Source: Nemertoderma westbladi (Eukaryota > Animalia > Xenacoelomorpha). Taken from it: DNA of 64,000 nucleotides. The position numbers were made by a program, and so were the translations under genes. This document shows, piece after piece, positions 1 through 64,000 of the stretch. The stretch spans positions 1 through 64,000 of the forward strand of contig JAUCBJ010009040.1 in NCBI GenBank assembly GCA_032718475.1, written 5' to 3'. Every line of letters begins with the position of its first letter. Within the stretch, counting starts at the first letter, position 1. The notes under the pieces were generated by a model, which searched no databases, was not told where the DNA came from, and saw only the letters and a program-made list of their open reading frames with translations.

Positions 1-1347
1 ATCATCACTCAAATAAAACAGACCAAAACAAAACAATACCAATAAAATAATTGAGGGCTATTACAATGTACAGTATTAGCTATTTACAAAATGTGTAATA
101 AAATTCAAGAAATTGCTCGTTAAATAATTAAATAATTATAGAAAAAAATAATCTCCATTAACGTTCATCCATAATGTAGTTTAACTTTAAAGAGGTGTGT
201 CTTCATTAACCCACCAAAGACCGTTTGGACCGTGGGGGGTTTTCAAATTGACCCACAGTACAGTATATTATTGATAAATATATCATTCAAAATGACCAAA
301 AGTGAGGCATTATCCGTGTGGACACTCATTTGCTACTTACGGCCCAGTTACTTATGCTATTTACATCCGATTTGGTTTCAATAACGAGCGTAGCGAGTGA
401 CACAACGAAACGAGAGTTTCTCATTTTGGATCAGATATGTAATGTATGTAGTGCACCAGGACCAGACCCATTCATTACCGGTTACTGCATTATGAAAATC
501 GCCCACGCCAGGTAAAATTTGAAGGAGTACCGCGCCAGTACCGTACTGTTACGATACTGACGGTATCTGGTACAATCTGTACGCGTTACTGTACAGTGTA
601 CTATTGTATGTACATAGAAATGTTGACGACTCCACCTGAACAAGCCTGTGTATCAAGATGAGTTTCATAATATCATTCACGTAACTACTCAGACTATTTA
701 CTTCAAACTGGGATTGATTAATGAGCGAAGCGAGTGACACACAAACCGAGGACCTAAAGCTATGGGACCTAAACGCTACGTGACCTGATGACTTACTGCT
801 ACCGACCGAACTCAGTAACTGCCTAAAGTATACAGATGTGTGGACCTAACGCTACCTGGCTGCCAGCCTACATTGTCCACAAAAGAGATTCTCAAAAATG
901 TTTCCATTTCAAGCACAACTTTTATATATTAGCCCAATTTATTAATTTATAGGCCTATAGGCTAATGACAGACAGAATGACTACTGGTTGCCAATAGGCG
1001 GTAGGCCTAGATAGCTAGATGATATATTTATGGCTATTATAGCCAGACAGCCAGATACGAGTCAGCCAGTCCCGGTAGCTTTAGGTCCTGGTGGCCTGGT
1101 ACAGTACCGCTTTCAAATAACGTCGTATTGGATCCTAATAGGATCCTAATAGGATCCTATTAGGATCCAAGTCACTGATTCACTACTATAGGAGTTCGGA
1201 TTTAATTGGAAATGAAATTTAGCCCAAATTCCAGACTTGGAGGCACTTAGGATTTTACTTGGATTTCATTAGGAATTTACTTGGAAATCGGCGCTTACTT
1301 TGATGTCTGGAAGATGGACTGACTCAGACTATGCTTGTGCTAGTCCA

Positions 1348-1585
1348 AAGCAAAGCAAGCAAACAGTCGGCCGAAGCCGGAGGCGACCCGAAGGCTCCTC
1401 TTTCGATAGCTGCTACCCGAGGGTAGGGGTGGGCGCTACTCCTATCCCAAGATTTGCTCCCAGTTATTTAACTGGTACTCATTTCATCGACCCCAGTGGA
1501 TGAAAGGCTGAGTGGACCCTGGCGGGGCTGAACCTACAACCAATAGATTGCAGGCCCGGCGCTCAACCAACTGAGCTACCCCGCC
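1348..1585 (-). mobile_element. tRNA-derived SINE with a Nin/Deu-like central domain
   Basis: The minus strand begins GGCGGGGTAGCTCAGTTGGTTGAGCG (A box) ...GGTTCAGCCC (B-box-like), continues CACTCAGCCTTTCATCC..GGGGTCGATGAAATGAGTACCAG (resembles the Deu/Nin SINE domain), and ends in a (TTGC)n tail. TGCTAGTCCA is present on both sides (1338-1347, 1594-1603). Confidence 0.75.
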
Positions 1586-1952
1586 TTTTCACTTGCTAGT
1601 CCACTTCTTCTCTATCCTGTCAATCATTAAGTTGTATAGAATGGACTAGACTCAGCATAAAGTTTGCGTAGTGTTCAGTTCATTAAATTGAGGTATGGTA
1701 GTCGATGGAAGATTACACTCCTACTGTACCTTGTATTGCCAGCCTCTGACAGTCTGACGTAAATAATATTTAAAATATAAACTCTAATAGATGAAATCCA
1801 CACACATCCGCACATAGTTAACGTGCCGTGGGCTGGTGGGCTCTGGAATAATTTGAAATCGTATTGAACTTACAAATAAATTTAGGATCACACGCTGTAT
1901 TTATTACTATTGAACATATTTTCAGTAATAAAGAGTAAAAGACAATATACAT

Positions 1953-2188
1953 ACAATATTGCAATGTTCTAGAGTTAATATACGGAAATAATAACCTGAA
2001 GCGAATAAAACTGAATAATCACTGATGCCGTTCCAGAAGCAAATTAACCTGTATAATTACCGAGGCCGCAGGCCGAGGTTATTATATTAGGTTAATTTGC
2101 TGAAGGATAAGGCAGAAGTGATTATTACAGTTTTATTCGCTGAAGGTTTTTATTTCCGTATATTAACTCTAGAACATTGCAATATTGT
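1953..2188. mobile_element. Palindromic (foldback) MITE, ~236 bp
   Basis: ACAATATTGCAATGTTCTAGAGTTAATATACGGAAATAA ... TTATTTCCGTATATTAACTCTAGAACATTGCAATATTGT. The arms pair imperfectly almost to the centre CCGAGGCCGCAGGCCGAGG. Confidence 0.75.
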
Positions 2189-4665
2189 GTTTATTGTTAA
2201 TTAGAGCATATTGAACGAACAACATGACAGCATACTTTGTATTTTTAAGGATCGTGTTCTAATACAATACGCTGTATTCAATTTTTTCAAGCCTTGCGTA
2301 GCATTTAAATCCATTTCCTTGAATTAATATCGCTCCAGAGGTCGTGGGGTTGTTCCCCTGCAGGCGGGCCAGGATAGTTTTCGTTTTGGCACAAATGCTT
2401 AAAGGGACTAACCAAACCAGGGCGCGCGCATATTTGCTTTGTTACTTAAATGGTCGTTAAATGAGTACCAGTTATCTCTTTGCCTGTAAGGAGTATAGTT
2501 CTGTGGGGTCTATACTGGAAATGAGTGGTGAGACCTTCTTTTCTATTTTTCGTACTTGTTACAAGGAGGTCTCCTTGTTTTTTTTCATTTCCGCACTCAT
2601 TGCCTCTAACATAAGGTAAGGACGATACGACCGAATCTGTGCAACTACTGTTATTTTTTTAATTATCTTATTTAATTAATTGTTGCAGAAATAACGTTAT
2701 TTTATTTTCTTCAATACTAGGCTCTTTTCACTGATAAATAAATAAAGATAAACCAAATTTACTATGGATATTCATAATAATAATACGATTTGTTGGTATT
2801 TTTAAAAACACTAGCTACTGTACCATTTTTATGAATACACTAACTACCATTGAAAACACTAGCTACCACAAAAATTAAACATGTAACGAGTCGGAAATAT
2901 GTTCCAGAACATAAATCACTAGCCAAAACAGCTATACAAAGGCAGAATTATGGTGACACGGGGTTAGTTACACTAGTACCCCCCCCCCCCCCCCCCCCCC
3001 CCCCCCCAGTAAAATTTAATGAAATTAATAAGATGGCAAACAACGAAAAGATCTTAAGTTTTTTTATGCCGTTTCTATCTAATTTAATGATGCTCGCATG
3101 GCTTTTGGTGAGGTCAGATTGTAATAAGAGTTATCATTCTTACGAATACTGGAGTAGAATTTAAAGTGCCAATCTGTCAATCTTATTGAGATGGTCATTT
3201 TGCTTAATGTGAAATATATAGCTACAGTACATTATAGAAAGAAACCGTAGCAAGTTTGGTATATTGCTGTACCATAGGATAATACATAAAATTATATGAA
3301 TATACTGCAACATATATTTTCTAGAATCCCGTATCAGAGCAATTTCTAAGAAAAGAGTATAATTTTAGGAAAAAACAACATTTATAGAACATTTTTTTAA
3401 AATTATACGATTATAATTTTACCTAGTTTCCGTAGCAATATGCGAAAATTAACAATAAACAGATATATGTGTAATTATTAATAGAACAAATATTAGTTTA
3501 TTTTAATTTATTAGTCCTACAAACTTAACCTCTTGGCATATTGATATTAGTATTAATTATAAATTATATTTATTTTACCATGGAAATGGTATAATTGCCA
3601 GATCTAAAAAGTTCGCACAATAATTTAAATAAAATTATTAAAAGTTTGACATCCGAATAAAATCAGACTACGCCTTAGCGGCCCAACTACTTGTTGAGGC
3701 TCACTCAATGTGTTGGCGGGCCTACTTTACACAAGCGGCGATACCTTTACCATATGGTAGTTAATGTGTCCAGATGTTGAGTTAAAGCCAGTAGTGTGTT
3801 CTTTGCATATTTAACATTAGCCTATGGGGAGTATTGTTGTTGTAAGACAAGTCAGGGGAAGGGAAATACAACTCAACCATACTAGACAAAGCGGCTCTCT
3901 TTACTACTTTCAGCTATCCCGGGAGGTTGATTGACAGACACTTCTAAGCTTTGATATTTAGCCACTCTAGGTAGACTTACATTAGGCAAATTCCAAGTGA
4001 TTTTCTAAAGGTTATTTATTTCCAATAGGATCAATTAGGATCCAATAGGACGTTATTTGAAAGCGTTACTGTAGCTTTTAGGTCCTGGCAGCCTAGCGTT
4101 AGGGCCGTCGCCGTGCCATTCCGTCAGTAAGTCCAGTCTACCTACATAACCAGACAGGTTAGTAAAGTAGCAGGTTACATAGACGAGTTGAAAGGAACCA
4201 AAACTTAAACGCGAGAGTTAGGAATAATTTCATTGAGAATTAGGACCGATTTGGACCTAACGCTACATTACCACTGACTAGACCTACACTTTGCAGTTTG
4301 TAGGGCCTAATTAAGACGTTCCATACAGGAAATATGGTTCATGGACAATATTTCCATATGTTTCCAAATTACACATACACACACACGCACCGACATACAA
4401 TCAGACATACAAACAGATGAATTGACTTTTCAATGTTGATTAAGCATCGCCCTGACTTGGAAAATTGACGTGTTTACATAATTCGACTTTGCACAATTAT
4501 TATGAGTAAAACTATAATGGGTCATTTTGACCCAAACGGCCCTTGGCGTTGCCTAAATAATAAAAGTCAAATTAAAAAAAAGTGTTAAAGTAAAAGTTGT
4601 GACCCGTACAGTTGGATAGAGTATAAAAAAGTAGGAGAGGTCATGAAATATTGTGACCCCAATAA

Positions 4666-5040
4666 TTATATTGAATTTTGTACAGTACATGTAAACTTAG
4701 AACTCGCAACAGTGGGCGTAAGGCGGACTCCGAGTGGAAGAGAATTCCAAATATTGGGCGCAGCTACAGCGAAATATCGATTACAGTAGCTCTCTAGGTT
4801 AAATCGTGGGATGATGGGGAGACCCTGGTCATTGGAGCGCAGTGGGCGTGGTTGATAGTGTGGATGCAAGAGATCAGTAAGATAGGCCGGACCCATATTA
4901 CTGTATTAAGGCACACTTAATGTATATGTCAAAAGTGCAAATTTATTATCAATACGGCGCAGAATAGGCAGCCAATGAAGATCACGCAACACTCCTGTAA
5001 TGTGCTCTGTTTTACCGAAACGTAACTTTATTGCCGAATC
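4666..5040 (-). pseudogene. 3' fragment of a CR1/L2-clade LINE ORF2
   Basis: Minus-strand translation gives EHITGVLRDLHWLP..., then PAYLTDLL...RPLRS...YFAVAAPNIWNSLP, the typical C-terminal motifs of L2/CR1 ORF2. It is frameshifted and 5'-truncated. Confidence 0.75.
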
Positions 5041-5104
5041 ACTACTCTTGTCGGACGTGATAGTTGCCGAAACGCGATGTAACCACTGCGCTGCGACGTA
5101 CAGT

Positions 5105-5690
5105 GCCTGTATGTAAGTGGTCGCCAGGCGCCCGCAGTCTGTCTGTAACTGGTCGGCAGGCGTTAGCAGTATGCCTGTAACTGGTATCCAGACGCCCGCA
5201 GTCTGTCTGTAACTGGTAGCCAGGCACCAGCAGTCTGTCTGTAACTGGTCGCCAGGCGTTAGCAGTTGCCTGTATCTGGTAGCCAGGCGCTAGCAGTCTG
5301 CCCTATCTGGTATTCAGATGCCCGCAGTCTGTCTGTAACTGGTAGCCAGGCGCCAGCAGTCTGTCTGTATCTGGTAGCCAGGCGCTAGCAGTCTGCCTGT
5401 AACTGATATCCAGACGCCCGCAGTCTGTCTGTAACTGATAGCCAAGCGCCAGCAGTCTGTCTGTATCTGGTAGCCAGGCGCCAGCAGTCTGCCTGAAACT
5501 GGTAGCCAGGTGCCAGGATTCTGTCTGTAACTGGTAGCCAGACGCCCGCAGTCTGTCTGTAACTGGTAGCCAGGCGCCAGCAGTCTGCCTGTAACTGGTA
5601 GCCAGGCCCCAGCAGTCTGCCTTTAACTGGTATCCAGACGCCCGCAGTCTGTCTGTAACTGGTACTGTAGCCAGTCGGCAGCAGTCTTTC
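5105..5690. repeat. 32-bp minisatellite (CTGGTAGCCAGGCGCCAGCAGTCTGTCTGTAA-like)
   Basis: Successive units 32 bp apart (e.g. 5339, 5371). Partial arrays recur at 7663-7777/9988-10175, 12143-12440 and 14411-14710 as part of the larger tandem unit. Confidence 0.9.
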
Positions 5691-5952
5691 TGTGACAGTT
5701 AATCATAAGAATGTAATTTAAAGTGATAACTAACACACAGTGATATCTATACTAAGGTTAGTTACTAATAATTGTTCTATAAAGGTCTTAATACTTGCCG
5801 CCTTTGATTGCCTTTATGAGACTTTATTCATTGCATAAGTAATTGCCTTTGTCAAAAGTGTATAAATAGGAGGAGTTTTAGGCCTTAAAATCATTCTCTC
5901 TCAGAAAATTATCATAACTTTAGTTACAAAGTTATTTACAAATACTGTAAAA

Positions 5953-6009
5953 ATGTTGCCCGTAAGTCTTAAACTATTTTCTCTGCTGTCAGCTCTTTTC
6001 CTACTCCAG
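5953..6009 (+). other. Duplicated signal-peptide exon 1 of the FReD gene (copy 1 of 4)
   Basis: ATG...CTCCAG|GTAAGT encodes MLPVSLKLFSLLSALFLLQ, identical to 14971-15027. TATAAATA at 5861. Confidence 0.7.
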
Positions 6010-6441
6010 GTAAGTTTATTTAATGCATAAAGTATTCATTTAGCGTTGTTATCTGAATTATTCATTTAATGATTTGCTCACGTGAATAAAGACACCCTTT
6101 ATTAAGGATGTTAGATTTATTCATCAAAACAAATAAAATGTTTTCTCACAGAATTATTCCACAAACAAAAATTTTATTTAAACGGTTAGCATCCTAGAGA
6201 GAGTGACAACGCATACATGACTGTAGCCAACAGCTGTTTGACAGTCTCACAAACTGTCTGTTAGTTATTCAGTTCGCATTTATTTTGGTTTTTGTCCCAG
6301 TATTGCAGACTGGTTTGCTATTATTATGGCCTCCCCCAGTCTGATGTGTCCGGATATCCATATTGGTTGTCCAGTTGTCCTTTTTAGTTGTCCGTATAGG
6401 TTATCCCCGTCACCACCATTTGGTGTCACCTTGTCCATAAC

Positions 6442-6961
6442 TGAAGTCACCGAGAATTAATCGGAAACTTAAGGTCCGATTATTTAGAACAGCAGTAGTT
6501 CCAGTACTCCTCTACGGGAGTCCATGCTGGGCTCTAACTGCTGAGGACACCAAATCTCTGGATGGCACATTCACAAGAATGCTACGCCGGGTTCATTGTG
6601 TCAAGTACAATGCACACATCTCCAACCAGACACTATATAACATTGGAGGTGTCTCATTGGTTCCCCCAAGCTTGACACTAGAACAAAATCGCCTCCGCTT
6701 TGCAGGACATTGCTTTCGCCGTGAGGACCAGCCAGTGCATAATCTTGTACTTTGGCAGCCTCATGGAGTGAATAAGCATGGTGGACAGCCCATGACTTTC
6801 TTGAGACGCATCTTAAAGGACACTGGCCTTAAAGATGCGAATGATCTAGCAAATGTCATGGGTGATAGGGAGTTGTGGCGGTGCAATTTTGTTGACAAGC
6901 CGGCACAGCATTCTTAAAAATGCAGCTGCAATGCAGCATGCCGATCCTAGTAGTAGTAGTA
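6442..6961 (+). mobile_element. 5'-truncated RTE-clade LINE fragment with (TAG)n tail
   Basis: Translates to ..PVLLYGSPCWALT..MLRRV..RLRFAGHCFRR..LVLWQP (RTE ORF2 C-terminus), ends in TAGTAGTAG, and is flanked by the 9-bp TSD GTCCATAAC (6433-6441, 6962-6970). Confidence 0.8.
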
Positions 6962-7777
6962 GTCCATAACAGGTCCACTCATGTCGCGTTGGATATCCGT
7001 CTGTCCACGTCTGTTTCCCTGTCCATGTCTGTTTCCTTGACCACATTTGATGTCCCGTTGTCCCGACACCAATTGTACCGCAATTCATGTCAGTTTTCTT
7101 GTAATTTTGTAATATTTGGTGGATTTTTCAACACTTTCTATTACAGGCCCACTTTTTGGAGTAGCATGTAAAATAATATTAGCGATGATAACACTTAATA
7201 ACTTAACCAGTATTATTATTTATTTAGTATATAAATGTATTATTATTTCATCAATAGCTCTGCCGTGTAATGTGAAAAGACCGCAAGTCACAAAAAGTCA
7301 TTTCGAGATTGTTGGTTTAAAATGTCCGTAAATTACAATTTTTTTACAACCCTACGCAATTGGGGGTGGGAAATTTTTCTATGTGATTATTTTTTACTTT
7401 CCATTAATATTTTGACGTCAGAGTTATTTTTTGTACTTACGGTATTTTTGCATTGTACAACCTATATGTAAATACCTATTTCAAGATACATATTTCCATA
7501 AAACCGTATTTGCGTTTACTTATTATCTGTGCAATGACAAAACACCGTAAGTCTTGCTGACTTACGGTTTTTTTTGCATAAATTCAATTAGTTGCGGTCT
7601 TTTGTAAGTATTGCACTTACGGTCTTTTTCCTTTGTAACACTATACACATGTTGTGACTTACTGCCTGTAACTGATATCCAGACGCCCGCAGTCTGTCTG
7701 TAACTGATAGCCAAGCGCCAGCAGTCTGTCTGTATCTGGTAGCCAGGCGCCAGCAGTCTGCCTGAAACTGGTAGCCA

Positions 7778-9987
7778 CCCTGCAAACAATTTACTTTCAA
7801 GGAATGTCAGAAAAACATCATTAATTTGTTATAAATGTTGATAAATGTTATTCCCTTGTTTGATAGAATATTTAGATGTTCAATATATGTTATTTTAACA
7901 TTACTCTATAATGTCTTTGTCAGACATTAAATAAATGATAACTGTTGATGTTAAAAAAACGTAATTTTAATGTGAGAACATAAACATTAGTCAAAAATGT
8001 TTTATAAGTGTTTAGTTCTAACATTTTAAGAACATGGTTTGTTACATATCAGAACAATGTTATTTTGTCACATAAAATAAACATTATGGATAGACGCTGT
8101 CACTTCTATTATCTAATCTGAGATTGATTATTGGCTAATTTTAAAATTCGCGGTAATGGAGGAATTTTCCACATGTAAATGGTATACAGTATGGTATGTT
8201 GTACAATACTCATTCTGGCATGCCTGTATTCAATGTTTATTGTGTATATGTATTGTTATACAGTACTACTGTACTGCAAGGCCTATATCTATATTACAGT
8301 AGTGCTGTAGTGTAGTTACTGCAAGCCTACTGCACTGTACAGTACAGTGTAGCTTATATTTTTGGTTTTATAGTTTTGGTTTTGTGATTTATTTAACCTG
8401 AACTCATAAATAAAACATATCTACCTGAATGCGAGTTCGCCTATACCCTCTGGATTCACACATTACTGCATTAGACCTACCAATTACAGAATTCAAGTCT
8501 GCCAGGACCAGGAAATCCCCTTAAACCAGCACTGACAGGTGGGGGATTGACTTATTTGTCTGTACTGATGGTGGATTTCAACAGCCGAGGACTAAAGATT
8601 GGAATTCTTATTATTGGGAGGTCCCAGTTTTCAGTTGAAGGGGCAGGGCACAGGGACAACATTACTACAAAACTTTCGATTCGATTTGAAAACTTCACAT
8701 TAACTGTTATTACAAACTATTTATTGTTTCAGTTTTTAGATTGTACTTTTGTAGGGCCTAGGCCTATTGATTTATTTTTACAGTTTAATAAATGAAGCTC
8801 ACTCAGCTATAATTATAATAAACATTTAATTTTTTAAATAGGATTTGTTCAGATGGGAGGATTTGCGATGCAATCAAAATCATCCCTCTCCAGGGAGATA
8901 TCGATTCAAATAAGTACTGATTACTCTCATAGAAATAAATCTGTAACCTGTTTTTTTTTTATTTACCCGTAGGATATAATAATGTGCCTCTGTAGCCAAC
9001 TGTAAACTGTTCCTTTTAATAATTTATAAACTGTTCCTTTTAATAATTTAACATTGTTGTGAGGTATTATTTATTAAATAATTTTAATTTAATAAATAAA
9101 TTTAATAAAATAATGTACATATAGTGGTATATGTACATTATTTTATATAGACTACAAATCAGATCTATAAATCTAGTGAATAATATTAACTCAAAGTATT
9201 TTAATTGATGCAATTCATTACGTTGTTGTCACTTATTATTACGTCATAAACATATTCTTTTTAAGTCTGTGATTAACTTTAACCGAAATATCAAAACCAT
9301 TTACGTAATGGGCCATACAGCCATATATTTGTTTTACTTATTCTGTGATATTTTACTTTGATTTTGCTGTTTATTTCATTATTTGTTCCTCACTGGTCAT
9401 TATACAAAAAATTCAATTCATGTTAAACGTTTTAATTGTTATTAATTTGCATACAATTGCCTACAACAAAATTGTATTCAATCAAACTGCGTTAGAGATT
9501 GTAGCCTGCCACTACCATATCAACATGCGTAGGGAAATTATTAATTAATTATTCAATAAAGGGTTTGGCAATTATAAAGAACGGCAATGGAGGGGGATTA
9601 TTAGTTTGAGCAAGCGAACCAACCATAAAACATGAGAGAAGGGCTTAAATGCACGTATAATGTTACGTTTTTAGCAAACAATATTTTTATGTTAAGAAAT
9701 AACATAAAAGTAACGATCTAAATAAACATTATGCCGTTGTTATTTTAATGTCAATAAAATACAATAATAATGATAAGGAATAACATAAAAGTAATGATAT
9801 ATGTAACCATCCTGGCTTTGTTATTTTAATGTTATTAAAAACGAAATAATAACGTTAGTATATAACGTCATATTTCTTGGCCAATTTACAGTTTTTTTAT
9901 CATTAATCTAACAATTTGAAATAATGTTATCTATGTCATTAAATAACATTTTAATAACAGCTTTTTAACCATACATTGTTTGCAGGG
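7778..9987. mobile_element. Non-autonomous CMC/EnSpm-type DNA transposon (CCC termini, 2-bp TSD)
   Basis: 13-bp perfect TIR CCCTGCAAACAAT / ATTGTTTGCAGGG with TSD CA. The empty site GGTAGCCAGGTGCC is seen in the other tandem copies. AT-rich interior with no transposase. Confidence 0.85.
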
Positions 9988-10433
9988 CAGGTGCCAGGAT
10001 TCTGTCTGTAACTGGTAGCCAGACGCCCGCAGTCTGTCTGTAACTGGTAGCCAGGCGCCAGCAGTCTGCCTGTAACTGGTAGCCAGGCCCCAACAGTCTG
10101 CCTTTAACTGGTATCCAGACGCCCGCAGTCTGTCTGTAACTGGTACTGTAGCCAGTCGGCAGCAGTCTTTCTGTGACAGTTAATCATAAGAATGTAATTT
10201 AAAGTGATAACTAACACACAGTGATATCTATACTAAGGTTAGTTACTAATAATTGTTCTATAAAGGTCTTAATACTTGCCGCCTTTGATTGCCTTTATGA
10301 GACTTTATTCATTGCATAAGTAATTGCCTTTGTCAAAAGTGTATAAATAGGAGGAGTTTTAGGCCTTAAAATCATTCTCTCTCAGAAAATTATCATAACT
10401 TTAGTTACAAAGTTATTTACAAATACTGTAAAA

Positions 10434-10490
10434 ATGTTGCCCGTAAGTCTTAAACTATTTTCTCTGCTGTCAGCTCTTTTCCTACTCCAG
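10434..10490 (+). other. Duplicated signal-peptide exon 1 (copy 2 of 4)
   Basis: Same 57-nt coding exon with GTAAGT donor and upstream TATA/Inr. Confidence 0.7.
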
Positions 10491-10922
10491 GTAAGTTTAT
10501 TTAATGCATAAAGTATTCATTTAGCGTTGTTATCTGAATTATTCATTTAATGATTTGCTCACGTGAATAAAGACACCCTTTATTAAGGATGTTAGATTTA
10601 TTCATCAAAACAAATAAAATGTTTTCTCACAGAATTATTCCACAAACAAAAATTTTATTTAAACGGTTAGCATCCTAGAGAGAGTGACAACGCATACATG
10701 ACTGTAGCCAACAGCTGTTTGACAGTCTCACAAACTGTCTGTTAGTTATTCAGTTCGCATTTATTTTGGTTTTTGTCCCAGTATTGCAGACTGGTTTGCT
10801 ATTATTATGGCCTCCCCCAGTCTGATGTGTCCGGATATCCATATTGGTTGTCCAGTTGTCCTTTTTAGTTGTCCGTATAGGTTATCCCCGTCACCACCAT
10901 TTGGTGTCACCTTGTCCATAAC

Positions 10923-11441
10923 GGAAGTCACCGAGAATTAATCGGAAACTTAAGGTCCGATTATTTAGAGCAGCAGTAGTTCCAGTACTCCTCTACGGGA
11001 GTCCATGCTAGGCTCTAACTGCTGAGGACACCAAATCTCTGGATGGCACATTCACAAGAATGCTACGCCGGGTTCATTGTGTCAAGTACAATGCACACAT
11101 CTCCAACCAGACACTATATAACATTGGAGGTGTCTCATTGGTACCCCAAGCTTGACACTAGAACAAAATCGCCTCCGCTTTGCAGGACATTGCTTTCGCC
11201 GTGAGGACCAGCCAGTGCATAATCTTGTACTTTGGCAGCCTCATGGAGTGAATAAGCATGGTGGACAGCCCATGACTTTCTTGAGACGCATCTTAAAGGA
11301 CACTGGCCTTAAAGATGCGAATGATCTAGCAAATGTCATGGGTGATAGGGAGTTGTGGCGGTGCAATTTTGTTGACAAGCCGGCACAGCATTCTTAAAAA
11401 TGCAGCTGCAATGCAGCATGCCGATCCTAGTAGTAGTAGTA
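10923..11441 (+). mobile_element. RTE LINE fragment (tandem copy 2, 1-bp deletion)
   Basis: Copy of 6442-6961. GTACCCCAAG replaces GTTCCCCCAAG, which shortens the ORF. Confidence 0.8.
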
Positions 11442-12701
11442 GTCCATAACAGGTCCACTCATGTCGCGTTGGATATCCGTCTGTCCACGTCTGTTTCCCT
11501 GTCCATGTCTGTTTCCTTGACCACATTTGATGTCCCGTTGTCCCGACACCAATTGTACCGCAATTCATGTCAGTTTTCTTGTAATTTTGTAATATTTGGT
11601 GGATTTTTCAACACTTTCTATTACAGGCCCACTTTTTGGAGTAGCATGTAAAATAATATTAGCGATGATAACACTTAATAACTTAACCAGTATTATTATT
11701 TATTTAGTATATAAATGTATTATTATTTCATCAATAGCTCTGCCGTGTAATGTGAAAAGACCGCAAGTCACAAAAAGTCATTTCGAGATTGTTGGTTTAA
11801 AATGTCCGTAAATTACAATTTTTTTACAACCCTACGCAATTGGGGGTGGGAAATTTTTCTATGTGATTATTTTTTACTTTCCATTAATATTTTGACGTCA
11901 GAGTTATTTTTTGTACTTACGGTATTTTTGCATTGTACAACCTATATGTAAATACCTATTTCAAGATACATATTTCCATAAAACCGTATTTGCGTTTACT
12001 TATTATCTGTGCAATGACAAAACACCGTAAGTCTTGCTGACTTACGGTTTTTTTTGCATAAATTCAATTAGTTGCGGTCTTTTGTAAGTATTGCACTTAC
12101 GGTCTTTTTCCTTTGTAACACTATACACATGTTGTGACTTACTGCCTGTAACTGATATCCAGACGCCCGCAGTCTGTCTGTAACTGATAGCCAAGCGCCA
12201 GCAGTCTGTCTGTATCTGGTAGCCAGGCGCCAGCAGTCTGCCTGAAACTGGTAGCCAGGTGCCAGGATTCTGTCTGTAACTGGTAGCCAGACGCCCGCAG
12301 TCTGTCTGTAACTGGTAGCCAGGCGCCAGCAGTCTGCCTGTAACTGGTAGCCAGGCCCCAGCAGTCTGCCTTTAACTGGTATCCAGACGCCCGCAGTCTG
12401 TCTGTAACTGGTACTGTAGCCAGTCGGCAGCAGTCTTTCTGTGACAGTTAATCATAAGAATGTAATTTAAAGTGATGACTAACACACAGTGATATCTATA
12501 CTAAGGTTAGTTACTAATAATTGTTCTATAAAGGTCTTAATACTTGCCGCCTTTGATTGCCTTTATGAGACTTTATTCATTGCATAAGTAATTGCCTTTG
12601 TCAAAAGTGTATAAATAGGAGGAGTTTTAGGCCTTAAAATCATTCTCTCTCAGAAAATTATCATAACTTTAGTTACAAAGTTATTTACAAATACTGTAAA
12701 A

Positions 12702-12758
12702 ATGTTGCCCGTAAGTCTTAAACTATTTTCTCTGCTGTCAGCTCTTTTCCTACTCCAG
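12702..12758 (+). other. Duplicated signal-peptide exon 1 (copy 3 of 4)
   Basis: Same 57-nt coding exon with GTAAGT donor and upstream TATA/Inr. Confidence 0.7.
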
Positions 12759-13190
12759 GTAAGTTTATTTAATGCATAAAGTATTCATTTAGCGTTGTTA
12801 TCTGAATTATTCATTTAATGATTTGCTCACGTGAATAAAGACACCCTTTATTAAGGATGTTAGATTTATTCATCAAAACAAATAAAATGTTTTCTCACAG
12901 AATTATTCCACAAACAAAAATTTTATTTAAACGGTTAGCATCCTAGAGAGAGTGATAACGCATACATGACTGTAGCCAACAGCTGTTTGACAGTCTCACA
13001 AACTGTCTGTTAGTTATTCAGTTCGCATTTATTTTGGTTTTTGTCCCAGTATTGCAGACTGGTTTGCTATTATTATGGCCTCCCCCAGTCTGATGTGTCC
13101 GGATATCCATATTGGTTGTCCAGTTGTCCTTTTTAGTTGTCCGTATAGGTTATCCCCGTCACCACCATTTGGTGTCACCTTGTCCATAAC

Positions 13191-13710
13191 GGAAGTCACC
13201 GAGAATTAATCGGAAACTTAAGGTCCGATTATTTAGAGCAGCAGTAGTTCCAGTACTCCTCTACGGGAGTCCATGCTGGGCTCTAACTGCTGAGGACACC
13301 AAATCTCTGGATGGCACATTCACAAGAATGCTACGCCGGGTTCATTGTGTCAAGTACAATGCACACATCTCCAACCAGACACTATATAACATTGGAGGTG
13401 TCTCATTGGTTCCCCCAAGCTTGACACTAGAACAAAATCGCCTCCGCTTTGCAGGACATTGCTTTCGCCGTGAGGACCAGCCAGTGCATAATCTTGTACT
13501 TTGGCAGCCTCATGGAGTGAATAAGCATGGTGGACAGCCCATGACTTTCTTGAGACGCATCTTAAAGGACACTGGCCTTAAAGATGCGAATGATCTAGCA
13601 AATGTCATGGGTGATAGGGAGTTGTGGCGGTGCAATTTTGTTGACAAGCCGGCACAGCATTCTTAAAAATGCAGCTGCAATGCAGCATGCCGATCCTAGT
13701 AGTAGTAGTA
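13191..13710 (+). mobile_element. RTE LINE fragment (tandem copy 3)
   Basis: Copy of 6442-6961 with the same TSD. Confidence 0.8.
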
Positions 13711-14878
13711 GTCCATAACAGGTCCACTCATGTCGCGTTGGATATCCGTCTGTCCACGTCTGTTTCCCTGTCCATGTCTGTTTCCTTGACCACATTTGAT
13801 GTCCCGTTGTCCCGACACCAATTGTACCGCAATTCATGTCAGTTTTCTTGTAATTTTGTAATATTTGGTGGATTTTTCAACACTTTCTATTACAGGCCCA
13901 CTTTTTGGAGTAGCATGTAAAATAATATTAGCGATGATAACACTTAATAACTTAACCAGTATTATTATTTATTTAGTATATAAATGTATTATTATTTCAT
14001 CAATAGCTCTGCCGTGTAATGTGAAAAGACCGCAAGTCACAAAAAGTCATTTCGAGATTGTTGGTTTAAAATGTCCGTAAATTACAATTTTTTTACAACC
14101 CTACGCAATTGGGGGTGGGAAATTTTTCTATGTGATTATTTTTTACTTTCCATTAATATTTTGACGTCAGAGTTATTTTTTGTACTTACGGTATTTTTGC
14201 ATTGTACAACCTATATGTAAATACCTATTTCAAGATACATATTTCCATAAAACCGTATTTGCGTTTACTTATTATCTGTGCAATGACAAAACACCGTAAG
14301 TCTTGCTGACTTACGGTTTTTTTTGCATAAATTCAATTAGTTGCGGTCTTTTGTAAGTATTGCACTTACGGTCTTTTTCCTTTGTAACACTATACACATG
14401 TTGTGACTTACTGCCTGTAACTGATATCCAGACGCCCGCAGTCTGTCTGTAACTGATAGCCAAGCGCCAGCAGTCTGTCTGTATCTGGTAGCCAGGCGCC
14501 AGCAGTCTGCCTGAAACTGGTAGCCAGGTGCCAGGATTCTGTCTGTAACTGGTAGCCAGACGCCCGCAGTCTGTCTGTAACTGGTAGCCAGGCGCCAGCA
14601 GTCTGCCTGTAACTGGTAGCCAGGCCCCAACAGTCTGCCTTTAACTGGTATCCAGACGCCCGCAGTCTGTCTGTAACTGGTACTGTAGCCAGTCGGCAGC
14701 AGTCTTTCTGTGACAGTTAATCATAAGAATGTAATTTAAAGTGATAACTAACACACAGTGATATCTATACTAAGGTTAGTTACTAATAATTGTTCTATAA
14801 AGGTCTTAATACTTGCCGCCTTTGATTGCCTTTATGAGACTTTATTCATTGCATAAGTAATTGCCTTTGTCAAAAGTG

Positions 14879-14914
14879 TATAAATAGGAGGAGTTTTAGG
14901 CCTTAAAATCATTC
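14879..14914 (+). promoter_or_regulatory. TATA box + initiator core promoter of the FReD gene
   Basis: TATAAATA at 14879 and TCATTC (Inr consensus TCAKTY) at 14909-14914. The Inr A lies 32 nt downstream of the TATA start, and the ATG follows 60 nt later. Confidence 0.65.
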
Positions 14915-14970
14915 TCTCTCAGAAAATTATCATAACTTTAGTTACAAAGTTATTTACAAATACTGTAAAA

Positions 14971-15027
14971 ATGTTGCCCGTAAGTCTTAAACTATTTTCT
15001 CTGCTGTCAGCTCTTTTCCTACTCCAG
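14971..15027 (+). CDS. Fibrinogen-related protein, exon 1 (signal peptide MLPVSLKLFSLLSALFLLQ)
   Basis: AAAATG context, hydrophobic 19 aa, phase-0 donor CAG|GTAAGT. Confidence 0.75.
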
Positions 15028-15334
15028 GTAAGTTTATTTAATGCATAAAGTATTCATTTAGCGTTGTTATCTGAATTATTCATTTAATGATTTGCTCACG
15101 TGAATAAAGACACCCTTTATTAAGGATGTTAGATTTATTCATCAAAACAAATAAAATGTTTTCTCACAGAATTATTCCACAAACAGATATTATATAGTAG
15201 ATACGGTGTTCTCGATTATACCATTAGATAGAGCGCATTATTTAGACCCAGAAAAAGTGAACTTAGGAAAAATGCAACTTACGGTCTTTTTACATTGTAC
15301 GGCAGAGCTATTTATAATTTATTTATTATTACAG

Positions 15335-15364
15335 GCAAATGATGGACAATGTGGAGCCATTAAT
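15335..15364 (+). CDS. Fibrinogen-related protein, exon 2 (ANDGQCGAIN)
   Basis: TTATTACAG acceptor and GTAAGT donor, 30 nt, phase 0. Completes a plausible signal-peptide cleavage site. Confidence 0.65.
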
Positions 15365-15473
15365 GTAAGTTTGTTAGTTATTTTAAATTATTATTTTAAA
15401 TGTAATTTCATGCGATTTCATAGATATTGTGAGTGGTGACAAGTTGAGTTAAATTCATAATATTTCCTAACAG

Positions 15474-15590
15474 GTTACAGAGCCGGAAGAACAGAATACA
15501 GAGTTGGAAGGAAATATTACACGGTTGAGTGACCAAGTAAAAGATTTAAATACAAACCTAATTAACCAACTCAATGAGCTAAAGACCGAT
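15474..15590 (+). CDS. Fibrinogen-related protein, exon 3 (coiled coil VTEPEEQNTELEGNITRLSDQVKDLNTNLINQLNELKTD)
   Basis: TTTCCTAACAG acceptor and GTTAGT donor, 117 nt, phase 0, heptad Leu pattern. Confidence 0.7.
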
Positions 15591-16118
15591 GTTAGTTTCT
15601 TAACCAGTAATTATTTGTAACATAATTATTTGCCGTGTTGAAGTCCTTCTGTTTTATTATTATGTTTTTATTTATTTGTATGGAATTAATTTCTCACTAC
15701 CAAATCGCCAGGACGACATATTTCCTAACTTTATATCGCAGTGCGACATTGTTTCTCAGTATGTCCCTACGCCATACATTTACTATGTATTTCAGTATAT
15801 CCAGTATGTCACCGCGTTATTATTAGGTTGTTCTAGAAAGTTTAAGTGCAAAACTACAAATAATTCCACCACATTAAATCTTTTACGGCCCTCGTTTTAT
15901 TATTTCACTAAACAAAATCACTCGTGCCGTAACGCTATAATGTGCTATTTTATGAGCAACGACGTAATATAGTTAGTATTTAATTGTTCTAAATGTTGGG
16001 CCGAAATGCCGGCGTTTAATGATATCCCTAGAGAACTCCAACCCAACTACTGATCAGATGTGGGCAGAGGATTTACAGAATTTAATAAACAATTTCAATT
16101 AATAATATTTCCTAACAG

Positions 16119-16805
16119 AATAAAGAGTTGGAACAACAGGTTAAAGAGTTGGAACAACAGAATACAGAGTTGGAAGAGTTAGTTTACAGGTTACATAATT
16201 CATCCATTACACTGTATCAGCAAATGGCTCCTCTGCTATTAAAGCATAAAGATGGGCTGAAGATTCAGCAAAGAGTTGATGGATCTGTTGACTTCTATCG
16301 AAACTGGGATGAATATGTTGAAGGATTTGGCGACCCGAATACCAATTTTTGGTTGGGGTTGGAGACGATCCACAAGCTGAGTAAAGGCGGGGTGAAGTTG
16401 AGAGTCGATTTGTGGTTCACTGGAGAGGGGTGGGCTTATCCCAATGATAATAACAATCTTGATAAAAAGAATTACAACAACGAACACCGATACGCGGAAT
16501 ACAACAACTTCTCTATCGGATCAGCTGCAACTAATTACACCCTAAATGTATCCGGTTACCATGGCACTGCTGGTGACTCATTGGAGTGGCACAACGGTCT
16601 CCCATTCTCTACCAAGGACCGCGATAATGACGGGTCGGGCTCCAGCAACTGCGCCGTAGAACAAACCGGAGCGTGGTGGTACGAGATCTGCGCTTGGAGT
16701 AACTTGAACGGAGAATATGGTGCGGGGGATTGGAATGGACCTTATTGGTACCATTTTACTATAGGGAATCCGGCTTCTCGAGTTGAAATGAAGATTTGGA
16801 TTTAG
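16119..16805 (+). CDS. Fibrinogen-related protein, terminal exon: coiled coil + fibrinogen C-terminal (FReD/FBG) domain; ficolin/angiopoietin/tachylectin-like (~296 aa spliced product)
   Basis: TTTCCTAACAG acceptor in frame with ORF 16128-16805. FBG motifs QRVDGSVDFYRNWDEYVEGFG, FWLGLE, GTAGDSL, HNG.PFSTKDRDND, NCA...GAWWY..C..SNLNG.Y, EMKI. AATAAA downstream (~16887). Confidence 0.92.
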   Translation, partial: NKELEQQVKELEQQNTELEELVYRLHNSSITLYQQMAPLLLKHKDGLKIQQRVDGSVDFYRNWDEYVEGFGDPNTNFWLGLETIHKLSKGGVKLRVDLWFTGEGWAYPNDNNNLDKKNYNNEHRYAEYNNFSIGSAATNYTLNVSGYHGTAGDSLEWHNGLPFSTKDRDNDGSGSSNCAVEQTGAWWYEICAWSNLNGEYGAGDWNGPYWYHFTIGNPASRVEMKIWI

Positions 16806-18953
16806 TAAAACTGTAAGTTTTATATAAAATTACTAAATAATTTCAATAGAGTTGCGTTGGAAACTAACTTTTACATTTAATTATAAAATAAATATAAATA
16901 AAATATATATAAATAATATTAATATAATGTAAAAAAATAATAATATACTTCATTATTATTTGATTAAATTATATTATTTGTGTGAAAAGTTCCTGATTAA
17001 TAATAATGAGTTCCTGAATAAATATCGTTTTTTACTCTAAAATTATTTACTTTAACGTTTTTATTATTTATTTTGCAGTTTGAATTCCCAATAAGTTTTA
17101 GAAGAGACTTAATCTTGGCTATTCTGCTATATGTTACCAGTTTATATGTGTGATGGTTATGGGTTATTGGTTTATGTTTGGTTAATATTTACAATATATT
17201 AATAAATTATAGTTGCAATAACTTAACTTTATTTACTTAACTTGCTGTTAGACCAGGAGGGGCCGGTTGCATATAAATCAACCTTAGCTAAGGTGCACCT
17301 TAACTCATAAGTGTTGCCTTAAATATTTCAACATCCGTATCAGTTGTCTGCCTAATATTACCTAATATATTTTATAGAAACCTTTTGAGAACGTCGGAGG
17401 AGTTCCGAGAGCAAAATTTGTACTTTTCAAAATCAGCTGATATAATTAAACAAATTAATTGTTAATTAAAATTCTTTATTACCTAATATTATACAAATAA
17501 ATCCTATTATATTTTAACGCGTCCGTTTGAATATCGCCAGTTATTGGGTTTCTGGAACGGTTCCTGTGCCAAAGCGAGGGAGCGAAGAGGAGTCCTAAAT
17601 GAACCGGAATCAGGGGCTGTAATACCAACCCGGATATATTCCGAGCGATCAGTCGCCCTGACTACGGGGGTCGGGTAGACACGGGGGAAGCGGGAGTGGG
17701 GTCGGAATGATTCCGAGGTGGCGGCCCGGAATACAGGAGGGATATCAAGCAATATCCCCGCTTTAGTATCCGGGGTTACAGACGAGACTCGGTTGAAACC
17801 AATGGTCGCTCCAATGGGTCTTCTACTGGAGTGTCTAGTAGACAGTCTGATGAAACGTCCGGTAAACAGTCTGGTGAGACGTCTGGTGAGACATAGCGCG
17901 GAACATCCGGCGAAATGTCCTGTTGTCGGTCCCAAAGAGAGTCAAGCGTAGTTTCTGTAAGAAAGTCTGGTCTAAAGTCTGGTGGACAGTCTGTGGAGAT
18001 GTCTGGTGGAAATTTAATTTACACCGGGGGGGGGGGGGGGTGTTATAAAGCACACGCTACCCAATAGCAACACGTATTGACATGTATTTTAGTGAAACGT
18101 ATTTTAGTGACAAGTATTTTAGTGACACGTATTTTAATGACACGTATTGAAATTAATATTACTCTACGTCCTACGATACGTGAATTATATCAAATTTTGT
18201 CAACTACACGGAAAAACCAATAAGGACATAAAATCAGGTTAAATTAGTTAATCTTTTTATTATCATATTTGCGCTACTTGTTTTTTTCGTGCCCCAGGGG
18301 GCACATTCAAAATGACCAGAAATTTTCTCGAATGTTATATTTGAGTTCTATAATCGCGATCAGCATCCAAAAAACCGCTATATACCGAAAAATAAATTTA
18401 TTCTAGCGAGTCATAATTAAGACAATTTTAGCACGAAAAATCATTTTTTATGGGTGCAAGAAAGGGACCACAGCACGAAAACTAACTCAGCCATAAATTA
18501 TTGATATATTTGAAGCAGAGACAGTTTCACCTCCATTCTCCGTGGCTGAGCCAGAATTGGCTGAGAATGGGCAACCGGGCTGGAGGCCACAATAATTATA
18601 AAATTATTAGCCAAAATAATATAATTATAAACCGCAACTATTAAAAACTGTGAAATTAATATGTTTTGTTATTAAATTATATTATTATGTAACAAGTTAA
18701 AAAATATATGTGCCTGTCCCAAAGCCCTTACATTACGTGTCCCAAAATAATACAGATTACATAACAACTGTGCCATTTAAGCACTTCGGCTACTTTTAAA
18801 TCTGTATTACTGATATACTAAGTGTAATTTACTTTAATTAATTATTTTTCCTTACCTATAATTACACTTTTATTTCAATTTAGATAATTCTACCTTCCTG
18901 GCTGATAATTTACTTTAATTAATTATTTTTCCTTACCTATAATTACACTTTTA

Positions 18954-20455
18954 TTAGCAAGTCGTTAGACTTGATTACTGTAAGAATTGTTGACTGACTG
19001 GCTGGCTGACTGGCTGGCTGACTGGCTGGCTGACTGACTGACTGATCTACAGCCAAAACTGCTCTAACGAATTTGATGAAATTTTCACAGCGACTAGATA
19101 CCACGATTCTAAGGTCCCTGGTATGATCGGCTACTCCGTCCATAGCCTCTGGGCTCGAAAAATAGAGATAAACGAAAAAACGCCATAGGCGCAATGGTAA
19201 AATAACATCAATGACAGCTGGTGTCCTGATGAAAAATGGCTTATGTAATGCATTTCTACACAAGGCTTAGTATAAATCGATGAGGTTGCCAAGATTATTG
19301 TACTTAGTACACCCATACTGTTTGTTTAGGCCCTGCACTCTCTGTCAAAGCAAATATTAACTGGTTGATTTAGTTTGTGGTTCTACACAGGCTTAGTATA
19401 AATCGATGAGGCTGTCAACTGTTTGGTTTAGTTTGCAATCTATTACCGCCTCAGCTGAATAACTCTTCCCCCTGCTGAATGTCTATTAGGTATACAGTGT
19501 ATCGGCTACATTATGCCAACATTAATACTGTGGAGGCTGTATGCTTATAAGGTGGAATGTTTACTCAGCCTTATACTGATACTCTGTAAGGCTAAGACTA
19601 ACATTATAGTTTGAAATATAAAAATCACTTCTTATTATCTGTATTGGGTTAATAATCACTGTGGCATTCAAAATGTTTTATAGTTGATTGACATTTAGTG
19701 CAAGCTGAATGACTGTTAGTTACAGAGTACTACTGCACTGTATTTTATTTTTAAATCTTTCGTCCAACATTAATACTTTGGAGGTTGTATGCTTATAAGG
19801 CGAATGTTTACTCAGCTTCATAGTGATACACTGTAAGGCTAACACTAACGTTATAGTTTAAAACATAAAAATCACTGCTTATTATCTGTATCAGGTTACA
19901 CACTGTGGCATTCAAAATGTTTAAATGTTTTATAGGTGATTGATATTTAGTGCAAGCTGAATGACTGTAGGTTACAGAGTACTATTGCACTGTATTTTAT
20001 TTTTAAATCTTTTGGCCAACATTAATACTGTGGAGGCTGTATGCTTATAAGGCGGAATGTTTACTCAGCCTCATACTGATACTCTGGAAGGCTTACACTA
20101 ACATTATAGTTTGAAATATAAAAATAACTGCTTATTATCTGTATTGGGTTAATCACTGTGGCATTCAAAATGTTTTGTTAGGTGAATGACATTTAGTGGC
20201 TAAGATTATTCTCTGTCAGATTCCCTTCACACCATAGGCAAACATTGTTGAGGCTGAGGGAATTTACTTTAGTTTACTCTACTGAGTCATTCAGCTGAAT
20301 GGATTTGAGCAATTGCCAAATTACAGAGTGGGATCTCTCTCTGACCATAGATAAATAACACTTCCCTTCTGAACAAAGGTAAACATTGTTGAGGGAACTT
20401 ACCTTTGATTGACGACTTCCGACTTGCTTAACGGCGTCTTGACGCCGTCTCTAGT
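18954..20455 (+). mobile_element. Non-autonomous Helentron/HINE-like rolling-circle element 1
   Basis: 5' subTIR AGCAAGTCG, (GACT/GGCT)n microsatellite, three ~250-bp internal repeats (19516, 19764, 20015), 3' CGACTTGCT + hairpin ACGGCGTC-TT-GACGCCGT + CTAGT. Inserted in a T-run and absent from the opposite arm. Confidence 0.7.
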
Positions 20456-20502
20456 TTCAATTTAGATAATTCTACCTTCCTGGCTGAATTAAATAAAATA
20501 AG

Positions 20503-21622
20503 TAAGCAAGTCGTTAGACTTGATTACTGTAAGAAAAAAAGGCTACTGACCTAGAGCAAAAACGGCTCTAACGATTTTGATGAAATTTTGCATGGAACAT
20601 GAAAATGGATTTCTAAGGGTACTTGTGAAATCGCGGTTTAAATTGAAACATCTCGACTTGATTTATTTCGAAAAATAGCCCCAAAACACTAAAATTGCCA
20701 TAGGCGCAATGATAAAACACCAGCTGGCACTCATGAAAAATGTATAGAGATGGCCTGGTAATGTATTCAATAGGAAGGGCAACTAACAAAGAAGTACTTT
20801 GTGTGCCAAGTTTTATTATCACTCTATTCTACAACCCAGACAGTAATCAAACAAAACATTAACTGGTTTAGTTGGCTATTGCAGTCTCAGCTGAATAACT
20901 CTTCCCAAAGCATCCTTGGGCCTTGCTATATAATTAATTGGCGTGCAAGCTAAATGACTGTTAGTTAAACAGTGTGTTGGCTACACAGTGTATTGTAATA
21001 TGCTCTCATCGCATTATTGTTTTATTTTGAAATCTCTGTGCCAACATTAATACTGTGGAGGCTGTATGCTTATAAGGCTGAATGTTTACTCAGCCTCATA
21101 ATGATTCTCCATAAGGCTAACATTATAGTTTGAAATATAAAAATCTGTTATAATAATAATATAATTGTTATATTTAATTAATAACGTGGTTTACATTGAA
21201 CAGTGTAAATTGTTAATCGCGGTTTACATTGAAACATCTCAACCTGTTTTATTTATTACAAAAATAAGAACGAATTTGTCTTATCACTTCTTTTGCGCGA
21301 TTGTATATATTGAATTCATGGCAACTGCTGTTATTATTATTAAACAACGACTCGACTACTCTAACTCTCTGACTACTCTATCCTATAGAACAAAATAATC
21401 ATTTCGCTAACTGCTCTCTATCTTCTATAATCACAACAGCTTTTATAATTCATTAGATGATTACAACATAATAATTATAGTTCGAAGTTGTCTAGAAAAT
21501 TTCTCGTACACCACCGGGACTACCCTCACACTAATTGATTATCAGACAGAACAAAAAGCTTTTACTTGATTCGTACTGTCTCCTACGACTTGCTTTACGG
21601 GCCGCTAGGCCCGTCTCTAGTT
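20503..21622 (+). mobile_element. Non-autonomous Helentron/HINE-like element 2 (same family)
   Basis: AGCAAGTCGTTAGACTTG start; 3' CGACTTGCT + hairpin ACGGGCC-GCTA-GGCCCGT + CTAGT; one copy of the ~250-bp unit. Absent from the opposite arm. Confidence 0.7.
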
Positions 21623-22849
21623 ATTATTATTGCTAGAACCACAAATAAAATCCGTTTCTATGGAGAACAGCTTAACCTTGGAAGCGCAAGGTTACAACGT
21701 TCAAACAACGGAAGTAGAAATGGAAGGACGGACAATACTAAGGTGTATGCCAAAGCTAACAGATGTAGTGGCTCGACCCAAAAGTCATAACATTCATAGG
21801 TAAATGTATCAACAAAGATTTCAGCATTAGTTTAAAATTAATCATTAAATATTATTGTCATAATATATTTCGCGAATATAAATGAATTTCCTTGACCTAG
21901 AGACAAAATTACTTAATTACTTAAAACATTTAATATTTTGTGACAAACAAGAGTTTCTGTCACAAATGGGTGTAACAATATCAGTTAGAACATTAATCTA
22001 ACTTAGTGGGTTAGGAGAGCAAAAATCGAACTTACTAAAAGTTAACAGTGACAGTTAATGTTTGTAACACAAAACTTTACATTAATCTTTTTTCATGTTT
22101 ACGATTTTTAACATTAACTTAATTCACGTAAGGATAAAAAGTACATCAATAAAATAATCATGGTATATATTGAATGTATTTTTCATTGTTTTAACATGTA
22201 CAATTATTTCATAACAAACATACGAATATATAAAAATAGAGCCAGCGAATGAATATGTACTGCAATAAGTTTGGTCGGTGTAACATTCCTCCTACAACCA
22301 AAGAGACTACCGGAATATCTAACCATTTATTTGTAATAATTGAATAAAATATATAAATTATCAAACACGTTTAAAACAGCTGATGTTACATAATATAATG
22401 GGGCATTTTAATCTAAATACTAAATACCTAAACAATATACACAATAACACAGAAATTAGTATCTGTAGAATAACTTTATAGAATAATAAAGAATATTATA
22501 GAATATTAACGTTCAATAAAATAGTAGTCTATGGATAGTATTGTGTTAATTAGGGATGCAACACAGCTCCGGCTCCGGAGCTCCGGCCCATTATACTGGC
22601 TCCGGCTCCGGGTAAATAAATCCGGAGCTTAACATGTTGAAATTCGAATAAAATAATAAAGTTTTTTTATTTATTTGTGTGAAATTAATTTCGCACTACC
22701 AAATCGCCATGGCGACATATTTCCCATCGCAGTGCGACATTATTTCTCAGTAAGTCCCTACGCAATACATTTTAATATGTTATGTCCAGTAGTTCCACGT
22801 ATTACATGGGAAAAAGTATAACTTTTTTCACATTAAATAAATAAGTTTC

Positions 22850-24008
22850 TGTAAAAGCTTTTGCGGATATAATCAGTCCCCTTGCCCGCAAAGTACCGTG
22901 TAGGTGTTTTAACGGACATAAAAGTCATTCTTCTGTATGTGTACTTTGGCGGACATAACAAGACACTAATGCCGCAATGCGTCAAATCCTCTAGCACAGT
23001 GTAGCTTTGATGATTCAGATTACGACATCTACCAGCTGGTTTGCTGGCATGGAAACGGCCGTTGGATCTATGGTTCTTTGTTCAGCTTAACAGCCAATCA
23101 GGGCGATTTTCACTTTATGCATGGAGATACTCTGCAGATCGTACTGGGCGAGTTCAGTATTGGTTTTTCCTATGCCAAGAACACCGGCTTTGGAATCATT
23201 CTGTTTTCAGACTCTAGCAAAACATTAGTAGGCTTAGATTATAGAAACGTATAACTGTTATCAAGTCAAGTCACACCACGGCACATATCTTAACATACCT
23301 CACTCATATTGTCAAACCTTTCACCGCATTATTTTACTGCTATTTACTGTTGGTTATTAATTGTATCAGTTGATTGAATATTGTTATACTTGGAGAATAT
23401 CGATAAATAACCCAAAAATCCCAATCTTCTTGATACACTAAAGGTTAGAGAGACCGGTTACATATAGCAATTGCGACTTATATTATCGTGGTTTTGGAGT
23501 GAATCTAATGCTATTTCATAGATACTACATGAGTCCATTGCTGTTCTCTTTATGTATGGTCAAATTCAGTGACTGTCGGCAAATCAGTGTGCAGTAGTGT
23601 GGTACCGGTAGTGTGCAAGAGTGATTGATAACTAAGCATCTCCTAAAGAATGCGCCTTATACATGAATCATAAGCCGTACCGTTGTGTTTAGTATAAGTC
23701 ATAGCTCTGTTTACATACTTAGAGAGCCACGTCCTAAAGGAACTGTCAAAATTTCCCGAAAGTGAATAATATTTGTCAGAGATTATATATCAACGATCAA
23801 TCGAATAATACAGTAGGCTTACACCGCAATAAGGTCTAAGCATCCGAATCCAGTCTCCCGGGTATATCCAGCGGGTGAATGATCGCGCATCGGCTGGCTT
23901 CGGCTAATGTAGTGCATCAAATATTGTCATAGGCTAAAGTCGATTTATAAACTGAAAGACATATAAATTTGGCAGGTTAAACTGCTGAAGGTCTTAAAAG
24001 CGCGAACA
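22850..24008 (+). repeat. 5' LTR of Bel/Pao copy 1
   Basis: TGTAAAAGC...GCGCGAACA. Direct repeat of 37126-38284 with roughly 25 substitutions counted by eye. Confidence 0.95.
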
Positions 24009-24020
24009 ATAACAGTTATA
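24009..24020 (+). promoter_or_regulatory. Non-tRNA primer-binding site, complementary to LTR-internal 23250-23261
   Basis: ATAACAGTTATA directly abuts the LTR end, lacks TGG, and is the exact reverse complement of TATAACTGTTAT at 23250-23261. Confidence 0.65.
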
Positions 24021-26081
24021 GCTTTCTTTATTGCCGTAAGCAATAAAGCTGAAGTACCGGTCGACCGGTAACCTGTAGGCCCAACTGCTCGAACCGGTAC
24101 TGCTGTAGGCCGGTAGGCCCAACTGCCCGAACCGGTACTGCTGTAACCTGTAAGCCTGTAGGCCCAACTGCCCGAACCGGTACTTATAGTACAAGTACAT
24201 CAGTATTATTTCGATTGTGATATTATACAATGGTAGGCTGTTTAAGAGATTAGGGACTGTACACCCCTTGTTTCTATTGGAGCTTATTTATTTCTGTCAG
24301 TTTTTATTTACCTGTAAGTTAATATTGAGCAGAAGACGTGTAAGCCTGCTCAGATTGTACAGATAATTTGTAGGCTGGACTGTTGTCTGACTGTTGTTAG
24401 GTCTGGAGAGATTGCGGCGTGTGTAGAGTCTGTCCGATAAAGTGCCAGTTGGGAACGTAGGGGCATCTTGAGTTGTATGGTAAACCCCCTCCGAAAGAAT
24501 AAGTCGTCCTACTCGGTTAGAACGCATACTCACTAACCATTTCGGAATCTGCATATACTGTAGTTTATTTAGGCTTGATAGTAGTCTGCCAGTGTTTAGT
24601 CTGTATTTTGTATGTATAGGCCTAGTCTGTACGGGTAGCATAATATTTCTTATTCAGATAATTTGTAGGCTGGATTGTTGTCTGGCTGTTGTTAGGTCTG
24701 AAGGGACTGCTGCGTGTGTAGAGTCTGTCCGATAAAGTGCCAGTTAGGAATGTAGGGGCATCTTGAGTTGTAAGGTAAACCCCCTCCGAAAGAATAAGTC
24801 GTACTACTGAGTTAGAACGCATACTAACTAACCATTTCGGAATCTGCACATATTGTAGTTTATTTAGGCTTGATAGTAGTCTTCCAGCGTTTGGTCTGTA
24901 TTTTGTTTGAGTAGTTTGTACGCGTAGCACAATATTTATTATTCAGAGTTTATGCGATTATTCGCAACATTCACAACCCCAAGTTTATTCCTACAGTAAT
25001 TGTGCTTGTTATACATACGGTTATAGTTAAATTAACCCCGGTACTACACGGGCTGCTTGGCGTAGGTAAAGACTGGTGATTTTGTGCCCTGGTCACTCCA
25101 GCAGATGCCGTGGTTCTTTTAACTGTTCAAGTATATTTAACTGCTGGTTATTTGTTATACAAGTACTTGTACCTAATTTAGGGTTTAGTGTACAGTGCTT
25201 TCCTAAAGTAATTAGTGTGTAGGCAGTATATTTGTGTTGTAAAGTGGTTAATAGGCACGTTAGTTCTGGTAGACTGCGGTAATTAACCTCTAGGTAGGAA
25301 CACTCCGTGAAACATAACGTAGTACTTATAGCGATATGGCTATAAGTCGCCAGACGGTGGTATTTTTCCTATCTGGACAACGCAGTATATTTACTACTAC
25401 TTTACTATTTTCAAATACCGTAGTATCATGTCCGTTGTAATAACCAGATATTCTAACCCTTTGTTAGGCTGGTTTGTAGTTCCCTGTCAAATTACCCTAA
25501 AAATTCGTACGTATACTTTTTGTGTGTTTATTTAGAGATTGTAATCTCACCTTATATTGTACGTAATTCGTAGCTAAGTAACTTAGGCCAGTAGAATTAT
25601 TTGTTTTAGTGTCCAATAAGTAGCACTTCACTGAGAGCGCACAGCTGCTGTGTAGTGATTGCTTTCCAGAAATAGTAACATCTATTTCAATAGAGAAACA
25701 AAACCCCTCATACGGGTATATATCTTTTAAATCAACTCAAAGGTTTATAAACTAGTAGGCCTGTCGTACAACAATTAGGTCTTAATATCAGTTGGACTAC
25801 TGCTTGAATAACGGTAATAAAGTAAACTAATATCTATCTATAGAGTATCTACTACTAGTATCTATAATAGGCTTATTATATATTTGTATATATTTGCGCT
25901 GAAATTATATACCGGTATTCTGTGACAAACCTAGTCTGCAATACTTATTTATACTATAAGTGTATACCGGTATTTTAATATATTGTAATTGATTACCGGT
26001 ACTAGGCCAACAGTCATACTGAATTACTAGACTTGCTTTAACTGTAACTATAGCAGTAGGCATCCAACTGTATAAACAAAT

Positions 26082-28001
26082 ATGTCTGACACAAAGCAAA
26101 ACCTGTCAGACAGTCTAATCGATACAACCATTTGTGACCCAGATAGGAGTGTGGAACGTTTAAGACCGAAGTTCAGCTCACCTCCTACTGTAAGAAATGT
26201 CATCCCTCCAGTAGTAGTATCAGACCCTAGGCTAATCCAACACCTTAGGTCTATCATCGGCACTTGGGCCCAAGTCAAGCGGGATCAGGAAGCAGCTGTT
26301 AAACAGCAACAACATCCTAGCCAAGAACTTAGATCCCAGCGACCCGATAGCTCCAGTAGTTCAGATACTGTAGAGCTGACCCCCGAACGCGGAGTGAAGA
26401 TGGCAGATACGGTTTATTCGGATCCCCTTCTCACTCTTCCTGCAGCAGTACTAACTACGGTATTGATTGCGGTGGAGGAACACCAAGTCGATTGGGCGAG
26501 AAGTAAGCGATCGACACAAGACAGTTATGCGGGATACGTAAGGGAAGAATTGATGTCTATTGTCGAGTCGCAATGGAACTTCTCTGGACCCGGACTCCCG
26601 TTAGACTTATCAGAAGCTACCTGGGAAGACATACACAGGATGGGAGTGACAAAAAACACAATGGATCCAGCTGTTTGGAAGAGGTCGGCAGCAGGATATG
26701 TACAGGGATTCTTCGGCTCCTTGGAGCGATTAGAGGAACAACTGTTTCGACAACCCCAAGGACCTCAAGAGCAGGAAGAGCTGCTTTATCAAGTACGCGA
26801 AAGAACTCTACGCATTAGACTAATCTTATCGGCCTTTGAGGAGGCTTCGAAAAGAAGACAGGACACGTCGTTGCAAGTTGCTGTCAAGACTTGGTTCCAG
26901 CGGGTAGGTCTCAAGGTTCAAGAAACGGCGCAGTGGAAATTTCAGCTGGCTGAGCGACCAACCTATGCAGAATCCACCGACGCCACCTTTTCTCAAGTGG
27001 AAAGCGAAGTGACAGCAGAGAAACCGCAAACGAGAGACGCTATCAACATCTATCTGTCAGACTATCAGCGGTTCCTGGATGATAAAGAGTTGAGGAGACG
27101 TCTGTCTGGACTTCGCCCTGATAGTGAAGGAGCCAAGCTTGTGTTGGACTCAATCGATGCAGAAATGTTAGCCGCAAACCAAGCTAAATTTGATGAACGA
27201 CTCCGCCTCGCTAGAGTCCAAGAAGAACAAGTAAAGAAAAAACGAATAGAAGACAGAAAGGCAACAGCAGTAGCAGCGGCAATTGCAACGGCCGAAGCGG
27301 AAAGAAAGGCGGCAGAAGCAGCGGCAATGGCAACGACCGAAGCGGAAAGAAAAGCGGCAGTAGCAGTGGCAGTGGCAGCGGCCAAAGCGGAAAGAAAAGC
27401 AGCGGAGGCAGTGGCAGAAGCAGAACGGAGAGCGTCTGAAGAGACCACCCAACTGGAGTTGGAAAATCTTCAAGAGACGCAAGACTATATAAATAAACAG
27501 TTAACAGCTAGTCAAATGCAGATGATGAGTCGATCTACTCCCAAGCGACAGGGATTTACATCCTGTGATGAAGGCGATACCACCGATCCTGAAGGCGGAG
27601 GACATAGATCTCGTCTAAGTAGGCGTAGAAGAACGTCTCACCGTCAGAAATTGCCTGATTTGCCTCCAGCTGTTAGAAGACAACTAGCTAGCACAGACTT
27701 AGGTAGTACAGAACCCACAGACCTAAATATTACTGTAAACAGACTCCCTACTATAGTAGATGAGCCTGAAATAATTAGGCCTGTTCTCGAAGCCACCCCT
27801 TTGGTGAGAGAGACCCCTGTACTCCCCGAACCTACCACCAAATTCCCTTTGCACAGTACTAACTGCCTGTACCCGGTGGTGCAGCCCAGGAGAATGTCCC
27901 GGTCCTGGACGCCGAGAGAGAAATCCAAGATTTGTCTCCCGTCATCCCGCGTCGGCCCGCTACTATGTTGGCGACTCCCGCTTCAGCGGTCGAGTGGGTA
28001 G
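26082..28001 (+). pseudogene. gag: Bel/Pao gag N-terminal region (coiled-coil, AEAERKAA repeats), frameshifted near 27860
   Basis: Colinear with the N-terminus of the copy-2 ORF, which reads through here (AGCACTAAGCTACCT vs AGTACTAACTGCCT, 1-nt loss). Confidence 0.85.
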
Positions 28002-29146
28002 ATGAGGGACGGCGGGAGATGGGTCTCTTGCTTGGGCAGCTGAGGGAACACTGGGAATGTTCCTCCCGGCAGGTCCGAGATTTAGAAGGGACTGTCCACC
28101 AGCTCAAGGGAACAGTAAGGGAAAGTAGGTTAGAGTTGCAAGAAGTGCAGCAAAGTATCGCGCTAGAACGCGACAAATTAGTAAATATACAAAAGGGTAT
28201 ACCAACACCCCCTGTAACCATGTGTCAACCCGTTAGGTCTGAAGTATTTCATGCGCAAAGTGTGGAGCCTACACGCGTCTATACTGCTAGTGAAGTAGAA
28301 ACTCCTATAGTAAATCCTATTAAGGGTGATTATAAACCTGTTGATAATAATATTCCATATAGACCTGATAATAATCCGAGAAATTTATATACCGATAATT
28401 CGATATTAAATAACACGATGGTCCAAGAAAGCTTTACGCGTCAGATGGCTAGAACAGAAGCCTGTCAAGCGGTCAAAGTGGGAGAGATCGTCAAATTCAA
28501 TGGAGATGAGATTAAATGGTTACCTTTTAATGAATATTATAAAGATAACAATATACAGAACTCTGTACTATCTAACGGAGAGAAACTTAGATTCCTCATC
28601 GAGTGTTTAGAAGGACCTCCCAAGTTAATGGCATTAAAGTTTATTGGACATCCAGATGGATTAAGACAAGTTTGGGATACATTAAACATCAGGTATGGTA
28701 ATAGGAATAACATAGCTAAGTATTTGTATGCAAAATTAGTAGCCTGCCGAAAGTTCATTAGTAGCGGGATTATAGAGTTTTCCGATGATATTCAGGAGGT
28801 CTGTAGACAATTGGATTGGCTAGGTAAGTCTCATGAATATCAGAGTTCCATGGTTATTGGAGCCGTAGCCTCTACTTTACCAAAGGGTGGAGTAGGTACA
28901 CGCTGGGATAAAAAAGTGTTGTATATGATGGAGCAACAACGACGAGACCCTACCATGGCTGATCTCATGTCATTCTTAGATGGAGAAGTAAAATTACAAC
29001 TCATAAAGCAGTCCCGAGAGAAAACACTGGAAAATAAGGTAAGTGAGAAACCCGTTTCTAGGAGAAAAGTAACCCCAGTGTGTTATACTGACGATGGCGA
29101 AAGCCAAGCTTCTCAAGAAGATGACAGCGGGAAGGACACTGACTGA
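27932..29146 (+). pseudogene. gag: Bel/Pao gag capsid-like region (DUF1759-type)
   Basis: KFNGDEIKWLPF...LSNGEKLRFLIECLEG...WDTLNIRYG motif. Premature TGA where copy 2 has AGA. Confidence 0.85.
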
Positions 29147-29284
29147 TCTTACTATGTTCACAAAACGGCGAAAGACGTAAGTAAATACAAGTCTCGAACC
29201 AATGATAGGAGAGAACAGGTAGCCAAGACTCCTCCTCAGTCTCTTAACAGAATTCACGGAAGAAAGCCCGAAGAAAGAACGAGA

Positions 29285-29893
29285 ATGCATAACGTTATCC
29301 AAGGTAAAGTGAGTAACATCAAACCAAACTGTGCGCTGTGCGACGGGCCCCACCGTTTGAGTGCGTGTGCTGAATTCCTAAAGAAATCCCTGGTAGACAG
29401 ACGTGAAGTCATGTGGGATAAGCGGTTATGCTATAATTGCCTCAGACAAGGACACCAACGGCGAACCTGTTACTCCGACGTAAGGTGTGCAAATTGCGGT
29501 GCGAAACATCACATCTTGTTACACAGTGAATTCGAACAAAACAGCCCGAGTCAGGTAAGTGAGCCCAAACTACATGTCCAATTCAGTGATGTAAATGACA
29601 CTGATCAAGGATCTGAGATGGAAGGATTCTATACGGACGAATTCTCCGATGCCAACGAATCCTGTTACCTAATAAATACCGCAGTGTATCGAGCACTTAC
29701 GTATGAAAAGGACACCGATAATGAGTTCCCCCCAACTACCTTTGACAGACAACCATCTTGGAAGGCTCCAACTTCCAACGTAGGAATCCGAGAATTTCCT
29801 GTAGTGCAGGTAAGAGTTTACGGTCCTGACAAAAGTTACATAGTGAACGCCCTCCTTGACTCCGGCAGCACAAGAACATTCATCGACCAATAA
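29285..29893 (+). pseudogene. gag-pol: Bel/Pao triple zinc knuckle + aspartic protease N-half
   Basis: CALCDGPHRLSAC, CYNCLRQGHQRRTC and CANCGAKHHILLH (Bel/Pao three-finger pattern); ALLDSGS protease motif; premature TAA. Confidence 0.9.
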
Positions 29894-29944
29894 CTAGCCG
29901 AAGACATCTTTGCTGGACAACCCAAATTCCAAACTAAGTTAAAC

Positions 29945-31498
29945 ATGTCAGGAATTATGCAGGTTTGGAAATCTACCATAATTGCAGATTATTATGTAGG
30001 TGCGTTATCCACCCCCCAGGATAAATTAGGAGTACAAAGTATAAGGTCAGTAAAAATGGTGGCGATAAAGAACTTTGCTACTACCCAAGTAGAACCTTAT
30101 AACTGGGACGAGGACGAGTGCATCCAGCAACTTAAGATACCTCGATTCCACACAGATTATCCTGGAGTGCAAATACTCATCGGCCAAAACGCGCATGAGG
30201 CGCTCGAGACATTAGAGAAATGGCCTGCTCAACCGCAGCCACTACAAACCTATGCGGTAAGAACTAGAGTAGGTTGGTACTTTACTAGCCCTTCCCGTAG
30301 AACTCTCAAAGAGAGATTATCCCAAGAACAAGTATACCAAGTAAATGAATGGGAAGTGGAGAGCAGTGAGGTGGACGAACCAACTGAGGGAACACCATAC
30401 TCCTCAGATAATGACAACATCTTCCAACTCTTCGACGAAGAGAACACAATCGACCTTCTTACAGAAAACGAAACTTGGCAAAACCAGGTGAACCTATGTC
30501 AACTGAGTCGCCCATCGGGACCAATTAACTACAATGACGAACTCAATGACGAGATAGAGCGCTACAACGCTAGGACTCGGGACGAGCTCGCCGTACGATT
30601 CTTTACTCAAGAGGTGGTAGAGCCCAATTCATACGATAAGGCCCTATCGGTAGAAGAAGAAAGAGCCAAGCAGATCCAGGAGACAACTACACGTTTTCTA
30701 AAAGATCAAGGTAGATATGAAATTGGCCTACCATTTCGAAAACGAGAACCTAGATTTATAAACAACCGACCCTTGGCGGAGAAAAGAATCGCTCAATTAC
30801 ATCGAAGCCTTACGGCAAATGCTTCAGCTAAAGAAATGTACCAAACGCAGTTGAAGAAATTTATTAACAAAGGATATACGGAGCGAGTACCGGAAGAAAC
30901 ACCCATAACGGAGAGAACGTACTATCTAACACATCATTACGTTCCCAAACCCGGTAAACCCCATGAAGTACGGGTCGTATTTGATGGCTCCGCCCTATAC
31001 ATGGGCCAATCCCTCAATTCCGAGTTGTTACCAGGACCCAACTTACTCCAATCCTTGTTGGGAATACTTTTAAGATTAAGACAATATTCCATCGCATTCG
31101 CCTCCGATATAGAAGGAATGTTCTTACAAGTCAAGGCGCTGAATAGGGATAGAGACAGCCTAAGATTTCTGTGGTGGCCTGAAGGAGATCTCAACCAGAA
31201 ACCGGTGGAGTACTGGATGACCATCCAGGCTTTTGTGATCATATCAAGCCCTTCAAACGCCTGCTCAGTGGTGCGGACCACTGCGGATGACAACTGGGAC
31301 GCCTTCTCTAAAGAGGTGATTGACAACATCAAACGGGATATATACATGGACGACAATCTAAAGTCCCTTCCATCCGTAGCAGAAGCCATTGATGTCGCGA
31401 AAGGAACGGTTGAGTGCTTGAAAAGAGGTGGATTTCGACTGACTAAATTCACCAGCAACTCCCGTGAGTTTCTGGAATTGATACCGGTAGAAGACTGA
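29945..31498 (+). pseudogene. pol: Bel/Pao protease C-half + reverse transcriptase
   Basis: RVVFDGS, SLNSELLPGPNL, DIEGMFLQV, LRFLW, YMDD, GGFRLTKFTSN. Ends at an in-frame TGA. Confidence 0.92.
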
Positions 31499-31555
31499 GG
31501 AGCAAAAGGCCTAGACTTAATAAAAGACGATCTTCCAGAAACCAAGACGCTTGGC

Positions 31556-32122
31556 TTGAAATGGAACACTGAGAGAGATATCTTGTTTTTTCAGCTAAAA
31601 CAGCGAGATAATCCAGTTTGGACCAAACGGATTTGTTTAAGTATCCTGAGCACTTATTTCGATCCATTGGGATTTATTAGCCCAGTTATCTTGATTGCTC
31701 GGAGTTTAGTACAACAAATGTGGCTCGAAAACCATTCATGGGACGATCCACTTAAGGGAGAACTATTAAAGAAGTGGATGAAATGGGAAGATTCTCTACC
31801 AGCCATCGAGAACTTTATAATTTCCTGTTCATATTTTGGTCATGTTCTCCCTACGTATTCCTATCAACTCCATGTGTTTGGAGACGCTAGCGATATGGGA
31901 ATAGGAATAGTAGCATACCTGCGAGTCGAAACTCCGGATGGAATCAAAGTCGCCTTGGTTACCTCTAAGGCATTGATTAACATCAAGTTGAAGGTTCCTC
32001 GAGCGGAGTTAAAGGCGGCTCTATACACTACAGCCATCGGCCAGAATGTAACTGAACAGATCGATTACCCACTGGAGAAAACTGTTTACTGGACCGATGC
32101 TTTACTCGTGTTGAGTATATAA
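31556..32122 (+). pseudogene. pol: Bel/Pao RT connection / RNase H region
   Basis: TKR..LS....FDPLGFISP, WDDPL, LHVFGDAS, AYLR, PRAELKAA, YWTDA. Frameshift near 32120. Confidence 0.9.
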
Positions 32123-32286
32123 CCAATGAAGTCTGTCAGTTCAGCGTCTTTGTTACCAACAGAGTAGCCATTATTCTTAGTCGCACGAAGATAGATCAAT
32201 GGAGACATTGCCCTGGTACGATTAATCCAGCCGACATCGCCTCCAGGGGAGCAACTCCACAGGAACTGATAGATACTCCAGATTGG

Positions 32287-34017
32287 TTGGGTGGACCCGA
32301 CTTCCTGAGCAAGGAAGAGGATGAATGGCCTCCTTACCTTACTACGGCTGAGATCAGACAAGCCAAGGGAGCGGAGAAAGTTAAACCTAAAACCCGGGCG
32401 AGTAAATCGAAGTTATTTAAACCGGTGATAGATCTATCTGTATTACATACTTCTGGAAACAATGCTTCGGATCCACAATCCCTCACCACAAATAAGTCTG
32501 TTGTGGAAATTAGAGATAGAGATTGGAAATCTAGAATACCAGACGTCTCGCAAGGAATCTCACCCTTGCTGCAGAGAGCGATACATCAATATAGTTCCTG
32601 GAATCGGCTCTGTAAGGCCGTCACATATTTAAAGCGATGTTTTTATCATCATTACTCCAGGACGAAGACCACTAGTGATACCGCTCCATTGACATCTGCG
32701 CAAGTTCATGTTGTTAAAGATCTTCCCAAATATAAGATATCCGACCGGTTTCTAAAAGAGAAGATCAGTTACCCGGAGCATGAAGAAACCAATAAGCAGA
32801 TACTGAGACTCCTGCAATGCTATGAGGATTCCGATAAGTATTTCCTGTTGTTGAGAAATCCACAGATGCGCTTAAGGGATCGCTTCTCTAGCACAATTAT
32901 AGATGGGTTAATACGTGTTGGAGGAAGACTCACTAATGCTCCATCATCCTTTGACACTAAATTCCCCATACTCATTAGAAATCTTGAAGTACAAATCAAG
33001 ATGATTGTAGATGTTCACAGTAAACTTTATCATGCTGGTAGAGAACAACTTCTTAGCAAAATTCGAACTCGCTATTATTTTTATAAACCCCGTAGAGCTC
33101 TGAACCAAGTTCTTAGGAACTGCATACCCTGTAGGAAAGCATTCAGTAGGCCTTTAACACAGCGAGAGGCAGAATTACCTAGGGAACGAGTAAGCTTCTA
33201 TGAACCACCCTTTACTAATACCGGTGTGGATTTATTTGGCCCTATTGAAGTATATCGTGCTAGGACTATAGTCAAGAGATGGTGTGTCATCTTTGTCTGC
33301 ATGACTTGTAGAGCTATCCATCTCGATATGGTGAACGATCTATCTACCAACAGCTTCGTCTTAAGTTTACGCCGACAGATCGCTCGCTTCGGAACTAGTA
33401 ACACGATGAGATCTGATAAGGGAACGAACTTCATTGGTGCCAACAACGAAATCCAGGCTTACGTAAAGGACTGGAACCAAAGACAGGTGGATGATCAGCT
33501 AAGGATAACAGCGTCTAGCTGGACCTTCAATGCCGCCGACGCCCCTTGGTGGGGAGGAAGTTGGGAGAGATTAATTAGAAGTGTCAAGACCGCATTTCAC
33601 TTTATAGTGCCGTGCTGCGCGTATCTCACCGACGAACTTTTGCGGACGTTAATGGAGGAAATCGCTGCCTATCTCAACGAGAGACCGCTTATGCCAGTCT
33701 TATCGAGTCCCGATTCCCTGGAAGCGCTAACACCCGCGCACTTCCTACTTAAGAAACCTGTAGCCATGCTCCCACGATCGGAGATCGCTGACGGAGACGA
33801 ATACTGCCGTCAAACTTGGCAACTTATGCAGTTGCTATCCCGTCGTTTCGCTGACCATTTCGAGAAACATTATCTGCCCACGCTACAACTTCGAACTAAG
33901 TGGTTTGCGCAGCAAGAAAACGTCAGCGCCGGAGACATGGTGCTTATTGTAGATTCAGACCTTCCACGTAAAACGGTGTCAGACAGGTCGTATCATCGAG
34001 ACTCACATCTCGGATGA
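32287..34017 (+). pseudogene. pol: Bel/Pao integrase
   Basis: IRVGGRL, H-x4-H...CIPC zinc finger, GVDLFGP, RAIHLD, SDKGTNF, PWWGGSWERLIRSVK, LNERPL, LTPAHFL. Frameshifted tail continues to 34228. Confidence 0.92.
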
Positions 34018-35695
34018 TGGTTTAGTGCGCTCGGTAGAACTCGTCATCATGCGGCGTAACTTCAAGAAACCAGGCATAATCTTCGAGACGCAACAGCTCA
34101 ACCGCCCAGTTGGTCGTTTATGTTTACTGGAAAGAGACCGAGAACTCTCCGGAAACTATGGAAGGCAAGACACTCTTCCCACGACCACCTCCCTAATTCC
34201 TCAAACATCTAGGGGCTCCCCAACGTAATACGTCTGGAGTGGGTGCATGACTATATTATTTTATCTATTTTATTATATTTTTATATCCCTCTATGTATGG
34301 ATTATTATGTACTTTATTATAATCGTTTTATTTAATTTTATTTAGTAGAATGCTATTTTAACGATTATTTAGTAGATTAGTGCAATATATATTAGTGTTT
34401 ATTAATTAATTACATATATTATATATTTAGTGTGACGGCGAGAAATAATTCTTTTCTCTTTCCTTACTGTCCGTATTATATTATAAATGCGAGACTACAG
34501 TAAGATGACATGTCCGTACTTATTAAAGTACAATAAAGCTCCTACTATTTTTAAGTATTATTGGTAGGCAGAGTATTAGGAGTGCAAAGTTCAGATCCTC
34601 GGGTCTCGGCTAAACCAAGCTCTGGGTAGACCTTGGAAACAACTTGCCTCTTCACACTGACATTGCTTCGTGCGATATTGCTCTTCTACCTTATATTAAA
34701 TAATACATATAGTAGCGTGATGTCCCTTTAACAGTAGCGTAAAACGCAAAATAAACCTGTTAAACCTTTTGACCACCTATAATTCTAGTCGATTAAGATA
34801 TCGTGGCACCCACCGATATACTTAAAAGACAAATTCTAGAATCAGTGGTTAACGTCCCCAGACAAGCTCTGGAATAAAATTGTGTCAATTTTACCATCAA
34901 ATAATAAAATTCACGGGAATAAATCTAAATTCATATCTTTAATGAATTCAATAAATTGTCATTTTATGCAATTTATAACATTCCCAAAATTCCATTAATT
35001 AATAGATCACAGGAGTGGAGATTCACCCTATTGAGTGTATTAGAGTGCGAGAATCTCCAATATATAGTCAATAGCCGATAAAATTCATGAAATCATGCAT
35101 AAAGAGGATATTGACAATTAAAGAATTACTATTAAATAGCATCCCAGATCTGTATGCATGAGAATTACCCTAATTCTACCGCTAGCTTACCATAATGTCA
35201 CCATAGCAACACCCACGCTAGAATTAGAAGCAAGTTAAAAAGAACAATAGAAGGCTTGTCCCATTGCATAGTATAGGTAAGAAATAGCACACCGCTAGTA
35301 TCCAAGGATACATAATAATAACGTGGCATTCTGGAAGGCACTGACTAATGGACAAATGGCCTGTATGTGTACAATTGGTAACAGTTGTGTGGAATTTGTG
35401 CGTTTATAGGTGAATGTTACTACTAAAGTGTGTTTACAGTAGCGAGTTGCAATTGTGAAAGTAGCCCTAACTCTACCGAAAGAACCTGAAGTTAATCCAA
35501 GCCTTTGGGACGGACAGTGGAGGGAATTGTGCCGGTTATCGTTGTCGTGCTGTAGCTACACATTGGCGAAAACACCGAGACGACGGTACATCGGCGCTGA
35601 GAATCCCACTGTCCGGGGGCAGAGAGGGGTAGGCAGCGACGCCCACTCGCCTAAATACAAACTTATTATAATATTAACAAACTCAGGTAGCAGAT

Positions 35696-37099
35696 ATGAT
35701 GGAGTTGATAGAAGATGATCTTGGTATCAGGGAGCGACATACTCTACCTTTACAAGCATTTGTAGATAGCTTGATACGTGGTGAAGCCGATCCAACTACT
35801 ACGGAGGACGATGGTCGCTATATCGAACCGCCGATGTCCCAGGAGCAACTTACGCATGAATTGGACTATAGAAAATTCACCGCTCGCTATACGCATCCTA
35901 ATGGTACGTATATGGACTTCTTAACTACTGGCCATTCTATCGATTTACACGATACGGACTATGTCAACACCGAAAGGGAAATGGTACTATTTAAATATCC
36001 TACCCAGCGGAGTCGGAACGATAAACTGAAATTCGAATGCGAAAATTCTATATGAAATCGACTTGAAAGAAAAGATGTTAAAGAAGCGGATAAACGCGGT
36101 AACTCCGTATTTGGAATTCTTGAGAGAAGCATTGTAACACCAAATAAATATCCCCGCGTTTCCCCTACAAGACGTGCGTCTTTGGTATTAATACGATGAA
36201 TGCCCAAGACACAACCAACAAACGGAAAGACATAAATACCAGCGGAGACGTTGCTTTAAACACCGTTTACTCGCTATATTTACGGGAATTTCGAACGAAA
36301 CTTATTCGATGTATCACCTACGCTCTCTCGACTCAAACGATCCTTAAGTAAACCTATGATCAGAGTTCCGGAATACTCGGTCAGACCTCCTCATTCCTTA
36401 GTTAGACCTCAGACTCTTGATCCTAATAGTATCACGGATCCTCACGAACTGTACTCACCGTTCAGAGATCTAGTGTTACCCAAACCGTTCGTAGGTGGCA
36501 CTCCGGTTGTGGGCTCCCTAAATATCCGCCCATCTTACCTGGCCGGATTGGGGCGTGGACACCTAATATCGCCATTCAACCGTATAATCGTCCCCGTTTA
36601 ACACGATACAACCCGTCATCAAGGTGGAGGAGAGCGTTGTACGAAACGAGTTAGACGCTATTCTACAAAGATCAGAAAAGAAACCTACGTTTTTTCAGAT
36701 AAACTTAAATTGTAACAGCAAGTCCAAGCGGTAAATGGATTGGCTTTATCTCAGTTCGATTGGGAAATCCAGAATCTCTAATACAATATCAAACTTGGAC
36801 AACCCTATTCTCTGCGAGAGTTTTTGGACGAACGTATCCAACGACGAGCGGAGGAAAATCAGCTCGAGGAGAAGCATATCGAAACGGCGGATACCCCGAC
36901 CATAATCCTACACCTTCTGATGCAATCATATTGCACCCTTCACCCAGGAGTTATAGCCCTCCTAGTAAAGTGGCTCGCCCCAAAGAGAAAAGGACTCTTG
37001 TTAGCTTTAAAAAACTGCGTAAACGCCGTCCACGCAAGAAAGACTAACTGTTTAGAGTATTTCTGTATATTAGAAACTGTGATTTTGTATATTTTGTAG
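35696..37099 (+). pseudogene. Degraded extra ORF region of unknown function between pol and the 3' LTR
   Basis: GC-richer block with ORFs 35696-36055, 36356-36601 and 36824-37099, with counterparts in copy 2 (47163-48740 -). No recognisable domain. Confidence 0.4.
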
Positions 37100-37115
37100 A
37101 CTTGAATCCCATTTT

Positions 37116-37125
37116 CTGGGAGCGG
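37116..37125 (+). promoter_or_regulatory. Short polypurine-tract-like sequence
   Basis: CTGGGAGCGG immediately precedes the 3' LTR and is identical in copy 2 (47137-47146 -). Confidence 0.6.
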
Positions 37126-38284
37126 TGTAAAAGCTTTTGTGGATATAATCAGTCCCCTTGCCCGCAAAGTACCGTGTAGGTGTTTTAACGGACATAAAAG
37201 TCATTCTTCTGTATGTGTACTTTGGCGGACATAACAAGACACTAATGCCGCAATGCGTCAAATCCTCTAGCACAGTGTAGCTTTGATGATTCGGATTACG
37301 ACATCTACCAGCTGGTTAGCTGGCATGGAAATGGCCGTTGGATCTATGGTTCTTTGTTCAGCTTAACAGCCAATTAGGGCGATTTTCACTTTATGCATGG
37401 AGATACTCTGCAGATCGTACTGGGCGAGTTCAGTATTGGTTTTTCCTATGCCAAGAACACCGGCTTTAGAATCATTCTGTTTTCAGACTTTAGCAAAACA
37501 TTAGTAGGCTTAGATTATAGAAACGTATAACTGTTATCAAGTCAAGTCACACCACGGCACATATCTTAACATACCTCACTCATATTGTCAAACTTTTTAC
37601 CGCATTATTTTACTGCTATTTACTGTTGGTTATTAATTGTATCAGTTGATTGAATATTGTTATACTTGGAGAATATCGATAAATAACCCAAAAATCCCAA
37701 TCTTCTTGATACACTAAAGGTTAGAGAGACCGGTCACATATAGCAATTGCGACTTATATTATCGTGGTTTTGGAGTGAATCTAATGCTATTTCATAGATA
37801 CTACATGAGTCCATTGCTGTTCTCTTTATGTATGGTCAAATTCAGTGACTGTCAGCAAATCAGTGTGCAGTAGTGCGGTAGCGGTAGTGTGCAAGAGTGA
37901 TTGATAACTAAGCATCTCCTAAAGAATTAGCCTTATACGTGAATCATAAGCAGTACCGTTGTGTTTAGTATAAGTCATAGCTCTTTTTACATAGTTAGAA
38001 CGCCACGTCCTAAAGGAACTGTCAATATTTCCCGAAAGTGAATAATATTTGTCAGAGATTATATATCAACGATCAATCGAATAATACAGTAGGCTTACAC
38101 CGCAATAAGGTCTAAGCATCCGAATCCAGTCTCCCGGGTATATCCAGCGGGTGAATGATCGCGCATTGGCTGGCTTTGGCTAATGTAGTGCATCAAATAT
38201 TGTCATAGGCTAAAGTCGATTTATAAACTAAAAGACATATAAATTTGGCAGGTTAAACTGCTGAAGGTCTTAAAAGCGCGAACA
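37126..38284 (+). repeat. 3' LTR of Bel/Pao copy 1
   Basis: Direct repeat of 22850-24008, followed by TSD GTTTC. Confidence 0.95.
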
Positions 38285-38608
38285 GTTTCTTTGATTTATG
38301 AATAATGCGAATATCATAGAGTTAACTTAATCAAATGTGGTTTGAAACTGATTGGTTGCAGGTACAGCTTGTTTTTCTTAAGTTTTCTGACACCACCTCC
38401 CTTGTGAAATTGTTTAAATATTTGAACAACAACATTAAAATTATATAGATAGTTTGTTGAATTTGTGTAAAATAGTCGGTTTAAATACTTATAATTCTAC
38501 AACTATTTTATTCACAACATACTATTTATAAAATAATTCAAGAATTGCTCTTTGCTTTTATAACAGTATCTAGTAGTTTTCATTTATAATTTTTAGTATG
38601 TTATATTT

Positions 38609-39226
38609 CGATGGTGTTTTATCATAACCACTCAACAATCAAAAACCTAATTGTTCAGGGGAGCATTTTTCTACATTCTAATTCCCCTACGGTACCTAAG
38701 AGATAATTTTTGGTTTCATAAGGTAGATAATAAATCTTTCATGCGGTAAAACACCACAATTAGGATTTTTAGTGACATTTAACCAATTTAACCAATTTAT
38801 CAATGTTTTTTTAGGATTTGAGTGGTTATGCAAAAAATTTTCACTTAAATCAAGATTTTTCATAACGGCATATCTATTAATATGTTAGGCATACGAACAA
38901 AACAATCAGTGAAATCTGTCCGAGACAGTATTTTCATGAACTGCTAACTATCTGTCCTCCTATCCATCACCTTCGGCTCCATAAAACCTGGACTTCATGA
39001 CCAATACAATGCATTGTTTGAACAAACACAATTACCGGTATTCAATTAAATGGCAATTAAAAATGTAAAATATTTAATTATTCTGAAATCTGAAAAATCA
39101 GTCATGTAAAGAAGTACTTGTAGTAGTTACAATTCGAATTTGCCGCCCATTGATAGTATATTGAGTCTGTAAGGGACGAGTTTCAATCACCATCTCTTTA
39201 TCTGTAATGATGGGCTATGGGTTTAA
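38609..39226. mobile_element. Truncated copy of the Sola1-like MITE (see 60417-61244)
   Basis: Starts attt|CGATGGTGTTTTATCATAACCACTCAA. Homology to the right-arm copy stops at TTAA 39223-39226. Confidence 0.6.
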
Positions 39227-40700
39227 CCCTATTAAACCCGGGGGGGGGGGTCAATATGACCCCCCCCGTGGTTTTTTTATTATAATTCTAAAACAAACGC
39301 AGTTTGGAATCTGAAATTTTATGACTTTTCCTAAAAATCTATTGTCTTCCTAGTTTTCAAAAATATTGGGTAGTTTTCGAGTTATAGCACCATTTTTTAA
39401 CCCTACTTTTGGCACTATTTTTGAGACGTTTTTTGAAAATTACATTTCATTAAATATTAATTGTAACATCTCTATTTTTGATTTACACCGGTTTTTTGGT
39501 GTTAGCAATTCGATGGAATTCATATAAATTGTTTTAGAAATTTCAAACTTGTTCTTTTCGCGGGTGCCAAATTTTGGTGCCAGCACCAAATTTTGAAATA
39601 TGTCAATTTTATAAATTGATTGTTTGAAACTTGTTTTTTACGCAATTGGGTTTTTTGGGGTTCTGGTTTCGATGAAATATATACGAGTTGCACCAAGCGT
39701 ATCAAACTTGTATTTTTCGGTGCTGTGTGCAAATTTTGGTGCTAGCACGAAATTTTAAAAATCCATTCAATATATAAATTGCTTGTGACAATTTATTTAA
39801 TGAATTTTAGAGGTTTATGGCTGTTCTGAATTCAATGGAATATATAATTATCAAACTAGACATCTCAAACTTGTATTTTTCGGAAGTGGGTGCAAAATGT
39901 GGTGCTAGCACCAAATTTTGAAAACCATCATATATATCAATTAATTGTGTCATCTTGTTTCTTGCGTTATACGGGTTTGTTAGGGTTCTGAATTCAATGG
40001 AATTAGTAAAAATTTCATAAGAGTTTTCAAACTTGTATTTTTCGCCGGTGGGTAAAAATTGTTGTGCCAGCACCAAATTTTGGAAAATGAGTAAATTGAT
40101 CAGTAGATAGTATCATCTTGATTCTTGCGTTATACGGGTTTTTGAGGGTCCTGAATCCGATGGAATCAATGAAAACAGCACTGGACATCGCAAACTTGTA
40201 TTTTTTGGTTATGGGTACGAAATTTAGTGCTAGCACCAAAATTTGCCAAATTACGCCGAAAAATACAAGTAGCAATGATCTGGCATATTTGAAATGTATT
40301 CCATTAGAATCAGCGCCCAAGAAAACCTAAAACTGTGCATTTATAGCATCGTATAAGTGAATTGAAAATTTTGTGTTCTAACTGAAAAGTGCTGGTTACT
40401 TGTTTTTTTCATTTTTTTCCTATGCATAGAGGACTAAACAGGATTTATGGTAATCTTATCATTTTTAAATATTTTCCAATGTATTTTGCGCTCCAGAAAA
40501 TCTGTATTGAAAAACAATTAGCCGAAAAATGTAACTTTCAAATTTTGTAAAAATTGTGCACTACTTGTAATTTTCGTGCTGCAATATTACCTCCCCAGTA
40601 CATTTTTTTGAAAATTTTTTTTTTCGGTCGGATCCAGACTAGTGATACCTACGTACAAACAAAAAATCAGACGTTTTCGTTAATACAGTCGGGGTCTCAA
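39227..40700. mobile_element. piggyBac-like non-autonomous element, left end only (right boundary approximate)
   Basis: ttaa|CCCTATTAAACCCGGG(n)TCAATATGACCCCCC terminus at a TTAA that is uninterrupted in the other arm. Internal ~120-bp degenerate repeats contain GGTGCTAGCACCAAATTTT. No matching right TIR was seen. Confidence 0.55.
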
Positions 40701-41100
40701 AGTGCATCTGTTGTTTTCTAAAAGTGTCTAAAAGTCATTACATTACTCCCAACGGCCGCTTTGAATTCTTGTAGACACTTTTAGTTGGGAATCTCAAAGT
40801 GATTTCCTACTTTTAGGCACTTTTAATTCTTTGAATTCTTTGAGAAATATCACTTTGAGGTAATTTACGACACTTTGAATTCTTTGAGAAAATCAACTCC
40901 GAGGTATTCCTGATTGACAGCTCGTGGTAACACAGGTAAAGGCACACTTGGGGAACAATATCCTGCGGGCAAGAAAGTGATACTTGGGTGTTACCTTGCC
41001 AGTTGTAGCCTAAGCTGTTCCCATTAATTACATTATATACATACATACATTATAGTATGTTGTTTAGTTATAATCAGAATGTTATTCTGTAATAGGTTTT

Positions 41101-41457
41101 ACAGACCCAATTATAAAGACCTGCATAATCTTGTTACATGTGTTAACTTTCGTTAATTGTTTTGAATCCCCCGTCACGCCTCTGTAACTTGCTCCTTTAC
41201 TAACCTGCTCCTTTAAATAGCAATGGTACATAACGCTCATTGTGACCTGTACAAAACAAAGAGGTAAAGTCGCGTTACGTCTCAAAGAGCGTTAGGTTCC
41301 AAAGAGCTTTAGGACCCATTGCCAGAGAGCGTGAGGTCACATTGCCATTTAAAGGAGCAGGTTAGTAAAGAAACAGGTTACAGAGGCGTGTTGGGGAACC
41401 AAAACAATAAACGAAAGTTAACACATGTCAGCACAGGTCTTTATTATTTGGGTCGTT
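41101..41457. repeat. Degenerate inverted repeat (old foldback MITE)
   Basis: CTTTACTAACCTGCTCCTTTAAAT (41196-41219) pairs with ATTTAAAGGAGCAGGTTAGTAAAG (41347-41370). Imperfect pairing extends to ~150-bp arms. Confidence 0.65.
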
Positions 41458-42659
41458 GGTCTTTGTTTTGTAGTCACTCCACACTGCGGTGTTGCGTGGG
41501 GGCCACCAATCCACCCTCCCACACTCAACTCCCAACTTCCTGGACACTAGGATACTGAGTGAAAGCGTCTGAAACTACTACAGGAACACCATGACAGACT
41601 ATGGGCTAGCGACTAGGGACTGGCGCCCTTGAACATGTAAACTGTAGTACCTACTGTACCACCTACCTTAAAGTGACCTGTGGGACCAGCCCATTATTAG
41701 TGAGGTCGGCATTTCTCTTTATCCTGCCGCTCTCTTTGTATTACAATAGCATACAGCTAACCAATGGCAATGGTCTACCCCCAGTGCGGGAAAGACAAGC
41801 TGGCTACCATTGAAATGAATAGGGGGGGGGGGGGGGGGGGGGGGATAATATGGTGTGTTCGTGTTCCCATCCTAATGTCTGTCGTCTTGGCTCAGCTAAG
41901 CTTAAACAGAGCCACAGCCTACAATAGAGCTTTACCTAAATACACTTCCAGTGAGCCAAGCAGCAGTGGCGGGTTAGCTCCAAAATGCCCATGTAGGATT
42001 TCTTCGAAAAAGGACCAATTGGTTGAGTTACGAGTTACAGTGAAAAAGTATTCATGATTAGATTTTGCGTCCAGTTTAATAAAAATGAAAACAGGATTCA
42101 CATTCCGAATTATCTACTAATTTCCCCCCCCCCCCCCCCCCCCCATGCACACTCACCATATAGGCCCAAGTATGATTCACACATGACCTTACATAGCCAT
42201 CACACCTCTCCTGAGCCACGGTAAATAATATTAAATCCAGCGAACTTCTAATTAACTCCAGCGAAATTAATTATCAATATATTAATTATATTCAACGCAG
42301 ATACACAGATAAAACACAATAATTATTTATTACATGGGAAAAAAAGTTAAAATGTTTTCACTATTAATTCTCGAGGCATTATATTTACCGTGTGCGAGCG
42401 AGGTTAATAAAGGGTCAAGAAAATATTGAAAATAAAAATGTTCTATGTTTACCTTGCAAAATGACTTGAATTAACTGGCTGTGATTGACAAGCCAACTTG
42501 CCTCAGAAGTTTCTTTCATGAATGCCGCAATTTATATTTGGCCATTTTGGTCGTTGTGGCCGCCAAAATGACCAAGTTAATGTTTATTGGGATTGGGACT
42601 GTAAGTATTGGAAATTAACACTTCTTATTATAACTGTAATGTAGTAGAATTTTAGTAGT

Positions 42660-42915
42660 ACTGTACCACTGTCTGTACCACTGTCTGCGCCACTGTCTGC
42701 ACCACTGTCTGCACTACTTTCTTCACCAGTGTCTGTACCAGTGTCTTCAACACTGTCTGTACCACTGTCTGCGCCACTGTCTGCATCACTGTCTGCACCA
42801 GCGTCTGCACCACTGTCTGCACCACTGCCTGAACCACTGTCTTCACCAGTGTCTGTACCACTGTCTGTACCACTGTCTGCACCACTGTCTGCACCAGTGT
42901 CTGCACCACTGTCTG
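42660..42915. repeat. 12-bp minisatellite (CACCACTGTCTG)
   Basis: About 21 direct units; the source of the spurious QTVV / APLS ORFs. Confidence 0.9.
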
Positions 42916-43217
42916 CCCCACGGCCACGAACGTGTCGTTCTGTCGTTCTGTCGCGTTTTTTTTTCAGAATTTTATTTTAAACGTTAATAACTCGGCCAAT
43001 CCTTGATGAAATCTATCCAAACTTGGTACACATGTTATTTGGCAAAAGTTTGAAAATTTTCCAAGTAGAATTTGCGTGGGGCCTTCGTGCAGCAGCAGTG
43101 TAACTGTTATTGCAGTTATAATAAATTAATTTATCCAAAATTAAAATGCGTTAAATTATTATTAATGTAGGATAAATCAGCTGGGTTTCTGACAAATTTT
43201 GCAATACTGTACATCTA

Positions 43218-44995
43218 CCCAGTAAAAAAACCGCATTCGTAACGCATGGGATGGCGCATATTTCACGCATTCGTAACGCATTCTGAAATGTTACATAGAT
43301 GAACCATGCGATACGAATGCGAAAACCGAACCAAATATGCATCCTTTATTCGCATATGTATTTATTTGTTCGTATGATACCTTTATTCGTATGTTATACG
43401 AACCTTATTCGAATTCCGCACATTCTACGAATGCATCCCTAATCTTATACGAATGTTTCCCGCATACTATACGAATGCGTCCCGCATGTTATATACGAAT
43501 GTTTCCCACGCTATACGAATGCGTTACGAATGTTTTACGAGTGTTATACGAATGTTTACCGCAGGATTTTTATTTTTTTTATTATTTCGCTACAGTTTAC
43601 ATAGTTTTAACAGTTTACAACTGTTAAAACGTGTCCATTTTATTTTATTTTTTTAAATATACTTGAAATTCCGAAACGAATATGAAAGCCATTTTCAATT
43701 TCCCCAAAAAAATGTTCAGATATAATTCAAGAGCACGCAATTTCAGACATAATTCGTTATAGTTCTGATGATTTTATTATCTAGAATATTAATTTCAAGC
43801 TATTAATTAATTTAATTAATCTTATTAATTATTATTGATGGTTTATTATTTTTTAAGATATTTTATTATTATTTTATTTTATTATTATATTATATTAGTT
43901 TATTATTATATATATATTTTATTACTTATTATCGAAAAAAAAGCGAATTAATATTCTAGAATATAGTAAAAAAAACATTGAAATTATGTTGATGCATCTC
44001 ATAAAATTTATGCCTTTGATGTATTTTGTCTGTAAGATTTTTTTACCATTAATATGTGTAGGGCCTACTGTAGTAGTTACCGGTAATTAACTGCTACAGT
44101 TATCAGTAGACTTTTTAATGGCGTTTTATAGCGAATTAAACAAATTCGACCTGGAGGCCTAAGAAACTGTGTGAGAATATCACCATCCACACGTACAATT
44201 TAATAAAAATGCCACATGCTTTATAATATGTATTGGTACTGTACTGTAGGCCAGGTGAGATAAATAATGACAACAAAAAACTACTGTAATAACTTTGGGA
44301 AATGAGTACTACTGTACAGGGGCTAAAACTACGGGTGGGGGGGGGGGGGGGGTGCCTAGTGCCTACATACTATAAGTATGCCTATACTGCAGTTCCTTAA
44401 GTTAATACAGTAGTTTTATGTTGTCATTAATGATCTCACCTAGCCTACAGTACATTACCTTTACATTATTACAGTATATCAAGCATGTTGGTAAAGGGAA
44501 CAGTTTTACATACCAAAATAATGGGGAACCAAAATAATAAACGGGAGTTAAGAATTACTGGGTAACCCATTAAATAAATATATAGTAAAAGTACATGGGA
44601 CTGGCTGACTGGTAACAAAGGGGGAGAGCTACTAACTAATAACACTACAGTATGTTCGATTATTTGCCGAATAGTGATTGACCAGTATTACAGTCTGTAC
44701 GGTACTCTAATTGAGAGTGCTTTGCATGCGTATCGCATGCGTCTCGAATGGACCACAAATAATATTAAGCGTGGCGTGGCTAAGCATTCGTATCGCATGT
44801 GCCACGAATGATGAGCCACGAATATATTTACAAGTGAAAAATCACATGCGATACGAATACTATACACATTCGTTAAATTATTCGGACTGACGAACCATTG
44901 ACGAAGGCTTCACGAATCTTAAATAACATTGCACGCACCTTTTACGAATGCTGCATGTGGCACGAATGCGTTACGCATGGGGATTTTTTACTGGG
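43218..44995. mobile_element. Non-autonomous CMC/EnSpm-type DNA transposon
   Basis: ta|CCCAGTAAAAAAACCGCATTCGTAACGCAT ... ATGCGTTACGCATGGGGATTTTTTACTGGG|ta, with many subterminal TACGAATG repeats. Confidence 0.8.
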
Positions 44996-45977
44996 TATGT
45001 ACCATGTGTACCGGTACTGTCAGGCTGTACTTAATCCCTGAATCAAGAATTCTGCAATCAGTCAATACTGCAATACTGGTCAGTCGGTACCATACACTGC
45101 AGACATGCCATATCATGTAATCTAATTAAACATGGCCCCGGCAATCCTTGCGGTGATTATAGTTTAGGCCTAATTAGCCCAGTACCGGTAATAATAATAT
45201 AATAGTTTAGATAGTTACCGCTAATCATTCAGTCATTGGCACGGAGCACCGTATTGCTGTACTGCCGTTGTAGTGCGCACTGTAGGTACCACCCTACTAC
45301 CGGTACCGGCTGACCGGTGTCAACTAGCACTTCAGCACTTGCACTGTTGCACAGCAACAGCTCTACTGACGATACACAGGTTGGAATTTATGTAGAGTTT
45401 GCTCAACAGTACAGATATAAAATAGTTATCTAAATTATCTATATTACTATTGACAAGTATTGAAATATATACCGTTATTCGTGTTATCAGTATTTGCAAC
45501 ATCTGACATTGAAGAGGTGAGAGAAGATGAATACTGGAATACCGGCACTCTACAAAACCAACGCTTATCACAGGTCAGTATGGTTACTTCGAAACCGGCG
45601 CGACTGTCCACTCGAATACAACTTCAAAACACAAACGCCAATAATAAACTGAAAGCGAATCGAACGTCTTCAGAAGAATCTGTCATTGGGACGAAGAAAA
45701 GGAAGCCGAAACCACGGGAATGGACCACAGCTAAGATTTAATGCTCCCATTGTCAGAGTTCCTGGACCGAAATTGAAACACCAATTGCCGATGGGCTTGA
45801 TCTCTCAAACCAAAACTTCCTCTGTGGGGTTTGCGCGGCAGTAAAGATTGAAAGTCTGGAAGCTGGCATCCATAGGTATTATTATTATAAAGAGCGTCAG
45901 CATGCGTTTAATAAATATATTTTAATACAATACAGGTCGAACGCAAAGAGGCTTATAATGAAGACGAGTACTGCATT

Positions 45978-47136
45978 TGTTTGCGCTTTTAAGACCTTTG
46001 ACAGTTTAACCTGCCAAATTAGGATGTCTTTTAGATGATATATAGTCTTTAGCCTATGACGAGTATTTGATACACTACATTAGCCGAAGCCAGTCTATGC
46101 GCAATCATTCACCCGCTGGATATACCCGGGAGACTGAATTCGGAAGCTTAATGATTGATGGTGTAAGCCTACCGTATTATTCGACTGATCGTAATATATA
46201 ATCTCTGACAAATATTATTCACTTTCGGGAAATATTAACAGTTCCTTTAGGACGTGGCGCTCTAATTATGTAAACAGAGTTATGACTTAAACTAGACACA
46301 ACGAAAAGGCTATAGATTCACGTATATGGCGCATTCTTTAGGAGATGCTTTGTTATCAGTTACAATCATACACAATGCTGCACAATGCTGCACACCAATC
46401 TGCCGACCTTCACTAATTTTAGTCACATACAAAGAGAATAACAGACAATACATGTAGGGCCTATAAAATAGCATTAGATTCACTTCAAACCACTTAACAT
46501 AGGTCGCAATCGTTTATCTGTAACCGGTCTCTCTAACCTTTAGTATATCAAGAAGGTTGGGTGTCTGACTATTGATCAGTATTCCAAATATAATCTTCCA
46601 TCAACAAATATAATGAATAGCCGACAGCAAAAGCAGTAATGTTAAGTAAGATATGCATGATATGTTTAGGTAAGCATCGATAATGTAACTCGATAACAGA
46701 TATACGTTCTATAATTAAGCCTACTAATGTAAGACTAAAGACTGAAACACGGAGGTGCCAAAAGCCGGTGTTCTTAGGCTCTGGGCAAAAACATAACACT
46801 GAATTCCTGAGTTTCTGTATCCACCTCCAACACAGAGACAAAAAACGCTCTGATTGGTCGACCGAACAACGAGAGAACAAAGAAACAAAGAAATGTCGAC
46901 GTGGCAATATCAGCTGTTAGCCGTCGTCATGGTAGCGACACTGTTTTCAAGAGTATCGAGCTTATTGCGTCCCGAAATTGCGGATTATGTCCTCTAAAGT
47001 ACAAATACAGAAGAAATGGCTTTTATGTCCTCTAAAACACCAGTACAGTAAGGACACGGCCTTTTTATGCCCAGTAAACCAACTACAGAGTACTTTACGG
47101 GGAAAATAACCGGCTAATTACGCAAAAGCTTTTACA
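45978..47136 (-). repeat. 3' LTR of Bel/Pao copy 2
   Basis: Direct repeat of 57614-58769 with about 8 substitutions and 3 single-base indels by eye. Confidence 0.95.
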
Positions 47137-50100
47137 CCGCTCCCAGAAAATGGGATTTAAGTCTATAAAATATAACAAATCACAGTTTCTAAAATATAAA
47201 GATACTCTAAACAGTTAGTCTTTCTTACACAGACGGCGTTTACGCAGTTTTTTGAGGCTAGCAAGAGTCCTTTTCTCTTTGGGGCGAGCCACTTTACTAG
47301 GAGGGCTATAAATCCTGGGTGAAGGGTGCAATATGATTGCATCAGAAGGTGTAGGATTATGGTCGGGGTATCCGCCGTTTCGATATGCTTCTCCTCGAGC
47401 TGATTTTCCTCCGCTCGTAGCTGGATACGTTCATCCAAAAACTCTCGCAGAGAATGGGGTTGTCTAAGTTCGATATCTTCTTAGAGATTCTGGATTTCAC
47501 AATCGAACTGAGATAAAGACAATTCGTTTATCGCTTGGACTTGCTGTTACAACTTACGTTTATCTGAACAAACGCAGGTTTCCTTTCTGATCTTTGTAGA
47601 ATAGCGTTTAACTCGTTTGGTACAACGTTCTCCGCCACTTTGGTGACAGGTTATATCGTGTTAAGCCGGGACGGGACGATGGTAAGGGTTAAACGGCGAT
47701 ATTAAATGTCCGCGTCCCAATCCGGCTAGGTAGAATGGGCTAGTATCTAGGAAGCCCACAACTGGGGTGCCACCGACTAATTGTTCAGGTAACACTAGAT
47801 CTTTGAGCAGTGAGTACAGCTCGGGAGGATCCGTCATACTAATAGGATCAAGAGTCTGAAGTCTCACTAGGGAATGAGGAGTTCTGATCGAGTATTCCGA
47901 AACTCTGATCATTGGTTTATTTAAGGATCGTCTGAGTCGAATGAGCGTAGGTGATACATCGAACAAGTTTCGCTCGAAACTCCCGTAAGTATAGCGAGTA
48001 AAACCGTGTTTAAAGCAACGTCTCCGCGGATGTTTATGTCTTTCCGTTTGTTGGTTGGGTCTTGGGCATTCATCGCAATAATACCAAAAACGCACGTCTT
48101 GTAGGGGAAACGCGAGTGATCTTTCTCCAGCTTACAATATTCCTCCATCCGTTCGAAGCTATCCGGTACAACAGGTAGCGATCGATCGGCGGTAAGATAC
48201 ATCATAGTGGAATAGAGCCGTTTGAGTTCTACCATGCGGTCATGATGTATACCTTGAGGATATCGAGTTTCTAGATTCTGTTGACTGGTAATATCGAGAT
48301 AGGTTTCTCTCAAGAATTCCAGGTATTTGGTGGAGTCGCTGCATTTATCCGGCTCTTCGACATCTGCACTTTCGAGTCGGTTTCGAATAGAATTTTCGTG
48401 TTCGAGTCTCAGTTTATCGTTCCGCTTCCGCTGGGTATGATATTTAAATAAACCATTTCCCTTTGGTGTCTATATCGTTCGTATCGTGTAGGTCGATAGG
48501 ATGACCAGTAGTTAAGAAGTCCATATACGTACCATTACGATGCGTATAGCGAGCGGTGAATTTTCTACAGTCTAACCCACGCGCAAGTTGCTCCCGGGAC
48601 ATTGGCGGTTAGATATAACGACCATCGTCCTCCGTAGTAGTTGGACCAGCGTCGCCGCGTATCAAGCTATCAACAAACGCTTGTAAAGGTAGAGTATATC
48701 GTTCCCTGATACCAAGATCATCTTCTATCAACTCAATCATATCTGCTATATAAGTTTATCCATATTATAATCGCGTTTACTATTTAGGCGAGCGGGCGTC
48801 GCTGCCTACCCCTCTCTGCCCCCGGACAGTGCGAGATCCTCAGCGCTGGTGTACTTTCGCCGATGTGCCTATCGCCAACGTCGTAGCTGCACAACGACTA
48901 CAACAACCAGCACGAGCCACTCCACCGTCCGTCCCAAAGGCTTAGATATACTTCAGGTTCTTACTGGAGAGTTAGGGTTACTTTCACAATTGCGACTCGC
49001 TACTGTAAACACACCTTAGTAGTAACATTCACCTACAAACGCACAAATTCCACGTAACTGTCACAAATTGTACACATTCTATCACACATTCGGGTCATTT
49101 GTCTGTTAGTCAAGTGCCTTCCAGAATGTCACGTTGTTATTATGTATCCTTGGATACTAGCGGTGTGCTATTTATTCCGTATGCTATTCAATACGCAAGC
49201 CCTTTATTGTTCTTTTAACTCACTTCTAATTCTAGCGTGGTTGTTGCCATGGTGACATTATGGAAAGCTAGCGGTAGAATTAGGGTAATTCTCATGCATA
49301 CAGATCTGGGATGCTATTTAATAGTAATTCTTTAATTGTCAATATCCTCTCTATATATGATTTTATGAATTTTATCGGCTATTGACTATACATTGGAGAT
49401 TCTCATACACAAATACACTTAATATAGTGAATCTCCGCTCCCATGATCTATTAATTAATGGAATTTTGGGAATGTTATAAATTGTATAAAATTGCAATTT
49501 ATTAAATTCATTAAAGTATGAATTTAAATTTATTCCCTGAAATTTTATTATTTGATAGTTAAATTGACACAATTTGATTCCAGAGCAGGTCTGGGGACAT
49601 AGGATCCTTAATTCTATGAAAATTGTCTTTTAAGAGTATCGGTAAGTGCTACGATATCTTAATCGACTAGAATTGTTAAAGGATCTGAATTTTACAGATT
49701 TTGATTTATAGATTTGTAAATATTAAATAATTAATATTTGAGATGGGCACCAATTTATTCCAGAACTTGTCTGGGGACGTTAACCACTGATTCTAGAATT
49801 TTGTCTTTCAAGTATATCGTTGGGTGACGCGATATCTTAATCGACTAGAATTGCAGATGGTCAAAGGGTTTAACAGATTTATTTTGCGTTATACGCTACT
49901 GTTAAAGGGACATCACGCTACTATATGTATTATTTAATATACGGTATGAGAGCAATATCGCACGAAGCAATGTCAGTGTGAAGAGGCAAGTCGTTTCCAA
50001 GGTCTACCCAGAGCTTGGTTTAGCCGAGACACGAGGAGCTGAACTTTGCATTCCTAATACTCTGCCTACCAATAATACTTGAATATAGTAGTGGCTTTAT

Positions 50101-50398
50101 TGTACTTTAATAAGTACGGACATTTCATCTTACTGTAGTTACGTATTCGTAATGTAATACGGGCAGCAAGGAAAGAGAAAAAGAATTATTTCTCGCCGTC
50201 GCACTAAATATAATATATAAGTAATTAAGTAATAAACACTAATATATTGCACTAATCTACTAAATAATCACTAAATAACATTCTACTAAATAAAATTAAA
50301 GAAAACGATTATAATAAAATTACATAATAATACATACATAATATAAAATAATAAAATAAATATAAAATAATGTAGTCACACACCCACTCCGTATGTTG

Positions 50399-53300
50399 TT
50401 ACGTTATGGAGTCCCTAGATATTTGTTGGATTAGGGAGGTGGTCGTGGGAAGAGTATCTTGCCTTCCATAGTTTCCGGACAGTTTTCGGTCTCTTTCCGG
50501 TAAACATAAACGACCAGCTGGGCGATTGAGTGGTTGTGTTACTTTCTCCGCTCCCTTGGCCTGTCTAATCTTCGCCGGGTTAAGATGGGGAGGCCATTCA
50601 TCTTCTTTACTTAGGAAGTCGGGTTCACCTAACCAGTCTGGAGTATCTGTAAGTTCTTGAGGAGTTGCTCCTCTGGAGGCGATGTCGGCTAGATTGATCG
50701 TCTCGGGGCAATGTCTCCATTGATCTACATTGGAGTTGATGTTGTCATTATCTGAGGAGTATGGTGTTCCCTCAGTTGGGTCGTCAACTTCACTGCTCTC
50801 CACTTCTCGTTCACTTAATTGATATACCTGTTCTTTTGGTAATCTTTCCATAAGAGTTCTACGAGAAGGGCCAGTAAAGTACCAACCTACTCTAGTTCTT
50901 CCTGCATAAACTTGTAGAGGTTGCGGTTGAGCAGGCCGTTTCTCCAATGTCTCGAGCGCTTCATGCGCATTTTGACCGATGAGTATTTGGACTCCAGGGT
51001 AATCGGTGTTGAATCTAGGTATTTCAAATTGCTGGGTGAAATCGTTCTCATCCCAGTTGTAAGGTTCCACTTGGCTGGTCGCGAAGTTCTTTATCGCTAA
51101 CATTTTTACTGACCTTATGCTGTGTTCTCCTAGTTCATCCTGGGGGGTGGACAACGCACCTACATAATAATCTGCGATTACTGTAGATTTCCAAACCTGC
51201 ATAATTCCTGACATGTTTAGCTTGGTTCGGAACTTGGGTTGTCCAGCAAAGATGTCTTCGGCTAGTTCTTTGTCGATGAATGTTCCTGTACTACTGGAGT
51301 CAAGGAGGGCGTTCACTACATAACTCCTTTTAGGTCCGTGGACCCTTACCTGTACTACAGGAAATTCTCGGATTCCTACATTGGAAGGTGGTGCTTTCCA
51401 AGATGGTTGTCTGTCAGAAGTAGTTAGTGGGGGCTCGCTGTCGGTGTCTTTTTCATACGTAAGTGCTCGATACACTGCGGTATTTGTTAGGTAACAGGAT
51501 TCGTTTTCGTCGGAGAATTCGTCCGTATAGAATCCTTCCATCTCAGAATATTGGTCAGTGTCGTTCACATCACTGAATTGGACATGTAGTTTGGACTCAC
51601 TTACCTGACTCGGGCTGTTTCGTTCGAATTCCGTGTGCAACAAGATATGATGTTTTGCGCCGCACTTTGCACACCTTACGTCGGAGTAACAGGTTCGCCG
51701 TTGGTGTCCTCGTCTGAGGCAATTATAACACAACCGCTTATCCCACATGACTTCACGTCTGTCCTTTAGTGATTTCCTCAGGAATTCATCACACGCACTT
51801 AAACGGTGGGGCCCATCGCACAGCACACATTTGGGCTTGATGTTACTTACTTTAACATGTGCTGTGTGGTGCACGTTCGTTCTTTCCTCGGGTTTTCTCA
51901 CCTGAATTCTCTTGGGAGACGTAGGAGGAGTTTTTCTTACCTGTTCTCTCCTGTCATTGGTTCGAGACTTGAATTTACTTACCTGGTCTTTAGGCGTTTT
52001 ATTGACATAATAAGATCTTTCAGTGTCTTTCCCGCTATCCTCTCCTTGAGAAGTCTGGCTTTCGCCGTCGTCTGTATAACACACTGGTGTTACCCTTCTC
52101 CTAGAAACGGGTTTCTCACTTACCTTGTTTTCCAGTGTCTTCTCTCTGGACTGCCTTAGGAGCTGTAATTTCACTTCTCCATCTAAGAATGACATGAGAT
52201 CAGCCATGTTAGGGTCTCGTCGTTGTTGTTCCATCATATATAACACTTTCTTGTCCCAGCGTGTACCTACTCCACCCTTGGGCAAAGTAGATGCTAAGGC
52301 TCCTACAACCATAGAATTCTGGTATTCATGAGACTTACCTAACCAATCTAGCTGTCTACAGATCTCCTGAATTTCGTCGGAAAACTCTATAATCCCGCTG
52401 CTAAGAAACTTTCGGGGCGCCATTAATTTTGCATACAAATACCTAGCTATGTTAGTCCTATTACCATACCTGATGTTTATTGTATCCCAAACTTGTCTTA
52501 ATCCATCTGGATGTCCAATAAACTTTAACGCCATTAACTTGGGAGATCCCTCCAAGCACTCGATGAGGAATCTAAGCTTTTCTCCGTTAGATAACACGGA
52601 GTTCTGTATGTTATCTTTGTAATATTCATTAAAAGGTAACCATTTCATCTCATCTCCATTGAACTTGACGATCTCTCCCATCTTTACCGCTTGACGGGCT
52701 TCGGTTCTAGCCATTTGACGCGTAAAACTTTCTTGGGCCATCGTATTATTTAATATCGAGTTATCGGTATATAAATTTCTCGGATTATGATCCGGTCTAT
52801 AGGGAATATCATTATCAACAGGTCTATAATTACTCTTAATAGGGTTCACTATAGGAGTTTCTACTTCGCTAGCAGTATAGATGCGTGTAGGCTCCACACC
52901 TTGCGCATGAGATACTTCAGACCTAACAGGTTGACACATTGTTACGGGGGGTGTTGGTATACCCTTTTGTGTATTTACTAATTTATCGCGTTCTAGCGCG
53001 ATACTTTGCTGCACTTCTTGCAACTCTAATCTACTTTCCCTTACTGTGCCCTTGAATTGCTGAACGGTCTCCTGCATCTGTCCGAGCAGGAGATCCATCC
53101 CCCGTCGTCTCTCATCCACCCATTCAACCGCCGAAGCGGGATTCGCCAACGTTGTAGCAGGCGGACGAGGGACAACGGGCGACAAATCATGAATATTTCG
53201 CTCGGAGTCCAGGGCATGAACTGTCTCATGGGCTGTTCTGCTGGGCACAGGTAGCTTAGTGCTGTGCAAAGGGAATTGAGAGGTAGGTTCAGGGAGTACA

Positions 53301-54436
53301 GGTGTCTCTACGACCGAAAGGGTGGCTTCGGGAACAGGCCTAATTATTTCAGGCTCATCTACTATAGTAGGGAGTCTTTCTATTGTAATTATTTGGTCTG
53401 TGGGTTCTGTACTACCTAAGTTGGTGTTATTTAGTTGCCTTCTAACAGCTGGTGGCAAATCAGGCAATTTCTGACGGTGGAATGTTCTTTTACGTCTGCT
53501 TATGTGAGATCTATTTCCTTTGCCTTCAGTATCGGTGGTATCGCCTTCCTCAGATGATGTATATCCCTGTCTTTTGGGAGTAGATCGATTCATCATCTGC
53601 ATATTACTAGCTGTTAACTGTTTATTTATGCAGTCTTGATTCTCCTGAATATTTTCCAATTCTAATTGGGCGATCTCTTCAGCCGCTATCCGTTCTGCTT
53701 CTGCCGCTGCCATTGCCGCTTTTCTTTCCATTTCAGCTGCTTTTCTTTTCGCTTCTGCCTCTGCCGCTGCCGCTTTTCTTTTCGCTTCCGCTTCTGTCTC
53801 TGCCGCTGCCGCTGCCGCTTTTCTTTCCATTTCGGCTGCTTTACTTTCCTCTTCGGCTGCTTTCCTTTCGGCTTCTGCAGCTGCTACTGCTGCTTTCTTT
53901 CTGTCTTCTATGCGTTTTTTCTTCACCCTTTCTTCTTGGTCTCTAGCGATGCGGAGTTGTTCATCGAATTTAGCTTGGTTCGCCGCTAACCTATCCACAT
54001 CAATTGCGTCCAACACACGCTGGGCTCCTTCACTATTAGGGCTAAGTCCATCTAGCCTTCTCCTCAACTCTTCATCTCCCAAAAAACGCTGATAGTCTGA
54101 CAGATAGATGTCAATGGCATCCCTCTTATGCGGTTTCTCTGCCGTCGCTTCACTTTCCACTTGGGAAAAAGTAGCGTCTGTTGATTCTCCATGGGTTGAG
54201 CGCTCCTCCAGCTGAGCTTTCCACTGAGCTGTTCCTTGAACCTGGAGACTCACCCGTTGAAACCAAGTCTTTACGGCAACTTGCAACGACGTGTCTTGTC
54301 TTCTTTTAGAAGCCTCCTCAAAGGCTGATAAGATTAGCCTGATTCGTAGAATTCTTTCTCTAACTTGATAAAGCAGTTGTCCCTGCTCTTGAGGTCCTTG
54401 GGGTTGTTGAAACAGTTGTTTTTCTACTCGCTCCAT
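50399..54436 (-). CDS. gag: Bel/Pao Gag-protease ORF fused in frame to short pol remnants (1345 aa)
   Basis: Capsid-like motif, three zinc knuckles, LLDSSS (protease motif with G>S), then jumps to QWRHCP..N.ADIASRG and to the final LNRP..RLCL peptide. Confidence 0.85.
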   Translation of the reverse strand: MERVEKQLFQQPQGPQEQGQLLYQVRERILRIRLILSAFEEASKRRQDTSLQVAVKTWFQRVSLQVQGTAQWKAQLEERSTHGESTDATFSQVESEATAEKPHKRDAIDIYLSDYQRFLGDEELRRRLDGLSPNSEGAQRVLDAIDVDRLAANQAKFDEQLRIARDQEERVKKKRIEDRKKAAVAAAEAERKAAEEESKAAEMERKAAAAAAETEAEAKRKAAAAEAEAKRKAAEMERKAAMAAAEAERIAAEEIAQLELENIQENQDCINKQLTASNMQMMNRSTPKRQGYTSSEEGDTTDTEGKGNRSHISRRKRTFHRQKLPDLPPAVRRQLNNTNLGSTEPTDQIITIERLPTIVDEPEIIRPVPEATLSVVETPVLPEPTSQFPLHSTKLPVPSRTAHETVHALDSERNIHDLSPVVPRPPATTLANPASAVEWVDERRRGMDLLLGQMQETVQQFKGTVRESRLELQEVQQSIALERDKLVNTQKGIPTPPVTMCQPVRSEVSHAQGVEPTRIYTASEVETPIVNPIKSNYRPVDNDIPYRPDHNPRNLYTDNSILNNTMAQESFTRQMARTEARQAVKMGEIVKFNGDEMKWLPFNEYYKDNIQNSVLSNGEKLRFLIECLEGSPKLMALKFIGHPDGLRQVWDTINIRYGNRTNIARYLYAKLMAPRKFLSSGIIEFSDEIQEICRQLDWLGKSHEYQNSMVVGALASTLPKGGVGTRWDKKVLYMMEQQRRDPNMADLMSFLDGEVKLQLLRQSREKTLENKVSEKPVSRRRVTPVCYTDDGESQTSQGEDSGKDTERSYYVNKTPKDQVSKFKSRTNDRREQVRKTPPTSPKRIQVRKPEERTNVHHTAHVKVSNIKPKCVLCDGPHRLSACDEFLRKSLKDRREVMWDKRLCYNCLRRGHQRRTCYSDVRCAKCGAKHHILLHTEFERNSPSQVSESKLHVQFSDVNDTDQYSEMEGFYTDEFSDENESCYLTNTAVYRALTYEKDTDSEPPLTTSDRQPSWKAPPSNVGIREFPVVQVRVHGPKRSYVVNALLDSSSTGTFIDKELAEDIFAGQPKFRTKLNMSGIMQVWKSTVIADYYVGALSTPQDELGEHSIRSVKMLAIKNFATSQVEPYNWDENDFTQQFEIPRFNTDYPGVQILIGQNAHEALETLEKRPAQPQPLQVYAGRTRVGWYFTGPSRRTLMERLPKEQVYQLSEREVESSEVDDPTEGTPYSSDNDNINSNVDQWRHCPETINLADIASRGATPQELTDTPDWLGEPDFLSKEDEWPPHLNPAKIRQAKGAEKVTQPLNRPAGRLCLPERDRKLSGNYGRQDTLPTTTSLIQQISRDSIT

Positions 54437-54451
54437 AGAGCTGAAGAATCC

Positions 54452-55051
54452 CTATGCGTATCCGGCTGCGGACCTCTTCCACACAGCTGGATCGGTGGTC
54501 TCCTTGGCTACTCCCATCCGGTGTATGTCTTCCCAGGCAGCTTCTGATAAATCAAACGGGAGTCCGGGTCCGGGGAAGTTCCATTGCGACTCGACCATAG
54601 ACTTCAGTTCTTCCCTTGTGTATCCCTCATAACTATCTTTAGTTAATCGCTTACTTCTCGCCCAATCGATCTGGTGTTCTTCCACCGCGATCAATAACCT
54701 AGTGAGTACGGCTGCAGGAAGGATGAGAAGGGGATCCGAATAAACCGCATCCGTCATCCTTGCTCCGCGCTCGGGTGTCAGCTCTACAGTATCTTCACTA
54801 CTGGAGCTGTCGGGCCGCTGAGAAATAAGTTCTTGGCTCGCGGGTTGTTGCTGTTCCGCTGCTTCTTGGTCCCGCTTGACCTGAGCTCGAGTGCCTATGA
54901 TAGACCTACGGTGTTGGACTAGCCTAGGGTCTGAGATTACTACAGTAGGGATGGCCTTTCTTACAGCAGGAGGTGACTTAGACTTGGATCTAGGATGTTC
55001 TATACTTGGATCTGGGTCACTGATCTTTTTAAGACACTTTCTGACAGTCAT
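54452..55051 (-). pseudogene. gag: Gag N-terminus of copy 2, separated from the main ORF by one in-frame TAG
   Basis: GGA TAC GCA TAG GGA TTC vs copy 1 GGA TAT GTA CAG GGA TTC; same frame as 50399-54436. Confidence 0.85.
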
Positions 55052-57602
55052 TCTAACACTATCTAGGAGACTATCCGACAGTGATTGGGTTGTGTCAGAA
55101 ATGTTTGATTGTACAGTTGAATGCCTACTGCTAGATTACAGTTTAAGCAAGTGTAGTAATTCAGCATTAACTGCTAGCCTAGTAATTAATTACCGATACT
55201 GCTACTCAGTGTAGCGTGATATATATATAATATTAGAATACCGGTATGCTTATAGTATATATAAGTATTATTAGTAACTAGAATTAATTACAGAATACCG
55301 GTATGATTTCAGCCTAAATTTATATATATATAATAGGCCTATCGTGAATACCGGTATACAGCTTACACTTATAATGTATATATATAAGTATAATTACAGA
55401 CTAGAATTAATTACAGAATACTGGTATGATTTCAGCCTAAAATTTATAGAAATAAATATAATAAGCCTATTGTAAATACCGGTATGTCAATTATTTTAGA
55501 ATAATTGAATTTCTGAATTTTAAGGGTTACTTGGTTGCTTTAACTTACTTTATTACCGTTATTTAAGCAGTAGTCCAACTGATATTGAGACCTAATTGTT
55601 GTATGCCAGGCCTACTATTTATAAATCGTTTGAGTTGATTTATAATATATATATAGACCGTTTAATGGGTTTTGTCAATGTTTGAAATAAATGTTATTAT
55701 CTCTGGGGGAGTCACTACACATAAGCTGTGCGCTCTCAGTGGAGTGCTACTTGTTAGACACTAAAACAAATAATTCTAATTTACCTAAGTTACTTAATAC
55801 TACAAATTACGTACAATTTGGGTTGAGATTACAATCTCTAAATAAACACAAAAAATTTAATTACAAATACACAAATACAAATTTTTAGGGTAATTTTACA
55901 AGAAGTCTACTAACCAGCCTAACAAAGGGTTAGAATATCTGGTTATTACAACGGACAGGTTACTACGGTATTTGAAAATAATAAGTAGTAGTAAATATAC
56001 TGCGTTGTCCAGATAGGAAAATACCACCGCCTGACGACCTATAACCGTATCGCTATAGGTACTACGTCAGTGAAGTGCTACTTATTGGACACTAAAACAG
56101 ATAATTCTACTTCCTAAGTTACTTATCTACGAATTACTTACGATACGGGTGAGATTAAATCTCTAATTAAACACAACAAAAATATTACGTACGAAATTTT
56201 ATGGTAATTTTACAGGGAACTACAAACCAGTCTAACAGAGGGTTAGATTTTCTGGTTATTACAATGGACAGGATACTACGGTATTTGAAAATAATAAGTA
56301 GTAGTAAATACACTGTGTTGTCCAGATAGGAAAATACCACCGTCTGACGACCTATAGCCGTATCGCTATAGGTACTACGTTATGTATCACGGAGTGTCCC
56401 TACCTAGAAGTTAATTACCGCGGTCTACCAGAACCAACGTGCCTATTAACCACTTTACAACACAAATATACTGCCTACACTCTAATTACCTTCGGAAAGC
56501 ACTGTACACTAAACCCTAAATTAGGTACGAGTACTTGTACAACAGATAATCAGTAGTTAAAAATACTTGAACAGCTAAAAGAACCACGGCATCTGCTGGA
56601 GTGACCAGTGCACAAAATCACCAGTCTTTACCTACGCCGAGCAGCCCTGATGTAGTACCGGGGTTAGTTTAACTATAACGGTATGTATAACAAACACAAT
56701 TACTGTAGGAATAAACTTGGGGATATAAATGTTGCGAATAATAGCATAAACTCTGAATAATAAATATTACGCTACGCGTACAAACTACTCAAACAAAATG
56801 CAGACCAAATACTGACAGACTACTATCAAGCCTAAACAAACTACGGTATATGCAGACTCCGAAATGATTAGTTAGTATGCGTTCTAACCCAGTAGTACGA
56901 CTTATTCTTTCACAGGGGGTTTACCTCACAGCACTTGAAGCCCCTACTTTCCTAACTTAGCACTTTATCGGACAGATGCTCTACACACACCGAAATTTCC
57001 TCAAACCCAACAACAGCCAGACAACTATCCAGCCTACAAATTATCTAAATAAAATTATACGCTACCCGTACAGACTACACAAACAAAGTACAGACCAAAC
57101 GATGGCAGACTACTATCAAGCCCAAATACACTACAGTATATGCAGACTCCGAAATGATTAGTTAGTATGCGTTCTAACCCAGTAGTACGACTTATTCTTT
57201 CACAGGGGGTTTACCTCACAGCACTTGAAGCCCCTACTTTCCTAACTAGCACTTCATCGGACAGATGCCCTACACACACTGCAATCCGTTCAGACTTAAC
57301 AACAGTTAGACAACAGTCAAGCCTACAAATTATCTGTACAATCTGAGCAGGCTTACACGCCTTCTGCTCAATACTGGCTTACAAATAAATAAAACTTGAC
57401 AGAAATAAGTAAAATCTCAATAAAAAACCAGGGCTGCAGTCCCTGATTAATTATTAAGGCCTACCGATATAATTATCAAAATCGAATAATACTGCTGTAC
57501 CTATACTGTAAGTACCGGTTCGGGTGATCAGGCAGTCAGGCCTACAGGTTTCCGGTCGACCGGTACTTTCGACTTGATTGCTTACGCCGCAATCCAGAAG
57601 CA

Positions 57603-57613
57603 ATATCTGTTAT
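57603..57613 (-). promoter_or_regulatory. Non-tRNA primer-binding site of copy 2, complementary to LTR-internal 58326-58336
   Basis: Minus-strand ATAACAGATAT abuts the LTR end; the LTR contains minus-strand ATATCTGTTAT. Confidence 0.65.
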
Positions 57614-58769
57614 TGTTTGCGCTTTTAAGACCTTTGACAGTTTAACCTGCCAAATTAGGATGTCTTTTAGATGATATATAGTCTTTAGCCTATGACGAGT
57701 ATTTGATACACTACATTAGCCGAAGCCAGTCTATGCGCAATCATTCACCCGCTGGATATACCCGGGAGACTGAATTCGGAAGCTTAATGATTGATGGTGT
57801 AAGCCTACCGTATTATTCGACTGATCGTAATATATAATCTCTGACAAATATTATTCACTTTTGGGAAATATTAACAGTTCCTTTAGGACATGGCGCTCTA
57901 ATTATGTAAACAGAGTTATGACTTAAACTAGACACAACGAAAAGGCTATAGATTCACGTATATGGCGCATTCTTTAGGAGATGCTTTGTTATCAGTTACA
58001 ATCATACACAATGCTGCACAATACTGCACACCAATCTGCCGACCTTCACTAATTTTAGTCACATACAAAGAGAATAACAGACAATACATGTAGGGCCTAT
58101 AAAATAGCATTAGATTCACTTCAAACCACTTAACATAGGTCGCAATCGTTTATCTGTAACCGGTCTCTCTAACCTTTAGTATATCAAGAAGGTTGGGTGT
58201 CTGACTATTGATCAGTATTCCAAATATAATCTTCCATCAACAAATATAATGAATAACCGACAGCAAAAGCAGTAATGTTAAGTAAGATATGCATGATATG
58301 TTTAGGTAAGATCGTAATTAACTCGATAACAGATATACGTTCTATAATTAAGCCTACTAATGTAAGACTAAAGACTGAAACACGGAGGTGCCAAAAGCTG
58401 GTGTTCTTAGGCTCTGGGCAAAAACATAACACTGAATTGCTGAGTTTCTGTATCCACCTCCAACACAGAGACAAAAAACGCTCTGATTGGTCGACCGAAC
58501 AATGAGAGAACAAAGAAACAAAGAAATGTCGACGTGGCAATATCAGCTGTTAGCCGTCGTCATGGTAGCGACACTGTTTTCAAGAGTATCGAGCTTATTG
58601 CGTCCCGAAATTGCGGATTATGTCCTCTAAAGTACAAATACAGAAGAAATAGCTTTTATGTCCTCTAAAACACCAGTACAGTAAGGACACGGCCTTTTTA
58701 TGCCCAGTAAACCAACTACAGAGTACTTTACGGGGAAAATAACCGGCTAATTACGCAAAAGCTTTTACA
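57614..58769 (-). repeat. 5' LTR of Bel/Pao copy 2
   Basis: Minus strand TGTAAAAGC...GCGCAAACA; TSD GCATT at 58770-58774. Confidence 0.95.
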
Positions 58770-59456
58770 GCATTGATTATTGAACTTTGATTATTACTTT
58801 TATTATTGATTATTGAACGTGCGTTTGGAAATAAGTTCGTGCTACCCTTCCGTGGGTGGTAGATGTCGCGTTTATGTATTGGGGGGATATGGGGGGGGGG
58901 GGGGTGCAGATTAAAAGGGGTGAACACGTACTGTCCCCCTTTCTTTGATTAATTGGTGGTGTGGGATAATCTCTCATAACCTGATTTTGTGATACAGTCG
59001 CACAATTTTAATTTGTATCTCATAACTGGGCCTCGTGCTGCGCGAAGGCCCCACGAACGTGTTTGATTGTTTATACATGACCTACCTTATACAGATTATG
59101 TTTAATTTGTTTACCTTTACTGGAGCCACTGCTTATTAATATTACGAGGTAATCAAATTATTGTCTCATGCTCAGTCGTCAGTCTGACTTGTTGGCAACT
59201 AATTCGAATGTAATTGTTATTATCGATATTCGATTAAGTATTGGAAATTAACACTTCTTATTATAACTGTAATGTACTGTAGTAGAATTTTAGTAGTACT
59301 GTATAAAAACGTTATTGAAACTCTTTGCAATTGCCGTAGCACTGTCGAGTTTGAAGAAAAGGTGCTGGAAGTGTGTGGGTCTTGAGACACATTAGAACTG
59401 GAAGTCAAACAAGTCGTTTCATTCTCTAGCTGGGTTAAATCGTATTTATATATATA

Positions 59457-59728
59457 TACTAACAGGCAATACCCGAGGCATGTTACCCGGTATTTCCCGC
59501 TACCGGCATAGGCCTACTGGCGTACTGGTACCGGTATAGGCCTACTGACGTACCGGTACCCAGTACCGGTACCGAACGTGAATTAAACTTTTCGAAAAGT
59601 GGCCTATAACGACCGCTGGTTAAAGTTATACACACATGCCAAGTTCCAGCGCAATCCCTCCGCCCGTTTTGGAGGAGTTCGAACACACAGAGAGAGAGAG
59701 AGAGAATTTGATTTTTATAGGTATAGAT
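59457..59728 (+). mobile_element. Short Helitron-like non-autonomous element
   Basis: ACTAAC...CCCG..ACCCGG start; CATGCCAAGTT..., (AG)n microsatellite and TTTTATAGGTATAGAT end. This architecture is typical of short invertebrate Helitron derivatives. Confidence 0.45.
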
Positions 59729-59748
59729 ATATAGACAGACACTGGTCT

Positions 59749-60278
59749 TGTAAAGGCTTTTGCGGATCTAGCTAGTCATTTTCCCCGCAAAGTACTCTGT
59801 AGGTGTTTTAGCGGACATAAAAAGCCGTTTTCTTACTGTGTAGGTGTTTTAGTGGACATAAAAAGCCATTTTTCTGTATGTGTACTTTAGCGGACATAAC
59901 AAGCCATTTTATGCCGCAATACGCCAAAATACTCTTAATACAGTGTAGTTCAGATGACGACATCTATCAGCTGATATGTCGATGTGGAGCTTTTGGCTTT
60001 CTTTGTTCAGGCTCACTCGACCAATCAGGGCGATTTTCATTTTATTTGTACAGAAGCCTATGGGAAATCGCGCAATGCATGACGGTCTTTGTTTACCTTT
60101 TTTCCTGAGCCCAGAACATCGGCTTTGGAATTATTCTGTGTTTCAGACTTTAGCCAAACATTAGAACGGCTTTGATCATAGAAACGTATAACTGTTATCT
60201 CAAGTCACAACTCAACATACAACTCAGCCCAGAACATCGACCTTTCACCGCATTATTTTACTGCTATTTACTGTCGGC
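59749..60278 (+). mobile_element. Truncated LTR (U3-R part) of a third variant of the same Bel/Pao family
   Basis: TGTAAAGGCTTTTGCGGAT start, colinear with 22850-~23352, including CCAATCAGGGCGATTTTCA and GAAACGTATAACTGTTATC. Confidence 0.85.
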
Positions 60279-60416
60279 ATGTGGCATGATATTCTACTGT
60301 ATAACCAAAACAATAACCTAAATTTAATAGAACAGTTTGATTACAGTATTATTTTTAGGAGTAATCAGCTGTTATTTGTGTCGATTTCCCGAAATATTGT
60401 TATTGCATAAATAAAT

Positions 60417-61244
60417 CGATGGTGTTTTATCATAACGACTCAAATGTCATCTTTGTCAAAATAGAGTTTTGGTGTTTTTCTGCATATTTAGACTTCTACG
60501 AATCTTCTATTAAAGTATTAGATCCTAGAGTTGTTGCGTGTGCTTGAGTTACAGCGCATTTCAGAAAATTGCATAACCACTCAAATGCCAATTTTACATT
60601 AAGTCAAGGGAAACGGCTTTTTTTTTCATAACCACTTAAACCCATAGCCCATCATTACAGATAAGGAGATGGTGATTGAAACTCGTCCCTTACAGACTCA
60701 ATATACTATCAATGGGCGGGAAATTCGAATTGTAACTTCTATAAGTACTTCTTTACATGACTGTTTCTTTCAGATTTCAGATTAAATAAATATTTTACAT
60801 TTTTAATTGACATTTAATTGAATACCGGTAATTGTGTTTGTTCAAACAATGCACTGTATTGGTCATGAAGTCCAGGTTTTATGGAGCCGAAGGTGATGGA
60901 TAGGAGGAAAGATAGTTAGCAGTTCATGAAAAGACTGTCTCGGACAGATTTCACTGATTGTTTTGTTCGTATGCCTAACATATTAATAGATATGTCGTTA
61001 TGAAAAATCACAATTTAAGTGAAAAAATTTTGCATAACCACTCAAATCCTAAAAAACATCGATAAATTGGTTAAATGTCACTAAAAATCCTAATTGTGGT
61101 GTTTTACCGCATGAATGATTTATTATCTACCTTATGAAACCAAAAATTATCTCTTAGGTACCATAGGGGAATTAGAATGTAGAAAAATGCTCCCCTGAAC
61201 AATTAGGTTTTTGAGTGTTGAGTGGTTATGATAAAACACCATCG
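60417..61244. mobile_element. MITE with ~27-bp TIRs and 4-bp AAAT TSD (Sola1-like)
   Basis: aaat|CGATGGTGTTTTATCATAACGACTCAA ... TTGAGTGGTTATGATAAAACACCATCG|aaat. An AWWT TSD is the described Sola1 preference. Confidence 0.7.
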
Positions 61245-63676
61245 AAATATAACATACTAAAAATTATAAATGAAAACTACTGGATACTGTTATAAAAGCA
61301 AAGAGCAATTCTTGAATTATTTTATAAATAGTATGTCGTGAATAAAATAGTTGTAGAATTATAAGTATTTAAACCGATTATTTTACACAAATTCAACAAA
61401 CTATCTATATAATTTTAATGTTGTTGTTCAAATATTTAAACAATTTCACAAGGGAGGTGGTGTCAGGAAACTTAAGAAAAACAAGCTGTACCTGCAACCA
61501 ATCAGTTTCAAACCACATTTGATTAAGTTAACTAACTATGATATTCGCATTATTCATAAATCAAAGAAACTTATTTATTACATGTGAAAAAAGTTATACT
61601 TTTTACCATGTAATACGTGGAACTACTGGACATAACATATTAAATGTATGGCGTAGGGACTTACTGAGAAATAATGTCGCACTGCGATGGAAAATATGTC
61701 GCCCTGGCGATTTGGTAGTGCGAAATTAATTTCACACAAATAAATAAAAAACCTTAAATTATTTTATTCGAATTTCAACAACTTTATCTCCGGATTGACT
61801 CCGAATTAATATGCCCGGAGCCGGAACCAGTATAATGGGCCGGAGCTCCGGAGCCGGAGCTGTGTTGCATCCCTAATTAACACAATACTATCCATAGACT
61901 ACTATTTTATTGAACGTTAATATTCTATAATATTCTTTATTATTCTATAAAGTTATTCTACAGATACTAATTTCTGTGTTATTGTGTATATTGTTTAGGT
62001 ATTTAGTATTTAGATTAAAATGCCCCATTATATTATGTAACATCAGCTGTTTTAAACGTGTTTGATAATTTATATATTTTATTCAATTATTACAAATAAA
62101 TGGTTAGATATTCCGGTAGTCTCTTTGGTTGTAGGAGGAATGTTACACCGACCAAACTTATTGCAGTACATATTCATTCGCTGGCTCTATTTTTATATAT
62201 TCGTATGTTTGTTATGAAATAATTGTACGATGTTAAAACAATGAAAAATACATTCAATATATACCATGTTTATTTTATTGATGTACTTTTTATCCTTAAG
62301 TGAATTAAGTTAATGTTAAAAATCGTAAACATGAAAAAAGATTAATGTAAAGTTTTGTGTTACAAACATTAACTGTCACTGTTAACTTTTAGTAAGTTCG
62401 ATTTGTGCTCTCCTAACCCACTAAGTTAGATTAATGTTCTAACTGCTATTGTTACACCAATTTGTGACAGAAACTCTTGTTTGTCACAAAATATTAAATG
62501 TTTTAAGTAATTAATTAATTTTGTCTCTAAGTTAAGGAAATTAATTTATATTCGCGAAATATATTATGACAATAATATTTAATGATTCGTTTTAAACTAA
62601 TGCTGAAATCTTTGTTGATACATTTACCTATGAATGTTATGACTTTTGGGTCGAGCCACTACATCTGTTAGCTTTGGCATACACCTTAGTATTGTCCGTC
62701 CTTCCATTTCTACTTCCGTTGTTTGAACGTTGTAACCTTGCGCTTCCAAGGTTAAGCTGTTCTCCATAGAAACCGATTTTATTTGTGGTTATAGCAATAA
62801 TAAATAATAATTATTATTATTTTATTTAATTCAGCCAGGAAGGTAGTATTATCTAAAATGAAATAAAAGTGTAATTATAGGTAAGGAAAAATAATTAATT
62901 AAAGTAAATTACACTTAGTATATCAGTAATACAGATTTTAAAAGTAGCCGAAGTGCTTAAATGGCACAGTTGTTATGTAATCTGTATTATTTTGGGACAC
63001 GTAATGTAAGGGCTCTGGGACGGGCACATATATTTTTTAACCTGTTACATAATAATATAATTTAATAACAAAACATATTAATTTCACAGTTTTTAATGGT
63101 TGCGGTTCATAATTCTATTATTTTGGCTAATAATTTTATAATTATTGTGGCCTCCCCAGCCCGGTTGCCCATTCTCAGCCAATTCTGGCTCAGCCACGGA
63201 GAATGGAGGTGAAACTGTCTCTGTTTCAAATATATCAATAATTTATGGCTGAGTTAGTTTTCGTGCTGTGGTCCCTTTCTGGCACCCATCAAAATTATTT
63301 TTCGTGCTAAAATTGTCATAATTATGTCTCGCTAGAATAAATTTATTTGTAGTATATAGCGGTTTTTTTGGATGCTGATCGCGATTATAGAACTCAAATA
63401 TAACATTCGAGAAAATTTCTGGTCATTTTGAATGTGCCCCTGGGGCACGAAAAAAACAAGTAGTGCAAATATGATAATAAAAAGTTTTACTAAATTAACC
63501 TGATTTTATGTCCTTATTGGTTTTTCCGTGTAGTTGACAAAATTTGATATAATTCACGTATCGTAGGACGTAGAGTAATATTAATTTCAATACGTGTCAC
63601 TAAAATTCGTGTCACTAAAATACGTGTCACTAAAATACGTGTCACTAAATTACGTGTCACTATACGTTTCACTAAT

Positions 63677-63707
<31 letters not shown>

Positions 63708-64000
63708 TAAATTAGCGCAACGTCTCAGAACAAAATGTATAATATGGTTGTTTATCCTACACTAAATGCAACTCCAATCAAATAATGTACCGCAATGGAG
63801 TAGCGAATGGCAACATCTATTACCTTGAGAGAATTATTGCTTGGCAACACGGAGGGGTAATCAATACACCGTTAATGCCAATCTAATTAACGGCCGACTT
63901 ATTCTCGGGTTGGTTGTATTAATATTAGCATGTTTGTGGCTTTGTTTATTTTTTTGTAATTATTTTCAAATTTTATCAAAATTATCGTTTTAACCGGTTT

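Follow-up and report, generated by a model that had tools for sequence, protein, structure and literature searches.

How does an LTR retrotransposon of the Bel/Pao superfamily start reverse transcription when the bases that follow its 5′ LTR do not spell the complement of a tRNA end? The question is raised by a 64,000 nt stretch of DNA from Nemertoderma westbladi (contig JAUCBJ010009040.1, positions 1 to 64,000), referred to here as the window, for which the original prediction was that the element family it carries primes from a segment of its own LTR. This analysis identified one LTR family in the window, present as two copies and one partial third LTR (Table 1). Copy 1 spans 22850-38284 on the forward strand (15,435 bp), has LTRs that differ at 25 positions, and is flanked on both sides by the target site duplication GTTTC; the uninterrupted host repeat represents the empty site and has GTTTC once, at ~61565. 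Copy 2 occupies 58769-45978 on the minus strand (12,792 bp), with the target site duplication AATGC and 18 columns of divergence between its LTRs. The repeat in which copy 1 sits (18072-22850 and 38284-39226) has its uninterrupted inverted copy, 96 % identical, at 60636-63667. Elsewhere in the window there are tandem, near-identical units of ~2.27 kb (5075-15195; 99.5-99.8 %), each with a 32 bp minisatellite, further tandem arrays at 39429-40251 (~163 bp units), 42625-42981 (12 bp) and 19515-21178 (~250 bp), and an open frame on the forward strand (16116-16805) with a fibrinogen C-terminal domain (Pfam E 5e-38).

Judged by its predicted proteins, the family is Bel/Pao (Belpaoviridae), a superfamily whose named clades include BEL, Pao, Tas, Suzu, Sinbad, Sailor and others. 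The gag-pol of copy 1 encodes DUF1759, three Cys-His knuckles, protease, RT, Pao RNase H, and integrase. Pfam matches are to DUF1759, Peptidase_A17, Integrase_H2C2, and DUF5641 (PF03564, PF05380, PF17921, PF18701), and the RT piece retrieves proteins bearing the same Bel/Pao domains at 36-46 % identity. The likeness to Belpaoviridae thus covers the DUF1759 Gag and its knuckles, the order PR-RT-RH-IN, the pair of TG...CA LTRs of 1.16 kb, the 5 bp target site duplication, and the purine tract. A Ty3/gypsy chromovirus Pol, as in the Tf1/sushi group, was sought and not found, Pfam and homologues both pointing to Bel/Pao. The ICTV account of Belpaoviridae (Semotivirus) gives an 18 nt primer-binding site (PBS) for tRNA-Arg or tRNA-Gly and a length of 4.2-10 kb (PMC8742986), whereas the window family has no 18 nt PBS complementary to the 3′ end of a host tRNA and, at 15.4 kb, exceeds that range. 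On the present sequence, the ICTV description of the PBS fails for the window lineage.

In copy 2 RT is missing, as are the greater parts of RNase H and integrase (copy-1 positions 7572-9343 and 9532-11239 are unmatched), and the copy is, on this gene content, non-autonomous. Between integrase and the purine tract of copy 1 there are short open frames only; three pieces of this region of ~3 kb searched against Pfam gave no match, and an atlas comparison of one piece scored merely 0.75 and identified no protein. The region may be a decayed extra gene. The leader of ~2 kb (24050-26075; 57560-55140) contains duplications of roughly 290 bp and short repeats, and the N-terminal part of Gag is long, charged, and alanine-rich.

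Table 1. Positions of the element features discussed in the text. Coordinates are those of the window unless a locus is named.
Feature	Position	Strand	Remarks
5′ LTR, copy 1	22850..24008	+	1159 bp, TG...CA; 97.8 % to 37126-38284
Acceptor-like TTTCAG following pyrimidine run (candidate splice site)	23205..23210	+	40 nt upstream of 11-mer
Second helix, upstream arm, copy 1	23243..23247	+	AGAAA, pairs with 24023-24027
Predicted self-primer 11-mer, copy 1	23251..23261	+	Reverse complement of 24009-24019; 12 nt with 23250
Primer-binding site, copy 1	24009..24020	+	Directly after LTR, without TGG
Second helix, leader arm, copy 1	24023..24027	+	TTTCT
gag-pol, copy 1	26076..34017	+	Six open pieces, interrupted by stops and frame changes
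Integrase-to-PPT region, copy 1	34018..37117	+	~3 kb, 79-89 % to copy 2 counterpart (50539-47137)
Purine-rich tract preceding 3′ LTR, copy 1	37118..37125	+	Identical letters in copy 2
3′ LTR, copy 1	37126..38284	+	Second instance of primer word at 37526-37537
3′ LTR, copy 2	45978..47136	-	Primer word at 46703-46693
gag-protease frame, copy 2	50399..55135	-	Single stop
Primer-binding site, copy 2	57603..57613	-	Directly after LTR
5′ LTR, copy 2	57614..58769	-	1156 bp; 99.05 % to 47136-45978
Predicted self-primer 11-mer, copy 2	58326..58336	-	Reverse complement of 57613-57603
Partial third LTR	59749..60277	+	~73 % to other LTRs; copy-1 primer word kept at 60187-60198; without PBS
Sister element without the GT-AG segment versus element with it	L071:7094-7206 vs L085:7050-7219		168 nt segment of LTR absent from L071

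The original prediction paired the PBS of each copy with a word inside its own LTR, and every coordinate and sequence word that it quoted proved right when re-checked on the window sequence. In copy 1 the PBS (24009-24020) and 23250-23261 (LTR position 401) are perfectly reverse-complementary, and in copy 2 57613-57603 pairs 11/11 with 58336-58326 (LTR position 434), the duplex common to both copies being 11 nt (23251-23261 in copy 1). With the LTR ends set by the 3′ LTRs and the target site duplications, the duplex adjoins the LTR boundary with zero spacer, as had been claimed, and the 3′ end of the predicted primer pairs with the first base beyond the LTR. A PBS complementary to ~11 nt of the element's own LTR, in a duplex ending at the LTR boundary, is the Tf1-type arrangement. 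The reported absence of TGG holds for the LTR end of both copies and for the first 100 nt of copy 1, but not for copy 2 further on, where there is a TGG at +18 that is not conserved in copy 1. No tRNA genes were found within the window.

The chance of an anchored perfect match of at least 11 is ~5e-4 per copy: with 38,924 control starts for each copy, the fractions reaching it were 0.00049 and 0.00041. Shuffling of the PBS words gave 71 and 282 matches in 200,000. The figures for the two copies are not independent, as the copies are relatives. When PBS and LTR are swapped between the copies, only 7 anchored base pairs are left. The PBS-LTR complementarity in the two window copies is confirmed as real. 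The proposal that both sites have changed together stands in part: perfect pairing is kept in both copies, but just one pair is altered within the 11-mer (PBS position 8). The copy-1 word is quasi-palindromic, and in copy 2 the palindrome is broken with pairing intact, in agreement with the view that complementarity rather than direct similarity is kept. The partial third LTR, which does retain the copy-1 word, is uninformative on covariation because it has no PBS.

Duplex folding gave a second helix, overlooked in the original prediction and separated from the 11 bp duplex by a small loop. In copy 2 it is formed by AGAA (58343-58340) and TTCT (57599-57596), arms that are one A and one T shorter than those of copy 1, i.e. 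a compensated indel, although one that falls in short, indel-prone A/T runs. Covariation within the window is thin, consisting of one compensated pair and one compensated indel in two informative copies. Public DNA contigs from four runs, aligned to the LTR, show that the family is high-copy; among the best 40 alignments several are interrupted at 23262-23263 and a single one at 24019, and a one-base deletion at 23245-23247 is polymorphic, in contigs too short to link PBS and LTR site. The acceptor-like TTTCAG with its pyrimidine run is also found at 58375 and 60146, and so is present in all three LTR types. A primer split by an intron was sought in the window LTRs and rejected, the best scores being 9 and 8.5 against 11 for the contiguous match. 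As neither AATAAA nor ATTAAA was found in the window LTRs, R and U5 cannot be placed.

That the element's own RNA, and not a tRNA, supplies the primer, the core of the original prediction, is strongly supported, by relatives and not by the single compensated pair in the window. An RT alignment search gave 16 loci from prokaryote genome bins and 79 from metagenomes (best 80 of 558 confirmed), all distant, at ~30-46 % identity to the window element in RT. The 16 (L001-L016) are animal-type Bel/Pao elements, several retaining both LTRs, that lie on contigs assigned to bacterial genome bins and are probably mis-binned animal host DNA. With the Gag region as query merely two weak relatives were retrieved, the viral contig collection searched contained no relative, and a search of metagenome contigs for the LTR-end pattern found nothing.

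An anchored panel was formed of 17 elements, the two window copies and 15 loci in which both LTR copies end inside the locus. The PBS matches the element's own LTR at 10-11 of 11 positions in all 15 loci. Perfect 11/11 pairing was observed in 13 of the 17 own pairings, the remaining four scoring 10-10.5; among 272 cross pairings and 510 shuffles there was no such match. As panel elements are related, permutation counts overstate independence. The match is contiguous in L051 and L057, as in the window copies; in the other 13 loci it exists only across a GT-AG intron-like segment of the LTR, 72-451 nt in length. In the search for the complement of the post-LTR bases, short matches started just after a pyrimidine-rich AG and resumed before an upstream GT donor. 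The splice-motif rules were relaxed after inspection of L002 and L068, and offsets were widened for L015 and L061. L068, with TGG at +2, is the sole anchored locus with TGG within four bases of the LTR end. Between L004 and L006 the exon-2 part is common and three exon-1 bases covary (CAC/GTG versus TAA/TTA), and between L056 and L082 covariation takes the form of a one-base indel on both arms. Two further features were noted among the relatives: L007 contains a second LTR pair (1623-6342; 331 bp, 99.7 %) nested inside the Bel/Pao element, and L037 has, ~300 nt downstream of the self-complementary site, a word (1378-1389) that we take to resemble a tRNA-Lys PBS, with no CA before it.

A blind scan, without LTR anchoring, covered the 82 loci with upstream DNA. 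Split matches of at least 11 Watson-Crick pairs were found in 27 loci (~20 lineages once near-identical contigs are merged) versus 1 of 405 cross pairs, the lone positive joining two loci with identical PBS. Contiguous matches were found in 10 of 82 loci, three of them at the wrong site, versus 22 of 405 cross pairs; as they are weakly specific, the intronless relatives L009, L029, L037, L046, L059, L069, and L089 rest on inspection. When 33 unmatched or doubtful loci were re-examined, L008 (with a 1022 nt segment), L031/L036, and L069 matched at 11, and most of the other unmatched loci had no leader or LTR. One comparison bears directly on the intron-like segment. L071 is 90 % identical to L085, keeps the PBS and an otherwise continuous LTR, and is exactly missing the 168 nt GT-AG segment; it is the sole joined form among 28 split families checked. 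Whether L071 is a spliced transcript or a natural intron loss, the predicted sites are joined precisely. Across the loci compared, pairing of the PBS with the element's own LTR characterises the lineage as a whole, the window family representing the intronless form.

Primer anatomy was compared across 39 rows selected by hand, the two window copies plus 37 loci. The PBS starts with GT in 31 rows, AT in five, AG in two, and GG in one. With one mismatch allowed, the duplex is 11 nt in 25 rows, 12 nt in nine, and 14-15 nt in five, and exon 1 contributes 3-7 nt in 27 of the 28 split rows, the remaining row receiving nothing from it; in L082 the entire 11-mer is downstream of the acceptor. Beyond the 11-mer, pairing of the flanks is stronger with the matching partner than with that of other elements (-5.6 versus -3.6 kcal/mol; 0 of 20,000 permutations, n=38), also in the 21 rows with a perfect duplex stopping at 11 (-5.5 versus -3.8; 36 of 20,000), although these counts overstate independence since the elements are related. 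This test excluded L056 and the partial LTR and took the junctions of L002 and L006 from the anchored panel; the row comparison had selected different junctions for these two loci, the one in L002 overlapping its own PBS. The two bases upstream of the 11-mer are A-rich (27/39 and 23/39), with G/C before them, and on this pattern are a bulge preceding the second helix. Because the flanks 5′ of the 11-mer pair with their own partner, transcription probably begins at a point upstream of the 11-mer, in contrast to Tf1.

The right end of an LTR is set by the 3′ end of the primer, and a duplex 0-6 nt from the LTR end therefore occupies the priming site. It is rather probable that the minus-strand primer is the element's own RNA folded back on itself, an internal LTR segment and not a tRNA. 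Transcription would begin in the LTR, some way upstream of 23251, and the RNA would fold back into the 11 bp duplex, the small loop, and a second helix of 4-5 bp. The primer nearly always ends in ...AC or ...AT; a cut 3′ of its last base, for which the element's own RT/RNase H is the probable enzyme by analogy with Tf1, would free a 3′-OH. RT would then copy the LTR end back to the cut, over 747 and 712 nt in the window copies and ~45-260 nt in relatives; the loop in the window elements is at least three times longer than in relatives. The strong-stop product would jump to the 3′ LTR, and plus-strand synthesis would copy the primer, still attached, as far as the loop and so rewrite the PBS in every cycle. 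Such copying would account for the usual end of perfect pairing at 11. In most relatives the primer would arise only once host splicing has removed the LTR intron.

A primer made by the element could also reach its site in trans, as a short LTR transcript, spliced in intron-bearing families, that anneals to unspliced genomic RNA and is cut there. With the packaged template staying unspliced, this would explain the persistence of the LTR intron in 13 of 15 anchored loci, and survival of the intron through repeated reverse transcription favours such a route for split families; a poly(A)-type signal is present no more than 260 nt after the primer in most panel rows, and the high copy number in public DNA contigs would also suit it. 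However, the intronless window family can always fold back in cis, tight covariation of the PBS with its own LTR requires no trans step, and in L071 the LTR is uninterrupted by an intron from its first base to beyond the joint, so that supply in trans is unlikely overall. Quite unlikely is the strict geometry of Tf1, in which the RNA starts at 23250/23251, the start considered in the original prediction, and its first 11 nt are the primer. The commonest duplex length of exactly 11 nt (25/39 rows) is that given for Tf1 in the accessible part of PMC7175516, and both window copies have a pyrimidine-purine step at the first base. That step is present at -1/+1 in only 10 of 38 rows, only 3 of 39 rows have a TATA word in the 45 nt before the 11-mer, and a search for a TATA box 30 nt ahead of the primer found none. 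Base pairing continues on the 5′ side of the 11-mer and includes, in the window, a compensated indel. Split relatives would require a first exon of 3-7 nt, and the L082 11-mer lies wholly after the acceptor; a start at 23250/23251 is therefore doubtful. Since dozens of PBS words are each tracked by their own LTR, a primer encoded by the element, whether by fold-back, in trans, or from the first bases of the RNA, is put as very probable.

If the primer were instead a host RNA, a half-tRNA or other small RNA, the LTR match would serve as a stem, structural or regulatory, by which the site is masked. The word CTGTTA, present in the primers of both window copies, resembles the anticodon loop of tRNA-Asn. 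Bel/Pao priming is by host tRNA according to the ICTV (PMC8742986), and half-tRNA priming is known in Ty1/copia (accessible text of PMC6317226). Nevertheless, dozens of PBS words, each matched only by its own LTR, would require equally many host RNAs, and a tRNA primer would reset the PBS rather than follow mutations of the LTR, making a host primer very unlikely. It is highly improbable that the match is a by-product, whether of a quasi-palindromic dimerisation word, a local duplication, or chance in AT-rich DNA. The near-palindrome of copy 1 and the single covarying pair within the 11-mer would fit such an origin, but copy 2 keeps the pairing without the palindrome, the chance expectation per copy is low, and in relatives the geometry persists where the words are not palindromic and where splice motifs intervene. 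The anchored panel and the blind scan largely refute it.

With fold-back of the element's own RNA as the preferred reading, the distribution of the intron-like form can be considered. In a quick maximum-likelihood tree of 118 RT rows, in which the root rests on one row, the window RT is on a long branch (1.57) within a 57-row group (SH-aLRT 99) of mixed split and contiguous elements; the window element is among marine-type matches, and one mosquito protein is far outside. The contiguous label needs six changes on this tree, at least four of them forced by supported branches, with L008, L031, L069, and L071 carrying no split or contiguous label. The tree pattern and L071 agree, and fit repeated intron loss. 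The intronless form of the window family probably arose by intron loss, or by way of an acceptor that is now upstream of the primer. The chances are evenly balanced for the full scenario, in which a broad aquatic-animal Bel/Pao lineage would prime from its own RNA, ancestrally joined by the spliceosome across an LTR intron, such that only spliced RNA primes; intronless families would have arisen repeatedly by precise loss, and the primer would be internal and bounded by a bulge, not the 5′ end of the RNA, a route distinct from both tRNA and Tf1.

Comparable systems are known in other superfamilies. Tf1 RNA pairs with the PBS through its first 11 bases and is cleaved by RNase H between bases 11 and 12; Tf1/Tf2 of Schizosaccharomyces pombe, Tj1, Tf1/sushi, and Tcn1 likewise have no tRNA PBS and place 11 nt of their own LTR RNA on the PBS (accessible parts of PMC7175516 and PMC4600332). 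The Tf1 group are Ty3/gypsy chromoviruses, whereas the window family is from another superfamily and works alike without being a member; the Tf1 mechanism has been experimentally shown, whereas priming in the window family is deduced from sequence. Self-priming is also predicted for Tcn1 and for TAR, Houba, and Osr-1 of Ty1/copia (PMC6317226, accessible text). The TAR lineage (Houba, Osr-1) is plant copia in which self-priming is sequence-predicted too, and the accessible text makes no mention of a splice-assembled primer (PMC6317226). Convergence across superfamilies, raised as a possibility in the original prediction, is therefore not new, self-priming outside Ty3/gypsy having been predicted already. 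Fungal GalEa copia elements with a 'conserved hairpin site' and bivalve TRIMs are also without a tRNA PBS, but their hairpin is inside the internal region, unlike in the window family, and the GalEa authors report no LTR complement (available portions of PMC5445492 and PMC6934838). Nor is the PBS-LTR pairing peculiar to the window family, since the same geometry is present in every anchored relative tested, mostly across the intron-like segment of the LTR.

Cer7 of Caenorhabditis elegans, an element of Bel/Pao type, has reportedly been proposed to encode its own primer RNA, which is said to be a tRNA-like RNA from the internal region and not an LTR segment. Achilles, an olive-fly element, also belongs to Bel/Pao. 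It has a tRNA-Tyr PBS, according to the accessible text of PMC4580426. PBS and tRNA go unmentioned in the accessible parts of two Bel/Pao papers (PMC3118150, PMC554778), and no Bel/Pao self-priming is described in those of PMC3601003, PMC5445492, PMC5443660, PMC8220671, PMC6934838, PMC3286476, PMC2864245, and PMC4580426. No report of Bel/Pao self-priming was found in the literature covered; a prior note may exist in subscription papers, Repbase, GyDB, or supplements. The signature in the window is likely to be a self-priming variant of a known mechanism, in a superfamily where none was found in print.

Replication of Bel/Pao elements is described as poorly understood, and their priming as tRNA-based (PMC8742986). 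If the present reading is true, a large part of the superfamily needs no tRNA, and self-priming arose in all three LTR superfamilies. It would supply a simple sequence rule for many elements annotated without a PBS, and it predicts exact RNA ends and junctions that are testable on existing RNA data. It is also relevant to the question, posed in the accessible part of PMC3601003, of which is older, hairpin or tRNA priming. For the families with an LTR intron, it would mean that host splicing gates retrotransposition by making the primer.
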